This document shows positions 1 through 64,000 of a stretch of DNA of 64,000 bases, piece by piece. Source of the stretch: Eutreptiella sp. 'Long Island Sound 2002' (taxonomy: Eukaryota > Protista > Euglenida); the NCBI GenBank assembly GCA_964036045.1, contig OZ038378.1, positions 8,680,001-8,744,000 on the forward strand, written 5' to 3'. Under the pieces are notes generated by a model, which saw nothing but the letters and a program-made list of their open reading frames with translations, did not search any database and was not told the origin of the DNA. The translations under genes were made by a program, and so were the position numbers. How positions within the stretch are numbered: position 1 is the first letter of the stretch; every line of letters starts with the position of its first letter.

Positions 1-296
1 ACACGAGCTGCACGTGACTGGACACAAGAAAATTTTGAAAGGGCTTTATTTTGCACGCAGTCCCGAATTCGCACTTTCGCACTTTCGCACCCACATGCAG
101 AGAGACTGCCTTTGGAAGTGCTAGACTTGCCATATCAAAGTATTTTTGGGCTTGTTTCAGCTTGTTCTTTACGGGGACTTGGGTTGGGACTTGGGTCATG
201 GTTTTACTTTCTCCGCCAACGCCGCAAAGGCCGCCCCAAAAAGAAACGCCGCAACATGATCAAAAAGCGGCCACGCATTCGTTGGGGAAAAAGGAG

Positions 297-2063
297 ATGG
301 GAGCCCAAGGAACCCGTGGAGAAGGGCAAGAGAAAACGACGCGGAAAGAGCGGCGACACTCCGAACGCCAAGCGCAAAGGAAGAGTGAGTGGCGCCGCCT
401 AAAACGCCGCTCTACACATTTTGCCCTTGAACACATGGTCAAAAATGAGGTTCCGGTGCTCAAGGGCGACGTCATTGGTGACATCCCAAGTCATTTGTCA
501 CTTCTAATGAAGTTGGGGAATAAGTTTGTGACCTTTCCCAACCCTCGCCATTTCCTTTCCAACATGTCACGAAAATTGACTCATGAATTTCTCGAACTTA
601 GAAGGGTATTGGTTTGGCATGTATATCATCAAAAACATCCTTCGTCCAAACAATCCCACTACCCTCCCTTTGAATCCTTTCCCTATAAACGCATGTACGT
701 ACGCAAAGGAACTTCCCCACCCCCATGTGTGGAACAAGCTATACCGCATGAGGTAAGCCGCATAGATAGTGCTTTCGGTACGGTGGCGAACCAACTTCGG
801 ATGTACTTGGAACATTTGGTGAATGGGGACAACCCGAAACGTGGAGTGTCGTTGTGTAAAGACAAAATGAATGATTTCCTATCTTCCCACATCGTGGTAC
901 CAACTGACAAAGATGGTGGATCAATCATTGTCTCCAAAGGTGCTTATTTGCATGAAGCCTCATGTCACATGTCGAGCACGCTCAATGACAAGCCCGTTTA
1001 CCGCATGTTGGGTGACACATCTACGGTTGCTATATGGGAAGAAAAAGCTAAACTTTGGCAACACAGATTGGCTTTGATCGCTATCCCATGCTTGCCTGAG
1101 TCACTCACTGAGTTTTTGCAACAGTTTTTCGACAACCAGCCCCCTCCCAAATTGCCGGTGTTCTATCTGTTAGCAAAAACCCACAAACAGGGTTTTGGCC
1201 TCTCCTTGAGTGGCAGATTCCCTTCGCGCCCGGTGGTGGGTATGCATCGCTGGGCGACAACACCATGCTCTATTTTCTTTGCCACGTGTGGATCCATATT
1301 ATTAAAAGCGGACCGTGCTCTACACCCGCTGAGTGCACCGCTGTTGGACACAATAGACCTGTTAGGGCGGTTGAGACACCTGAATCAGGACCCACAGGGC
1401 TTTGCTGACGGACGTGAATGGGTGACGTCATCATACGATTTTGATGCTCTATACACGCATTTCAAGTGGTCAGACATTGCTAGGGCTTGTGACTGGTGGC
1501 GACGCTTCGTTATCCAACGTTTGAATGATATGCCTAATGCGTTATCTAGCCAAGAGTTGTCTATGATCAGCTGTTTCTTCGGGGACTTGGATCAGGACTT
1601 CGTTTCTTCCCAACTAGAGTATTTCCCGTACATGAACAACGAACCTGATGATTCAATGTTTCTAGGGAAATTCCTGATGAATGTGGTTTTCCACCATTGC
1701 ATTTTTCTGAACGAGGGCATAGGGGTATTTTTGCAACTGGTTGGATTCGCCATGGGCACCAACTGTGCCCCTGCTTGGGCACAGTTAGGATGTATGAACT
1801 GCAAAACCTCCTGCCGCCACATCTCCATTTGTTCCGCTACATCGATGATGGTTTATTGCTACACCCCATTTCTGTGTCTGTAGCGACCATTCAGGAAAAA
1901 CTCAAGCATGTTTACCCGCCGCATTTACCATTCTCTTTCTGTGTGAGTGCAGCTCATGGTAACGTTCCATTTCTGGATGTCCTGATTGTGTCTGTGACCC
2001 CACTTCACACCAGCGTGTACTGGAAATCATCCCACAGTTGTGCGTACCTGCCGTGGCGATCAA
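297..2063 (+). pseudogene. PLE-1 reverse transcriptase, fingers/palm (frameshift near 1785)
   Basis: ORF 51..1883 (first ATG at 297) carries motifs up to GTNCAPAWAQL. ORF 1697..2125 continues in another frame with MYELQ..FRYIDD..FLDV..YLPWRSN, then is cut by the insertion at 2064. Confidence 0.85.
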
Positions 2064-2682
2064 ATTCTATTGCCTTCGGCAGTGCACCTCGAAGAGAGGT
2101 TGACAGTCAGCCAATCAGTCCCTGAGCCAGCAAGCAGGCAGTCAGACAGATACACACAGTTTGGGTTTTTTGTCAGTGGCAGATGCGGCCCCAAGCAGCG
2201 GGGAGGCCTTTCACCTTAGTCCAAGCATTGGCCGAGTGGTAATGCAGCTGACCTGCAACCTTTGGGTCGGCGGTTCGAACCCCGGTCAGCCGAATTGGGC
2301 GCCGCCGCCGGCGCCAAAAGGGGACAGACCAGGGTTGGAACCGCCGACCGCAAACCTTACGTCGGCTGCCTTACCACTGGACCGCCGTTTGTGTGATGGG
2401 CGCCGTGCTTCCCCACTGCTTGTAGCCTTTTGAGCAAAAACTTTTGACCCCCCCCCCACCCCCCCCCCCCCCCCTCAAAAAGGTGACATCCAGTTTTAGG
2501 GGGTAGAGGCCTCAAAATCAAAAAATCCATTGGGGGATGGTCTTACTGGGCAAAATAATGATTTTACAAGGGGTTGGACATCCAATATCATGCCTTGGGG
2601 TATGCTACGCGAATGACCCCAAAAAAGGGGGGGTATGCGACGCCCGTGCCTGCGCTTGATCTAACAACCTCTCTTCGAGGTG
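2064..2682 (-). mobile_element. Non-autonomous Helentron/Helitron2-like element, copy 1
   Basis: Asymmetric 18-bp inverted repeats CACCTCGAAGAGAGGTTG (2085-2102 and 2665-2682) and a TGCC-TTC-GGCA hairpin (2071-2081) outside one IR. Inserted at a T|T site (alternatively a 3-bp AAT/ATT TSD). A diverged second copy lies at 9595-10175. Confidence 0.7.
2222..2395. other. Pair of convergent tRNA-like (Pol III A/B box) heads inside the Helentron-like element
   Basis: Plus strand: TGGCCGAGTGG (2229-2239) ... GGTTCGAACCC. Minus strand: CGGTCCAGTGG ... GGTTCCAACCC. Acceptor and T stems are imperfect, so these are not functional tRNAs. Confidence 0.65.
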
Positions 2683-2912
2683 ATTTACCCAGACACATCA
2701 AATGCAAGTGGATCAGGGGTGAGTGTATCAGATATCTCCGCATATGCTCTGAGCAGTCTTTCTTTAGGGTGTGCCGCATGAGACTTGATCTAACAACCTC
2801 TCTTCGAGGTGATTTACCCAGACACATCAAATGCAAGTGGATCAGGGGTGAGTGTATCAGATATCTCCGCATATGCTCTGAGCAGTCTTTCTTTAGGGTG
2901 TGCCGCATGAGA
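2655..2912 (+). repeat. Exact 129-bp tandem duplication spanning the element end and the PLE thumb
   Basis: Units start at 2655 and 2784. They give the repeated 43-aa peptide LDLTTSLRGDLPRHIK...VCRMR in ORF 2574..3308. Confidence 0.95.
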
Positions 2913-3308
2913 CTGGTCTCTGCACTGTCATTCTTGGATTACCCGGAGTCTGTGATTCGTTCCAATCTGTTAACCTGGGAGGACCGTGACAGGGTACTAG
3001 TCCCGCGATGCCAGCGTGTGCCTGATCAGAGTGTGCCGGTATCTTCTACTTCACTGTCACAGTGTGAACAGTCCATTGATGGTGTGGAACATGGGGGTGG
3101 TGGGTGGGTGGGAATTCCCCATGTACATGTCCTGAGGGCTTGGCATCATTCAGCAGTGCCTGTGTCGTGGCCACGTGTTGTTCACTGCCTGACACGCAGA
3201 TTGCCCTTTCTACAGCACAGTGCCAAGCTATATGCAATCCTCAGACCATTGACTTCTGTCAAAAGATTTTTCAGGACAGCGGCGCACGCCGCATTGCAGA
3301 GCCGCTAA
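2683..3308 (+). pseudogene. PLE-1 RT thumb/linker C-terminus
   Basis: Removing 2064-2682 rejoins ...YLPWRSN|LPRHIKCKWIRGECIRYLRICS in frame (PLE Y-x-x-x-x-S-x-x-P thumb motif). The ORF ends at 3308 with no GIY-YIG motif. Confidence 0.8.
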
Positions 3309-3442
3309 TACTGTTTTTGACGAATTTCAGGGATGATGAAATATAGACTAGCACTGATTTTACGGCATGATACACATTGTATTGCCTGTTTTCGGATTTA
3401 TGCTATTTTCGCTGTGCATATTTCTGTGTTTCAGCCATGTTT

Positions 3443-3482
3443 GTTTGCTGAGGAGGCCCGTAGAGGCGAAACCGGTTCAAAC
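3443..3482 (+). ncRNA. Type I minimal hammerhead ribozyme (one extra nt next to stem II)
   Basis: GTTTG-CTGAGGA-G-GCC-cgtaga-GGC-GAAA-CCGGT-T-CAAAC: stem I GTTTG/CAAAC, CUGANGA core, stem II GCC/GGC, GAAA, palindromic ACCGGT stem III. It lies just 3' of a PLE ORF, where such ribozymes are known to occur. Confidence 0.6.
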
Positions 3483-5039
3483 TCAATCAATTTCTGAGAG
3501 AGACCTTGGCTGTGCCCGTTGCTTGCTTTGGTTTGGAGGTCAGCTTTGGCGTCAACCACAATCAACGAGAGTGGAAAACATTTTCTTGGGCTTTTTAATT
3601 CCATCAGGACTTGGGTTGCTGGCAATGGCTAGTGTTTGCTGTTACTTCCTGGTGGTTGCTGTTTACTCCCAGTGGGCTGCTGTTGATTCGTGAACGGCTG
3701 CTATCAATCGCTGGTGGTGTGTTGCGAATCCCCAAAAGGGTTGCCATTGATTCTTGGTGGCTTGCTGTTAATTCCTGGGGGGACACTGTCATTTCATAGA
3801 GAATTGTTGCTGCTGCACCATTCAATCGCCCCATGGCACAATACTCCAGCTGTAAATCAAGCATTTGGCCTGCAACAAAAACAGTTGAAGAAGTGCTGAA
3901 CCATCGCCAAAATATTCTTCTGGAGTTCATCTGTTTTGGGCTTGGGCATCAAAAAACGAACCATGGCGGAGAGAAACCTGCACAGTGTATGCAGAAAATG
4001 GGCAACTGTGCAACAAAGGGATGCATCAATGGCAAGAGGCTTCGTACCCACAGATTTCAACTGCACCCAGTCCATAAATGGAAAATTGTGTGGGAAATAT
4101 CGCACGCAATTGAAATGCAAAATATCCCCTGGTGAAAAAGTCCTGTCGCAAATCCCGCCCCCCTGTACTCAAAGTTTTGAGTTTGAGTGCTTGATAAACC
4201 GAGGGCTTGCAATCACAACGTTTCAGCGTCAATGAAGCACACAACAGGGGAGAGGAATGGCAATTGTATTTGTTTGCAAACCAACCGCTTTCATGTACCG
4301 CACAGCACAGCACGCACAGTGTGGTTGCACCCGCACTCATGAGGGGCTTATGGGTGTGGCAGCTACCTGGCACTATGTCAGCTTGCAGCGATGCTGAACT
4401 CGGCGCCGCGCCCTTGTTTTGGCCGCTGTTGGCACACAGCGGCGGCAGCCGCCGGCGTTTGAACGGATTCTCTGCAGCAAGATAGGAAAATACGAGCACC
4501 CCTGGGCTCAATGGCGCGCTGTATCCCAACATGAGCCTGTGTTCCGGGCAGTAAATGATGCGTCGCGAGTCGTGTAAATCAGACCAGCTGATCGGAATCC
4601 ATCAACTACAGACCGCCCTCCATCAAGTCTGAAACCCGTGGGACCGCCGCCTGTTGCCACCCTCTCATCCTCTCCTCCCGATGGGGCTGAGGAGTTCATT
4701 TCCCCATTTTTGTTGAATCGTGCTTGGGCCCCATTTGCTACTCTGTGCTCAGCACCCCCTCCCCCCCATGAAAGCGGTTCAAACGCGGTTGTCGGCATCG
4801 GGGGGGTTATCAATCACAAGCAGTTGGTAATTCACCGCCAGCTGTGGTCCGGACGTTCCCGAAGCGAAAAAACAACTCATGTCCCTTTGCCCACCTCGTA
4901 CTGCCAGCCAGCCCCCCCATGGAGCTCCGGGAAGGGTTGGGTCTGGGGGGGGGAGGGGGGTGGATGGGTGGGTCCAGCCCTCCCCAGTGGTGCTGAGCCG
5001 AAGGCGCTGCAGAAAATTTTGATCAGTCAAAGGCCCAGA

Positions 5040-5150
5040 AGACAATTCTGGCCCAACCTTTTAAGGGGCGGGGGGGGGGGGGGTCGGTGTGGGAACCCCC
5101 CCCACCCACCCACCCCCAGTGGTGCCAAGTTGTTAAAAGGAGCCCTGTCC
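5040..5150. repeat. Short G/C-run interspersed repeat (second copy ~13965-14095)
   Basis: Shared TGGCCCAA(C/T)CTTTT..poly-G..poly-C..AGTTGTTAAAAGG(A/T)GCCCTG layout at both loci. Confidence 0.6.
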
Positions 5151-7237
5151 CCGCCCCCCACCCACCACCACCATCACCCGTTGCCTGCCCCTGCCTGCCG
5201 ATGCCCTACCCGGCCCTCTGCCCTCCTCCGCGCAATCTCAGCAACACGCAGCCGCTGCACCTGACTCCGCGCTCTGTGTCCTTCCCGATCCCGCACCGCG
5301 AGTGCCGGGGCCCCGCGGTGCGGGCGTCGCCGGGTCCTGCTCCCGCGGCGCGGCGGCCATGCCATCGCGCCCAAGGGACACCGGAGCACGACCCTCTGGG
5401 CCGTCATCGCGGGCACGCTTCGCCGTCGACGAAGGCGCGGCCTGCGCCGCGGAGGCCACCCCCTGGGGCGACCCTGGGGCTGCGCGGGGGCTCCGGCCCG
5501 GGGCAGGGCCAATGGGTGGCGGCGTGGCTTGCTGGTGTCTGGGGGCGTGTGCCGCTGTGGCAGGGGCATGGGGCAAGGGGGAGACCCGGGGAGCGGAGAT
5601 CGACGGGCCTATGCAGACCGGAGGTCTCTGCAACGCCACCAAACTGGCGCGGATGCGGTCCGGGATCGGAGACTCGCTCGGTCGACCGCCTGGCGCCCGG
5701 CCACTCTCATCCTTGCAACCCACGTCTGCAATGGAGAAACGGCCACCTAGTAAACCCCCTGCCTCCAATATTATCAAGCGCTTGATGTGATTGTGACCAC
5801 ATGTAGTGTGCATTTCGGGGGTGACGTGCAACACGACGGGATCAGAAAGTGTGTGCATCTGCCTTGTGGGGGTGCTCAGAGTGCCTCGGGACCGGCGTCC
5901 CGCCCCAAAACATTCCACAGCACCACACATGGGAATGCTTGATATCATTTTGATGGTTGATAATCAAGGAGGGGGGGTGGTCTGGGACCCAAACGTACCA
6001 AAAATGGCCCGACAACATTTTCCCAATTTTGAATGTCGTTTTATCTCACAATGGCCGCTGTGGTCTGGGGGAGGGGTCCCGGGGGGGGGGGACCCCCGTT
6101 CCTGCGCTGTACAGCCGTTCTAATACTTCCCTGCCCTGCAGTCCATTGGCCCCACCCTGCGTGGCAGCACAAGAATCCCCCTTGTGCCAACTGCGTCTGA
6201 AGCACGGCGGTCCGTGTCGTCTCCATAGAACCCACACCATAGCTGCCATCCCCGAACTCTTGAAGGAACCCAGGGTTGCAAGGGCAGTGTGTGATGTATG
6301 TGTTCAGGATTGACACTCAGCCCCCTCTTTTCCTACCGCAAAGGCACGAGTTTTGCTGTGGGGATCACCCTGGCCCTCTGCACAATAAAAATATTCTCAC
6401 TTGCCCTCGCCTTCCATTCCATTTCACACCGGAATGCACACACACTCGCGTGGACACACCACCCGTCGCTGGATGGGCCTTGGCAAACGCCATGTAGCTG
6501 CTGAAGCCCGCATCGGAAAGGCGTGACACGTGGACGGGAGTGGGCCCACTTGCCGTCGGCGACTGCAGCTCGGCCTTGGGCCCTGCATCCGGCGTCGCGG
6601 CAATGCGACGCAGTGCCTGGAGCGGCGTTGGGGCCTGGGGCCCTCGGACCGATGGGGCCGAACCTGCGCCCACGCGTCCGGGGTTCGGTGGCCTTGGGCC
6701 ACTGCCCGCCGCACTTCCGGCGCCGCAAGGCACGATCCGATCGGGGAGGACTTGGGCATCGGAATGCGGACGTCCGGCATCGGGAGGGGTACTCCTGTTG
6801 GAGGGCTCACCCACCGTGAACTGCTCATCCATCTTGGCGACTGATGCGCGGAAATCCTCCGTTGCGCTGCTGAGTGACGGACTTGCAGCAGAGGCGTCAC
6901 CTGCACAGGGCATAGGACCAGGGATATGCTTATCCAGGGGGGTGGGGGGGGGGTTTGGTGGCCCAGCAGCCCCCCCCCTGTGTGACATTCCGTCCGGTTG
7001 TTGCTCCTTTACGGGGCCCTGGACGGTCACCCGTTATTCCTTTCGCATGTTGTGTCGGGTCGCTGCTTCCTATCGGCCGCTGCGCCCCCCCCCCCCCCTC
7101 CCATGGGGGTTGTATGTTTCTTGCTCTTTGGGTCCAGAGACGAATGGATGCAGTGCAGAAGTACAGAATCAACTCCTCAAGTTCATCTGCACCTGCACAG
7201 GGCATTGTATAGACTGCTGCACACACTTGTGAAAAAC

Positions 7238-7410
7238 GTAAGTCGTGTACAAAAAAAACCGTCTAGTCGTGTAATTTTTTTTTGCTGTAAATGCGTGTAA
7301 TTTTTTTTTGTTGCAAGTCGTGTGAATTAATAAAAAAAATTGAATTTTTTTATTTTTGCGGTAAGGGAGTGTAATTTTTTTTTTGCGGTAAGTCGTGTAA
7401 ATTATAAAAA
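7238..7410. repeat. GTCGTGTAA + poly-T/A motif array (related array at 10330-10610)
   Basis: Multiple GT(AA)GTCGTGTAA-T(n) units; the same motif recurs at 10330-10610. Confidence 0.8.
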
Positions 7411-7800
7411 AAATTGAAAAATTGAAAGAAATGCAACCTTTGCAATACATGCGCAATATGTACAGCTGCCGGTTCCGTACGGCACCCTATAGCGACCTTA
7501 ACGATGGGACGCCGAGTCCACAAAGCACATAGTACTCTGCGTGGCCACCAATTAGTTGGGACTCGGCCAATATAACATAGTTTCACATGGAGTCACTGGC
7601 ACTAGACACAAAATCAAGCCCAAGAAAAGAGTTCTGACAGGGCCATGGCAGGATTGTGTATAAAGTCTGATGACTGATGTGGCATGTTGTTTTTGCAGTG
7701 TATACAACAAGATGTGTGATATGTCTGATATAGATCGGATGCTTGGAGGAAGGGGGGGGGGGGTTGTCCAAATGGGTGTGCAAAAAGTTGATGCCCCCCA

Positions 7801-8890
7801 CCCCATAGGCCCCGATAGGTCCCCATAGGTCCCCATAGGTGCCAATGGGTCCCCAAAGGTCCCCATAGGTCCCCATAGGGGCCGATAGGCCCCCATAGGC
7901 CCCCATAGGTGCCCATAGGCCCCAAGAGGTCCCCATAGGTGCCAATGGGTCCCCAAATGTCCCCATAGATGCCAATAGGCCCCCATAGGCCCCCATAGGC
8001 CCCGATAGGTCCCCATAGGTCCCCGTAGGCCCCGATAGGTCCCCATAGGTCCCCATAGGCCCCCATAGGTCCCCATAGGTCCCCATAGGCCCCCATAGGT
8101 CCCCACAGGCCCCCACAGGCCCCCATAGGTCCCCACAAGCCCCCAAAGGTCCCCATACGTCCCCACAGGCCCCCATAGGTCCCCACAGGCCCCCATAGGT
8201 CCCCATTGGCCCCCATAGGTCCCCACAGGTCCCAATAGGTCCCCATAGGTCCCCATAGGTCCCCATAGGTCCCCATAGGCCCCGATAGGTCCCCATAGGC
8301 CCCCATAGGCCCCCATAGGTCCCGATAGGTCCCCATAGGTCCCCATAGGTCCCCATAGGTCCCCATAGGCCCCCATATGTCCCCACAAGCCCCCATAGGT
8401 CCCCACAAGCCCCCAAAGGTCCCGATAGGTCCTCATAGGTCCCCATAGGCCCCCATAGGTCCCCATAGGTCCCCACAGGCCCCCACAGGCCCCCATAGGT
8501 CCCCATAGGTCCCCATAGGTCCCCATAGGTCCCCATAGGTCCCCATACGTCCCGATAGGTCCCCATAGGTCCCCATAGGCCCCCATAGGTCCCCACAGGC
8601 CCCCATAGGTCCCCACAAGCGCCCAAAGGTCCCGATAGGTCCCGATAGGTCCCCATAGGCCCCCATAGGTCCCATAGGTCCCCATTGGCCCCCATAGGTC
8701 CCCATAGGTCCCCATAGGTCCCCACAGGCCCCCACAGGCCCCCATAGGTCCCCATAGGTCCCCATAGGTCCCCATAGGTCCCCATAGGTCCCCATAGGTC
8801 CCCATAGGTCCCCATAGGTCCCCATAGGTCCCCATAGGCCCCCATAGGTCCCCATAGGTCCCCATAGGTCCCCATAGGTCCCCAAAGGCC
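7801..8890. repeat. ~1.1-kb minisatellite of a 10-bp unit (CCCCATAGGT and variants)
   Basis: Directly visible tandem array. The long GPMGTYGDLW ORFs on the minus strand are its translation. Confidence 0.97.
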
Positions 8891-8914
8891 CCTTGGGAGC
8901 CGCCCCCCGAACAC

Positions 8915-9290
8915 CCAAATAGGGTGAAAAACACATAAAGACGGGCTAAAACATGCTTTACATAGGATATTTGATAATTTTGGATTGTCAAAGTGTCAAA
9001 AAGATCAGTTTCGGAAAGTTCCATTTTTGAGCTGCCGAGGCCAGAAAGCTGCATAAGCAGGTTGTGCCCCGCCCCCCCCCCACCCAAATAGGGTGAAAAA
9101 CACATAAAGAGGGCATTCGTCGATTAACGTCCACTGGTCTATGTACAGAGGCAGAGGCGGGGAGGTGGGCCGAGTCGAGTTCAGGCGCCCATGTCCTCCC
9201 CTACAGGCCCCCCCGCCTGAGCCTGCACGGCGGCCAGGAGGGACAAGCCAAATAGGGTGAAAAACACATAAACAGGGGCTAAAACATGCT
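8915..9290 (+). repeat. Three spaced copies of CCAAATAGGGTGAAAAACACATAAA
   Basis: Copies at ~8915, ~9084 and ~9249 (about 167-bp spacing). Confidence 0.8.
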
Positions 9291-9594
9291 TTACATAGCA
9301 TATTTCATCATTGCGAGTGGTCACAATATCAAAAAAAAATTGCAAAATTTTCCATTGTTGACCTGTAGAGGGTGGAAAACTGCTAAAGCAGTTTGTGCAC
9401 ACTCCAAATGCCATTGAACCACCTACAAACAGCAATTTCGAAGCTTTTTGGGGGTCCATGGCTCGGGCTAGATGGGCCCAGTGGCCACTACGTGGGTCCC
9501 CATGGGCGCTCAAGTACCCGTATTGTCAGCAAATGATCACCCAAACCCAACCTAGGGGCAACAGAAGGGTTTTGGAAAAAGTCGAAATGTGTAA

Positions 9595-10175
9595 ATTCTA
9601 TTGCCTTCGGCGGTGCACCTCGAAGAGAGGTTGACAGTCAGCCATTGAGTCATACAGAAACACACAGTTTGGGTTTTTTGTCAGTGGCAAATGCGTCCCT
9701 AAACAGTGGGGCGACACTTCCCTGCAGACCATGCAGTGGCCGAATGGTAACGCAGCCGACCGAAGTTTCTTTGGTCGGCGGTTCGAACCCTGGTTGGCTG
9801 TATTTGGCGCCGCCGCCGCCGCCGCGAAAAGTGAGCAGACCAAGATTCGAACCACCGACCGAAAAATTTGCGTCGGCTGCGTTGAGATTCGACCATCGGT
9901 TGGCTGACGGCGATTTGCTTCCCCACTGCTTGGAGCCTTCTGAGCGAAAACTTTTGACCCCCCCCCCCCCCAAAAAGTGATATCCAGTTTTAGGGGGTAG
10001 AGGCCTCAAAATCAAAAAATCCATTGGGGGATGGTCTTATTGGGCAAAATCATGATTTTACAAGGGGTTGGACATCCAATATCATGCCTTGGGGTATGCT
10101 ACGCGAATGACCCCAAAAAAGGGGGGTATATGACGCCCGCACCTGCGCTTGATCTAACAACCTCTTTTCGAGGTG
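9595..10175 (-). mobile_element. Non-autonomous Helentron/Helitron2-like element, copy 2
   Basis: Same termini as copy 1: ATTCTATTGCCTTCGGC, IR at 9616-9633 and 10158-10175, T|T context. Internal convergent tRNA-like heads at ~9734-9900. Confidence 0.7.
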
Positions 10176-10445
10176 ATTTTTTAGGTGCCACTAAATCGCC
10201 TACACAACGACAATTCTGGGGCGCCCGGAGGGCCCATGGCACGGGCTACATAGGCCTAGCGGCCACTACGTGGCCACAGGTGGGCACATCGCCTACATGC
10301 ATGCATTTTCAGTAAAATTGGTAATTGCTTCTTTGCGGTAGGGTCGTGTAATTTTTTTATTTTTGCAGCAAACACGTGTAGGAAAAAATCGTCACGTCGT
10401 GTATTTTTTTTTATTTTTTGCGGTAAGTCGTGTAATTTTTTTTTC

Positions 10446-10589
10446 CGCTGTAAATGCCCGTAACAAAAAAACCGTCAGGTCGTGTAATTTTTTTTTTTGC
10501 TGTAAGTCGTGTAAGCCGGCTTACACGACTTACAGCAAAAAAAAAAATTACACGACCTGACGGTTTTTTTGTTACGTGCATTTACAGCG
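10446..10589. repeat. 144-bp near-perfect spacerless palindrome within a GTCGTGTAA array (10330-10610)
   Basis: Centre GCCGGC at 10515-10520. The arms match, including 11-nt T and A runs, with one mismatch seen. Confidence 0.9.
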
Positions 10590-13500
10590 AAAAAAAAAGA
10601 TTACACGAATTACAACATACACCACACACTTTCACACAGGCTGGTGCACCAAAAAGATGGTAGCCTTCTCCAGCACACATGTGTAGGATTACGGGTCCAC
10701 GGTGTGCTTTTCACCTTCACCGTTGACTGTCAACACCGCTGGCGGTAAACCGATGATATTTGCCAATTCACTGAAGGCGGTTTTCAAGGTTAAATGGTAG
10801 CTTTTGTGGATTCACCACGCTCAACGCCACTGTGTATTCACTACATTGATACACACATATCATGACCGAGTACGCCCACATTCACTACACCCCACTATCC
10901 GCAGAAGCTGTGGTCCATTCTTTGGCCCACATTCTTTGGCTCAGGCCAACTTGAAAGGTTCGCCAACACGCCCAAGCCCCGTCACGGAGACAGGCAGCAA
11001 TTCCAGCCGACCCTCCCCCCGCCCCATTCCATTAGGGTTAGGGTCACCGAGCTGGTGGAACCAGTCTTGGTTTTATAACCCTTTTTAGTGTCTAGGGTGG
11101 ACCTACCAGGTTTAGCAGCAGCAGCAGCAGTAGCAGCAGCAGCAGCAAGCAGCAAGCAGCAGCACGCGCGAAATGGGGAAAAATCAGAACTCCATTGTGG
11201 TGCTTCGGATTCGGGTGAAATTTTGGTGGATGATACCTATGGGTGTGAGGGACAACCACACAAAGTATGAGCCAGAAACTCAACGGTGGCGGCTGGGAAC
11301 GGGTGTCGCAAGTGGCGAACCTCAGTTTCCAAAACTGCAATTTAAGGCCAAAAACAGCCATTTTTGGGCCAAAACAGCCCTAGAACCCATTCAAAACGGC
11401 CAAACAAAGGGAAAATGTGGGTACACTCCATGTGCGGCTTGACTTTCCCATGTCAACGAGCCCTTTGCGGCCCTCTAACTGCACCATGTGTCCCGGAAAC
11501 AGCCCAAAAAGGCCCCCAGAAACCCCAAATTTTGTGCAGATTGGCCGGCGACAGCCACAAAACAAGAATAGGCCATATCTTTGGCTACATGGCTCGAAAC
11601 GCGATTCCGAGGGCACCTAGTCCACCCGCAACCCCCCACGTTTTGTGGTTTCCACGCCTCAGAATTGCCCAAACGGACGCCTAGACCCCCGTACCCAGGC
11701 CCAGTAGGCTGCGGCAAGCTGCAAGCTCAAGCCCAAACAGGTGGGTGCCCAAATGGGTCAATATGGTCCAATAGGGGCAGAAAAATGACTTTTCTCAAAA
11801 ATGATCCTAGACCATGTGTGATGCTAAAACAAGTGTTTTTGGACCGTTTTGAGCTTGTGGTGGCCCATTTTGGTCCTCCAAAAATCCCACAATGCCTTGA
11901 AGACGCGCTGTTTTGGGACCAAAAATGGGTCAAAAATGGGTCAAAAACGCATTTTTCCAAATCTCATCCTACACCATTTGGGGTGCACCAACGGGTGAAA
12001 TGAGCCCATTTTGAGGCCATTTTGGGGCATTTTGGCCCCTCAGAAGTCCGGAAAGCCTTGAAAGGGGGCCTCGTGGTGATGGGGTTCACTTGTAAGCTGA
12101 TTTCACTTTGTCAAGAGCCATCAATGTGTGAATCATTCTTGATGTCCCTCACCAGTCATAGCTGATGTTCCCTCCCCCACCAGCTCGGTCCCAATATTCA
12201 GTCTTGATTAGGGTTAACGAATTTCATCACAGGGGCCCAAAATTGGAAGCTGATTTGCGGTACACCCAATTGCTTTCGGCCTCTGCCCCCTCCCCCCCCC
12301 CGTGCAGTGACAAGCGGGTGTGTCAAGCAATGATTGCGTTCAGGGAGATTGCGCAAGCACCAGCATGCGTAGCCAAAAAAGAGAGATCAAGGTGATCACG
12401 GACCGGAGCGACCGGCCCTAGGCGCCTTTCACCAAGGTCAAAACAAAATAGACACTCGGAAACCCCCAGCCGGCCCCCGGGGGTTGGGGTTGTTTATGCC
12501 ACCAAGGAATGGCCTAGGCACTCTGTTGTGGGGCTTTTCAACCACAGATAGGCGCCCACCTGACACACATCACCCCTGTATGGCCACGTCATCCGGAGCG
12601 GTGGTCGTGGTAAATCCTAATCCTGAAACTCTGTGCCATTCTGAAGCTAAAACATAGATGAAAAAATGGTTTGCAGTCACCAAAGTTTGCCCCTAGTGAG
12701 AGTCTGTCGGCTGGTGGCTCTGAAAGATTTGTGCCTCAGGCTGGGGTGGTCCACTGCAGGCCCAAACACAACTGATACCCCCCCCCCCCCCCTCATCCTG
12801 TGGTCGTCAGCCATTCTCATACTTACCGGCCTTGCCTCCGCCTTCGTACCCTGCCTTTCCATGGCCTGCGTGGCAGATGTGCAGCAGGCTGTGCCACCCC
12901 ACGTCTGTCACGCACCGAGAGGCAGGCCGTGCACCTGGCCAAGTGACAGGAGAGGCTACTGCTGGTGGAGTCGTAGCTGCCGCTGTAGCCAAAGCTGCTG
13001 TTGAGGTTGTAGTCGGGCTCTGGGGCAGGAACACGAGCATGTGATTGCCCGGATGAGCACAGAGCACATGGGCAAGCACAGGGACGGAAGAAATGGGCGG
13101 AGGCGAAGGCTTTTGCGCTGCGTGCGGGCGTGACAGTCGTGGCAAACACGTGCGCGCAATGGGGACACTGCGCCCGGAATCCCAAAAATTCAAAGGAAAG
13201 GCGTGATTCGCGAGCGAAGGATTCGCAATTTTCGCCGCAGCACCGACATTTTGTCAGGGCAGCCCAGAGCAAGGGGAAGCAGGAAGGAAAACGAAGACCA
13301 AGCCGCTAAAGCCCAAAATGAGAAGCTCAGGGTGATTGAAATGAGACTGGCTGGGGATGGATGCACAGATGGCTGATGCACAGTGAAGAATTTGAAGAAT
13401 TCAGCATCGTTCTTCTCCGGTTTAGCTAACCATGGACAGAAGTTCCCCCTTCCCCTTTCCGGCCCCCTGCGCATGCACTGGCTGTGCACCGCGCCTTCCG

Positions 13501-13964
13501 CCCACCACCGGGAGATGGCCTGCCGGCCGTCTCTGCCCCATCGAAGAGATGCCCGACCCTGCGCCCCCTGTCACTCGTGGTGCCCAAATATGAAGGGAAA
13601 AAAACAAGCACCGTCTACAAAGCACAAATCACCATTGTTCTGCAAACGACCACGTTATGAAATTGAAAAGGTGCTCGCCAGGGCTCCTTTTAAGGCGGCG
13701 GCGCCGGGGGGGGGGGGGGGTTGGTTCGTGTTTTTAGAGGTGCCCAAAGGCATTTTTGGTGAAATCATGAGAGCCAACATGGAAAAAAAAGATCACCAGC
13801 AAACAATAATTGCCATACTGAATCGACGATTGGGGGTTCCAAGTCTTTCTCGAAAATCTCTAAAGGCAAAAAGGCCGCAGCTTTCGCCATGGCATGCAAT
13901 GGCACCTCCCCAAAGGGATGTGAGTACAAAGCAGGCAACTACATGGATCAACTGCGCAAAAGCA

Positions 13965-14095
13965 AAATTTGGCCCAATCTTTTGGGGGGAGAGGGGGGGG
14001 GGGATGGGTCTGGGGCGGGGTGGGGTGGTGGTGTGGGACCCGGGGATCGCCCCCCCCCTTGGGTTGCTGAGTTGTTAAAAGGTGCCCTGGTCCCC
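13965..14095. repeat. Second copy of the G/C-run interspersed repeat
   Basis: Matches the layout at 5040-5150. Confidence 0.55.
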
Positions 14096-15419
14096 GCACA
14101 TGCACACCTGTGGCCACGTTGCTCGGACCAGGTCTTTCAATGCCTTTGCCGTTGCATTTTGCTTGGGACCTTGGGTCCTTTGCTCCTTGTTCGTAGGCCT
14201 CCTGCCGGCATTTGCCTTCTTCCATTCTTGCAGCCACTCTGCCGCTTGTTGCTCTGGGGACTGCACGTGCTGTGACATGCGCAAGGCTTTTGCCATCAGT
14301 GGTGGGAGGTGGGGCAGAGCAGCAAGGGGGGCAGCAGGGGGGTGCAGAAGCACCGGTGGCCAAAAGGCTTATCACTGGGACATATCAGGTGATGAACTGA
14401 GACCACTGATGCACCAAATCACCCACATGCCACACTCCATTCCATACCATTGCCTGCACAGGGCAGTGGAATGCCTTCATGTGGCGTGTACAAACATGGT
14501 CTGCCTCGTCTGGCCTATCAACGTCTGAAAATGTTAGTATTCCAAGGGGGTGGGGTGCCATCAAACGGGTATGAACACCCGGCATTGGGAACTGCATTTG
14601 TTCCAGTTTTGTGGAGGACATTCCCTGGACAGCGGATGGCTGATGTTGTGTGACAAATCACAGTGACTGCTTGCAATACGTCCATGCCCGATCTTTGCTG
14701 TGCTGACATGGCCAACAGGCATACATTTTGGTGCTCCGATGTTGCCTTGTATCAGCTTGTGTTTCTGACGAGGGCCTGTGGGCAAGGCTATGGCACCGCC
14801 GCAGTGTGCAGTGTGCAGAACGCATAGTATGCAGAGTGCACAGAACACAGAGTATGCAGAATGTGCAGTGTGCACAGTGTACAGTGCGCAGTGTGTAGAG
14901 TGTGTCATACACTGCACACTTTTAGGGTGTAAGGTGGATCAGCCACAAAAATATGGTGACTACAGGGCAATTTGCTTTGACAGTGCATAGCTTTCGCAAG
15001 GCGGAGGCTGGACAGAGGCCAGAATCGATTCACTGAAATGCTCGAGTTCGTTCGGAATGGGCCATTGGTTGTCTTCCGAGCAACTAAGACTGAGCTTGCG
15101 CTGTCTCGTTGCCAAATGTTGCAGTGGGCCTGCCCTGACGGGCTGGCGATCTCCACATGTACAGCTGTGCGTGTGTGGGTGCGTGCGTGTGCATCATCTC
15201 CCCGCCTTACTAAACAGGGAGGGTCGGCACTAATTCTAGGGCTCGGAAAACTCTGTGAAAGAGAAGGGCTGAGTTTGCCGGACTGGGATCTCTGGCCTCT
15301 GACCAGGAACATTCGATGGCCCTGCAGCGCCGAACAATGAACTTGTGGGTTGCATCGGTGGTGGGAATGTAGGTTTGTTGAACCTCGCAGTTGGCGCATG
15401 ATTGCAATTGATACCTTGG

Positions 15420-15428
15420 CACACACGC

Positions 15429-15499
<71 letters not shown>

Positions 15500-15516
15500 A
15501 ACACACACACACACAC
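15420..15516. repeat. (CA)n microsatellite
   Basis: Directly visible. Confidence 0.98.
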
Positions 15517-16599
15517 AAGATCTAACATTGATTTCCGGCAGGGCCACTGAGTTTCGTTGGGAATCAGCCCTGCGCCATGTGCCACTCAGTCGTACCCGCT
15601 CTGCTCTCACCCAGAACTTGGTAAGAAACAGCCGCAGCCCGCGCAATTAGTACGGCCACGGTCTTTGTGATTATGTCCGAGCTGACGGACGCTGGCGGAC
15701 ACCCACACGCCGCTTCAAGCGCATGCCCCCAACCCCCCCTCCACAGACCATGCCACGCTCAGCCAACACACTGCGTCACTCAACAATTTGGCTCAGGAAT
15801 CTGATGGTCCAGGGAATGATGATATGCCAAACCTCTGCCGGCGGTGGCAGCGGAGTGGACGCCGCGAGGAAAGTGTTGCTGCACTGGTGCCCAGTGGGAC
15901 CGACATTCCCCTCTCACCCACAGAGTTGCGGCTCCCCCAAACCACAGCCTCGCCTGCGGCAGAGGCTGCACCTTCAGCGGATGTGTCGCAAGTAGGGGTA
16001 TGGCACCGACACTATTTCGGTGCCAGATAGTGTCACCATCAGAGGCCAGTTATGTTTCTGGAGGCTTCCCAATTGGGCGGAGTAAACCTGGACTCACATG
16101 CGGTTGTCTGCCCTGTTTGCAGCACGCCATGGCACCATAAAGATCAAAACCAGCAAAGATCTCCCACTCGAGGGACGTACTTTGTTCTTGTCTAAGGGAC
16201 ACGCCCTGTGGGGACCGTACTGACTTGGGACCCGGGCCTGGTCGAGATGAGGGGTGTGCTCTGTGTGTGCGCAAAGCTGGTGTGCACGCGTGTCTGCATG
16301 TCGGCCCGTCTGTTTGGTCGTCAAGTGGGTGACGGTGTATTGCAAGTGTGCGTCTGCAAATGCGGGTGGGGGAGCGTTGCGCTTTGCTGAGGCAGGGGCC
16401 TTCTCATTGACGTGGCATCGATCTACAGGACCGGGGTCGCCTTTGTTTCGTTGTCGCCTTTTGTACTGCACAGCCAAACGAACCAGCGTGTTTTTTGGGA
16501 AGAGCCCCCTGGGGATGCGCCTGCGGGGGCAGGAGGCTGAAAGAGGGTTTCAGAGGCGGGTGCCAAAGGTTGCAAGCGGTTGGGGGGCAAGGCCTGGGG

Positions 16600-17010
16600 G
16601 TTACAAAAATGGTGTGGGCCGTTGGGGGCGGACAGGGACAGTTTGGGCTCAAGGCGGAAGGGAGGAGGGGGTCCGCGTCATCGGGGCGGGCACGCCACAC
16701 CTTGCGCGTCAGGAGCGGCCACCCTGCGGCGTTTGCCATGCGCTGCTGCAGGCGTAGCACCAGCCGCAGCCCGTGATGCAGCCCCCGGTCGAACAGCAGC
16801 CAGTTCAGGTTCGCGACCGTGACGCCGCACTGCAGTGCCATGAAGGCCTCGCACGGCTTGATCAGCACCAGCGGCAGGCCGCTCTCGCCGGGGTCGCCCC
16901 ACCCCTCGGTCGTGGTGTCCACGCACACCACGTCCGCGTTGGGCGGCACGAGATGGCCCAGGGTCTTTGCTGCGCGGACGTCCGCCACGACCTGCACGAA
17001 TGAGAGCAGG
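16600..17010 (-). CDS. Probable exon of the FCP1-like gene (BRCT-like region)
   Basis: ORF 16404..17120 contains VADVR (FCP1/CPL DVR-like) and EAFMALQCGVTVANLNWLL, resembling the BRCT A..GI.IV...WL signature. It is co-oriented with and downstream of the FCPH exon. Boundaries are approximate. Confidence 0.45.
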
Positions 17011-17604
17011 TCACTGGGGTGGGGGGGGGGGGGGGTGGCCATCAAGGCGGAGTGAGTATGCCGACTGGCGCTTCTGGGTGTACGTACGTGTTCGCCGTTT
17101 GAGGAGGGGATCCTCCACACGTGGATAAGTGGTGGTTGTCCTTAGGGATGAAGAGGGCGGGTTCAAAAAACCGCAGGAGGTCGGGAGCCCGCTCAGAATG
17201 CCACGGTGACTGTTGTCCCCATTTCGGGAAGGGGGGGGGGGGGGGCACCGCAAAGGTGCAGTAGTTTTCACACTTGGTCCTCCCGGTTCAGCGCAATCGG
17301 TTGAGTTTTGTGGAGGCATGCCTCTGGGAGGGTGCCTCTAGGGGAGTGCATAGGGCATTGGAGGAGAGAGACAAGGTGTGCGACATGTACCATGGGGAAA
17401 TTTTGTTTCGCTGTTCTGGTCCCGAAAAGGCTTGGCAGGGACACTGCACAAAGCGAAGAGAAGGGGTTACAGCCCTCGCTGTGGCAAACGCTGGTTTTGG
17501 ATCGAGGCTGATGGTGTAGTAGCGGAGTATCAGCCCATCATGCAGCCGATGCAACCCATCTTCAAAGGGATACCTTGCATGTATCCATGGGAAGCAGCAA
17601 TGAA

Positions 17605-17680
17605 AGAAGGAAGGAAGGAAGGAAAGAGGGAGGGAAGGAAGGGAAGGAAGGGAAGGAAGGGAAGGAAGGGAAGGAGGGAA
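17605..17680. repeat. (GGAA)/(AAGGG)n microsatellite
   Basis: Directly visible. Confidence 0.9.
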
Positions 17681-17844
17681 AAGAACGAAGGGCATGCAAT
17701 CCGAAGTATCCCTTCAAGCGCAGGTTTGGTTGGGGGGTCATTTGGGGGTCATTCGGGGGTCATTTTCGGGTCATTTGGGGACTTCCAAAACTCAGGAGAT
17801 GGGGGTAAGGGGGACGGGGGAGGATGGCTGCTCAGAAGAGGAAC

Positions 17845-18093
17845 CTTCACGCGGTGTCTGAACACTTTGTCGTACGGGTCGATGATCTGCAGCACCGCCT
17901 TCACGAATTCCGTGTCCTCACAGTGCGTGTACAGGTACACAGAGCAGTTGCAGCTCACCAGCTCCTTGAAAAAGAGGTCGAGGCCTGGACGTGGGAGGAC
18001 AAAATACGTGCCGAAGCGGGTGGTGATTTTTCGGGCGCCCATGCCCACCATCCGCTCTGCACTGGGGTCCATGGTGGTGGCGATCAGCAGTTC
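17845..18093 (-). CDS. Exon encoding an FCP1/NIF-like HAD phosphatase homology domain
   Basis: ELLIATT..YFVLPRPGLDLFFKEL..VYLYT..AVLQIIDPYDKVFRHRV matches the FCP1/SCP pattern RPG.D.FL..L..Y.YT....I..IIDP...F..R. Bounded by an AG acceptor (18094) and a GT donor (17844), both phase 0. Confidence 0.75.
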
Positions 18094-21000
18094 CTGAATT
18101 CAATTGGGAGCGGCGTTTAGTGAAGCATTTTGGTCAGAGGGAGGATGGGAAGGGGGGGTGAGGGAGGGGAGGTGAATCATCAAAAATGCCGAGCGTTGAT
18201 GATGACGTCGATGGTGCGGAGTCCGATGCGGCCCCTGCACCGGTGCTTGCAGGTGGCGCCGGACTTCGCAAAAACGGGAGATGGCAAACGCCGCCGCAAC
18301 GACGATGAACAACCCGGCGGTGGAAGCGCGAAAATCGCTGAAAATGGTGCAAAAAGGCGACGACTTCAGGACACCCGCTCAATCCCAATGCCAACCACCA
18401 AAAACACCCAGCATTTCTTGTCCCTGGTGCACCGGCAGTTCCACCAGTAGGCCCCAGCAGCAGCTCTTCTACCCCAACATCGAGTGCCTCCACTGCCAGG
18501 TTCCCTCAAGATGCCTATGTCCAGGCGTTTGCTAGGTTTCTTGTGAGTGCCGAGATTTTGTGCCCCGGTGTGTTCTCATGTTTTTCCGGTTCAATGCACT
18601 TAGACTGCGTTTTGTGGAGGCTTGTCGTGTGTGGGGGGGGCTGGAGCTGTGCAGTATCGGGGGTGAGAGAGGAATGCTATTCCATGCCTCAGCGCTGCAG
18701 CAAACTGCCTGCGTAGCGTCCACTCCCCTGCTGGTGCCGACATGTTTCACATGTGGCAGTTCCCGTGAGATTTGGAGGGTGCTCCCCACCACATCTGATG
18801 CGGGAAATTGCAACACAGGGAGAGGGTTCCGGATCACCCAGTGCTCCCAAAGGGCTTGTCCCACCGCTGGCCCACGGTCGCGCCATTACTGCCCCCGTGG
18901 CGTCTAGTCCCATGCCAACTCATGCAGTCATTCGTGAGGTTTGGAGGGTGCTCCCTAAGCGACCCTCAGTTTCCTGGGACCAGAGGCTTGTTGGCGAAGG
19001 GCTTTGGTATGTCAAAGGACGTCCTGTGGAGACCCAGCTCACGCTGCATTGAAATCTGCGCGTAACATGACCAATTTCATGCTACCACAGCGATGCGGCC
19101 CTAAACCAGCTGCCCCTGGCCCGTGGCCTATGACCAGAGGCGCCAAGGGCACCAACGCCCCATGGGACCACTGCAGAAAGCAACACGTTGCCAGTGACTT
19201 GAGCAGCACATGGCTTCTGCACAGGTACTCAGATGCCAGTGTGCTGCATTCAATTAGCAGCTTCTGTACTGCCTTCATTTTACTAGCCAAGAGCTGCTGT
19301 GTGCAGCAGCCATTTGCTGGGTTGCTCAATGGCAGCAGCGTTTTGATGATGAGGTCAATGGCCAAGTGCGGCTCAGTGCAGTGACCATTCGCTGATTTGT
19401 TCACAGGCCAAGTGCTGCTTGTCGACTAAATGCAGGGCACAGCCCATCAATTGAATGGGGTATGCAGCCTACAATTTGGAAGCTGCCACAATGCAAACAA
19501 ACGAAGCAGATGGCTGCAAAACGAAACTAGCACACACTGAACTACAAAATGAAAACTGCTCTTGTGCTCGGCTGAACCTCTGGTGCTCGCATCTCAGCAC
19601 GGCGTTGGGCTTCAGTGTGCTTTTGCGCTCGCATGAGCGACTAGTTGCATCCCACACTTGCTGAGTGCATACCTGCTGCCAATTGTATGCAGTACACTGA
19701 TTGGCAAAAAACCAACGCAATACTGAGGCTGCAAATTAATCATAGCACACAGGCCACCAATTATGAGCATCACCCAAGCTGCTAAACCAACATAGCACAC
19801 ATGTGGCCATTTGAGTGCAGAACACTATACAGCTACTTGAATGCACCGCACAGGCTGCGAATTAAATACCACACCCAGGTAGCCAACTAAAGGCAACACA
19901 CAGCTACTTGAATGCCACACACGGTTACTACACAAATTCAGCACCTAGGCTGCCAATCGAGTACAATGCACACAGGCTACACTCGGGCGTAGCACACATA
20001 CTGCCAACTTGAGTGCCGCATTTTGGCTGCCAGAGGACTGTAGCACCCAGGCTGCTAGTTGAGTGTGGCACACAATGGTATGTAACACATACAAATGGCA
20101 ATGAATGCACACTGCACATGGCCAGTAGCGAAAGAGGGCAACGACTGCGCAGGGGGACCGGCAGAACGATTGCCAGCGCATATCTGCGCATCCCCCATGA
20201 CACCACGACACCGCAGCAGCCGACAGAAAAACCACAAGCACTTCCTGCGACCGCATGACCCAGGGTTCTACTGCACATGCCGCTGTGCACCGCTGTGGGC
20301 TGAGGGGTTGGGGGGGGGGGGTTTCCGCACAGCGCGCACACAGCGCCCGTTACCAGGGCGACCGCACCAGATTCACCCCTAAACCACAAACCCCTGAAAA
20401 CACCACATGCAAGGGCCAAACGCTCCGGACCTGTGTGGTCCATACTCGCCAAAACCTCCTGATGGCTTTCACCCGACTCCATCACACCGTTCTCTTGCAA
20501 TTGTCCCTCTCCCATAGATACAAAGTCACACGGGCAAGGTACTGGACAGAAGGGCCAAAATTACGCACAGCGCACGGTGTGCCCCCTCAAGTACCATGTT
20601 GTCGTCTTCTCAGACAGGATACCCGTGCTTCAACAATGGTGTGCGGGCTTGCAATGTGGGGGAGTGGGGATTGACAGGGCCCCCTGGTCCGACTGCCCCC
20701 CCCCCCAAAAAAAGGCTCAACTGATGGGGGCGCTAGAACCCAACCGGAACCGTCCCTCAGGGCTCGGAGGTCGTTCGGATCCCCAAATTCGAAAAAATTG
20801 AAAATTGCATTTTGGGGATCAGTGCGTCGGGCGGGTCCAGAAAAGTCAGCATGGGCCTTGTGCTGTGCAAAAAGAATTAACCACTGAAACCCCTGAAACC
20901 TGAAACCACTGAAAAAATTTCAGGGGCCTTCAGCTGGTGACTGATCAATGACGTGGTCAACTGAGCCCCTTTCGAGACGCCCCTTCCTCCTTCAGGGGCT

Positions 21001-21285
21001 CTGGGCTCCCCCCCCCCCAACCGCATTGAAAACCCCACTTCCCTAAGGTGCCCGTGCACGTGGGCAACACGGGTCATCCTGGTTTCTCCTTTGAGGAGGC
21101 TGGGGTTGCGCAGGTGCAGGTTCGGGGAGAAGGGAGGTAGCTGCAGGTCGTTGGTGGTTCAACCGCAGAAACGGCTGACGGGCAAAATTGGGCCATCAAT
21201 CGCCCGCACATGCCCCCCTGATTGTCTCACCTCCTTCCGTGTGCCTTCCGTGTGGTTGCATTGTGCGCGTAGCGAGCACACTGAC

Positions 21286-21516
21286 CTGCAGCTCGAGCAC
21301 CACTACAAAGGGCTTCTGGGGGGCCTCCAGGATGCGTCGCAGCTGGATAAGGTGTGCCAGGGTCAACTGGTTCGCGTGTACGAGCTGCGTCAACGGAGAG
21401 GGCGGGAGGGCAGCAGGGCGTATAGAGTGGAAACGCAGCAGGGCATACGGGGCAGCAGCATAGAGCAGCACTTCAGCAGGGCACACAAGAGGGAAGGGGC
21501 ATGAATGATGCACCAT
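21286..21516 (-). CDS. Probable upstream exon of the FCP1-like gene
   Basis: Ends ...ILEAPQKPFVVVLELQ at a phase-0 GTCAGT donor (21285). Splicing to 18093 gives VVVLELQELLIATT, aligning with FCP1 LVLDLDETLIHT. The 5' boundary is uncertain. Confidence 0.55.
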
Positions 21517-24180
21517 GCGCCGAAGTACCAGCGACTGTCACTTCACTGACCCAAACGTGCGCCTGGAGCCAACTGGGTACCGCTGTAGGGGGCTAGGTAC
21601 CCGTTTGGGAAATTCCCAGGGGGTGGGAACCGCACAAAATGTGGACTAGGGTGCCCTCGGAATCAGTTTTGAGTCACGTAGCCCAAGCTGCTTTGACATG
21701 AGCAAGGCAAGTCGGTTGTAGCGCATGGCATGTCTTTCTTGTCATTTGGTCCACAGTTTGGTCCACAGGACCGAAAGAAGTGTTTTTTGACCATTTCCAA
21801 CCGTTGTGACCTGTTTTGGCCAATCAAACCCGAGCCACACCCTTCAATCATCCTCGAAGGCCATTTCCGGCTTGTGTGCTTGTGGAGCGACACCACAAGC
21901 GTGGTTCGGAACGTGGTGGTCGGGCCCGCTTTCGGCAGTTCCAGCAGCTGCGCAAACTGCGAACCGTGCCAACCGTTGCCATAACAACCGCAAACAGACA
22001 GGCGGAATGCGTGTGCAAAGCATCATACGCCGTGCGGCAGTACCAGTGGCACTTCCAGCGGCACCGACAGTGGTGATGCCTCTGCGGGGATGCTGTGACG
22101 CATGGGAGCAGTCGGACTCAGGCTCAGAGAGCGCCCAGCAAAGCGCAACGGCACAAGCACAATACATGCGCTGGCTGGACTTAGCAGAAGGGCGGACGGT
22201 GCACAAAGCGCGTGCGGGGGGTGGGTAAGGGCACCTGTACTCTCCCCTTCAGCGCCCGCAGGATTTCGTACTGAGCCCACTTTCCATAGCCTCCGGCTTC
22301 TGGACAGCCATCTAGGGCCGTTTCCAGGACCGTGGGGGGGAACTTCTTGGTGTCGGGCCAGGTCCTGGCCGCGCGGAACGACTGTTCTACAAATCTGCAG
22401 TACGCCGTGATCCGGCGAACCTCCTCTGCTTCCAAGGTCCGATGCTCCGATGTGACCGTCGCCATCGCACGTCGAAGTTGATGAACGTCCATGAACGGAC
22501 TGCAGAAGGGTGCAGGAGGCTGAGCAAGGGGTCCCCCCGCCCCTCCAGCCACCCACCCACCCACCTGAATGTGAGGCATTGCTGGCGCTGGCGTCGGAGG
22601 GACGCCGAGGGGCAGAAGCAGCGCTTGTGAGCAGAGGGGCAACCGTCCCACTCTCACATAATAAAAATACTTTTCCCCAGCGGCTTGGAAAGAGAAATGT
22701 AAACAATCGATTTCGAAAAACTCAAACCAGTGCGTACACCGGAGGTTTCAACCGGCACACGCCTTTGTGGTAAAAGCCCCCCTCACCCACCCATTCACAA
22801 GCTGATTGTCAATTTTACCATGCCCCTGAGAATTCTTCCTCCCATGTCTGTCCCTTGGCACCTCTACCTGTACCCCCCCCAGCCTCCACTGCTCCCCTTC
22901 CCTCTTCGTCGTGCCGGTTAGTGTCACTTCAACTCAATGCACAATACGGCATGGCTCCTGACCATCGCAGCGAGGACTTGCGGCGATACAGGCTCCCCTA
23001 CTACACACAGCTCTTTGGATCTGCCGGGAAGGGCCCCTGTCGTGGGCCAAGCTCTTGGATATGCATCCTTCCCTGTATGTAAGGCCAGACAAAAGAAAAA
23101 AAGAACGGAAGCTGCGCAGGCAGTGCTGGACTGAGTCAGGATTGAATTAACACTTTGAACCCACTTTGGGAAACTGGGCGGCGCAGGGGATCATGGGGGT
23201 GTGCTGCACGTGAATCTGTGCCAGGCCTATAGATGTAACCATACCCTGGTCAAACGGCACATTTTGTGACACTGCCATTGTATCCAATGGGCTTGGACAA
23301 CGACCACCTCCCAATCAAACAACTCTACAGTAGGCGAGTCCTCAGGGAGGGTGCTGAAACGCACTGCACCGCGCGCGTCAGAGGATGCAACGCTTTAGTG
23401 CAATGTACACCCTTTTGGAAGGTAGGCAGGGACGCGGAGAAAATACATTGAAATGGGAAACCTTTCAGCATGCATCATCACCACTTCCCCCCAGATAAGG
23501 CCCCCAAAGCGTGTTTTACCCATACACACCAATAGCATCACACAACCATTGCAGACAGTGCACACTAGCCACGTTTCAGCAACTTTTAGTGTGAGCATAT
23601 ATTGTGCGTGCCTGGCTGACATCGCACCGCACGCCGCACCGCGCGGTAAGCACCATCAAGGGGGGTTTGCCTAGTGCGTGCCTGGCGCGCTACTTTTGTA
23701 TTAACTATCCCGACTTTAACCCCGGATTTACCCTCCCGTAGAGGAGCCCCCCAAGTTGACCAGAGTGGACCGCAAACCTTCTCTACAAAGCACGCTGGAT
23801 AAATGGAGAATTTCAACATCAATGTGTATTACTCATGTATTGGCTAATAGACAATTTGTTCCCCACAAGTGTGGGCATCAAAACATTCATCACAATAATG
23901 CTCCTAGCACTCACCACAACCTGTGATGGTGGAGCGCTTGTGACAACACAAGGCACACACATCATCTTGCCGGGCGGCCGAGTTGCTTTTATCAGTCCAA
24001 ACATGAGGCGGGACATGGTCCCATGGTCCATAAGGAGGATGACGAACCTGCCTCTAAATACAAAATTGCGTGAAATGCAACAAAACACGCACAGACTAGT
24101 GCAACTCAATAGGGCCGCCACGCTAGATGTTCCTAACCAAACCCCATTGCCACGGCTGTCGAAATAAATGCGCAACGTGA

Positions 24181-24283
24181 AACTAGAAAGGGGCTGGTCC
24201 ATATCCCCAACTGGAAAGGGGCCAGTCCATATCCCCAACCAGAAAGGGGCCAATCCATATCCTCAACTAGAAATGGGCCATGC
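24181..24283 (+). repeat. 28-bp tandem repeat, ~3.5 copies
   Basis: AAC(T/C)(A/G)GAAAGGGGC..TCCATATCC(C/T)C units at 24181, 24209, 24237 and 24265. Confidence 0.9.
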
Positions 24284-26524
24284 AAAAAGCGTGGATCAGG
24301 GCTGCGTATCAAAAGTGGCCCAAAAAGATGCCTGGCTCGCGCCCGGCATGCTGACACTCCCCCGCAGTCCAAAGGCGCATCCAGGTGCGGGTGCATAGCC
24401 CATGTTCGATGCAAAGATACAAATCCCGCCCGCCCACACACAAGGTAAGGGTCAGCGGGGAAAGAATGCGATTTCAAGAGCATTACTCCTTGCTTAGTTG
24501 GTGCTACTAGGTTCCTCTGGTTAAGAACCATGTGCGATCGGAGGGCCCTTTTCAAGCTTTGGGACAAGTGTGCACTGCGTTGGGGCTGCATGCACATTGG
24601 CGTAGGAGCCCACCTTGTATAGCCATGGCTACCATGACCTCCCGAGAGCACCCATACACGACTCATCATTATCGTCATCTTCTCCACAAGTATCCTCGAC
24701 TACCAATGACCCATAATACTGGTTTACATGCAGAGCATAGTGAGGCTGAAATTGGTGCTAGGACTCCTATTGGTAAAAAAAATTGCACTGCGTGGGTATT
24801 GCATGCCCTTTTGAGAGCTAGAAGCCTTGTTTGTTCAGATTTATGTCAGGGTAAGGACTAGCAGGGGGTGGGCAGCAGGCAGAAGGAGTACTACACCTAA
24901 TATCCTCTCTCTGCATCACATACCAAGTCAGGGAGGAATCTAGGGGTTGCACTGTTGGACTGATCTGCATTGCATTACCTGTGTGTTCCACGTCCAGCAC
25001 CTCTTTGGGGGTGCACCAGCATCTCGCCGGATGGAGGGCCATATTTATTGGCATTTGTTTGTTCAAACCATAACTCAGGCATGTCCATTTTTACGGCAAC
25101 AACTTTCAATAGGAAAGTGCGGGAACAAATTTGCACATTTGTTGCTAAAACCCATATGGTTATTGTAAACTCATGAATCCTGTGACCTCCTGAGAGCACA
25201 AGAAAAGTAGCAAAGTAGCAATTCATCATTGTCATCATCTTCTCCAAAGGCATCATCATCTGCCCATAACCCATGATACTCGTCACATAACTCAGTGGGG
25301 TGTATGTCTCTTTGTGCCTCACTCCCAGCTCCCACCTCCTCCATGCTACTTTCAGCAACGGTGCCCAGCAGTTGGCATGGGTAACACTGTGCAGCGTCCC
25401 CAGTCTCTGCTCCTATTTGGCTTGTTGAGTTTCGCCGGATACATGAATACTTGAAACTGAAATTGGGGTATTTTTTTTTTTGCTTTTGGTGAACATAGTC
25501 CGATAGCTGCGAAGGTGAGTTCTCAGCAAGGAATTGCTACATTTTGGCGCAAGGCCAGAGTCATATAGTATCTTTGAGACAGGCCTACCCCTCACAAAGA
25601 GAGGGGACACTGTTTTCTCCTGATGACACTGCAGAGTAAGCTGCCTGGTGCCAGCCACGCCTTCGCTATAAAGGCAAAACCAGGAAGAAGTGAAACCAAT
25701 GATCGATGTGGGAAGAAGATCTTGCGACTGAAATTGGGTTCATTGCAAAACCATCTTACGTTGCGCATGATTTTGAGACATAGAGGGGGTGTTTGCCCAG
25801 CATGCTACTTTTGTACCAAGCATCGTAGATTTTGGCCCCAGACCTACATCGGGTTTCCAGCAACAATCAGTGGTAAGCCAACATACTTATCAGGAGTTGG
25901 AACCCCTACCTCGCCTACATGTTGGTTGCTGCCATTTTTGTGTTCCTCTGGTGAAGAAAAGGTATGGTCCCGTCACACCACATGTGTCCTAGGGAAACCT
26001 TCCAAAAAAAAAAAGTGCTTCGGCAACCTCGGCACATAAAATCTTTGGTCTTGCATCGGCGCACCAGTCTTGGTCTCTACTTTACTACCCCGTATGGTTA
26101 CGTGAAAGCTGTCACGTGTGTGGTGTTATTGGAGCTATGCTTAGGGCTGCGTGAGAGGTTGGGGGCCCGTTCATGAAACCACCCGTTACTACCCCCCCAC
26201 CCCCGGTCCAAACAACGGAAAAGTTCTGAAAAATTGCAGAAGTAACACCTCATGTTGTTTAGACAAGCGGGGGGGTTCATAAAAGGCAAAGTAGGACATG
26301 CAAAGTAGGACATAGTTCCGAAAGTCGTGGAAACAACAAATCGCGCTATTTGGCCTTAGATCGACGATAGTCATCATCCTCCAGAATCATTCTGGCATTC
26401 TAATAATACTTCATGTATCATGCGGCGGAGCCGCGACACGCATTGAGGTGGTTCACAGCTCTGAATCAAGGGTCATCTGGGTAAAAATACTTTAATGTGA
26501 ACACACATCCATCAAGAGCTGCAA

Positions 26525-28608
26525 GTGCATCTGCTCTTGGGGGCTTCGAACTGTCAATGGGTCAATGGAGGTAGACAACCTCCCATTGTACTTCTGAAGG
26601 AAAAAACAAAAAGACACTTATTGAAATTGTCCAAGCAACGTGAGTGGTGGGAAACAGACTACAGTACGGACGCCACTATGTGGACGGGCAAGAGAGTAAC
26701 CAAGAGTCATTCTGACTTGGCCAAAAGGCACCGTCCTGACCTGAAACCCAATCGGTGGTGGCGCCTAACGGTGCCTTGCTGGACAGCATGAACATTCTGT
26801 TATGGCGCCTGACGCCGCCTTGCTGGACAGTTCGGAGATTACCCTGTGGTGTGGACCAAGCCGGCGGATGCACTACTGCTGCAAATGGATGCTCTGTCGC
26901 GAGGCAATCACTGGGTGAAACCAGACGCCCAGAGGCCTGGCGAACTGTGGATCCGCTTTGGATTGGATGGGGTTCCCCTATGGAAGAGCCATGTTGTGGC
27001 CGGCACATTGGCGCCTTGTTCACACCTTCGAGATCTCAAGCAACATAGCCCTGATCGTCATTTTGTTTGCATACTATTTCGCGGATATGACACCAAAGAG
27101 CTGCTGAAGCAATGCTTGCAAAAGAGCGGATACCTTGGTAGCGTGGACGACCTGAACGGCAGTTGTGTAACGATTAACGGTACACACTATGTCGTGAGAC
27201 TATTTATTTGTGGGGACCACATGTTGATGTCACAAATCAGGCAGGGATAGGCCTACATCCACACGGCCAGAACGCCATCCTTGCCCCTATTGTGCAGCAC
27301 CCGCCCCTGATGTCCTTAATTATGCAGCTCAGGCCATAAAGGTGGTTTGCTGAAACGTACAGGCGTCCACCACCGCCTGTCGTACATCCATATGGTTCAT
27401 ATTGCCAGTGCATTCATATGCTGTTCAATCACACAGGCTCAACGTGTCCCCTTCTTGGTTGGGGTGCTCCACTATCTATGTACATAGTCGTGACTGGGCA
27501 CAAAAGTCAAACAGGCCAATGTCTCCGTGCCGCAGAGCATCCACATGCACCGGAGCCAAATTGGACTTTGCATCAGGTCCCCCGGGGAGGGGGACCCCTT
27601 TGGGGGCATGGGGTGTACCTCAATCGAGTACATAGCGTGACTGGGTACAGAAGTCAATCAGATCCTGTCGCTACCACAGTTTCAACCTCAGATTAGGTGC
27701 ATTCTTGCCTGCTCACTCTGACATGGGAGAAGGCCCCTGTGTCTCAGAACAGCCAGAGTCCAGAGTGGTAGGTGATTCTGGTGGGGAGTGCCCTGAACGC
27801 TCAGGTCTTGGCAATGTCCCTTGGGGCAGAGGCCATGTTTGTTGGAATACCAGCTGCACAGCATGCCATCGACTGCAGTCATGGCATGGTGAATGTGTTG
27901 TGCGGTGTGTGTCTCCCTGTTGTTGAAAACACGTTGATAGAGTGTGGTTGGACCAACAAAGATTTGAATGACTATTTTGGTACCCTTAACGTGGACCCCA
28001 TGTCGTATGTGGTTGGAGGCGAGGTCACTGGTGATGGGCTCCCACGATCCATTGACAATGCATTAACATTCTTTGAGAAGATATGCTACAATCAAATTGA
28101 TACGACACTAAAATTGGTTTGTCATGACATCATTCGCCTTGATGGGCAAGACCACAGCAAATCAGACCTAATTGCAGCCATGTTCGAGCATGTTGCCATT
28201 ATGGTGAGTGTGGCATACACTCCTGAACCAACATTGTCATAGGTTGACATGTGTGAGACAAGCGCACGCGCATTGCGGCGTATTTGGAAAACGCTGGATG
28301 CACCGACGACACCATGGGGCCATGTGTGGACGGCACATGTACCACAGTTCCTACGGCTCTGGGGAACGTTGTTTCCTTTCTTGTGCCACGGCTTTGAGGG
28401 ACGTTGGAGGGACCTCAAGGTTGAGATTCGGCATATTGCCCATGGGCAATGGAAAGGTGCCTCGTGTGGATTTGAAACGGTTTTGCAGTATAGTATTGTC
28501 CGTTGGACGCTACGGAAGCTTGGCATTGCCTTGCATGGTCGCACTTGTAAAGTACGCAAAACCAGCTCTTGGTTGTGGCAAAGGTATAATGGTTTCATGG
28601 ACCAATAG
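26525..28608 (+). pseudogene. RAG1/Transib-like DDE transposase (second family), fragmented, probably intron-containing
   Basis: Collinear motifs across ORFs: GGRQPPIVLLKEKTKRHLL (NBD-like), IRFGLDG (D1), LFRGYDTKE, LFICGDH (D2), CPYC after a +1 shift at ~27242, IDCSHGMVN, and TPWGHVWTAHVPQFLRLWGTLFPFLCHGFEG (H-x4-H and catalytic E; compare RAG1 [31 protein letters not shown]). Candidate 39-nt GTGAGT..AG intron at 28204-28242. Confidence 0.8.
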
Positions 28609-29830
28609 CTATACGGGACGAAGCACCAAGAGCACTTTTTTCAATTGAACATTCAAGAGACTGTGCAAGCAGTACAGGGCAGTGGCATATATGCACTCAC
28701 AAACGGGGGCACACATGTGGCCGTCCACCTGATCACTTGTATATGCATTGCTTTCTGTACCTGCAAACCCCGACTTTCTAGTACTCTCTACAGCTTGTTG
28801 GGGCTATACCTGTCCGTGTTCCTCGTGGTAATACTAACTTACCCTCGACTCTGCACCGTGTGTGTCGTGGCTCCGTACCGTGCCGTTTACTTACGGTGTG
28901 GTCTCGAGGCTTGTGGTGTGTGTTTGTGGCGTGGATATGCTTGTGTGCCCTCGTATGCCCTTGTACTTGGCCACGGCGATGCACTCACGTGTGGGGCGAT
29001 TCAGGCAGGCCCATGCCATGCACATGTCCCTAGCCTCCGTAACTGCACTCACCTGTGGGGCGTCTCAGGCAGGCCGAGGCCATGCACACGTATTAGGCTA
29101 CAGCGATGCACATCTCTACACGTGTCACGACACCAGCACAGCATGGGAACAGCCAGAATATATGCACTTATATATATGCCCGGCGGCATGTGTACACAAT
29201 GCAAAAGCAAAACGAGCAAAAGGCTCAACAGTGTTTTCAGAACATAACCTGCAGATCCACAGTGAAGCAGTGCGAAGAGTGGGTGCCTCGTCGTACGTCC
29301 ACAAGATCATTCTCCGGTTTTCGCCTAAAACTCTTAACAAAGCATATGCATTTCATGTTGTTTCACATGCCATGGTGCCCACCCTGCCCTGCCCATTGTC
29401 GTCCCTGGTCGTACCACAGCTTGACTGTATGTAAAGGTATGACATGCAACAGGTTTCGTGCCTTGAACCGCACCCGTATGTGCATCCACCACCACCCCCA
29501 TCTATATTTCTTGAAGCCACACCCTTGGATAATACATCGGACATTAGCCTCTAAAGATCTGAGCGACCCATGTAGCTGGAATGTCTTATGTGTTAGGGCA
29601 GGAATCATAGATTGTAACACAGATGGGGAGTTTGGCGACCAAGGGTCAGGCCAGCGCTGCCAGAGCCGCACAGCAGGTCCCATGCCATGGCACATAGGCA
29701 CCCCCTTTATACACATGTCAAAGCAGGGCTCAGTAAGCAGGCGGGTGTCACACCAATCGGCAGCTACTCCTGTGGTTTCCCACTTCATTGGTATGTCATA
29801 GATGGCATGGTGCAGAATTTCAACAAACAG

Positions 29831-30719
29831 AGCAACTACTCCTGTCTTGTTTGTCTGCAAAACCCAGTGTCCTCTTCAGTGACACACAAGCACAGCACAA
29901 AGCGCCTGGAAGGCCATAGGATCCATTTTCTCTGCGGTGAAACAGTGCAGGATCAACTTTCAGTACACCGGGGTCACTGCTGTGAACTCTGCCCTGCTGT
30001 GTGGTGCAGTGCTGGTTCAGTGCAAGTGGGCAAACAGCAAAATCGGTCTGCAGAATGTGACTGTGCACTGTGGTGCTGTGTCTCAGTCTGTCATTGTATG
30101 CATGCACACAATTCGACTCTCACTTTATTGTTACGTGCTTGGTGACAGTCCCCACTTTCGCAAGCTTTTGTGTAGCAGGGGTGTCCACCAGGAGTGTGGG
30201 TAACCTTTGATAGCCAAGTCGGCGGTGATGAGGTTGACATTCTGTTGTGCATCTGCCCTAGTGTCTCTATAATATCCTGAATTTTTTGCCAGTGTGGGTA
30301 CGAGGGATTTCAGCGTCCCTTTGGCCTTTGGTGCATGGGCATCAGGATAGCGCATGAGGAACTGGTGTGGGGCTGTGTGTTTGAGGCTTTTGTCTGCCAA
30401 GCGGAGACACACACGGGGTGGATGATGGGCTGGGTTTTGGGGCTCCATAGTCATGTCTCCCTGCAGGGTGATCCAGTGGTCACCCCCCCCCTCCCATTGG
30501 AGGTCCAGGTTGTAGATACCTTCAAACGTCGCTTGCAGCAAATCTACTGGGGTGTCAGCAAACATAATGCCATTTATGTTATCTCGGAATCGCCCCGGTG
30601 TGGCAGGTAGGTGACATGGATGTGTGGTGAGTGGGGCTGCAGGTGCAAAGGGTAAATACAGTGGAAAATACAGGTGCTCACTGAGCATGCATTTGGCACT
30701 GGCCAGCTGTGAGGAGCAG
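29831..30719 (-). repeat. PLE-A 3' pseudo-LTR
   Basis: Matches 42440-43328 over 889 bp with only a handful of substitutions. Confidence 0.95.
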
Positions 30720-33700
30720 GGTCCTCCTATCGCCAGGCCTCGTTTTTGACGGAGAACCCAGTTGGAAAACACAAAGGCATCATTACAGAATATGTCAAAA
30801 TAGACATAGCGGAGCACTTGGTGAATGTCGATGTTATGGTACAAATCTGGACTACCTGATCCTATTCTATCGAGTTTGTGATCTATTCGATTCACTGCAA
30901 AACGAAGTAGCCCTCTCTGCGGTCTTCCCCGTGGTCCTGGAGCCTGGGCCACTAAAGCAGCAATAGTGGAGATGGACGTCCAGACATCATTTCTATCAAG
31001 GGAAGGGAACATAGCCTTTATGTCCAATTCAAAGAGTGCGACAGGTCTATTCAGGTCACCCTGTTGCCACTGTTCACATAGTTGGTGGTTCCACAGACGG
31101 ACGGTGGGCAGGAGGTCTTTGCAGTGAGGCATTTCTAGTGTGTTCAGGACACGAGCACCCTCGGTTATGAACATCTGGAGGCAGCGGCTTATGTGGCGAC
31201 CTCGCGCGCGCAGGGGGTGGCGGTAATGTGAAAAAACCAATCTAGTCTTTCAATCTATGGGGCGTAGGGGCGATAGCAGTCTAGGGGCAGTACCCCAGTG
31301 GTCAGGGAGGTGACTTGGATGGTCTACAAGGCGGTAGATTAACCTGCTGAGGCGCCAATGCAATCTGTCCCACGGCTCGAAGCGCGTGGTGTGCAAGATT
31401 TGTCGGTTAGCCCACAATAGCATAAAGGAGTTGGCCACACAAAGGGACCAGAATGCCGGTATGTCACTGAGATATGGCCATATGGCAACCCTCCAGAGGT
31501 GAGCAAGGAGCACATCAATGCAGAAGGGCTGTGGGGGCACGCGCCAGTTTTTCAGTTCGTCAAGCTTGTTTTTTGGGACATCGCGGACTGTGGGGGGGCC
31601 TTTCTTTTTCCCGTCCACCCCGTGGCGGTCCACCCCGTGTAGTGCAGCCATATCTTTGATGTGTCGCATTGCCCATGCGCGCGCATCACGACCCGATGGT
31701 GCGATGTGTATGATCTCAAACTGCTGGGGGTCTTGGATGTCCTGCAGTGTACGTTGGATCATTCCTACTCTACACACGGCGGCCAGTTTACCCATATTTT
31801 TATCACGGCCTTCAAACACCCATTGGGGTGCCCATTTATCACGGATAGCCCGGACACATTGTTCCCATCCATACCAGGGCATTGTGATGTGTTGTGCCCG
31901 CCAGCATTGGCGTGCACAGGAGAGGAGTGAGGAGTACAGGTGGGACGCCTGCTTGTCTCCTACACGCGCAGGGAGCAGTTTTACAAGTACATCTCTAGCT
32001 GACTGCACAACAGATTTGCGGACAGAGTGCCATGTGGGGCAGACATCATTGTTCCCATGCTGCAACAGGACCCTGGAGTCAACCCCAAACACCCTGCGGA
32101 GCAATTGTGGGTGGCGGATGAATAGGTGCCCCTGGACCAGGGGTATATTGAGCCGTCGTGCCAGTGTGGCACAGTGGCAAGGCTGAGACGCTACATGCTT
32201 CATTGCATCAACAGTGTCGTATTTTATGTCATCCTGTAGCAACTGGCTGACAGTGGGGTTACGTGTGCTCACAAGGCGTGCGCTTTGCACCATGTAATTG
32301 CGGTAATGTGTGGGGAGTGGCAGGGAACGCAAGAAATCTTTAAACATTGTTAAGAGGGGGAAAGCGTGCACGTGTGTCATAGCCGGCACTCGTAGCGGCA
32401 CGTGGTTGGGCAGTGATAGTCCCGTTTGTGCATTAATTCTGTGTGCAACCTTTTGGTAACAACGGTTTCTCAGGGGTCCTGGGAAGTGTTTTTTGGCCCA
32501 TGTGAGAATTTTCAGTTGTACATGCAGTGGGACGTTGCACTTTAGCTTGTCTGCAATATGGTGTGTCATGCGGGCAAGTTGTGCTTTGGTGTATTTGGGT
32601 AGTACCAGGTTGCCATTGAGTAATAGCTTCCACTTGGGGTCTGTGGGGTACACACCGCGGACATTCAAAGTGTGCCCCATTTTTCTGATCCAGAAAAGTT
32701 CACGCACGTCAGCCATGTTTTTGGGGCAGGCTTCAAGTATTGCGACGCCAAAATTTTCAGGGCCCAGGCGGAACGTGGTGGGGTATAGCAGCCCCATACC
32801 CCTGATGCCTCGTCTGCCATACAGGCTGTGCCAGGATCGTGCAGACCTGATGTGTTGCATAAAGCGGACAATCGTTTTTTTGAGTTGGCCAATGCCTCCT
32901 GTTTGGCCCACATATATACGTTGGGTACGGGTTGACCAAATGGCATAGATCCACGTACCTTCAGTGTCAAGTGGTAGGAAGGGTTTGTGACAAAAGGCAT
33001 AGAGTCGGCGGAGCCACCGGCATGGTGCCACCGCAAGGAGTTGGTTCATTGCATTGAGGTGGGACACCCCTTTGTGTTGGGGCCACCTGTGGGCTGCACG
33101 TGCCTCAGCAGTGAGTGTGTCCCATTGAGTCCAGAATTCGCCACGGAGTTGTGGCTTGCTGGACCTCTGGCACGTCCCAGGTGGTGGGGGGGAGAATGTT
33201 GCTCCGATTGTACGTGCTTGGGTCCCAACATGTGACGTCACATCATTTGTGGACACCAGTGTGTCAGTGGTTCGTGTGATCCAGAAAGCAGTCAGGTGCA
33301 TGTGTGCCGGCTGTGTGTGTTTGTGAGCGTGGTCGCGCAGCAGTGGGAGTGTGTTGACTTTCCCTGTGAGGATGCCGCAACATTGTGTGGGCATTTCACT
33401 GCACCAGGTTTGCAGGATGGAACTGAAGGGGTGTGTGTCAAGGCACAGTATTATGACACTGGTTTTCTTGCTGTGTTGTGTCATTCTGGCCCGCAGTGTT
33501 GGTAGCAGTCGTGCAGGTGTGTCTGGCTGGATGAGCCATAGGCAGCGGCAGTCCTCTGGTGAGCTGAAGATCCAATCAGGTTCAGCCACACATCCTATCA
33601 GTTTTTCCGCTGGCACAATGGCAGTTACACGGCGTGCTCCCATGTGACTTGGTGCTATGCCGATCACTGTATCTAGTTTAAATGTCTGTCGCCATAGGTA

Positions 33701-33877
33701 CTCCCATGGTCTGGGCACAGTCCAATGGCTACCTTGGAAAAAGAGTCTGGTGTCATGGTATTGTGTGTGTATTGTGTGTGCAATCGCTGTGAAATCATGG
33801 GCATCCAACGCGGCGACCTGTCTCCAGTTTGTGATGGATTCTAGGTCCGCATAGTGTTGCCATACGCGATATGCCAT
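30131..33877 (-). CDS. PLE-A GIY-YIG endonuclease + reverse transcriptase (one in-frame TGA at 31250-31252)
   Basis: WIYAIWS..IYVGQTG..RFMQH..ELFWI..LN (GIY-YIG) precedes RT motifs RDKNMG, ELDIKAMFPSL, GLAIGGPCSSQLA and RFRDN. ORFs 31250..33877 and 30131..31240 are in the same frame (gat TGA aag act aga ttg). Confidence 0.9.
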
Positions 33878-34337
33878 ATGCGATTAATCGTAGGCGACGT
33901 GCGCAGGTGCTGCTGGAGCAGCTGCAGCATTTTTCGGTGGGGGTGGAGCGCAAAGAGGGGGACACATTTATCAAAGGATGAAATATCAATGGAGGCAGCA
34001 TCATACATTGACCGTTCAAGTACTACCCTGTGTCGCCGGATGTTATGTTGCACTCTCAGTAACCACTGTCGCTCCGTTTCATCTCGTTCTGCTACACAGC
34101 GGCGCAGTCTGGCAATGGCTTGCGCAATATTTGCAGGTTGCTGCAGTGTTGGTAGCGGGGGGATTATTATGAGTGGGGGGTGTAGTGGCTAGGAGAAAAC
34201 ATAGTCGGTCCAGTACCCAGAGGTGGTTGTCTTTTTGGTGAATGTCCGGAGGGCTTTCAGGTAGAGGGGAGAAGGAGTGTGTGGGGCAGGATGGACAAAC
34301 AATTGCCTGTAGGAGGCACGGCATGCTTCAATATCAA

Positions 34338-35181
34338 TCATGATGGCTCTGTTCCTGCGGGTCTGGTAGGTGCCGGCGCATGGGTCGCAGTACGTGGGCG
34401 TTTGCCGGACATTCTAGCTGCCAGCGCGGCAGTGGAATCTTCCTGGTCCTCGTACCAACAGGATTTTAAATTCTCTACGAGGATAGGTGGCGTATTTGGC
34501 GAGAAGTCAGTCAATTTTCCCCACCATTTGTTGTCATCGATAGTGGACAGGATTGTGACTCTGTAGGCAATCCACTCGTGGGTTTCATTGACATTTGTTC
34601 TTGGCGGCACGTGTATGAAGCCGGTTTTCATCGCCCGCACTCCCGGGGATGCCGGCAGGCGCTTTCTTGAGTCTCTGATTTCCATCGGAGTATTGGCAGC
34701 ACTTGATATGGACAGTCGGCGGGATGGATCTGGTGATTGTTGGGTCTCTGGTACCACGTCGCCTCCTTTTCCATCAGCTCTGTGTGTTTGTGGTCTTTGC
34801 GCCAGTGGCGTCGGGGTGGGATGTCGTCCATTACTTCGTGGGTCTTGCGGTGTTTCATCCACATCATCCCATGGCGTTAGCGATTCGTCTGCGTCTTCCT
34901 CATTGTCACTCACAAATTCTTTGTCTTTGTCCATCTTTGACGCAATAAATTTCAAGATATCTCTGTCTTGTCTTCGATTTTTATGCAGCACCGTGAGTGA
35001 GGCGTCCATTTTATCCATTCGCTTGGTCATGAGTTCATTGTTGGTTTTCAGCTCAGCGACATCGTTCCGTACTTCCTTCATGTTCTGCTCTAGTGCATCA
35101 ACGCGCCCTTTCTCTGCGTCAGTCATTCCAGCTCCATTTGACCCTGTCGCCTGGACTTCACTATAGTCTGGTAGTCGTCCA
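34338..35181 (-). CDS. PLE-A ORF1, 3' half (coiled coil + low-complexity region)
   Basis: Heptad-like VDALEQNMKEVRNDVAELKTNNELMTKRMDKM. It joins in frame to 41519-42173 once the transposon and one CA copy are removed (..VQSC|GRLPDYS..). Confidence 0.75.
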
Positions 35182-35440
35182 TGTACCCTTCGTGAACGGC
35201 CGTTAAGTGGCCGTTTGAATAATTGCGTGAATTTCACGTGAATTTACCCAAATTTTGAGGTTTTTGGGGGAAAATGCCATATTCTTGGTTCATTTCAAGG
35301 GCTTTGAGGGGCCAAAATTCCTCCCCTAGCTTTGTTACGCATCATCCAATGAAAGTCCCGCCCCAAAAGCATGCATCATGACCGCACCGTGCCCAAAACG
35401 AGAGGTGCCGGAACCCGGCAAGCCTGTAGCCGATTCACAG

Positions 35441-35510
35441 CCGTGAATTCACGTGAATTCGTACGAAATTCGCACGAAATTCGTACGAATTTCACGTGAA
35501 TTCACGTGAT
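35441..35510. repeat. GAATTC/GTACGAATT palindrome array 1
   Basis: Tandem and inverted copies of GAAATTCGTACGAATTT and CACGTGAATT. Confidence 0.9.
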
Positions 35511-35655
35511 TTTACACTAATGTTACCCGTGTGCACCCCCTGATTTGTCCTCACACCCCTAGTAAGCCCCCCAGCATGCACCCCGGTCACAGGCAACAAT
35601 GGTCTGGGTTCGTAAGGTCATCTCATGTCCGTCTCTTGCGGCACCGGAACCGCCG

Positions 35656-37386
35656 CTATAGAGTCTGAAGGTGCTGCATGTCGGTTAGAAGCCGTCTTCT
35701 TGTGCGGCTTGCATACGGGTGTACACTTATGGGCCCTTGCCCATGTTGAGCCCTTTTGGTCGCATCCCACCCATGCAACCAAAGGCTATCGTCAATGGTG
35801 TGGTTGTCCACAACCACTTGCACCCCTAGTCTCCCCCGGAGGAGGCTTAGGCCCCCGCTGTTGCGCAACATGCGCTTCAGCCTCCGGTGACTTCCCTCCA
35901 TGGCAAAGCAGGAGAACTTTGACAAGATTCTCCACTTCTTTGCAAAATAATACATGTGGTCGATCCAAAGATGCGTCCACAGAAGTTTGCCCCACTGGAG
36001 CTCATTGTGGGCAGCGCCCATGGCTATGCTATGGTTCCGGAGCCGCCCCAAGTCGGCCCCGAAGAACCATGCGGAACACCACGCGTATACACACATGCTT
36101 GCAAAATTCTCCCACCACGTTTTGCACACCAACTCCCAACTTTTTCCCCCTACTTGATGCTGCCTGACACTAGGCTGCTGTAGGCAAGCATCTATCATCT
36201 TCTCCCAACCCCTATTGCGCATGAAATGGATGGCAGCAGCACACTCCATCCTCACCTTCCCCTTGCTGTTTGCCTTGTCATTATTTAATGAGGCACGGGT
36301 GCAAGTTCGTGCAGCAAGCCGTGCCTCATCTAGAACCGGTTGCAGCATGGTGCGTGCCACAGTGGCCGGTGCCTTCCCTGTCAATTGTACAACTAGGTCC
36401 CGTGTCCCGTTGACTGCACACAACAGGACACGAAGGACCCCATGGAGGCCATAATCAGGCACTCGCCTATCACTCGTAATGGTCCTATATATAGCATTTA
36501 TGGCAACGGCCGGTTCCCAGTTGCCGTCTATCGCACTTGCTGTGCCAAAGGTAGCAAGGCACAGAGCACGGTTACGCATGCAGACCCAACACACAGTGGC
36601 ACCAGGGGATTCTGCCTTCCAGTTTTGGCAGCCCGCCATGAGCACCTGTGCCTTACCATCTGCACACAGAAAAAAAAGGGACTGCCTATCGTTCCCTGCC
36701 GTATCCTTAAAACTTACGGTTGCGGCCTTGCGCAACTCATCATCAAAATCAATTTCCTGGGAGGCCGCGTAGAGGGTCTCCCACTTTTCACTGCCCCCTA
36801 GTAGCCACCAACTAGATAGTTGGTTGGGGCTGGCGGTGCCACCAAGCGTGCAATGGACGTACGAGGCCTCATGCCTCGATGTACCGTCCACCGCAATAGG
36901 CAACCAATGCAGCCGTCTGTCCCCGGGCTGCATGATGGCCGAGGGTGGGGGTGGTCGACACTTGAATAGGTGGCCGATGCGGTCAGGTAGGTAGCAGGCC
37001 GCACCATTGATGACCGTGTCGTCACCCGTATAGGCAGTGAACGCCCGGGACACCGGCAACGCTAGCTGCCGAAGCATGCCGTACACCTGGTCCCATACCA
37101 CACCGTACGTCATGCTCCCCACTAGGTACCGGGACTCTGTCCTAGAGAGGTGCAATGACCGGATCCTCCACACGGCCATAATCAACCTCTCCTCCTGGGT
37201 GGGCTCGGGCTGGACAGTGGCTACAATTCTTGTTTCGGGGGTAAGCACTATTTGCCCCGTGTCGGGCAGGTACTTGACGGTGTAGGGTGCTGCAAGCTCC
37301 TTGGTAACAACCTCGCGGAGCTCTTGTAGGCGCCGCCGTCGTGTACGATCCGCTACCAGATGGAATGGCTCCTTGGGCCGTGGCAT
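35656..37386 (-). CDS. RAG1/Transib-like DDE transposase, 576 aa, apparently intact
   Basis: PRPKEPFHLVADRTRRRRLQEL (NBD-like), IAVDG (D1), FFLCADGK (D2), CWVC, PDYGLH, THLWIDH (H-x4-H) and FSCFAMEGSHRRLKR (E), in the order of RAG1 D600/D708/C727/C730/H937/H942/E962. Confidence 0.85.
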   Translation of the reverse strand: MPRPKEPFHLVADRTRRRRLQELREVVTKELAAPYTVKYLPDTGQIVLTPETRIVATVQPEPTQEERLIMAVWRIRSLHLSRTESRYLVGSMTYGVVWDQVYGMLRQLALPVSRAFTAYTGDDTVINGAACYLPDRIGHLFKCRPPPPSAIMQPGDRRLHWLPIAVDGTSRHEASYVHCTLGGTASPNQLSSWWLLGGSEKWETLYAASQEIDFDDELRKAATVSFKDTAGNDRQSLFFLCADGKAQVLMAGCQNWKAESPGATVCWVCMRNRALCLATFGTASAIDGNWEPAVAINAIYRTITSDRRVPDYGLHGVLRVLLCAVNGTRDLVVQLTGKAPATVARTMLQPVLDEARLAARTCTRASLNNDKANSKGKVRMECAAAIHFMRNRGWEKMIDACLQQPSVRQHQVGGKSWELVCKTWWENFASMCVYAWCSAWFFGADLGRLRNHSIAMGAAHNELQWGKLLWTHLWIDHMYYFAKKWRILSKFSCFAMEGSHRRLKRMLRNSGGLSLLRGRLGVQVVVDNHTIDDSLWLHGWDATKRAQHGQGPISVHPYASRTRRRLLTDMQHLQTL

Positions 37387-37505
37387 GGTGTGAGATACAG
37401 GACCTGTTGAATGGGCAGGCAGTCATCGCAAAGTTTCTACCATCCCCCTCCCGCAGACAACTCTCTCTACTGTGATTCGCATGCAATTAAAAGAAATTCA
37501 CATAG

Positions 37506-37750
37506 ATTCGCACGAAATTCGTACGAAATTCGTACGAATTTCGTGCGAATTTCACGTGAATAGAAATGTGTGAATATTCTGAAAATGTGAAATTCGTACG
37601 AAATTCGTACGAAATTCGTACGAATTTCGTACGAATTTCGTGCGAATTTCACGTGAATAGAAATGTGTGAATATTCTGAAAATGTGAAATTCGTACGAAA
37701 TTCCTACGAATTTCGTACGAATTTCGTACAAATTCGTGCGAGTTTCACAT
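37506..37750. repeat. Palindrome array 2 (upstream of the transposase)
   Basis: Same motifs, with internal higher-order duplication; ends ~120 bp 5' of the ATG at 37386. Confidence 0.9.
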
Positions 37751-38124
37751 GACTGTCACAGAATTTCTGCCAAAGCCTCATCCTTCTGCCCTCGTTGACC
37801 CTCACAAAGCAAGCTCAGGATGGTGCTCATGGGCTATCACACACCCAGTCCAGTGGCTGTCATTCCGCTCGTCACTCAGCCAGCAGTGTAACACGTCAGG
37901 GGGCATAGCATATCCCAAATAAAATACAAACAGTTCCGCAGAAAAAATCGCAAACAGGTCAGGGGGCACACCGTACCCCAATTAATGTACAAACAGTGCT
38001 GCAGAAAATTTCGCACAGTGGGGGGGGGGTACCCCACATATCGGTCAAACTGCCCATGCTTGGGGGGGGGGGGGGCAGGATAACATTCGTCGTGGTTAGA
38101 AAGGACAGGTGCTCCGGAGGGTAC

Positions 38125-38943
38125 CTACGCACCCCCCCCCCCCGGGAGCAGAGCTCCGGGGCGCCCTTTCCGCTTGCACGTGGGGGGGGGTCCGTCCTCC
38201 TCGACGTCAATGACGTCAACCACCACCCCCATCTTCCGCTGCCTCCCCACATGGACGCGCATGGCAAGCCATGCCACGTCCACCCACTCCGGCCTCCGCT
38301 GCTCCCAACCCGTGAGCACATTCAGCCCAAAAACCCGAGCCGTCGTCACCGTCCCCGCCTCCCCGATCCGCGCCACCCCCGTCTGCACCCGCCAGTGCCC
38401 ACTCACAAGCCGGTAGGCAAACATGCCCACCAGCTCCTTCCCCGCAGGCAGGTTGGACCCCCCCCGGACCACAATGGGGCAGGGGAAGGAGATGCGGAGG
38501 GTGCCCTGCACCCCCCGCGACTCCAACTCCATGTCCCACACGGCACTGAGATGCCGCTGCCGCCCATCGGGCCCGGGCGGCACCTGCTGGGTCCAGGCCG
38601 GATCCGGCTGCCTGGCGGCCAGGGTGACCCGGTCCAGGGGGGGGTCGTTGTGGGCGTCGCCCAACTCGTCGCGGGACGGCTGGGGCACCACCACCTCGCG
38701 CACCACATGCCCCCTGGCGGTGCTAGCCTCGCTGCCTCCCGAACGTCGAGAGCGCTGCGACCCCTCACTGCGCACACTGCCGGCCTCGCTTGGTGCCCGT
38801 CCACCGCCGGTGCCTGCGGGCTGGTCGCCACCGGGGCCTTCGGCGGGCTCGGCGTGCTCCTCGGGCAATCGAGGCCGGGGCTTGTACTTGCGCTTGCTGT
38901 GGTGCCGAATATCCGGCGACCAAGCGGTGAACGGGACCTGCAT
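38125..38943 (-). CDS. Transposon cargo gene 1, hypothetical protein (~272 aa)
   Basis: Open GC-rich frame from ATG 38943 (MQVPFTAWSP..). A disordered N-half precedes a beta-rich globular-looking C-half (LSAVWDMELESRGVQGTLRISFPCP..WRVQTGVARI). No family recognised. Confidence 0.6.
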   Translation of the reverse strand: MQVPFTAWSPDIRHHSKRKYKPRPRLPEEHAEPAEGPGGDQPAGTGGGRAPSEAGSVRSEGSQRSRRSGGSEASTARGHVVREVVVPQPSRDELGDAHNDPPLDRVTLAARQPDPAWTQQVPPGPDGRQRHLSAVWDMELESRGVQGTLRISFPCPIVVRGGSNLPAGKELVGMFAYRLVSGHWRVQTGVARIGEAGTVTTARVFGLNVLTGWEQRRPEWVDVAWLAMRVHVGRQRKMGVVVDVIDVEEDGPPPTCKRKGRPGALLPGGGGA

Positions 38944-39029
38944 GCAGATGTGGGGAGGTGTGCAAGGCACAAATTGAGAAAGGGGGAGTGGACACGAGGC
39001 AATGCAAGAGCAAAAGGAGCAAATTGGAC

Positions 39030-39170
39030 GGAATTCACAGAAATTCGTACGAAATTCGTACGAATTTCGTACGAATTTCACATTTCGAGAAAATTCACAC
39101 AAACTTATTCACGTGAAATTCGTACGAAATTCGTACGAATTTCGTACGAATTTCACGTGAATTTCGTCCA
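39030..39170. repeat. Palindrome array 3 (upstream of cargo gene 1)
   Basis: Same GAAATTCGTACGAATTT motifs; ends ~90 bp 5' of the ATG at 38943. Confidence 0.9.
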
Positions 39171-39174
39171 ATTT

Positions 39175-41123
39175 GCCAATACACAAAGCAAACACACAAG
39201 CAAGCACACCTTGCACTCGCATGGGCAGGTGATGCTCCATGCCCCGGTCCTCGCGCACTTGGGCAACCGCCACGCCACGCTGGGACCGTGCTCACCAGGT
39301 GCCACAGCGTGGTCGGCCGACCCGGGGGGGCAATGCCGGACAAGGCGAAGTGGATCTCCGACTCCGCGTCGACATCGCCCCCCTTGGCGACCTCCAGCTG
39401 GTGCACGCTGCCCACGAAGAACAGCATGCACTGGGGGCCGACCTCGATGACGGCGAGGTCGGAGGCCGGGGCCGACCGGCAGATGAAGGTGGGGTGGAAG
39501 GGGCAGGTGGGGGGGCCTGCCGGGAGCGTCTGGGGGGGGTCGGCGAAGAGGGCCTCCCACAACCCCACCCTCCCAACCGCCCCCTTCCCCACCCACAACA
39601 CCTGGGGCACGCTGGGGAGGTCCCAGCTGGACAAATCCCCAGCAACGTCCAGGGCCTCCTTGGGGGGGGTGGCGTCCAAGTGTGTGGCGTTGGCCTGGTG
39701 GTGTTTGTGTCGGGGGTCGGGGGTCCACAGGTTAAAAAGAGCCCCCTGCAGCCCATCCTTGGAGTCCGGGAGGGCAGGCAATCCATGATGGCGGCTGGTG
39801 GCCACCATCAGCAGCATGTCCCCCCGATGCAGCTCAACGGTGTCCCAGCGCGCCTCCCCCGCCTCCCCAAGGGCCGTCCCCGCCTGCACCGCCACCTGGT
39901 AGTCCTCTGACAAGCAGAGGAAGCTACTCAGGTGGCTGTCCCCCACCTCCCTGTCGCTGGGGGGGAGGACCTCGGGGTGGGTGGCCAAGTCGGTGTGGGG
40001 GAGCTGCGGCCCACTCCCCACACTGGCCACAATGACGTTGCCCGGCGTCATTGGGTGGAGGTCCCCAACCCCAGGGACACTTTCGGTGAGGTGGGGGTGG
40101 AACTTCTTGAAGAGAGGCCCCCCCACCCCGACCCCAAGGTGCTCTTGCGCTTTGCCACCGGCGGGGGAGCGCAGGATCCTTGGCCTGCTCCTCACTCCGC
40201 GCGGCGTTGAAAAGGAGCTCAAAATTCTTTGCGACGACTTTTTCGTCGCCGCTGCCCCACGCCTTCATCACCTTGTTCCACCCCACCTCACAATCCCGTG
40301 CCTCCACAAGCCCCCGAAGCACAATGTAGCCGTTCCCATCAACAAAGTTGAGGGGCGGCTGAGAGGGGCCAACCCTGTCGGGGGCGGGGTCAGGGCTGCC
40401 CGTCACCCCATGAGGGGGGTCGGGAAGGGGTTCGGTGCGGAGGGGGGGTTCACTCGAAATGAAGGGGGGGGCGCATGAGGCACCACGGTGCCATTGCAAA
40501 GAAGTTGTGCTATAGAAGGTGGGGTGGGTGACGTCGGGGACGTGCACCTGGGGGGGGGGGGTTGTGGGATGGAAAGGGGCGACGCCCAAATCATCCCACC
40601 ACCGGGGGTTGGCAAGATGCCAAGAAAAGGGGAAAAAAGAGTGGTCTGCTGGTGCACCTGCAGCAAGATCGTGCATGCACACCATATCGCAGTGGGGGGG
40701 GGTGTGGACGAGGTTAGTGGTGGGGTACACCTGGACGTGGGCGTCCTTAGGCTTCCCCACAGGGTTGTTCCTCATCGAGTTGAGGAGCTGGTCAACACTG
40801 GAGGGGAGAGGGGTTAGATGGAGAAATTTGAGGGTGGGGAGTTGGTGGCGCAGTTCCCTCCACAGGGTTGTGGCCCATCCCCTCCCCCCGAGGTAGCTGT
40901 TGCGGGTGGGGCTGCGCATGTCGATGTGGATGACATCGGGGGAGGGGTCGAGGGAGGCTGTCCAGCCCACGATGTCATCCACCCCCAGTGCCTCCGACTC
41001 GTACGTTGCCTCCTCCAATTGATGGTGGGCAACGGGGAGCGCTTGGTAGTGGGCGAGGGTGTCGGCTGCGGGGTCGGGGCGCGAGGCCACGCTGGCGAGT
41101 TGAGACATAGTCTGCTGCGACAT
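39175..41123 (-). pseudogene. Transposon cargo gene 2: GNAT-like N-terminus + PhyH-like 2OG-Fe(II) dioxygenase, one frameshift at ~40152
   Basis: ORF 39924..41165 has VIHID..YLGGRGWATTLW (GNAT motif A-like) and DGNGYIVLRGLV..FELLFN..RRWQ. ORF 39095..40222 continues with GPQLPHTD (HxD)..SSFLCL..LHRGDMLLM..RHHG (distal His). Deleting one A from the caaagcg run joins them. The 3' end is uncertain. Confidence 0.72.
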
Positions 41124-41194
41124 TGTTAAAAGAGAAGAACGCGAGGGCTTTGAGAGCTGTAACAAAGCGAAAGAGTGGAAAGGAGGGTAAATTA

Positions 41195-41330
41195 GTACGA
41201 AATTCGTACGAATTTGGTACGAATTCGTACGAATTTCGTGCGAATTTCACATTCTCGTGAATCTGTGAATCTAGCGTGAATTTCTGCGTGAAATTAGGTG
41301 CGTGAATTTCACATTCACGCGAATCTCACC
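41195..41330. repeat. Palindrome array 4 (upstream of cargo gene 2)
   Basis: Same motifs; ends ~70 bp 5' of the ATG at 41123. Confidence 0.9.
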
Positions 41331-41518
41331 AAATGTGTTAAACCATGCGGGGACTTTAAACCTCTAAATTGCACCTATTTGTTGCATCTTACTTTGGGCG
41401 AAGGTAGCACGACAAAAGCACACGATAGCACCAAGTTACGAGCAAAACACAGCAAAATTGGGTGAAATTCACGGTACCGTGAATCTCGGATTCAAACGGC
41501 CGGTTCACGAAGGGTACA

Positions 41519-42173
41519 CACAGCTCTGGACTTGTAGGTCAGGCAGCTTTCGGCGAACCCTTGTGCTCAGCGCTTGCATCTCAGCCTCCGATTGGAGTCC
41601 TCCCACCGTACATTCTCGTAAGTGGCTCTGCGGCCATTCCAGTACCCATTCATCGTCTTCAATGAGGTCTAGCAGTGTGTTAATGTCTTTTTCCGTGATA
41701 TCATTTCTCGTGTTTGATTTGATTCGGATCATCCAGCGGCCCGCTTTCTGCTTCGCGTCCATGGCTTTCGCCTCCGCCGCCCGTTCCGACTTGTCTTGCT
41801 TGGGGTTCTCGTTGCGGTACTCACTCCACTTCTCCAGGACATCATTAATGTCGAAGTCTGGATCACTCTTTTTGGGGCATTCTGATACGAAGTGAGGTCC
41901 CCCACAGTAGAAGCACTTGACAGATTTTTGTGGTCACTTTCTCTTGATTTTGTCGCCGTATGTGGGGCAATCATAGACTCTGTGGCCAATTTCTCCACAA
42001 CCAAAGCATTTGATCCCTCGCTGTCTGTTGCCTTCCTCTGGTTTCGCTTTTTCGCTTTTGCGTTTACCTTTGCATTGTTGCGTGCTGTGTCCGCACCATC
42101 CATGGTCAGGGTGAGCACACCATTTCGCACCAGAATAGGGCGCTTTTCCACGCGGCTTGTCATCGTCAGACAT
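41519..42173 (-). CDS. PLE-A ORF1, 5' half, Gag-like zinc knuckles (one in-frame TGA at 41934-41936)
   Basis: CFGCGEIGHRVYDC (CX2CX4HX4C), then aag TGA cca caa aaa tct gtc aag in the same frame into CFYCGGPHFVSEC, continuing in frame into ORF 41505..41762. Confidence 0.8.
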
Positions 42174-42439
42174 GTCGATGTGTATGCTGTGAGTTGTTCG
42201 TGGGCTCCGCTGCGCGCAAGGGCACAGAAAATGCTATACAGAGATCAGAGGAATGCGGTTATGTGCGGTAATCGCTATGTTCGTGTATCAGTCGCACCCA
42301 ATTTGGACCAAGTCCTTCACAATGTTTTTCCACTCTGTTTTTCCACTCTGTTGTAATTGCACCAGTACTTAGAGATATCAAGAGTACTCTTCTCGGCGTC
42401 CGTGTAAATCACGATTTACCGCACCAGTACTCCGATTTC

Positions 42440-43328
42440 AGCAACTACTCGCGTCTTGTTTGTCTGCAAAACCCAGTGTCCTCTTCAATGGCACACAAGC
42501 ACAGCACAAAGCGCCTGGAAGGCCATAGGATCCATTTTCTCTGCGGTGAAACAGTGCAGGATCAACTTTCAGTACACCGGGGTCACTGCTGTGAACTCTG
42601 CCCTGCTGTGTGGTGCAGTGCTGGTTCAGTGCAAGTGGGCAAACAGCAAAATCGGTCTGCAGAATGTGACTGTGCACTGTGGTGCTGTGTCTCAGTCTGT
42701 CATTGTATGCATGCACACAATTCGACTCTCACTTCATTGTTACGTGCTTGGTGACAGTCCCCACTTTCGCAAGCTTTTGTGTAGCAGGGGTGTCCACCAG
42801 GAGTGTGGGTAACCTTTGATAGCCAAGTCGGCGGTGATGAGGTTGACATTCTGTTGTGCATCTGCCCTAGTGTCTCTATAATATCCTGAATTTTTTGCCA
42901 GTGTGGGTACGAGGGATTTTAGCGTCCCTTTGGCCTTTGGTGCATGGGCATCAGGATAGCGCATGAGGAACTGGTGTGGGGCTGTGTGTTTGAGGCTTTT
43001 GTCTGCCAAGCGGAGACACACACGGGGTGGATGATGGGCTGGGTTTTGGGGCTCCATAGTCATGTCTCCCTACAGGGTGATCCAGTGGTCACCCCCCCCC
43101 TCCCATTGGAGGTCCAGGTTGTAGATACCTTCAAACGTCGCTTGCAGCAAATCTACTGGGGTGTCAGCAAACATAATGCCATTTATGTTATCTCGGAATC
43201 GCCCCGGTGTGGCAGGTAGGTGACATGGATGTGTGGTGAGTGGGGCTGCAGGTGCAAAGGGTAAATACAGTGGAAAATACAGGTGCTCACTGAGCATGCA
43301 TTTGGCACTGGCCAGCTGTGAGGAGCAG
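42440..43328 (-). repeat. PLE-A 5' pseudo-LTR (5'-truncated tandem copy)
   Basis: Direct repeat of 29831-30719, including the RT 3' end (RFRDN). Confidence 0.95.
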
Positions 43329-44120
43329 AGCGAGCTGTGTGTGTATGTATGTGGGTATGTTCCCCAGGGCCATATAGGCATTATCCATATACCTGGTTTG
43401 CATCACCTCAGAGACATCAGTCGCAGGGCCCTGCACCTGTACATCTGCCATGTGGCATCTGACACTGTCAAAGTGCAAAAAATAATTGCGCAAGAACGCA
43501 TGCTGTGTGCGTGGGCTGCGATGTATGATTTGTCCTACGCGCCCCTCGGGGGTGCGAGTCCCACAGCCCCATCGCTGTGAAGACCACCTGTGTGTCACCG
43601 AATGTGACGTGCAGTAGAAGACGTTTGTTCGGATGGAACCACCCACGCATACCTTCCGTGTACAGGACCTGTTTGTTCTGTGGTACATATGCAGGATCAG
43701 GGAACGTGAGCACAAGGCCTGGCTTTATCGCAGGGGTAGGCAGGTGCTTCGGCCAGGTTTTTTGTACCTTCCTAATCAGAAGTTCTTTTTTCGAGTCCTC
43801 CAGAAAAATCATCTCCTGTGTGAGTGCCCAGATGCACATTAACTGTGCACTCAGGTATCCACCAATGGGCACCCCTTGCTTGGCCTGTTGCATTACAACC
43901 CCCCACAGAGCGAACAGTGTGTTATCCTGCAGGTCCCAGTCCACAAAGTCCAGGACGTTATCGATAGTAAAAACACGGAAGTTCCTATCCGCCGCGTGTC
44001 CTATCCTGTCCAACATGCGCAGACCTCCCTTCGCAATGGAAAAGTAAAAAGTGTTGTGCATTCGCCGATATGTCATGCCTTTACCGTCGCAGCCGCCTTG
44101 CGCACAGCGTGTGCCACTTT
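43329..44120 (-). pseudogene. Fragment of a second, diverged PLE RT family (PLE-B)
   Basis: LDRIG..FTIDNVLDFVDWDL..QGVPIGGYLSAQL (ORF 43468..44076) parallels PLE-A LDRIG..IHQVLRYVYFDI..GLAIGGPCSSQL. RYMDN follows in ORF 43287..43715 after a frameshift. Confidence 0.8.
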
Positions 44121-44560
44121 CTTTTTGTTTATGTTTGTTTGTTTTTGTTTATGTTCGTTTGTTTTTGTTTGTTTGCTCAACACCCGCACATGCCCCGCTC
44201 CCTCCCTCCCTTTCATAGAGCCGTGGACTGCTGTCAGTGGGAAATGCACATTCACGTTGATAAGGATGCCAATTTGCCAATTTACAACTACTCCAGCAGG
44301 CAAACAAGCACCAACTCCTCGGCCAAAATCATTGAGCATCGTAGGGTCTGAAATGGGGTGCATAGAATGCATTCATTGCAAACAATGTACACACACATAC
44401 ATGCTTTTGTGTACACACACTTGTGGAAATTTTTTGTGTATGTTGTCACTCCTATTTCTCCCCATCCCTTTCGTGGTGTTGCCAAAAAAACTGCTAGTAT
44501 CATTTGCTGATAAGAAGGACCATGCACCGTGCACGCACTATCCATGAAGCTTGGGAGCTT

Positions 44561-45712
44561 AAAAATGGGTTAACAGCCCCCTTTTTTTTGGTAAAAAAAC
44601 GGGTTGTCCGTCCCCAGCCATACAACCCGTTTTTTTACCAAAAAAAAACGGGCTGTCTCTGGACAGCCTTTTTTTTTACCAAAAAAAAAACGGGTTGTCT
44701 CTTGAGGAAGTGGATGGTGTGGAGTCACTGAAGTTTCACTTAGGAACGATGAAAAACATGCAAGGCACGCTGATGAATGTGGGCAATGAACCGTACAGTG
44801 AGACTATTTTCCCTTCCGACAAGCGCTTTTGTGCCACTGAAGCCTACGAGAGGCAGCTTGCATTGTTGCCTCAAAAGGGCAATGTCCCTCTTTTCCGTCG
44901 TATCAAATTCCACCAAATCCAGCTTGGCCTTGAACATGGTACCACGGAATCTTGCCAGGGCGCTGCTGATTGGGCCTCTAAGGTACTTAAACGCAAATTG
45001 GTGTTCAAGGACTTGGCTCGACGTGCAGCCATGACTAAAGCTGCTAACTCAGGGTTGCCATTGCCCGGGACTTCTAAGTATCTTAAAGTAAGGCCCAAGA
45101 CAATGATGGTGTATCACCAAGCATCAAGGGACACTGCTCACAAAGTGGCAGGCATCTTGAGTGGACATGCTCCAGCCTCTAAGCCCGCGGCACCTGGCCT
45201 CTTGGACGAGGACTTTCCTTTGGAAAGCACCTCGCTCGGCATCCCCGAGAATAATGCTGAGGTTGTTGCTGCTGTTGTGGCATCCCCTGCTCAAGATGTT
45301 CCTCACGTGCCCGAACAGGTAGCCCCCATTGCACCTGTGGATGTTCCTCACGTGCCCGAACAGGTAGCCCCCATTGCACCTCTGGCAGATTTGAGCCCAG
45401 GAAAGGTTAGTGTGACCTCCTCGCAATCGGCTTGCTCGGTGGATTTGCTTGCTGATTGTAAGAGTGCGTTCAAAGGGTGCTTTGCTGGGCAATGGGGACC
45501 CACACCGGACACTTGGGTGGTTGTTGGCTGGACAACCCGTTTTTTCACGAAAAAAAAACGGGCTGTCCCCCGGCGTTGGCCGGACAACCCGTTTTTTTAC
45601 CAAAAAAAAAAACGGGCTGTAAAACCCTTTTTAAAAAAAAACGGGCTATTAACCCGCTTCGCTGACTACAGCCCGTTTTTTTTGGTAAAAAAACGGGTTA
45701 ATAGCCCGTTTT
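44561..45712 (+). mobile_element. Module bounded by CCCGTTTTTTT-NNN-AAAAAAACGGG hairpin arrays, containing an unknown ORF (44695..45720)
   Basis: Hairpin-unit arrays at 44561-44700 and 45531-45712 flank a 341-aa frame with an internal 45-bp duplication (DVPHVPEQVAPIAP x2). Mobility is inferred. Confidence 0.5.
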
Positions 45713-45890
45713 CCTTATAAAAAAATGATCCCACAGGGGCATGCACACAGCTCAGCACCCTATCTGATCCCTCCCCCTGGCCCCCTTGCTACACTCCCAT
45801 ATAGTAGCAGGGTATAGTAGCATATAGTGCCGTTTCCTGCACTTTGTGCAAAACTGCTGCCTAGATTGCCGTTTCCTGCGAAATGGGCAT

Positions 45891-47156
45891 TATATCCGTG
45901 GCGTGGGCCCAAGGATATCGGCAGATATCCGTGGCATTGACCCGGGATACAGCAGCGATGATATCCCGGGTCAATGCCACGGATATCCCGTGGCACGCAA
46001 CAAATCATGAAAAATGTCCGAGGTGTGATTTGTCTCACGGAGCTTCAAGCTTCTTCTTTTTCAACACACCCCCGGAGATCTCTACAAGCATGGAACATAT
46101 AGCCACATATGGGGCTATAGATAAAGGAATACAGATGGTCTACTGGGAGCCAATCATGTCGGTGACACAACATTGCAAGCCCAGGAACCAAACTTCGGAG
46201 GAAACCTAAGCTTGGCACAAGACATATGGTACACAACATGGCAAATGTCACACGTGACCGGTCTTTGGGTGCCACATGCATTCTTCTTAATTGCTTCGTC
46301 ACAACTTCGTCACAACGGTAGCATTGCATTTCCTTTTTCACCTGGACTTCCTTTTTCACCTTTTTTTGGGTTTCTCTTCAAATGCAGCGTGAGCAAAGGA
46401 GATGGAATGCCCAACAAATCCTGACTTATTGGGGCCTTGGCAGGTGTTGCTGGGGCGGCCCATGCACGAGAACGGTACATCTCACGTTCATATACAATGC
46501 TCTCCTTCTCATTGAGCTCACGTACAGGCTCTTTCTCACTCAATTGTGTCAACGGGAAGGTTTCATACTCCTCTTCCTTGGTTAGATCAATGATCATCTT
46601 TGCAGAGGATGGAGAAGGTGTCCGGTCCTTCCGTTTCTTCTCTACTTGAACTGGACTGAGGCTAACACACACAATGTCATGCTTTGGTGACAAAGTGTCA
46701 CTATTGGAAGCCTTCTCTTCCTTAGGAGCAGCAAGAATAGGAATAGCAGCAATAGAAGGTTCCGCTTTTACCTCACCTTCCTCCTTTTTATGGTACCGCG
46801 AAAGAATCTCAGCGGCCTTTTCAACCCTATCCTTGTCTTTGCGGTGATAGACCATGAGAGCTTACTTGAAGCTCTGTGAGACAAATCACACCTTGGACCC
46901 GTGAGAGAAAACACGTTTCGGATTTGTTCTCCTCCAAGTGGTGAGGCATCAAGGGCCAGGGGAGGGTTGCGCACAAGGATCCCGGGTCAATGCCACGGCT
47001 ATGTGCCGATATCCTCGGGCCCCTATGCCACGGATATAAGAATTGTGCCAACTGCCACGGATATCTGCGGATATCCCGGGTCAATGCCACGGATATCCGT
47101 CTGTCGATATCCGTGGCATTGACCCGGGATATCCGCAGATATCCGTGGCATTGGCA
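45891..47156 (-). mobile_element. Foldback-like module with nested inverted repeats and charged/Cys-containing ORFs
   Basis: GCCACGGATATC / GACCCGGGATA arrays at 45891-45995 and 46978-47156. Inner 29-bp IR (46021-46049 vs 46865-46893, 1 mismatch). ORFs 46310..46855 and 46045..46359 (CYRC..H, CTIC) lie between. Confidence 0.55.
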
Positions 47157-47969
47157 CAATTTTTGTATAGTATCCTTGTGAAGCTGAATTCTACGAACAC
47201 GGCGTTCTAGCTTTTCGTGCAAACCAAGGGAAAACAACGAAACGGAAAGTGTTTGTTTCACATCTCAAAAGCCTTGCAAACGCAATGGCATTGCAATCGA
47301 AGAGCCACACGTTCCACAACAATGTTATGCACAATCTGAAAAAAACGGCACGTTCAAAGCACACGAAACCGCAGAAATATTCCATGATTACCTAGTTTGC
47401 GGGTAAGTACCCGCAGGGCAAGAATATGGCTGGGTACATAGTGACAAGTGAAACCCGGATGGGCTAATAGATGTTATGTGTGTCTTGAATGATGCCCGAG
47501 TTGATATATTCCTTTATCTAGGGTTAGTACTCAGGGATCCATGTGGTCTGGGTAACCCATTTCTGCCCCAGAAAACAGGTGAAGATATTTGACCTTTTTT
47601 ATTTTTCGAACGGGGTAACATGCTTGTTACCTGGGTAACACATGTTACCGACGGTGTTACCAATGTGTTACCCGAGGGACTTCCTATGTTACCGGTAACA
47701 TGTATGTGTTACCCGAGCGCTCTGGTTGTTAATTGCTTTTGTTACCACCGCTGTAACCCTTGGGGTGTTACCCGGGTAACCATGCCCCCTTCCAATCCCA
47801 CTTTGTCCCTATTAGTTACCCCCTGTGTTACCTTTCATGTAACCCCTTCATCACACTTTGTTTTAGTTACCCCATGGTGGCTGGGCACAACGTCATGCAC
47901 ACATAGTCCCTTCCCTCCCTGCCCTGCAAGAAGTATCACTGCGCCGTAGGACTGCTGTTTCTTCTGAGT

Positions 47970-49034
47970 TCAAACTTTCGGTTCCGAATGCCACTTCTGG
48001 AAACAACCACTGTAGGAGTGCAAATGCACATCGCAATGAGCACACTTGAACCAAGTGCGCCCCTTGCATACTTTGCAAGTGCCTCGGGTATCTACAAGCA
48101 CCGGCGTGTGCACAGCGTGCCCAGGGGAGACAAACTTTTCCAAAATATCCCATTGGAAGTCCCAAAGGGATTTCTTTTTGGGTATCAAACCTTGGAGTCG
48201 GCAGACTGTAAAGGTATTTACAATCGCGTACCTAAACAAGAAAGCCTTCAAGGCACGGGTCCAACTCTTGAATCTGCCTGTCTCACGGTGTTCTAGTGCC
48301 ATTTGATTGGCACTGTCAACACCGTTGGCTAGCTGCCTGTATGCAGCCACAACAGGTGGGAGCTCATAACCACCTCTGTGGCGCACCCACTCATTGTCGA
48401 ACACACAGTTTGACAGAAATGGAACCACACGTGGTGGTTTGCTACCCACTTTTGGGTTTTTGTAGACATGGAGGCTATACTTGCCTCCTTTGACATACGT
48501 TTCTGCTGCAATGGAGGGTCGCATACTATCCCCAGCCAGGGAAACCCCTTCCTGATCCCTTTTGCATAGGAACAAGAAGGGTTGCTGACGCTGTGCCATT
48601 TGGTTTGCCACTAGGTGGCTTCCAAAGTATGAGTCGCACACAATTGCAGTGCGAGTAGGGAGTAGGTCAGCCCATCGGTGTACCATCTCCCGGGCAGTCC
48701 GAGGTCCAGCCACCTGGGGGTGATCCCGGAAGACCCTGACCCTTTTGCCTGCATACAAAAAAATATCAGTTATAAAAGGGTGCACTGAGTCACCCAGGAC
48801 ATACAATTTAATGCCTGTGCTATGCGGTTTTCTGGGGATGAACTGCCGCATGGGTCCAGCCCTTTTCCCCTTGTGGGGGACAATGGATTCATCCCCTGCG
48901 GCAGCCCACCCCCATACCCACAGGCTGGACCAATGGGCATTAATAGCCTCAAGGAGCTCTGCAGTACCACAATTGGACAGGCTGTTTGAGGCTGGACCCC
49001 AACTCTTCCCTGACATGGGACTTCGCCCGTTCAA
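47970..49034 (-). CDS. piggyBac transposase (DDD core + C-terminal Cys-rich domain), N-terminus incomplete
   Basis: GDESIVPHKG..QFIPRKP..GIKLY, CDSYF, YRQLANGVD..D, W..LF..I.N, and CKVC..CAHCDVHLH..CFQKWH. Confidence 0.92.
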   Translation of the reverse strand: MNGRSPMSGKSWGPASNSLSNCGTAELLEAINAHWSSLWVWGWAAAGDESIVPHKGKRAGPMRQFIPRKPHSTGIKLYVLGDSVHPFITDIFLYAGKRVRVFRDHPQVAGPRTAREMVHRWADLLPTRTAIVCDSYFGSHLVANQMAQRQQPFLFLCKRDQEGVSLAGDSMRPSIAAETYVKGGKYSLHVYKNPKVGSKPPRVVPFLSNCVFDNEWVRHRGGYELPPVVAAYRQLANGVDSANQMALEHRETGRFKSWTRALKAFLFRYAIVNTFTVCRLQGLIPKKKSLWDFQWDILEKFVSPGHAVHTPVLVDTRGTCKVCKGRTWFKCAHCDVHLHSYSGCFQKWHSEPKV

Positions 49035-49208
49035 GGTGTTGTAGGTAGGTTGTTGAATTAAGTAAGAGTTTTTTCTGCCCTTGTGGGGCGGGCAGAGATG
49101 GACTTTGCCCCACCAGAAGCCGGCCCGGTAAACATAAAACTGGGGTGCGCCGTCTTCCCTTTCGCCTTTTTTGTTTTCCCCTTGGTTTGTGGTACTGGTT
49201 CGTCCTCC

Positions 49209-49905
49209 TCAGGGGTTCCTTCCTCCTGCATGGACCACCACCTCCTCGTCAGTCCCTGGTCCCTGGTCATCATCATCATCATCACTGTCCACCTCCTTGT
49301 CAACATCCATTTGGGACCTCTGCCGGACTGCCTTGGCTGCAGCTGAAGCTGGGGTGAGTGTTCGGGTCTGTTTTGGGGGCTTCAAGGCTGATTTGGTGGG
49401 GGCTTTGCTGGCTGCTGCTGAATGACTGCCACTGCCTGTTGCCTGCACCTCCTTGCCCTTGCCCTTCTCTTGCCCCCCTTTGTAAAATCCCCAGGTGTTC
49501 CCACACTCCTTTGCCTGAAAAGTCACTGGCCCGTGGAGGGTCTGGATGTCCAGACATTCCCCCTCATCAACGTCGTAGGCCAACGCCGTCTTCATGGTCA
49601 GGGCCGAATGGCTGCCCCTGGAAACCCAGCCGCAAACAAAGTTGGGCTGGCCTTGTTTCTTGGCCTTCAACTGCAAGGAAAGTAAGTGCAGTAAAAATGG
49701 GGGGTGTTACCACGTGTGTAACCGGTAACAGGTACGTGTTACCCAACCCGTTGAAAACAGGGCACACCAAGCAATGGTGCAAAGGGGATACCTGAAGGAC
49801 CACAAGAGCCCCGGCACGGGCAACATCACCCCAGCGGACACTGTACAACGTCGATCCGGCAGTCAGCTCCTTGTGAAACTGCTTGGGAACCGGTGGAAGG
49901 GGCAT
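49209..49905 (-). CDS. Spliced upstream ORF of the piggyBac element (intron 49671-49791)
   Basis: ...VVLQ|GTATCC...CTTACTTTCCTTGCAG|LKAKK...: a 121-nt phase-0 GT-AG intron joins ORF 49567..49905 to ORF 49209..49676; acidic stretch DSDDDDDD. Confidence 0.55.
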
Positions 49906-50609
49906 AATGAGGAAAAACAGGGCCCTAATGGGACATGATTGGCATGTGTAGTGTTACCGCATGTGTAACCGCTGACCTGTTACCCAGGAAAAATGTTACC
50001 CAGAGTGAGAGATACCTCTGCAGATCTATTGGGCACATGTGTAGTGTTACCGCAAGTGTAACCGCTGACCTGTTACCCAGGAAAATTGTTACCCAGAGGG
50101 ATGCCTCTGCAGCTCTATTTGGCACAATTTTAGGTTTGCAAGAAATAGGCACGTCAAATCAAGACAAAAAAATTCATTGTGGAGTGCAAGGGTGTTAAGA
50201 TCAAACTGACAGGGTCGTGAAGGTCGCGTTTTCTTGAGGGAATTTTATTTTCAATTATTATTGCACCTCTGCCCATTTGGTTGTTGTTACCGCTGATGTA
50301 ACCGCTATGGTGTTACCCCGTATACCTGTTACCGCGAAACTCAAGGCTTGCAGCACAACACACGACAGGCAAGTAACACATTTGCGGTAACAACAAGCAC
50401 AAAAAGGCAAACTTTGCAATTCTTCCTGTCACATGTGTTGAATGAGAGGGTGACACTATGTTACCAAGGTCAGGCACCTCAAAAAACCCCCATATAACCC
50501 AACTTGAAAAAAATGACCTGTTACCCCAAATTTGACCCTGTTACCGCCCTAGATAAAGGAATATCCCATGTTTTTCAGCTCACCACAGCCTGAGCCTTTC
50601 GTGTGGTAG

Positions 50610-51690
50610 GCGGTCCGCGGATCACTGATCCGCGGGGGTCCAAAAACCCCCCCCTCCCCCCCCACCGAATGATCCGCGGATCACGGATCACCCACCCCAT
50701 AAACCCCCCCCCCCCCCCCCCCCACTGCCTAGCAAAATGATCCGCAATTTTCCGGATCACTAATTCGGACACGTGGACAGTCCTAGGGGCTCGAGAACCC
50801 GTGGTCGTGATGCGTACACATATGGAATCATGTCAACACAAAGAAGGCGGGCACATGCAAAGCAAAGCAATGGAAATGTTGGATAACCTGGATAAAAACC
50901 CCGCCACCGGCATGGGAAAAAAGGTCTCCACTGTACATACACTGTACATTTTAGTTTTGAGTTTTTGTAGGGGAGTGGGAAGTGGGTATAGGGTTAGAGC
51001 GAGGCATTCGCCGAATCCGTTGTTCCTAAAGCGATTCCGATGACCTACTGTTAGTTTCGATTCTTTATGCTGGGGAGTAGGAAGTGGGTATAGGGTTAGA
51101 GCGAGGCATTCGCCGAATCCGTTGCTGTTCTCCTAAAGCGATTCCGATGACCTAGAGGATTAGGAAATGGGTAAAAAGGTTAGACCTTCCAGACAAAGAG
51201 GGATGGGTACCACCAAATCATAAGCAACAAAAATGATCCAAAGACGGAGCACGCACAAAACAAGATAGTGATTGACCAATTTGTGTTGCAAAAAATGATC
51301 CGAAAATGCAACCCCCAATTGTAAGCATCACGTAGAGCACGCACAAAGCAACATATTGAGTGACCAATTTGTGTTGCAAAAAATGATCCAAAAATGTATC
51401 TTCCAAATGTAAGTATCACACAGCAACATTAAAAAAAAGGAACCAAAAATGAAAGTTCACTTGTTCCATCAATTTAACTTGCAAAAAATGATCCACAAGT
51501 CCACACGACCATTGACACAAAGTTCAAAGTGCAATAAGCAAAATGGTCCGGAATGGTCCAAGAATGATCCAAAGTGATCCACGGATCACCAGCCCCGAAA
51601 AACCCCCCCCCCTCCCCACTGCCTAGTGTTTGGATCAAAAATGATCCGGATCACCCACCCCGAAACCCCCCCCCCCCCCTGCCTGCCGCA
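50610..51690. repeat. GGATCAC/GATCC motif clusters with C-runs (50610-50760, 51575-51690) and TGACCAATTTGTGTTGCAAAAAATGATCC repeats
   Basis: Directly visible recurring motifs. Confidence 0.65.
50971..51153 (+). repeat. ~102-bp tandem duplication
   Basis: GGGAGT(G/A)GGAAGTGGGTATAGGGTTAGAGCGAGGCATTCGCCGAATCCG..GATGACCTA at 50971 and 51073. Confidence 0.9.
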
Positions 51691-53059
51691 CTTCACATTC
51701 GTGATGCCCTGGGTGAAGTATCCGCAGGGTGGGTTGATGGGCCTAGACTACATGCTCCGTTTCTTAGCTTAATGTAGACTGTTATTTTCTTGACCCCGTA
51801 GGCACATAGCCAAGTTGCCATCGCAATTGCGCTGCTTTAGCGCCAGCGGACAATACAAATGGTATTTTTTTTATGCACGAGGGTTGTTCCCCGGCAAACA
51901 TTACTCAAAGTGGCCTAACCACGGGCAAGAGCGTTCATGGTGAGCCGAAGTCCAAAACAAGAACAGAGTATGTACAATAAATGGTATATGAACCTGTTCG
52001 TGTCCTGATTTGGGCTCGGTGTGTGGTTCTATCTGGGTGATGTACACTGCCCTACTTGGCACCAGAGGCCAGATGGAAACCTAAATTTAAATGGTGTGAT
52101 ATGCATTTTGATGTAGACTCTTATATTAAAATCTCTTGTCCTGTAACCGGAACTCAAGATCCGCAACATCATCCCACCGCCCTTGCCTTTTGGCCTTGCG
52201 GATTTGGTTCTTTAGAAAACTCATTCGTCCACGGAGAGCGACAACTCTCCCAAACCTTGGAGTTTTTACCCTCGGGGGTGGTAGGCACCCTTTGTGGCAA
52301 GTTCAAATCCCATTGCCTACAAATTACAAGCAACTTGGTAACTTTCTTGGTTGTGGCCATGGCAACACCTTCCGCAAAATCAATGTTCCTTTCCCTAGGA
52401 GTCAACTCACGGCACTCCTTCCAAGCAAACCCTTTGTGGTGAGCCACACACCAACCCGCGGTGGTCTTGAAGGTTGGCTTGTCACCACCTGCAAACAAAA
52501 AGGACGCAACAAATTGGAACTCTAAATTGTGGCAATGACCAAATCGGAAATGCACAAGGAAGCATCTCCCAAAATTGTTCCCAATTAAATTATGCCTTGG
52601 ACAATCGTGGTTCAAATTGAACAACAAAGACAACCCTCACAACCCGGGTCCAGAATGTCATCATTCATGCCAAAATCACAACTTTAACCTTGAAATTGCA
52701 ACTTAACCTTGCTAGATTCGAACATATGGCCAGAAAAGCAACGAAACCAAGTGCCAAGCACAACCAAAGGCGAAACATGAAAACAAGCTCTGCAATACAG
52801 TCATTCATTGCGAAACACGACAAATGGTGCCAGAAACGCTCGCAAACAACTAACGGTCATCTACTTGATACAATCTACACAAAAAATTCGAGATTCGACA
52901 ACCATGTAAATTACGAAATCCATCAAAACAGCCACTAAAGTGCTAGAAATTTACCATCGATCTATCCGCATTAAAATTCTCTACATAAATATATGCACAG
53001 ATCGTGCAGAAACCGAATCGACTTTATGTCCAGCTGGTGCTGTAGTGCACGGTTGCCCA

Positions 53060-53145
53060 TGACTGACTCCAGTCAGTCATCAGTCATCGATTCTTTGACT
53101 CAGTCAAATCTCAGTCACTATTTGTCAATTTTGACTCAGTCTGCC
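53060..53145. repeat. GACT(C)AGTC palindromic motif cluster
   Basis: Repeated GACTGAC/CAGTCA/GACTCAGTC units. Confidence 0.6.
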
Positions 53146-54871
53146 CAGCACTGAGGTAGCCTCAGATATTGCCGGTTAATGCAGTAGCGGTGATGTAAAC
53201 CACCAGCGGCAGTCACTCATTTGAAGTGGCGATGAGCGCCGCCCAACATCCCGGCGTAAACTTTACAGCTGTGCTACCAAGCACACGGCTGGATTGGAAT
53301 TGAACCAACTGCACTGCTCATGGTAGCGCTTTGGCGGAGGAGTACGGCGGTACTGGCTCTTCCAATTTAAGTGAAATTTCTTGACCCTATCTGACATCAA
53401 TCCATTTCCTGTGAATCATTTACTACGCGATTCAGCGTAATGAATTTATCACATGTCTAGAAGTCTCGGATCCCAGAACCTTCATTTTGACTGTTTGACA
53501 TTATTGCACCTTGATGTTTTGTTGCTCAGGCCTGTTTTTGGCTGTGTAACGGGCAACTCGCTTTTCCTCACTAATCACTTAGACGCCGAACAATTTGCTT
53601 TGTTGCTTTGAACCCTTTCACAGCATCGAAGTTTTGGGTGTAATGCACAGTGGAATTCTTGTGGTTTGTAATCTGAGACAGCTCTTGTCTATGCAACCGA
53701 TTTTCTTTTCTTGTATGCACCCATGCACCTCCGTGTTGATTCTCGTTTGCATTTCCTCACGAAAATTGGTTTTCGTGTTATCCGAATCGTTGAAGGGTAC
53801 TGTGTTGCTGCTAATGGTGATGTTGCTACTTCTTTATACGAAGCATTTGCTACTAGCCATCCGAGTAGTGTTGGCTTGAAGGAGGGAGGTAAGTGACTTG
53901 AAGCTCTTGGGCCAGCAGCGATGCACTACGTGGGAGGTTGTTCCATGCCAAGACTTCCAACCACTAGCCCTCGTCATTTCGATTGCCTTGTGCTTCAACG
54001 CCTTGTGCTTCAACGCCTAGTGCTTCAACGCTCGGAGGATTGATTGTCACTTCGATGAAACCGTCGCGCCTCGGTACTTTGCTTTGCGTGGCTCTAAAGG
54101 AGGACGGGGTGAATAATGACGGGTCGCGTCACGAGCATTGCACGGGATAGCAACGGATTGAAAAAATGGGTCGAACGATGCCACGTTTGAGAACCGGCGA
54201 CACGCACCAAGGAGCTATGTGGAAAGGCAATCTTGCGTCAAAGTTTCCACGAAGGTAGGTGGAGGCAACCTCCTCACCCATTTGTAAGTTTTGTACGGCA
54301 CAAGATCTTTCATCAAGAACATGATGGCCGGCAACGAGAAGGCCAACAACAAGAAGTATAATAAAGTACTCTTCATCTTGCCTAGAGATGTGAGCAACAA
54401 GATGCGAAAGCAAGAAGAAGCCAAAGCAATATGATGCGAATACACGCAATCGTGTCACGGTGGGTCCAACCACACATTACATTACGTTACGTGGTAAGAA
54501 TAAATGTTCACCAATTCTTTGCATGTCCGGCGCTACGAAAGCACTATCAACGCTCATTACCCAAACCTCATTGCGTGCACTCAGATTGTTTGTGGCATTT
54601 TTTAATGTCCATTGCTTGCGTGTGCATTGCCGCGTAAGGAGTGCGTTTGGACGGATTGGGAACGGAAACTATATACAATGGCGTAATTGACGCCGGAAGT
54701 TTGTGTCTCACCTAATTCCGTAAACAATCCGAGGGGGCCGGCACTTATCAACTCCCTTGATGGAGGTTGGCGTTCAAGGCCAGGAGCGTTGCGCAAGTCG
54801 ATGTCCACATCACAAATGCTGGGGCCTTGGACCAAGACGGAACTCCGCAGGTGTGGCCACTTTCATGGCAT

Positions 54872-54872
<1 letters not shown>

Positions 54873-54910
<38 letters not shown>
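54873..54910. repeat. (CA)n microsatellite
   Basis: Directly visible. Confidence 0.95.
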
Positions 54911-54911
<1 letters not shown>

Positions 54912-57900
54912 GCACCTTTTCGGGCACATCAACGCGCGTTCCTCGAAGGACGAGTTTGTAATCGACCTTGGATGTCAAAACCACCATCGTTGTCAATGCA
55001 TTTATTCATTCCTTTTTAATGCGATGCAGAACACGACGAACACAACGGTGGGCACGGACCATGGCCATGGACCTTCGTTACAACCTCAGGTGCCCATGTG
55101 CTGCATTTGACCTTGTTTCTTTGAGGTGCGGAGTGAAGCCGGAGCCGTGGCTTCAACAACCTGCACCGTTTCCATGTCGCAAACGCACAGGGCTCCCCGT
55201 TTATTCGGCAAATTACTCCATACCCCACAAAGTAGATGACGGAATAGTTGATTGACGCATGCCTCCCAACCTCAAGTTGCAAGCACTTCGTTGGACCCTT
55301 TGTCGTTCGGTCCACACCTTCATCCGTTCTTTCGATAGTGCCATAACATGAGAGAGGGCATGGAGGTTGCCTCTTCAACAACCGTATGCGCGTTGAAAGA
55401 CTCCCATACCCCATCAACCCGTAGGTGGTCCGATTGATCCCAAAGGAGGAGTGCGTGTCGTACGTCGTGCAAGAGCCCTCCAACAACGGGCTTGGCCATA
55501 GCCACGCCGACCGCAACAATGCGTTGATGGTGGCCATGCGCTTTGAGCAAGAGTACAAATTGTGCTTTGCATACATGCCCTTGGGTGTGCCTTCGTTTGT
55601 TTGCCCGCGCTTCACCGTATTCGCATCGCGTGCCGAGCGAGCTGTATCACCACAATCACCCATGAAGGGCCACCACACCACACCACACAACATGTACATG
55701 AACGAACGAACGAACGAACAAATGTCCCGTTGCGAGCCATAGCATCGGCACAATCCCCGCCGTTTCCCTTGTCGTTTCGAGCCCGGTGCCCACGTGTTTG
55801 AGTTGGGCTTTTTGTGACTTTGTGTGGTGAATTTTTTCCTGAGCGCACGCACGTGCAAACTACCGCGAAAGTTCTTGTGTGGTTTCATGCGCATCGGCTT
55901 CACTTTGCCACTTGCAAAGGCTCGGGGTGCGCCCAATGCGCATGGCCTCGAGCTTTTGTAGGCTATACGAGCGCGGATTCCGCGTAGCCCATCGTGTTCT
56001 CCGTACTCTCGCCCACCACGATGTCCAAGAGATTGCCGAACGCAATGCTGCGGGTTGCCAAAACGAAAACGGGACCGTAGGTTGGTGAGGGTGTCGGAAG
56101 TTGACGAGGTGATTGTGAAGTGCTTGCTTCTTCTTGTTAGGAAATAGCCACCATCAGTCGGGCGAAATCTTTGAAAGATTCTTCAACTTCAGTCACGGCT
56201 TTCCGAACGTGAAGGAAGGTATGCTTGGTGCGTGTTGTGCATGTGATGTTCATATCAGCGTGTTGTGCATGTGATGTTCATATCAAGGCCTCGCACACGC
56301 GAATCCGTTGCGTTAAGCATCGATCGGGTAGTCGAAGGAGACCTTGCGTTAGTGATGAGTGATAAGTGGTTCACATTCAATCATGCGTTGTTCTTTGTCT
56401 GGGGTCTAGCCTCGGGGTGTACCAAAATATGATATCTGCGACGTTGGACCGCGGTTCGATGAGTCCGCATATCACCGGTTGCGGGGGGGGCTCAAAGGGT
56501 AGCCCGCCACTTAGCTCCAGTCGCGCTTTCCTTCACACGAGCTTACCGCTGGACAGTTTGCGCATTGTTCCACTGCATGTGTGGACCATGTCCCTGTCCT
56601 CCGAGAGTTGGGTAAGAGCAACTTCACGGATGGTTGTGGGGTGGCACAACTGGCGAATCGCCTTGCCTAATCGATAGTAGGCGGGGTAAGACTGGTTGCT
56701 GCAAATCCACAGGCATGCCGAAGATTGTTGGTGAGATTCAGTTGCTCTAGGGTTGCTCTCCGACCTGCCGTCTGGGACGATTGCAGGCGGACAGCCCTCA
56801 CACAAGGCCTTGCCTAGCGTGTTCTACTCTATGTGATTGCCCACCACCCTCTGCCCCTCCGCCCCTTCCCCTTCTCTCTGCCGCGGCTGGTGTCGCGAAG
56901 ACATGTAGTTGAGGAGGATGCTGGAGCTGCACGAGGGGGCCAACAAACGAGGATCACGGCAGCCATCATTGCTTGAATTGTGCTGTTGTTGTGCTTCAAG
57001 TTGTGCTTCAAGTTGTGCTCCTCCCTCAAGAAGGGGCCCAGTTGTCCCGAAGGCAAGATGGCACCGGGAGATATTCGGAGACCGCCCTTCCATACCCTCA
57101 AACCTACGCTTCAGGAGCAGCAGCCCCCGCTACACAGTGGGCCCGACAACAGCATTCCAGCGCATTGGCTGCTTTAGGGGGTGCATCCGTGCGTCTGCCA
57201 GAATTTCCCATTTTGTTTCATTTATCGCGAATGGTCAACGGTTGTCTGACCCCTTACGGGGCAGTCAAGATGCTATGAATTTAATGGGCAATTCACATAT
57301 GGAAAAAATAACGGGCAAAAAAGTTGAATACCCCACTCCGGACCCCCCTCCCCCTTTTCATGCCGCGGGTGTTGAGATGCAGAACTACACTGAATGCCCC
57401 CATGGCCGGGTGGCGCAGGTGACATGCATTGCGCAGGCATCGTTTTTCCTTTCAATGTTCAAGCGGCGGCCTCGCACGTTTACACTGCTCCGCCCGCGGC
57501 TGTCAACCCCGTCTTATTTGCGGCGGCATCAGTGCCACCGCAAACTCGTCGGTGCTTTAGACACTCAAGTGGGCCTTATGTGGCCAGATTTCCCTTTCAT
57601 TTGTAGTGACTGCCACGAAGTCCCTGAAATCTGTGAAGATCAAGGCCACGAAGATGATCAAAGTCATCCAAGTACCTCCATGACCCCATTCCATTTCCCC
57701 CGTCTCCTCAGCCTCCATACCCTGTCCATCAGTCGCCGAGTGCCGTCCCTCGGTCTCCAATTGCGAGTCTTCGATCACCTGATCCGTGCTGTCACTCTCT
57801 ATGGTTGTGTGCGTGTTCTTCGTCTTCTGTGTGCGACTGCTGTACACGCTCTTAAGCATGCAGTTCGATGCTGATATGGTGCTGCGTGTTTGCTGTGCGT

Positions 57901-60314
57901 CAGTGCGGTGAGGTGCATGGCACACACCCACGGCAGGCGTGTCCGGCTCGCCAACGGTGGATCGGCTCCCTTGTGTACGCGAAATGCACAGAACACACGT
58001 GACTGGAAATTGGTTGCACCACACGGTGCTGTGCTACGACATGCAGCTCTGCACGGTGTGACCGTGGAACTGCTCGACCGCCAAAAAACATGGTGAGGCA
58101 CAGGGGAAGAGGAGCAATTGGAGGGGAGATGGCTGTCTCTGTGTTGCAACCAAGGACCAACAGCAGGCAGCATGCCGCAGCACTTGAAAGTTGATAGAGG
58201 TTTTGCGCTTTGTCATGGGCAATGACACATTGTGTGACTTGGCCATTATGTATGTGAATACGGAAAATGGCTTGAAGGAGGATGACGAGTGAGAACACGT
58301 CTATTGACGAAAGGGATTCTTCAGTACAGCATTGCATGTTCTGTAGGAGGGATTTCTGTTGTGTGGCCTGGCTGCATGCGATAAGGTCACCCTCCCCAGA
58401 CCAACACTGTCGCAGCATGCCGCAGCGGCAATTTTTTCCCTTCAGACCGTTGGTCCTTGCTTCTGACATCCTGCGGCCATGCGGCACATTCTCGTTGCCC
58501 CTGCGTGCCGTGACTGAAGGTGCGGTCTTTTGTGCCACACAACTTGCAAGTTTTTTGACAAAGGCCTTGGGACAGACCTCCAGTGGGCACAGCGCCCAAA
58601 TGCGGTGTGTGGTGTCGTATGCACAGCGCACTGGGGTGTGAACACCAGAATCAAACGCAATGAAGTGCACACTGTCAGGCAGGATTGTTTTCAGCGCCAG
58701 CAGCCGGAAAATGGCGCAGCAGTTGCAGGATAAGTTGCGAGCGGACCAGGAGGCTTCACGTGCAGGCATGCCCATTCCTCTGAAGTTTGGAGGGTGCTGT
58801 CCATCACTTTCCTCTCTCCGCCATGCTTGGGTAGAGTGGGGTTGGCGACCTGCATGTGTGGATGGCATGGTGTCAGCACGGTGGCGGCAGCTGTGCACAC
58901 CACTGCCGGTGTTCCGCTGGGTGTTCCGGGGCGACGTTGTATTGCCAGGCCACACGTGGATGCCCTGCACTCCCCATGCACCACCGTTTCCTGCTTCACG
59001 ACGAAACAGTCACCGCTGACAGGGGGACGCAGGGGGGGTTACGTGTTGAATTCGCTGCGGGTGTTGGGCCCTCTGCCCTGCGTTTTTTTGCTGCAGGAGA
59101 TCAAAAGGCGTTGGAAGCCTGACACCATTTACTGGGTTGTGCTTGAGGTGCGGTGTGCGTGTGCCTCTGGCTGTGTCCGCGCGTGCGTGCATGCGCACGC
59201 CACCCTTTGCCTGTACCCCCCCCTCCCCCCCCCCCCCCCCCCTCGTTGGACAGGAACGAACCAAGGACAACAGTGCGACCACCGTGCAGCGCAAACCACC
59301 CAGGCCACCGCACAGGTGCACACGCCACCCGCGTCAACCATTACGAGCGCACGCCACCCGTGGAGGTGCTCGCGACACCCGGGGAAAGGTGCGCGTAATG
59401 CCCACGTGCGCTACGCGCAGGGATGGTGTGATTGGGCCCCACGCACACGGCAGCGCCGGGAGGCAGGTGGTGGACGACCAGGACAACACACGGAGGGGTG
59501 GAGCACTTGGGCCCCACGCACACGGAAACGCAGCGAGGCATGTGGTGGACGCAACCCCAGTGTGCCAACTACTGGGCTCTGCTAACGCGGAAACGACACC
59601 ACAAGGAACACCGGCCGCAGCGGCCGTCAGAAAGCATTCACCCGACGCAGCACCCGCAGGGAAGAACGGGTGACTGTCAAGGGCAACAGCAACCCGACGA
59701 AATGTCACACAGCGGGGGGCGGGTGAGGGAACCGTCACCTCGATTTGGTAATTTGAAAATCCAAACCAATATTTCCCACTCTCATTAGCCAATAACTGCG
59801 CTTCAGCACACAGCACGTGACGAGCAGGGCCAGGGCCACTGCCATGGTTTATGGAATGTGTCTCAACCGGTTTCGCCGCCCTGGGCCTCCTCAGCAAACA
59901 AACCTGGGAGTTTTGAGGCAACCGGCCCGGGGGGGGGGGGGGGGGGCGAATGGGGGCAACCCTCCCCACCGTCGGAGGGCTGTTTGGAACCTCACTGAGC
60001 AATGGCCTGCATCCGCTGCAAGTTCAGTGTTTGTCGGAAATCGCGGCTGTTGCAGGTTGCATTCACAGCTTTGGGAAATTTGGGTCTGGGACTGTATTGT
60101 ACGTGCCAGAGCAAATGCCTTTCTTGCATCCATCGGCGCATGTGTCTACAAGTGCTACCAAGGACACTTACTTTTTCGAATTGTCAGCCAATGGATGTTG
60201 CCAATTCCCACTGCTGTGTCCGCGTCCCAAAGCATGAAGGTGACGTGGGTAGAGAACCCCTGCCATAGTGGGATCAGTAGATCTGGGGGAAAGACCAAGA
60301 AACGGCAAGAGCAG

Positions 60315-60370
60315 ACACACACACACGCGCGCGCGGCGCACACACGCACACGCACACGCACACGCACACG

Positions 60371-60432
<62 letters not shown>
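60315..60432. repeat. (CA)n/(CACG)n microsatellite
   Basis: Directly visible. Confidence 0.97.
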
Positions 60433-60436
<4 letters not shown>

Positions 60437-60779
60437 CCCGAGGGGAGTGAGGCGCTGCTGCTCAAGGGAGGCCATCATTACCATTGACATGTACCCGCGT
60501 GTCAATTTCAATGTTCCGCCACGATCAAGGGCCTCCTCAGAACGTGGTCCTGACAATCAGCGCATCACATGTGAGCGCTCTGGCACCGTGGTCACTACGA
60601 CTGCAACCCCGCACCTGTAATCTCCGCCAACTGGGTAGAGGCGAGGCAGCCTTTGAAGGAGGTGAAGAGGCTGTGGCCGTACAGCTCACCTGACCCAGAC
60701 ACATCTGAACACATCATTTGTTGTTTGTACTGCGCACCTGCGTTGTGTGTGCTTGGCCATGTGCCGCACACAAACCTTT

Positions 60780-60990
60780 GCTTAAGGGTGGTCCGACTGG
60801 ACTGGGGGGGGGGGGGGGTGGGTGGGTCCGTGGCCTGTGGGTGGGTGGGTTAGTTTGGTTTTGGGCAATTTGGCCCAACGTGCCTACTCCCCCCCAGGGG
60901 GGGGGGTGGGGTCTGGGTGGGTGGGTGGGTGGGTGGGTGGGTGGGCAACTGGGTAGGGGCTGGGTAGGGCCTGACTCTCCCAAACTAACC
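60780..60990. repeat. G-rich (GGGT)n interspersed repeat; related copy at 62160-62345
   Basis: Shared CCTACT..GGGTCTGGGTGGGTGGGTGGGT core at both loci. Confidence 0.55.
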
Positions 60991-61700
60991 GGGTAGCCAG
61001 GATGGACCAGACATTTTGCTGTATCCTGTGCAGGCTTCTGGTCCAGCGATGCTGCCAGAGGCCGCCCTTCACTTCAAGGAGGTCACGGTGCATCCCCCAC
61101 GATGCATGCCCCTCTCTGCCCATTCCCTGTGCAGCAAAAAGGAGCCAGCACTAAGTTATGCCTGTTTGTCCTGCAGTCGTGTGTGGGTGGGTGCGTTCAG
61201 TTGGTTGACAGTGACAGGTGCCTTGCTTGTCCCATCTCGGGCTCTCTCTGATGCTTCAAGTGGTTTGCTTCGCTCTGTTTTTTTTTGGTGTCTGTTGGGC
61301 CAGTTCTATTTATGGCCTCCAGTCAGTCATGCTTCCTTGCTTGTGAGTGAGTTGTCGTTGTCAGAGAGATTGGGGGGGTGTCAGAGAAACACGGGCAGCG
61401 TCCTTTCAGTTGCTCATTCTCGCACTGGATGCACAGAGCTGGGAGCAGTATGATTATACTGCAGTGTGTGAAATGATTAGGAAAAACGCTCGGCGCGCCA
61501 GGTTCCGGCTTGCGCGGAGCGACAAGGGTGTGACAGGGGACAAACGGAAGCAAAAGAAGGGTAAGAAGGGCAAAAAGAAGGCAAATTTTTCGGAAGGGCT
61601 GCTGCTGTGCACAGTGACAGTGACAGTGATAGCTCAGCGTCCTCCTCCTCTAGTTCCTCCTCCTCCTCCTCCTCTTCCGATTCTGATGCGAAGTAGGGTT

Positions 61701-62038
61701 CAGTGGTTCACACCGTGCATGCAAGTTGCTGTTTCTTGTGTTTCCAGCTGCAAAGACATTTCTTCGGATAAAAAAAATTCAGATGGCAGCCTGTACAAAG
61801 TACTTGAGCAGAGCGCTGCTGTAACAGCTGGTGGTCCAATGGTGGAACCCTGTGCACAGTACCGGAGCTTTGGGATGACAGCAGATGGGCCAGTGGTTCA
61901 CACCGTGCATGCAAGTTGTATTGCTGTTTCTTGTGTTTCCAGCTGCAAAGACATTTCTTCTGAAAAAAAAATCAGATGGCAGGCTGTACAAAGTACTTGA
62001 GCAAAGCGCTGCTGTAATGGCTAGTGGTCCAGTGGTAA
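61701..62038 (+). repeat. ~190-bp diverged tandem duplication
   Basis: CAGTGGTTCACACCGTGCATGCAAG..TTTCCAGCTGCAAAGACATTTC..GTACTTGAGCA units at 61701 and 61891. Confidence 0.9.
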
Positions 62039-64000
62039 AACAGCGAAGTGCAGATTTGCAGGTGTGGGTTCAAACTCAGCTTCCTGCACTTTCGAACTTT
62101 AGGTCCCTGACACTTTCGCAAAATTTTCAGTATGCAATGGACATATGATGCAGGCTGAACTAACCCCCCCCCCGACTGGGGGACCCCCCCCCTACTGGGG
62201 GAGTAGGGGGGGGGTCTGGGTGGGTGGGTGGGTGGGTCAGCTTGGGTGGGTGGGTGGCTTGGCCAGTCCTGAGGCAGCCCCAAAATGACCCCCCCCCTCC
62301 CCCCCCAGTTGCTAAGCAAAGGTTTGGCCGCACACCCCTTGAACAATCCTTGGGGGGTCGGGAACCGTCACTTTGGCTATGTCCCCTCGGATATGAGCAC
62401 ACACCCAAGCGCCTCCTCGTGCATCCACATCATCTTTCCCACTGACGTCCACCACCTCAGACATGGTCAGGTGGAGGCAAATCCTGCTGGTCCATACCCT
62501 GGATGCTGCTGGTTCTTACTAAGGTGGGTGTATTCAGGGGGGGGTATTACCGGGTGGCACATGGTAAAGAACTGATTCCCACGACCCCGCTGGCGGCTTC
62601 CCTACCCCTGCACTGACACACAATGCTCTCCTGCATCCTTTGCAGATGCAAGTCAGCCATTGCCTCAGCGTTCCAGTGTGGCGAGCGCTGTATTGGCAGC
62701 AGCGGGCGCTTGCTCCAGTCAAGCCTCTGCCGCTCCAAGACTGTTTCACGGTGGCAATTCACATCCGTCCACGGCCGTTCCGATCCCCCAAGAGAGAGGT
62801 ATTGGATAGTGTGCAGAACCGTTGCCAAGCCCCCATGCCCAGTGTCGGACTGAACGATCGTTTTACGTAAAGGAGGGGGTGGGGGGCGCAGGCATGCGCC
62901 TTGACCAAAAGTCCAGTTTCCAAAAATGTTGAAATTCTGCAGCGTTGTGCATTCGCCGCAGCGCTGCCCGCCGACTCAGGAGTGTCAGGAACGGATCACA
63001 CCGCCCCTCCTGCCACAGCCTCTCGCCTTTGCAGTTGCCCCCAGCGTACTACGCCGCTGTAGCCAACGCTGTGGTGAAGTTGATTCGCGCGGAAACGCCC
63101 GCAAAGGATGTCTGTACACTGCTGCTCACAGGCCCGGTATGACGTTGTGTTGTGGTGGTGCACACCGATGGGTCTTGTGTAGGGCGCTGTCCCTAGGGAG
63201 CCGAAGGGCCACAGAGCTAAAGGCTGCGAGCACGCCCAACACGCCACAAACGTATCATTTCCGCAAAGTTCAACAAGTATGACCCTGTAAGTTGACTTTA
63301 GTGCTTGGTGGCCTTCTTCTCATTTCGGAAACAAAGATTGTCATTCACATGCACATTGTTCAAGGGTCTCACGCGTAGATCCTTGATGCTGAATGATACT
63401 AGCCGCTCGAATGTGTGAATCTCATGTGGTTGACTGTTTTGCTGCGCCGTACAGATCTGTTGATGACTGAACAAATCAGCCACACCAGAGTCATGACTTC
63501 AGGGAGCAGGACGTATCACCAAGCACCAAGGACCTACATGTAAGAAGCTTGGACAGCAGGCATTTGGCTGATACTACTAGTTAGGGGTAGCAGGACGCTT
63601 GCAGGCAGGTTTGAGGGTAGTACACGTTGAAATCTGTGGAAATGACGCATTCTTGTTGCATGGGGCGTGCTGCAAACGAATGCCCCATTGCACGACACCC
63701 GAGGGCTCTGTTCTGCACAGCATTAAGTTGCAAGGTTACTACCAGGTGCAGGAGGGGGGGGGTATTTGCTGTGTACGAATTTTGGCAAGCAAAAATTGGC
63801 AGTGGCGAAAATTGGTGCCTGCACTACAGCGAGGCAACACAAAAGCAACACTGATTTGTATGCTCACAGCCTAAAGGGAGCTAAGCCGCTGGAGGGAGCT
63901 GCTACTGCTATGAATGCTGGCAACTGCCACTGCCACTAACTACCACCGAGAAGTCCTGCGGGTCTCCCCTCAATCTGCATACCGTTTGCACACAAACCCT

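Follow-up and report, generated by a model that had tools for sequence, protein, structure and literature searches.

The EnSpm/CACTA, Mirage, Chapaev, Transib, Plavaka, ESTA, Lanisha and RAG1 transposases constitute the CMCT clade, whose members share C(2)C and H(3-4)H motifs (Kojima 2025, PMC12730594). Within this clade, PlavakaA families have 2-bp target site duplications (TSDs) and the ends 5'-TGT..ACA-3' (Kojima 2025, PMC12730594), while the fungal Plavaka elements that carry TET genes belong to PlavakaB and not to PlavakaA (PMC12730594). In red algae, Plavaka elements carry a 2OG-oxygenase accessory gene adjoining inverted-repeat arrays (bioRxiv 10.1101/2025.02.11.637652). Its product, PAG3, combines DNA binding with a 2OG-oxygenase, has its best HHpred match in the PhyH family and has been proposed to contain a ParB-like DNA-binding domain; the gene lies beside tandem inverted repeats (bioRxiv 10.1101/2025.02.11.637652).

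Herein, we compare with these systems a transposon found in a 64-kb window, the whole stretch of 64,000 nucleotides that was analysed. The element is probably a somewhat degraded copy of a cut-and-paste DNA transposon of the CMCT group that is present in high copy number and was active recently.

Extent of the element and its target duplication

The features of the locus, in window coordinates, are:

34338-35181, minus strand: host ORF, 3' part (gag-like ORF1 of a retroelement)
35180-35181: left TSD copy, CA
35182-41518, minus strand: whole transposon copy, 6,337 bp, with every gene on the minus strand
35182-35197, plus strand: left terminal inverted repeat (TIR) TGTACCCTTCGTGAAC, transposase-proximal end
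35229-35520: array 1, subterminal palindromes, 3' of the transposase gene
35656-37386, minus strand: DDE transposase of RAG1/Transib/CMC fold, 576 aa in this copy (587 aa elsewhere in the family)
37493-37760: array 2, between gene B and the transposase start
37800-39102, minus strand: gene B remnant, with a 325-aa ORF (38125-39102) as its N-terminal part
39020-39198: array 3, between gene A and gene B
39095-41165, minus strand: gene A (putative oxygenase), 677 aa in intact copies (P0274, cluster of 193 sequences)
41178-41340: array 4, subterminal, upstream of gene A, 11-bp units AAATTCGTACG
41503-41518, minus strand: right TIR, perfect complement of the left TIR
41519-41520: right TSD copy, CA
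41521-42163, minus strand: host ORF, 5' part, with a CCHC zinc knuckle further upstream

The 64-kb window contains the 16-bp sequence TGTACCCTTCGTGAAC exactly two times, with no mismatch between the two ends, as the initial annotation had stated for TIRs starting with TGTA; the match continues to ~23 bp with one 1-nt indel. When the element and one CA were removed in silico, a 418-codon minus-strand open frame with the CCHC knuckle was obtained, while taking out 0, 1 or 3 additional bases, or moving the ends, left at most 296 codons in the host frame. Only a 2-bp TSD reopens the host frame, in agreement with the CA duplication previously proposed from the restoration of ORF1. TSDs of 0, 1 or 3 bp were rejected, as they do not restore the host ORF. 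An alternative placement of the ends, with a TA TSD and CCCTT termini, was also rejected, since the host ORF stays broken and the flanking dinucleotides differ among copies.

Other TIR-matching copies gave the same TSD length with differing sequence. A 2-bp TSD was present in 5/5 complete copies of the same assembly (CA in the window copy, and AC, CG, AA and GT), for which the probability by chance is ~1e-6, and the termini were 5'-TGTACCC in all complete copies examined. No paralogous empty site was seen among the loci compared, and an Rfam search of the 64-kb window gave no match.

Copies of the family are 92-98% identical to one another; the window copy shares 94-98% identity with the others, whose lengths are 5.4-7.2 kb. 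Clustering at ≥90% identity groups 203 and 248 sequences, and ~18,000 contigs of one run align to the element. In the reading frames of the transposase and of gene A, synonymous changes exceed expectation. Both genes are covered by metatranscriptome contigs, although RNA libraries can contain DNA. The window copy is damaged in all three genes: the transposase is shortened, gene A is frameshifted and gene B has a deletion of ~700 bp. A literature search turned up no report of such elements in euglenids.

Transposase

The transposase frame is open in the window copy. The earlier description of the 576-aa protein as intact is only nearly right, because a CAG>TAG change at 35656-35658 creates a stop that removes the last 11 residues of the 587-aa form. 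The motif residues are D167, D243, C266-x2-C269, H315, H472-x4-H477 and E497; the order of the D-D-E residues and zinc ligands, which had been recognized as that of RAG1, is conserved across 150 homologues. A structural model was built from the 150-sequence alignment (a 10-sequence AlphaFold run gave a pLDDT of only 47). In this predicted model, the secondary-structure positions of the motifs fit an RNase-H fold, and the RAG1-core fold (RNase-H domain, ZnC2/ZnH2 modules and CTD) is present. The structural alignment with RAG1 begins at RAG1 residue ~460 and model residue ~62, past the nonamer-binding domain (NBD), and does not confirm the NBD-like motif of the initial annotation.

In the PDB, the best solved-structure matches of the model were all RAG1, Transib or BbRAGL. 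Among predicted structures in the ESM Atlas, the matches were a Plavaka cluster (TM 0.65), Transposase_21 (0.64) and unnamed eukaryotic clusters (0.64-0.66). A search of AFDB clusters gave top matches at E 2e-15, with RAG1 at rank 27, and a language-model search returned RAG1 clusters at 0.93. Since predicted CACTA and Plavaka structures match equally well or better (TM 0.64-0.66), the term RAG1-like holds as a statement about the fold but not as one of specific affinity.

Sequence comparison tied the transposase to no named family in Pfam or the PDB, even with the 150 homologues. A Pfam scan of the transposase and these homologues revealed no RAG1 domain, Transposase_21 or Plavaka (PF18759) at E≤1, and neither DUF1280 nor DUF1258 matched the transposase. 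PDB sequence searches with the single transposase sequence and with three profiles gave no match. No relatives were found in bacterial and archaeal genomes, a collection without eukaryotes, while the element is eukaryotic.

Accessory genes

Genes A and B recur in every full-length copy, co-oriented with the transposase, and together with the arrays occupy the same positions in copies L003, L004, L006 and L007. They are constant genes of the family and not cargo captured by the window copy. The initial annotation's account of two co-oriented extra genes, neither of them RAG2/kelch-like, agrees with the absence of a kelch/RAG2 signature or any other Pfam match in genes A and B, with the reservation that both are damaged in the window.

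Gene A comprises an N-terminal domain of no recognized fold, followed by a C-terminal HxD...H region. In the window, +2 and -1 indels near 40125-40150 split it into two overlapping ORFs. In the intact protein (P0274), 69 residues separate the motifs PHTD and RGDMLLMVATSRHHG, and the language-model similarity of the protein to PhyH clusters of the Atlas is weak (0.80). The motif and this score weakly suggest that the C-terminal half is a PhyH-like 2OG-Fe(II) oxygenase. An Atlas search with the N-terminus gave only 0.77 to unrelated clusters, with GNAT-like hints at noise level. Gene A had no Pfam or PDB match in HMM scans and an empty PDB profile search, and no detectable homologue outside this assembly. 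The earlier term "enzyme cargo" thus keeps weak support for its first word from the HxD...H motif and the PhyH similarity, but no HMM matched and the genes are constant rather than captured.

Gene B carries a coiled-coil tail. Relative to L003, L004 and L007, the window copy lacks ~700 bp at ~38157, corresponding to the linker and the start of the coiled-coil part. The reading frame of gene B is approximate because GC-rich homopolymer runs vary among copies. None of the three encoded proteins had a Pfam match to a ParB-like domain, and the element yielded no methylase.

Palindrome arrays

Each gene is preceded by one array and followed by one. Array 1 holds TTCACGTGAA at 35233 and, at 35444-35520, both orientations of the 11-bp unit AAATTCGTACG. 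Array 2, in which inverted 11-bp units form arms of up to 48 nt with 98% complementarity, is the largest, and array 3 is a perfect 42-nt inverted repeat of the units AAATTCGTACG. The palindromes AAATTCGTACG and TTCACGTGAA are absent from the rest of the window. Related lineages carry other palindromes in their arrays (TTCGCGCGAA in L005 and CTACTAGGATCCTAGTAG in L008).

The arrays may be binding sites for an element-encoded protein, gene-control modules, or both. A narrower reading, in which they are promoter/terminator modules or hairpin-forming spacers serving the separate expression of three genes, and not sites for a transposition protein, is possible but on balance doubtful. It would explain why an array stands on either side of every gene, and CACGTG is a common transcription-factor core. 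Distant homologues also occur on ~2-kb environmental contigs that resemble single-gene transcripts, with an array just 5' of the ORF. Against it, the array sequences change between related lineages while their positions are kept, which is explained at least equally well by co-evolution with a binding protein of the element, and the two outer arrays are subterminal, like the TNPA-binding repeats of CACTA elements, which are subterminal too. The RNA-library contigs on the element revealed neither splice joints nor transcript ends.

Relationship to described families

The element has the C(2)C, H(3-4)H and DDE motifs of the CMCT clade and a 2-bp TSD, within the clade's range of 2 to 5 bp. Fold and motifs probably place it in this group; its branch may be Plavaka-like, Mirage-like, Transib-like or its own. 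Because its ends, 2-bp TSD and oxygenase-like gene resemble the Plavaka/CACTA-Transib group, the family is best read as an unnamed protist lineage of a known kind, neither Transib/RAG proper nor a new class. The initial annotation had proposed a possibly undescribed branch, a suggestion largely undercut by PlavakaA, for which a 2-bp TSD and TGT..ACA ends are already reported (PMC12730594).

Descent from a PlavakaA-like lineage outside fungi, with an origin common to fungal PlavakaA and red-algal Plavaka from which the pairing of a 2OG-oxygenase accessory gene with inverted-repeat arrays would also derive, is a serious possibility, though one to which we give somewhat less than an even chance. 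The variable 2-bp TSD and TGT..ACA termini are exactly those of PlavakaA of Agaricomycotina (text and Fig. S2 of PMC12730594), which are likewise several kb long and have C(2)C and H(3-4)H after the second D and before the E (PMC12730594). The Plavaka-annotated cluster of the ESM Atlas aligns with residues 3-563 (TM 0.65) and so takes in the first 60 residues, which lie outside the RAG1 match, and red-algal Plavaka carry the PhyH-type PAG3 beside tandem inverted repeats (bioRxiv 10.1101/2025.02.11.637652). However, PF18759 matches 0/150 homologues, Transposase_21 and unnamed clusters fit the structure equally well, and the termini diverge past TGT (TGTACCC here, TGTGTCG/TGTGCGA in PlavakaA; PMC12730594). 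The host is a protist and not a fungus, and the element differs from PlavakaA in its two constant accessory genes and in the palindrome arrays of its interior. The giant red-algal Plavaka (PAG1-3; bioRxiv 10.1101/2025.02.11.637652) measure 17-19 kb, compared with 6.3-7.2 kb here, and also hold an N6-adenine methylase/SET gene, while no methylase was detected here. The likeness of gene A to PAG3 is one of description; gene A has no detectable homologue beyond this assembly, and no ParB-like domain was detected.

A sister relationship to Transib/RAG1 proper, nearer to Transib than to CACTA, Mirage or Plavaka and with stagger and ends changed, is unlikely. It draws on the solved structures, on the language-model score of the RAG1 clusters and on the spacing H-x4-H-x19-E, which is the same as between H937, H942 and E962 of mouse RAG1. 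The PDB, however, holds no CACTA, Mirage or Plavaka structures, and its ranking therefore cannot discriminate; where CMC and Plavaka clusters are represented, they are among the nearest predicted structures, while RAG1 is missing from the Atlas list and ranks low among AFDB clusters. Transib, RAG1, ProtoRAG and BbRAGL have 5-bp TSDs and CAC... heptamer-like ends, compared with 2 bp and TGTA here, and the element has no HMMER-detectable similarity to Transib, RAG1 or BbRAGL, no RAG1 Pfam domain, no match to the nonamer-binding domain and no RAG2-like partner. TSDs are 2 bp in Mirage and 3 bp in EnSpm. The element resembles Mirage and EnSpm/CACTA in its short TSD, in the pattern of zinc and catalytic motifs and in the Transposase_21 predicted structures (TM 0.64), and CACTA elements in its subterminal repeat arrays; unlike them, its ends are not CAC(TA), its arrays also lie between genes, and Transposase_21, DUF1280 and DUF1258 of Pfam are unmatched. 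More improbable still is that the family represents a deep-branching line of its own within the RAG1/Transib-CACTA radiation, restricted to euglenid-like protists, whose oxygenase would be recruited to its own lineage-specific palindrome arrays to oxidize DNA bases or chromatin as self-targeted anti-silencing; relatives of the host make base J with a related enzyme class.

Proposed mechanism and significance

As an unnamed CMCT lineage, the element would be mobilized by its 587-aa DDE transposase, in which the RNase-H core (D167, D243, E497) and the C-x2-C/H-x4-H zinc module form a RAG1/Transib architecture. The enzyme would bind the TGTACCC... inverted ends and excise the element, and insertion by strand transfers staggered by 2 bp would leave the 2-bp duplication. 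The arrays of AAATTCGTACG and TTCACGTGAA around each gene could then bind an element-encoded protein, control the genes, or both. The TET/JBP genes of fungal transposons and PAG3 of red-algal Plavaka suggest, by analogy, that the putative oxygenase of gene A might help the element to escape silencing.

The family adds a protist lineage to the transposase group from which RAG1, the recombinase of antibody genes, arose, one that is invisible to profiles yet has a clear RAG1 fold, and indicates that this fold can operate with a 2-bp target stagger and TG..CA ends. This lineage would bring to three, after fungi and red algae, the eukaryotic groups with cut-and-paste transposons that combine an oxygenase-like gene and repeat arrays, which makes it more plausible that such genes benefit the element itself, for instance by countering silencing. 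Young, abundant and with perfect ends, the family lends itself to a transposition assay and to studying what determines TSD length in the RAG1 fold.

Element boundaries and target site

The window, eukaryotic DNA rich in repeats, contains a transposon at 35182-41518 with its genes on the minus strand. The features that define the insertion are as follows.

35182-35197, plus strand, left TIR, perfect 16-bp inverted repeat TGTACCCTTCGTGAAC
41503-41518, minus strand, right TIR, perfect 16-bp inverted repeat TGTACCCTTCGTGAAC
29831-43328, minus strand, retroelement hosting the insertion (875-aa ORF at 31250-33877; ORF1 parts at 34338-35237 and 41505-42173)

The perfect 16-bp TIRs claimed in the initial annotation were recovered: TGTACCCTTCGTGAAC has just two matches in the 64-kb window with up to three mismatches allowed, and the pairing extends to about 23 bp if one 1-nt indel is accepted. 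CA adjoins the element at both ends. In-silico removal of the element and one CA turned two ORFs into a single 418-codon minus-strand ORF with a CCHC knuckle, in agreement with the proposed CA duplication and ORF1 restoration. Alternative ends or TSD lengths for this copy gave a longest open frame of at most 296 codons. The interrupted frame is the gag-like ORF1 of the retroelement, which has CCHC knuckles and lies upstream of the 875-aa second ORF; the internal GIY-YIG match of the latter is weak (Pfam E 0.047). The host is apparently a Penelope-like element whose GIY-YIG domain is not C-terminal.

Copies of the family and damage in the window copy

Six further family loci were examined besides the window copy, and four held complete copies.

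Complete copies of the family (positions within each locus, length, TSD)
Window copy, 35182-41518, 6,337 bp, CA
L002, 4801-10205, 5,405 bp, AC
L003, 3285-10216, 6,932 bp, CG
L004, 3282-10227, 6,946 bp, AA
L007, 3446-10636, 7,191 bp, GT

The TIRs of all four are identical to those of the window copy. As each has a 2-bp TSD, the duplication is 2 bp in 5/5 complete copies, among which no target-site consensus was evident. Family copies are 92-98% identical, and the earlier interpretation of recent activity was judged right. For the 576-aa transposase ORF (35656-37386, minus strand), nearly identical relatives number in the hundreds in one ENA assembly, where they form clusters of 203 and 248 sequences. 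About 18,000 contigs from one DNA-type sequencing run match the element, which also turned up in metagenomes of estuary, sediment and urban origin and in assembled estuary metatranscriptomes. Both the transposase and gene A (39095-41165, minus strand) are covered by contigs from RNA libraries, which is not proof of transcription. The ENA assembly is crowded with nested transposons; at locus L001, a 4.4-kb nested insertion (1605-5971) splits one family copy, and a piggyBac-type transposase gene (PF13843, 12136-13776) lies 2 kb past the end of the interrupted copy.

Damage in the window copy was assessed against L003, L004 and L007. The transposase had been described as intact: the 576-aa ORF is there, but a CAG>TAG change removes the final 11 residues, which are very basic; the natural full form, as in P0002, is 587 aa long. 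In gene A, +2 and -1 indels near 40125-40150 leave two overlapping ORFs, and gene B (37800-39102, minus strand) is missing about 700 bp at ~38157. Since its TIRs are perfect, the window copy could still be mobilised in trans. Runs of 10-16 G, varying in length between copies, occur in the GC-rich region of genes A and B (38006-38072, 40543-40565 and similar sites), and some of the apparent frameshifts may reflect homopolymer errors of long reads instead of true mutations.

A RAG1-like transposase fold

Neither the transposase nor any of 150 homologues matched a Pfam family or a PDB sequence. An exhaustive profile search retrieved 585 relatives; those that are divergent and full-length (27-44% identity) lie without exception on 1-3-kb environmental contigs. 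The alignments conserve AxDGT (D167), ADGKAQ (D243), C266-x2-C269, PDYGLHG (H315), H472-x4-H477 and EGxHxxLK (E497), and thus the D-D-E and Zn-ligand order reported at the outset. An AlphaFold model built from 150 sequences (pLDDT 91.4, pTM 0.84) places D167 on strand 1 of a three-strand sheet, D243 immediately past strand 4, and E497 on the helix after a long helical insert; the predicted layout is that of an RNase-H transposase.

Matches of the transposase model (two values per comparison)
RAG1 (residues 460-1007), 22.3, 422
HzTransib, 20.6, 391
BbRAGL, 19.2, 422
P element, 12, 352-355
ISCth4, 8.6, 256
Hermes, 6.8, 286

The match to RAG1 upholds the proposed RAG1-like fold; CACTA, Mirage and Plavaka structures are absent from the PDB. 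In the ESM Atlas of predicted structures, the nearest clusters are unnamed and eukaryotic (TM 0.64-0.66), with a Plavaka cluster at 0.65 (residues 3-563 covered) and Transposase_21 (CACTA) clusters at 0.64. The best matches in an AFDB cluster search are uncharacterised eukaryotic proteins (E 2e-15), with RAG1 at rank 27. In a language-model search, RAG1 clusters scored 0.93, and those of DUF1280 and Transposase_21 scored 0.88-0.91. As modelled, the transposase is RAG1-like, though without specific RAG1 affinity. The suggested NBD-like motif was not confirmed: the first 60 residues, which comprise a basic helix and a hairpin, were not matched to the RAG1 nonamer-binding domain.

Accessory genes and palindrome arrays

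Genes A and B and four arrays occupy identical positions in every full-length copy.

35229-35520, array 1
37493-37760, array 2
39020-39198, array 3
41178-41340, array 4

The two genes annotated as cargo are therefore constant family genes and not the cargo of a single copy. The reading frames of the transposase and gene A show an excess of synonymous changes. Gene A encodes 677 aa in undamaged copies (P0274, 193 members), and its homologues came from this assembly only in the homologue search. It had no HMM or PDB match, and its nearest language-model neighbours, PhyH clusters, scored just 0.80. Its C-terminal half contains PHTD and, 69 residues on, RGDMLLMVATSRHHG; from sequence, these plausibly form an iron triad. 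Gene B comprises an N-terminal part, a G/P-rich segment and a coiled-coil tail.

The arrays consist of 11-bp units AAATTCGTACG in both orientations and TTCACGTGAA palindromes; orientation switches of the units create near-perfect palindromes of 40-48 nt. All 30 window occurrences of the array 10-mers plus single-base variants (TTCGCACGAA, TTCGTGCGAA) fall inside the element. The arrays of the 59%-identical L005 subfamily are built of TTCGCGCGAA instead, and on the environmental contig L008, with a 44%-identical transposase, CTACTAGGATCCTAGTAG palindromes precede the transposase. Constant position with variable sequence fits protein-binding sites that co-evolve, or control modules specific to each lineage. 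Short palindrome arrays (CTACTAGGATCCTAGTAG; TTTAGCG..CGCTAAA) stand at the contig start, directly upstream of the ORF, on L008 (54-135) and L009 (1-45), both ~2-kb environmental contigs with distant transposase homologues. Three estuary metatranscriptomes contain RNA-library contigs whose match is confined to 37518-37553, 36 nt of array 2, and whose sequence on either side is unrelated; array units thus occur in other transcribed contexts.

Placement of the element

Kojima 2025 names a CMCT clade with TSDs of 2-5 bp (PMC12730594). Its PlavakaA elements end in TGTGTCG... and TGTGCGA... and have 2-bp TSDs (Figure S2, PMC12730594), a likeness to the terminal features of our element. Because these are already published, the TGT/2-bp combination is essentially that of a described family, and the initial reading of it as undescribed falls. 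The accessory module resembles that of red-algal (Bostrychia) Plavaka elements, which carry accessory genes (bioRxiv preprint 10.1101/2025.02.11.637652), so the gene-carrying habit is not new either; their PAG3 combines putative DNA-binding and PhyH-type 2OG-oxygenase domains and adjoins tandem inverted-repeat arrays (10.1101/2025.02.11.637652). The element fits best as an unnamed CMCT-group lineage, orphan against sequence profiles.

Window positions 26800-28610 (plus strand) contain pieces of a second, diverged transposase with the same style of motifs (GLDGVPLW, FICGDHMLM, FLCHGFEGRWRDLK). Introns or frameshifts divide them between several reading frames, and they probably represent another CMCT-type family of the same genome. 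At L005, a different element (11930-18556, provisional boundaries; ends ...GCAAAGGGTACA) adjoins the 59%-identical transposase and carries 11 exact copies of a 20-bp palindrome, CTGGCCGAAATTTCGGCCAG, dispersed between its ORFs.

Follow-up and report, generated by a model that had tools for sequence, protein, structure and literature searches.

The three-gene transposon described here carries arrays of a short palindrome at every gene boundary and near both of its ends, and we consider it slightly better than an even bet (probability roughly 0.55) that these arrays constitute a lineage-specific code of predicted sites for a protein encoded by the element itself, probably also regulating its three genes. 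The element lies in a window of 64 kb (the whole stretch of DNA that was analysed) from a Euglena-type genome of 2.28 Gb. The arrays are an integral and fixed part of this element, and are not MITEs.

The element is a cut-and-paste transposon of 6,337 bp (35182-41518) with the ends TGTACCC...GGGTACA and a 2-bp target duplication. The terminal sequences are identical across 14 copies, 13 of which are flanked by a 2-bp duplication of any sequence. The left, transposase-proximal terminal inverted repeat (TIR; 35182-35261, delimited by the ends of the 14 copies and by left-right alignment) starts with TGTACCCTTCGTGAAC and contains GCGTGAATTTCACGTGAATTT at 35229-35255, while the right TIR (41452-41518) ends in GTTCACGAAGGGTACA and contains the 18-bp palindrome ATTCACGGTACCGTGAAT at 41467-41484; in the left-right alignment the left TIR exceeds the right one by 11 bp. 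Palindromes related to GTGAAT/CACGTG are present inside both, and an earlier note on this DNA had reported array-related motifs next to both TIRs. Genome-wide, the 18-mer is found at 14,401 sites, which at ~14.5 sites per full copy corresponds to ~1,000 element copies, an estimate matched by the counts of left ends (1,085) and transposase markers (919).

All three genes are encoded on the minus strand, in the order gene 3, gene 2, transposase. The earlier note's three genes are indeed there, but two of them are damaged in the window copy. Gene 2 (38125-38943) is truncated by a deletion of ~700 bp at ~38156; in full copies it encodes 350-395 aa with a C-terminal coiled coil. A 63-bp tandem duplication (37890-38015) occupies the spacer downstream of it. 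Gene 3 (39095-41123) is frameshifted into the pieces 39924-41123 and 39095-40222 and forms a single 658-aa frame elsewhere (L004:2509-4485). Searches of Pfam, NCBIfam, PDB sequences and the Atlas returned no match for gene 3; the motifs PHTD...RHHG, kept across families, suggest that its product may be an Fe/2-oxoglutarate oxygenase. Sequence searches identified no DNA-binding domain in any of the three element proteins, and no ParB-like domain.

The transposase gene (gene 1; 35656-37386) encodes 576 aa in the window copy and 587 aa in most copies. Its AlphaFold model, built on an alignment of 40 sequences (pLDDT 87.2, pTM 0.81), predicts the RAG1/Transib fold, in which zinc-binding and helical domains flank an RNase H-like catalytic domain. 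The top 49 Foldseek matches against the PDB are all RAG1, HzTransib or BbRAGL (E 1e-10 to 1e-5), with a TM of ~0.5 over 585-690 columns. In a 10-sequence alignment D243, C269, D476 and H477 do not vary, and D167 and H472 hardly do; a CxxC occupies 266-269, and residues 496-500 form a conserved MEGSH. The conserved acidic and putative zinc-binding residues follow in the order D, D, CxxC, HxxxxH, E, and may be the counterparts of RAG1 D600, D708, C727, C730, H937, H942 and E962. Pfam, its RAG1 models included, gave no match at E ≤1 for 13 diverse members of the transposase family, and the Pfam models of Plavaka or CACTA did not match the transposase either; among sequence-based searches, language-model features alone pointed to RAG1.

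The four arrays, which like the TIRs and the tandem duplication carry no strand, are made of the 10-bp palindrome TTCGTACGAA and its edge variant TTCACGTGAA, with a unit repeat of 11 bp. TTCGTACGAA occurs 18 times and TTCACGTGAA seven times, always within the arrayed element and nowhere else in the 64-kb window; AAATTCGTACGAATTT with up to two mismatches has 25 matches in the window, all within 35455-41247, and none in 100 shuffles. Array A (35444-35513) is subterminal and consists of 5-7 units of TTCNNNNGAA in 11-bp phase; it comes after the transposase stop codon (35656), where a fourth array had been noted before. Array B (37493-37760), between gene 2 and the transposase, has three palindromic blocks with a period of 97 bp in the window copy and two blocks in most copies. 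Array C (39020-39175), between gene 3 and gene 2, has two blocks and includes a 56-bp perfect palindrome (39107-39162); the stop codon of gene 3 falls within its first unit. Array D (41178-41336) is subterminal, upstream of gene 3, and is followed by at least six GTGAAT half-sites. Arrays A and D are placed 260-340 bp inward from the two element ends. An array follows every stop codon, and one precedes every start: the gap from the nearest unit to the ATG is 66 bp for gene 3 (41189 to 41123), 87 bp for gene 2 (39030 to 38943) and 107 bp for the transposase (37493 to 37386), close to the ~70, ~90 and ~120 bp given earlier. A pyrimidine tract with AG, a candidate splice-leader acceptor, is seen between array and ATG at genes 3 and 1, and likewise in a sister family; there is no AG after the array upstream of gene 2.

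The anatomy of the unit can be read off directly: TTC-NNNN-GAA, a 10-bp palindrome, with a one-base spacer. With spacers of one base (11-bp phase) all sites lie on the same helix face, and since the spacer base is A in a block's left half and T in its right half, the units are arranged head to head. This polarity, A..A then T..T, is found in 74 of 75 blocks and its reverse in none, while 26 of the 75 are unbalanced by more than one unit. Identity at the 11-bp lag is 0.41-0.64 across arrays. The units are confined to the non-coding parts of the element: in the window element's family, GTGAA reaches 23.5/kb in non-coding versus 1.2/kb in coding DNA, and ACGAA 31.6/kb versus 0.8/kb. Each block folds as a hairpin (-18 to -34 kcal/mol, z -6.7 to -10.9; -29.6 kcal/mol, z -8.9 for the DNA hairpin of array A), and perfect palindromes of 40-56 bp are present. 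The half-site CGTGAA is common to the edge units of the arrays and to the terminal repeats.

Arrays A, B and D are observed at the same positions in all 14 copies, and array C in all 11 full-length copies; in the remaining three, which are deletion copies, it is gone along with genes 2 and 3. Copies differ in how many units and blocks they have, and no part of the element varies more within the family than the arrays, which show ~4% substitutions and 24% gaps.

In related families arrays recur with other motifs. A different palindrome makes up the arrays of two sister families, whose transposases are 50-59% identical to that of the window family. In one sister family (57-59% identity in the transposase, 35-40% in gene 3 and 24-29% in gene 2) the three genes follow in the same order, and each gap holds an 11-bp array of TTCGCGCGAA; GCGAA density there is 19.6/kb non-coding versus 1.3/kb coding. 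Genes 2 and 3 belong to the conserved core of the lineage and are not exchangeable cargo. Upstream of the transposase, 11-bp arrays of other palindromic units are found in L033 (50% identity), L034 (44%) and L041 (37%). The motifs of the remoter relatives (37-44%) are further ones; five lineages have five array motifs, at corresponding places. The ~270 bp visible upstream of the transposase in the more distant family P0081 hold no array. The terminal-repeat half-site is TGTACCCTTCGTGAAC in the window family, and TGTACCCTTTGCGAC(T), ..CTGCGAAC or TGTACCCTTTGCGAAC in the sister families. Judged from these sequences, the TIR half-site appears to change in step with the array motif, an observation that is suggestive only, covering two motif states (the window family versus two related families).

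On the reading that we prefer, the arrays would be clustered sites for a sequence-specific DNA-binding protein encoded by the transposon. Candidate binders are the N-terminal parts of the transposase and of the gene 3 product, and the coiled-coil protein encoded by gene 2. The protein would mark the element's own DNA; at the subterminal arrays it would load the transposition machinery or raise its local concentration. Since an array lies 66-107 bp upstream of every start codon, expression of all three genes could be coupled through the occupancy of common sites. It is binding, the identity of the binder and the effect on expression or transposition that we infer here. The earlier note had offered three proposals for the arrays, namely shared promoters, transposase-binding sites giving coordinated autoregulation, and recombination-signal-like or relic ends by which gene cassettes are added and swapped; sites for an element protein with coordinated regulation fit best, in view of the joint change of array motif and TIR half-site, and the cassette idea is not supported. 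Several observations go against the site model: sequence searches gave no DNA-binding domain for any of the three proteins, each block is also a long, hairpin-forming palindrome that pure binding sites do not require, the arrays are highly variable within the family, with no sign of constraint on individual units, and P0081 has no array in the ~270 bp visible upstream of its transposase. Only tentatively would we extend the model to the proposal that each lineage of these Euglena RAG1-fold transposons has a private helical-turn palindrome code, read by one of its three proteins, by which the element would recognise its own ends and switch the three genes on together, the oxygenase-like protein perhaps modifying the element's own chromatin or DNA.

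Could the arrays instead be promoters or enhancers for host transcription factors, one per gene, with palindromes working in either direction? We think this unlikely, though worth entertaining. The short distances to the three start codons speak for it, as do arrays upstream of the transposase in four other lineages, the candidate acceptors between array and ATG at gene 3 and the transposase, and the palindrome CACGTG, which is a classical bHLH/bZIP core. However, the motif is replaced among close families (TACGAA/GTGAA versus GCGAA; CTACTAGG; GCGCGCGC), which a conserved host factor would not tolerate, and the terminal-repeat half-site changes along with it; moreover, within the element no gene lies downstream of array A, and gene 2 lacks an AG after its upstream array. 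We know of no characterised RNA polymerase II promoters in Euglena for comparison. A structural role is doubtful: gene boundaries would be marked by DNA cruciforms, or by long hairpins in a polycistronic precursor RNA, as places of termination, 3'-end formation or processing between cistrons that splice-leader trans-splicing then matures. Hairpin formation by every block and the perfect palindromes of 40-56 bp speak for it; the genes are co-oriented, with arrays after every stop and the gene 3 stop inside array C, and the host genome contains thousands of copies of the Euglena splice-leader sequence. A hairpin, however, needs neither an 11-bp phase nor palindromic 10-bp units, the blocks unbalanced by more than one unit persist nonetheless, array D precedes the first gene and has no upstream cistron to process, and the half-site shared with the terminal repeats is left unexplained.

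Internal recombination signals or relic transposon ends, serving cassette gain, loss and reordering, are very unlikely. The RAG1 fold of the transposase and the CGTGAA half-site of array edges and terminal repeats lend the idea some appeal, one deleted copy has one breakpoint in array B and another in array C, and the genome marker counts of the modules are unequal (transposase 919, gene 2 469, gene 3 414). Against this, a comparison of copies, which the earlier note had suggested as a check, revealed internal deletions only: no reordered or foreign cassette was seen among 20 copies, and all copies and the sister family have one gene order. Breakpoints are not enriched in arrays, which make up 8% of the element and hold 2 of ~18 against ~1.5 expected by length, and right-hand breakpoints cluster within gene 3, away from arrays. 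The terminus motif TGTACCC is absent at the arrays, nothing significantly like a terminus adjoins the internal ones, internal terminus-like matches do not exceed shuffled controls, and pairwise distances between modules are positively correlated (rho 0.5-0.7). Scarcely credible, finally, is the idea that the arrays arose by independent insertion of a small palindromic MITE or satellite that has nothing to do with the element, an outcome that the earlier note had set against its own proposals. Unit number is very unstable, and for about one-third of the exact-match array loci on chromosome 1 the nearest 8 kb contain no transposase marker; but no target duplications were found flanking the arrays, sister families hold positional counterparts with another motif, and the 64-kb window is free of arrays beyond the element. 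We rejected independent insertion on the fixed positions in 14 copies and on the genome-wide site count, which equals copies times sites per copy at ~1,000 element copies.

Partial parallels to the arrangement exist. In the red-algal Plavaka element (EnSpm/CACTA) of Bostrychia moritziana, tandem inverted-repeat arrays adjoin PAG3, which is said to join a ParB-like DNA-binding domain to a 2OG oxygenase domain; the arrays differ between families, and the authors infer binding of the accessory protein to the DNA of its own element (bioRxiv 10.1101/2025.02.11.637652). This parallel, published in 2025, extends to a multi-gene cut-and-paste element with arrays and, should gene 3 encode an oxygenase as its motifs suggest, to the accessory gene. 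The element described here differs in its RAG1/Transib-fold transposase, in arrays that occupy every gap and both subterminal regions instead of adjoining one gene only, and in the strict 11-bp phase of the units. In maize En/Spm (CACTA), subterminal repeats are bound by TNPA, overlap the element promoter and give autoregulation. Both elements have short target duplications and a short motif repeated in either orientation in the outer few hundred bp at each end, in the window element in non-coding DNA only; En/Spm, however, is not known to have arrays between genes, its motifs do not form tandems at helical-turn phase, and alternative splicing of a single transcript yields both of its proteins.

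Non-coding arrays of sites for an element's own proteins are known from En/Spm, and in combination with oxygenase-type accessory genes they were reported from red algae in 2025. The element described here would extend that design to a RAG1-fold transposase lineage and a euglenid host, to a stricter geometry of 10-bp palindromes one helical turn apart with head-to-head polarity, and to a more complete layout in which arrays stand at each gene boundary and close to the two ends. Motif turnover in step with the terminal repeats amounts to a natural specificity swap for finding the predicted reader protein. Euglena gene expression depends on splice-leader trans-splicing. If the private-code reading is true, the arrays would rank among the earliest cis-regulatory sites to be defined in Euglena, and would form an additional recognition layer of a kind not described for RAG1/Transib-type transposases. 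An abundant, recently active element with a sharp upstream motif offers a practical route to cis-regulatory DNA and tools for Euglena. RSS-like internal signals for cassette exchange would be the more exciting reading, but are unsupported.

In the phage Mu internal activation sequence and the Tn7 end sites, internal or multiple transposase-binding sites double as operators. The coupling of transposition to expression through such sites, as proposed here, is similar; Mu and Tn7 are bacterial and use unrelated proteins, with one enhancer or end-confined sites and no array before every gene. Integron attC sites, the image that underlies the cassette idea, resemble the arrays as imperfect palindromes at gene boundaries, but the element has no site-specific recombinase and a fixed set of genes, and no cassette variation was seen among copies or families. 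With Transib, RAG1-RAG2 and ProtoRAG the element shares the transposase fold. The catalogued Transib hallmarks, a 5-bp target duplication and CAC... termini, are replaced here by 2 bp and TGTACCC...GGGTACA, and the element has two extra conserved genes and internal arrays, neither of which, to our knowledge, has been described for Transib or RAG-like elements. The 11-bp difference between the element ends is reminiscent of the 12/23 spacers of RAG.

The element occupies window positions 35182-41518, with gene 3, gene 2 and the transposase all on the minus strand, and one motif is common to four arrays within this region. The nearest unit of array D (41178-41336) lies 66 bp upstream of the ATG at 41123, that of array C (39020-39175) 87 bp upstream of the ATG at 38943 and that of array B (37493-37760) 107 bp upstream of the ATG at 37386, in agreement with the earlier note, which had placed arrays about 70, 90 and 120 bp before the three start codons. 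The fourth array is likewise where it had been described, 3' of the transposase stop (array A, 35444-35513), and the array-related motifs reported at both terminal repeats are GTGAAT/CACGTG palindromes inside them. Searched with up to two mismatches, the 16-mer array core has 25 matches in the 64-kb window, every one inside the arrays, and none in 100 shuffles.

The array unit is the 10-bp perfect palindrome TTCGTACGAA, with TTCACGTGAA or TTCGYRCGAA at the block edges. Neighbouring units are separated by one base, which sets an 11-bp phase. This base is A throughout the left half of each block and T throughout the right half, so that each block is itself a palindrome of 40-60 bp, the longest perfect one being 56 bp (39107-39162, array C). 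Across 14 copies the A..A T..T order is found in 74 of 75 blocks and the reverse order in none; 49 of the 75 are balanced to within one unit.

The arrays are integral to the element. Arrays A, B and D sit at constant places in 14/14 copies, while array C, found in each of the 11 full-length copies, has gone with the deleted segment in the three deletion copies; ten full copies were stitched together from overlapping loci. Blocks hold 3-7 units, with 2-3 blocks in array B and 1-2 in array C. The alternative would be independent MITE insertions with their own target duplications. On chromosome 1 about one-third of the exact-match array loci have no transposase marker within 8 kb; these may be deleted or diverged copies. 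Against this explanation stand the fixed positions, the absence of target duplications flanking any array, and the genomic counts. The 18-mer GAAATTCGTACGAATTTC (≤1 mismatch) has 14,401 matches in the 2.28-Gb eukaryotic genome of which the window is part and about 14.5 per full copy, hence about 1,000 element copies, a figure in line with the 1,085 left ends and the 919 transposase markers counted. An exact array-core 29-mer has no match among JGI metagenome contigs.

The element, a cut-and-paste transposon, has the termini TGTACCCTTCGTGAAC...GTTCACGAAGGGTACA; in 13/14 copies it is flanked by a target duplication that is 2 bp long and of no fixed sequence. Full-length copies measure about 6.9 kb; the window copy is missing about 700 bp within gene 2 (at position ~38156), and its gene 3, a single 658-aa frame in other copies, is frameshifted. 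The transposase-proximal terminal repeat (left, 35182-35261) is longer than the right one (41452-41518) by an 11-bp insertion, GGCCGTTAAGT, preceding a segment common to both ends (TTTGAAT...GTGAAT-palindrome...ACCCAA(A)TTTTG, ending in ACCCAAATTTTG). The sister family carries this extra segment too, again in its transposase-proximal repeat, and the one-helical-turn asymmetry recalls the 12/23 spacers of RAG signals. The GC-rich gene 2/gene 3 part contains many runs of 8-14 G or C (38020-38190, 39530-39670 and 40440-40710), which coincide with the frameshifts and with several of the deletion endpoints; such runs may reflect mutation hot spots or homopolymer errors made in assembly.

The 587-aa transposase has 553 relatives at E ≤0.001 in a full HMMER search. 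Searches of Pfam, of NCBIfam and, with profiles from alignments A1, A2 and A3, of the PDB found no match for any of the three element proteins, and the ESM Atlas gave no usable match for gene 3. An AlphaFold model of the transposase, built from a 40-sequence alignment (pLDDT 87), has RAG1, HzTransib or amphioxus RAG-like chains as all of its best 49 PDB matches, and the transposase is on this basis a RAG1-fold enzyme. It falls outside Transib as catalogued, from which the element differs by its 2-bp duplication, its TGTA termini and the absence of Pfam RAG1 matches. Genes 2 and 3 are genuine and conserved: both persist in the sister family, at 35-47% identity for gene 3 (E 1e-78 to 1e-83) and 24-29% for gene 2 (E 1e-11 to 1e-15). 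The transposase and gene 3 each have a pN/pS of about 0.6 among copies. The gene 2 product carries a coiled coil at its C-terminal end. Gene 3 had been described as GNAT-like with a 2OG dioxygenase; we find no support for GNAT, and the oxygenase part stands through a conserved HxD...H-type motif only, the PHTD...RHHG motifs being compatible with an Fe/2-oxoglutarate oxygenase.

Sister-family loci, which come from another assembly (ENA ERZ25074135), encode a transposase 57-59% identical and keep the order gene 3, gene 2, transposase. Their arrays, again 11-bp, are built of another palindrome, TTCGCGCGAA, and lie in every gap as well as close to the transposase-proximal end. In a second related family, L033 (50% identity), the units upstream of the transposase are ATCGCGCGA; at this place the relatives L034 (44%) and L041 (37%) have 11-bp units of CTACTAGGAKY and GGCGCGCGC, respectively. 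Between families, the inner terminal-repeat sequence, TTCGTGAAC in the window family and TTTGCGAC, CTGCGAAC or TTTGCGAAC in sister families, varies in step with the array motif. The motifs are concentrated outside coding sequence: per kb of non-coding versus coding DNA, GTGAA occurs 23.5 vs 1.2 times and ACGAA 31.6 vs 0.8 times in the window family, and GCGAA 19.6 vs 1.3 times in the sister family. Contigs of the more distant relatives P0081, P0082, P0098 and P0099 show little or no flanking DNA (those read are ≤2 kb), and the distant family P0081 has no array within the short flanks present. P0081 itself, a 554-aa relative of the transposase, is the same in three metagenome contigs (L036, L037 and L038) that part ways at a G-run about 45 bp past its stop, so this family probably ends there, without a downstream array.

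The best-supported reading is that the arrays are lineage-specific putative docking sites for an element-encoded protein. The units share one helix face and occupy the two subterminal regions and each gene boundary; as docking sites they would mark the element's own DNA and probably tie the expression of the three co-oriented genes to that one protein. The TNPA sites of En/Spm provide the classical analogue. If the arrays were instead promoters for a host factor, one would be expected before each gene, as is found; array A lies beyond the last gene, and the motif differs from family to family together with the terminal repeat. Structural or RNA-processing palindromes are a further rival: folded as DNA hairpins, the blocks reach -18 to -34 kcal/mol (z -6.7 to -10.9). 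A pyrimidine tract followed by AG, a candidate splice-leader acceptor, lies between array and start codon in gene 3 and the transposase, and in the sister family too; gene 2 lacks an AG after its upstream array. The 24-nt Euglena gracilis splice-leader sequence has 7,483 genome matches (≤2 mismatches) and none in controls; these are dispersed over chromosomes and far above expectation for tandem SL-RNA genes alone.

The earlier note also had the arrays as possible recombination-signal-like or relic ends by which gene cassettes are added and swapped. Of the deletion breakpoints, 2 out of about 18 fall in arrays; since arrays make up 8% of the element, about 1.5 are expected there by chance. Comparison of 20 copies yielded internal deletions as the sole type of rearrangement, gene order is conserved between families, pairwise distances of the element modules are positively correlated, and no significant terminus-like sequence was found at internal arrays of the window or sister family, all of which leaves cassette exchange and relic ends unsupported. 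A 'relic end' upstream of the sister-family transposase was dropped (local alignment 23, shuffled maximum 27). Right-hand deletion breakpoints cluster within gene 3, and copies with deletions lack genes 2 and 3 but retain the transposase, which fits the genomic marker counts (919 for the transposase, 469 for gene 2 and 414 for gene 3). Such derivatives are the opposite of what is usual for non-autonomous copies. Among copies L001-L030 the transposase part is about twice as similar as the others, with pairwise substitutions of 1.3% compared to 3.3% in the gene 2 part and 2.6% in the gene 3 part.

The closest published parallel of the element is found in red-algal Plavaka (CACTA) transposons, where the accessory gene PAG3, reported to combine a ParB-like domain with a 2OG oxygenase, reportedly adjoins family-specific tandem inverted repeats (bioRxiv 10.1101/2025.02.11.637652). 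A different 6.6-kb element adjoins a sister-family copy (L031:9930-16556, limits TGTACCC...GGGTACA); its proteins have no Pfam match and are unrelated to the transposase, gene 2 and gene 3, and all its intergenic gaps contain a 20-bp palindrome, CTGGCCGAAATTTCGGCCAG (14 copies, ~70 bp spacing). Within the window, GTCGTGTAATTTTTTTTTGC-type units form a 118-bp perfect palindrome at 10459-10576 and recur 3 kb upstream, at 7265-7418, as 26-bp and 74-bp tandem repeats, and a 10-bp satellite, CCCCATAGGT, with about 109 copies and strong GC skew, spans 7801-8892.
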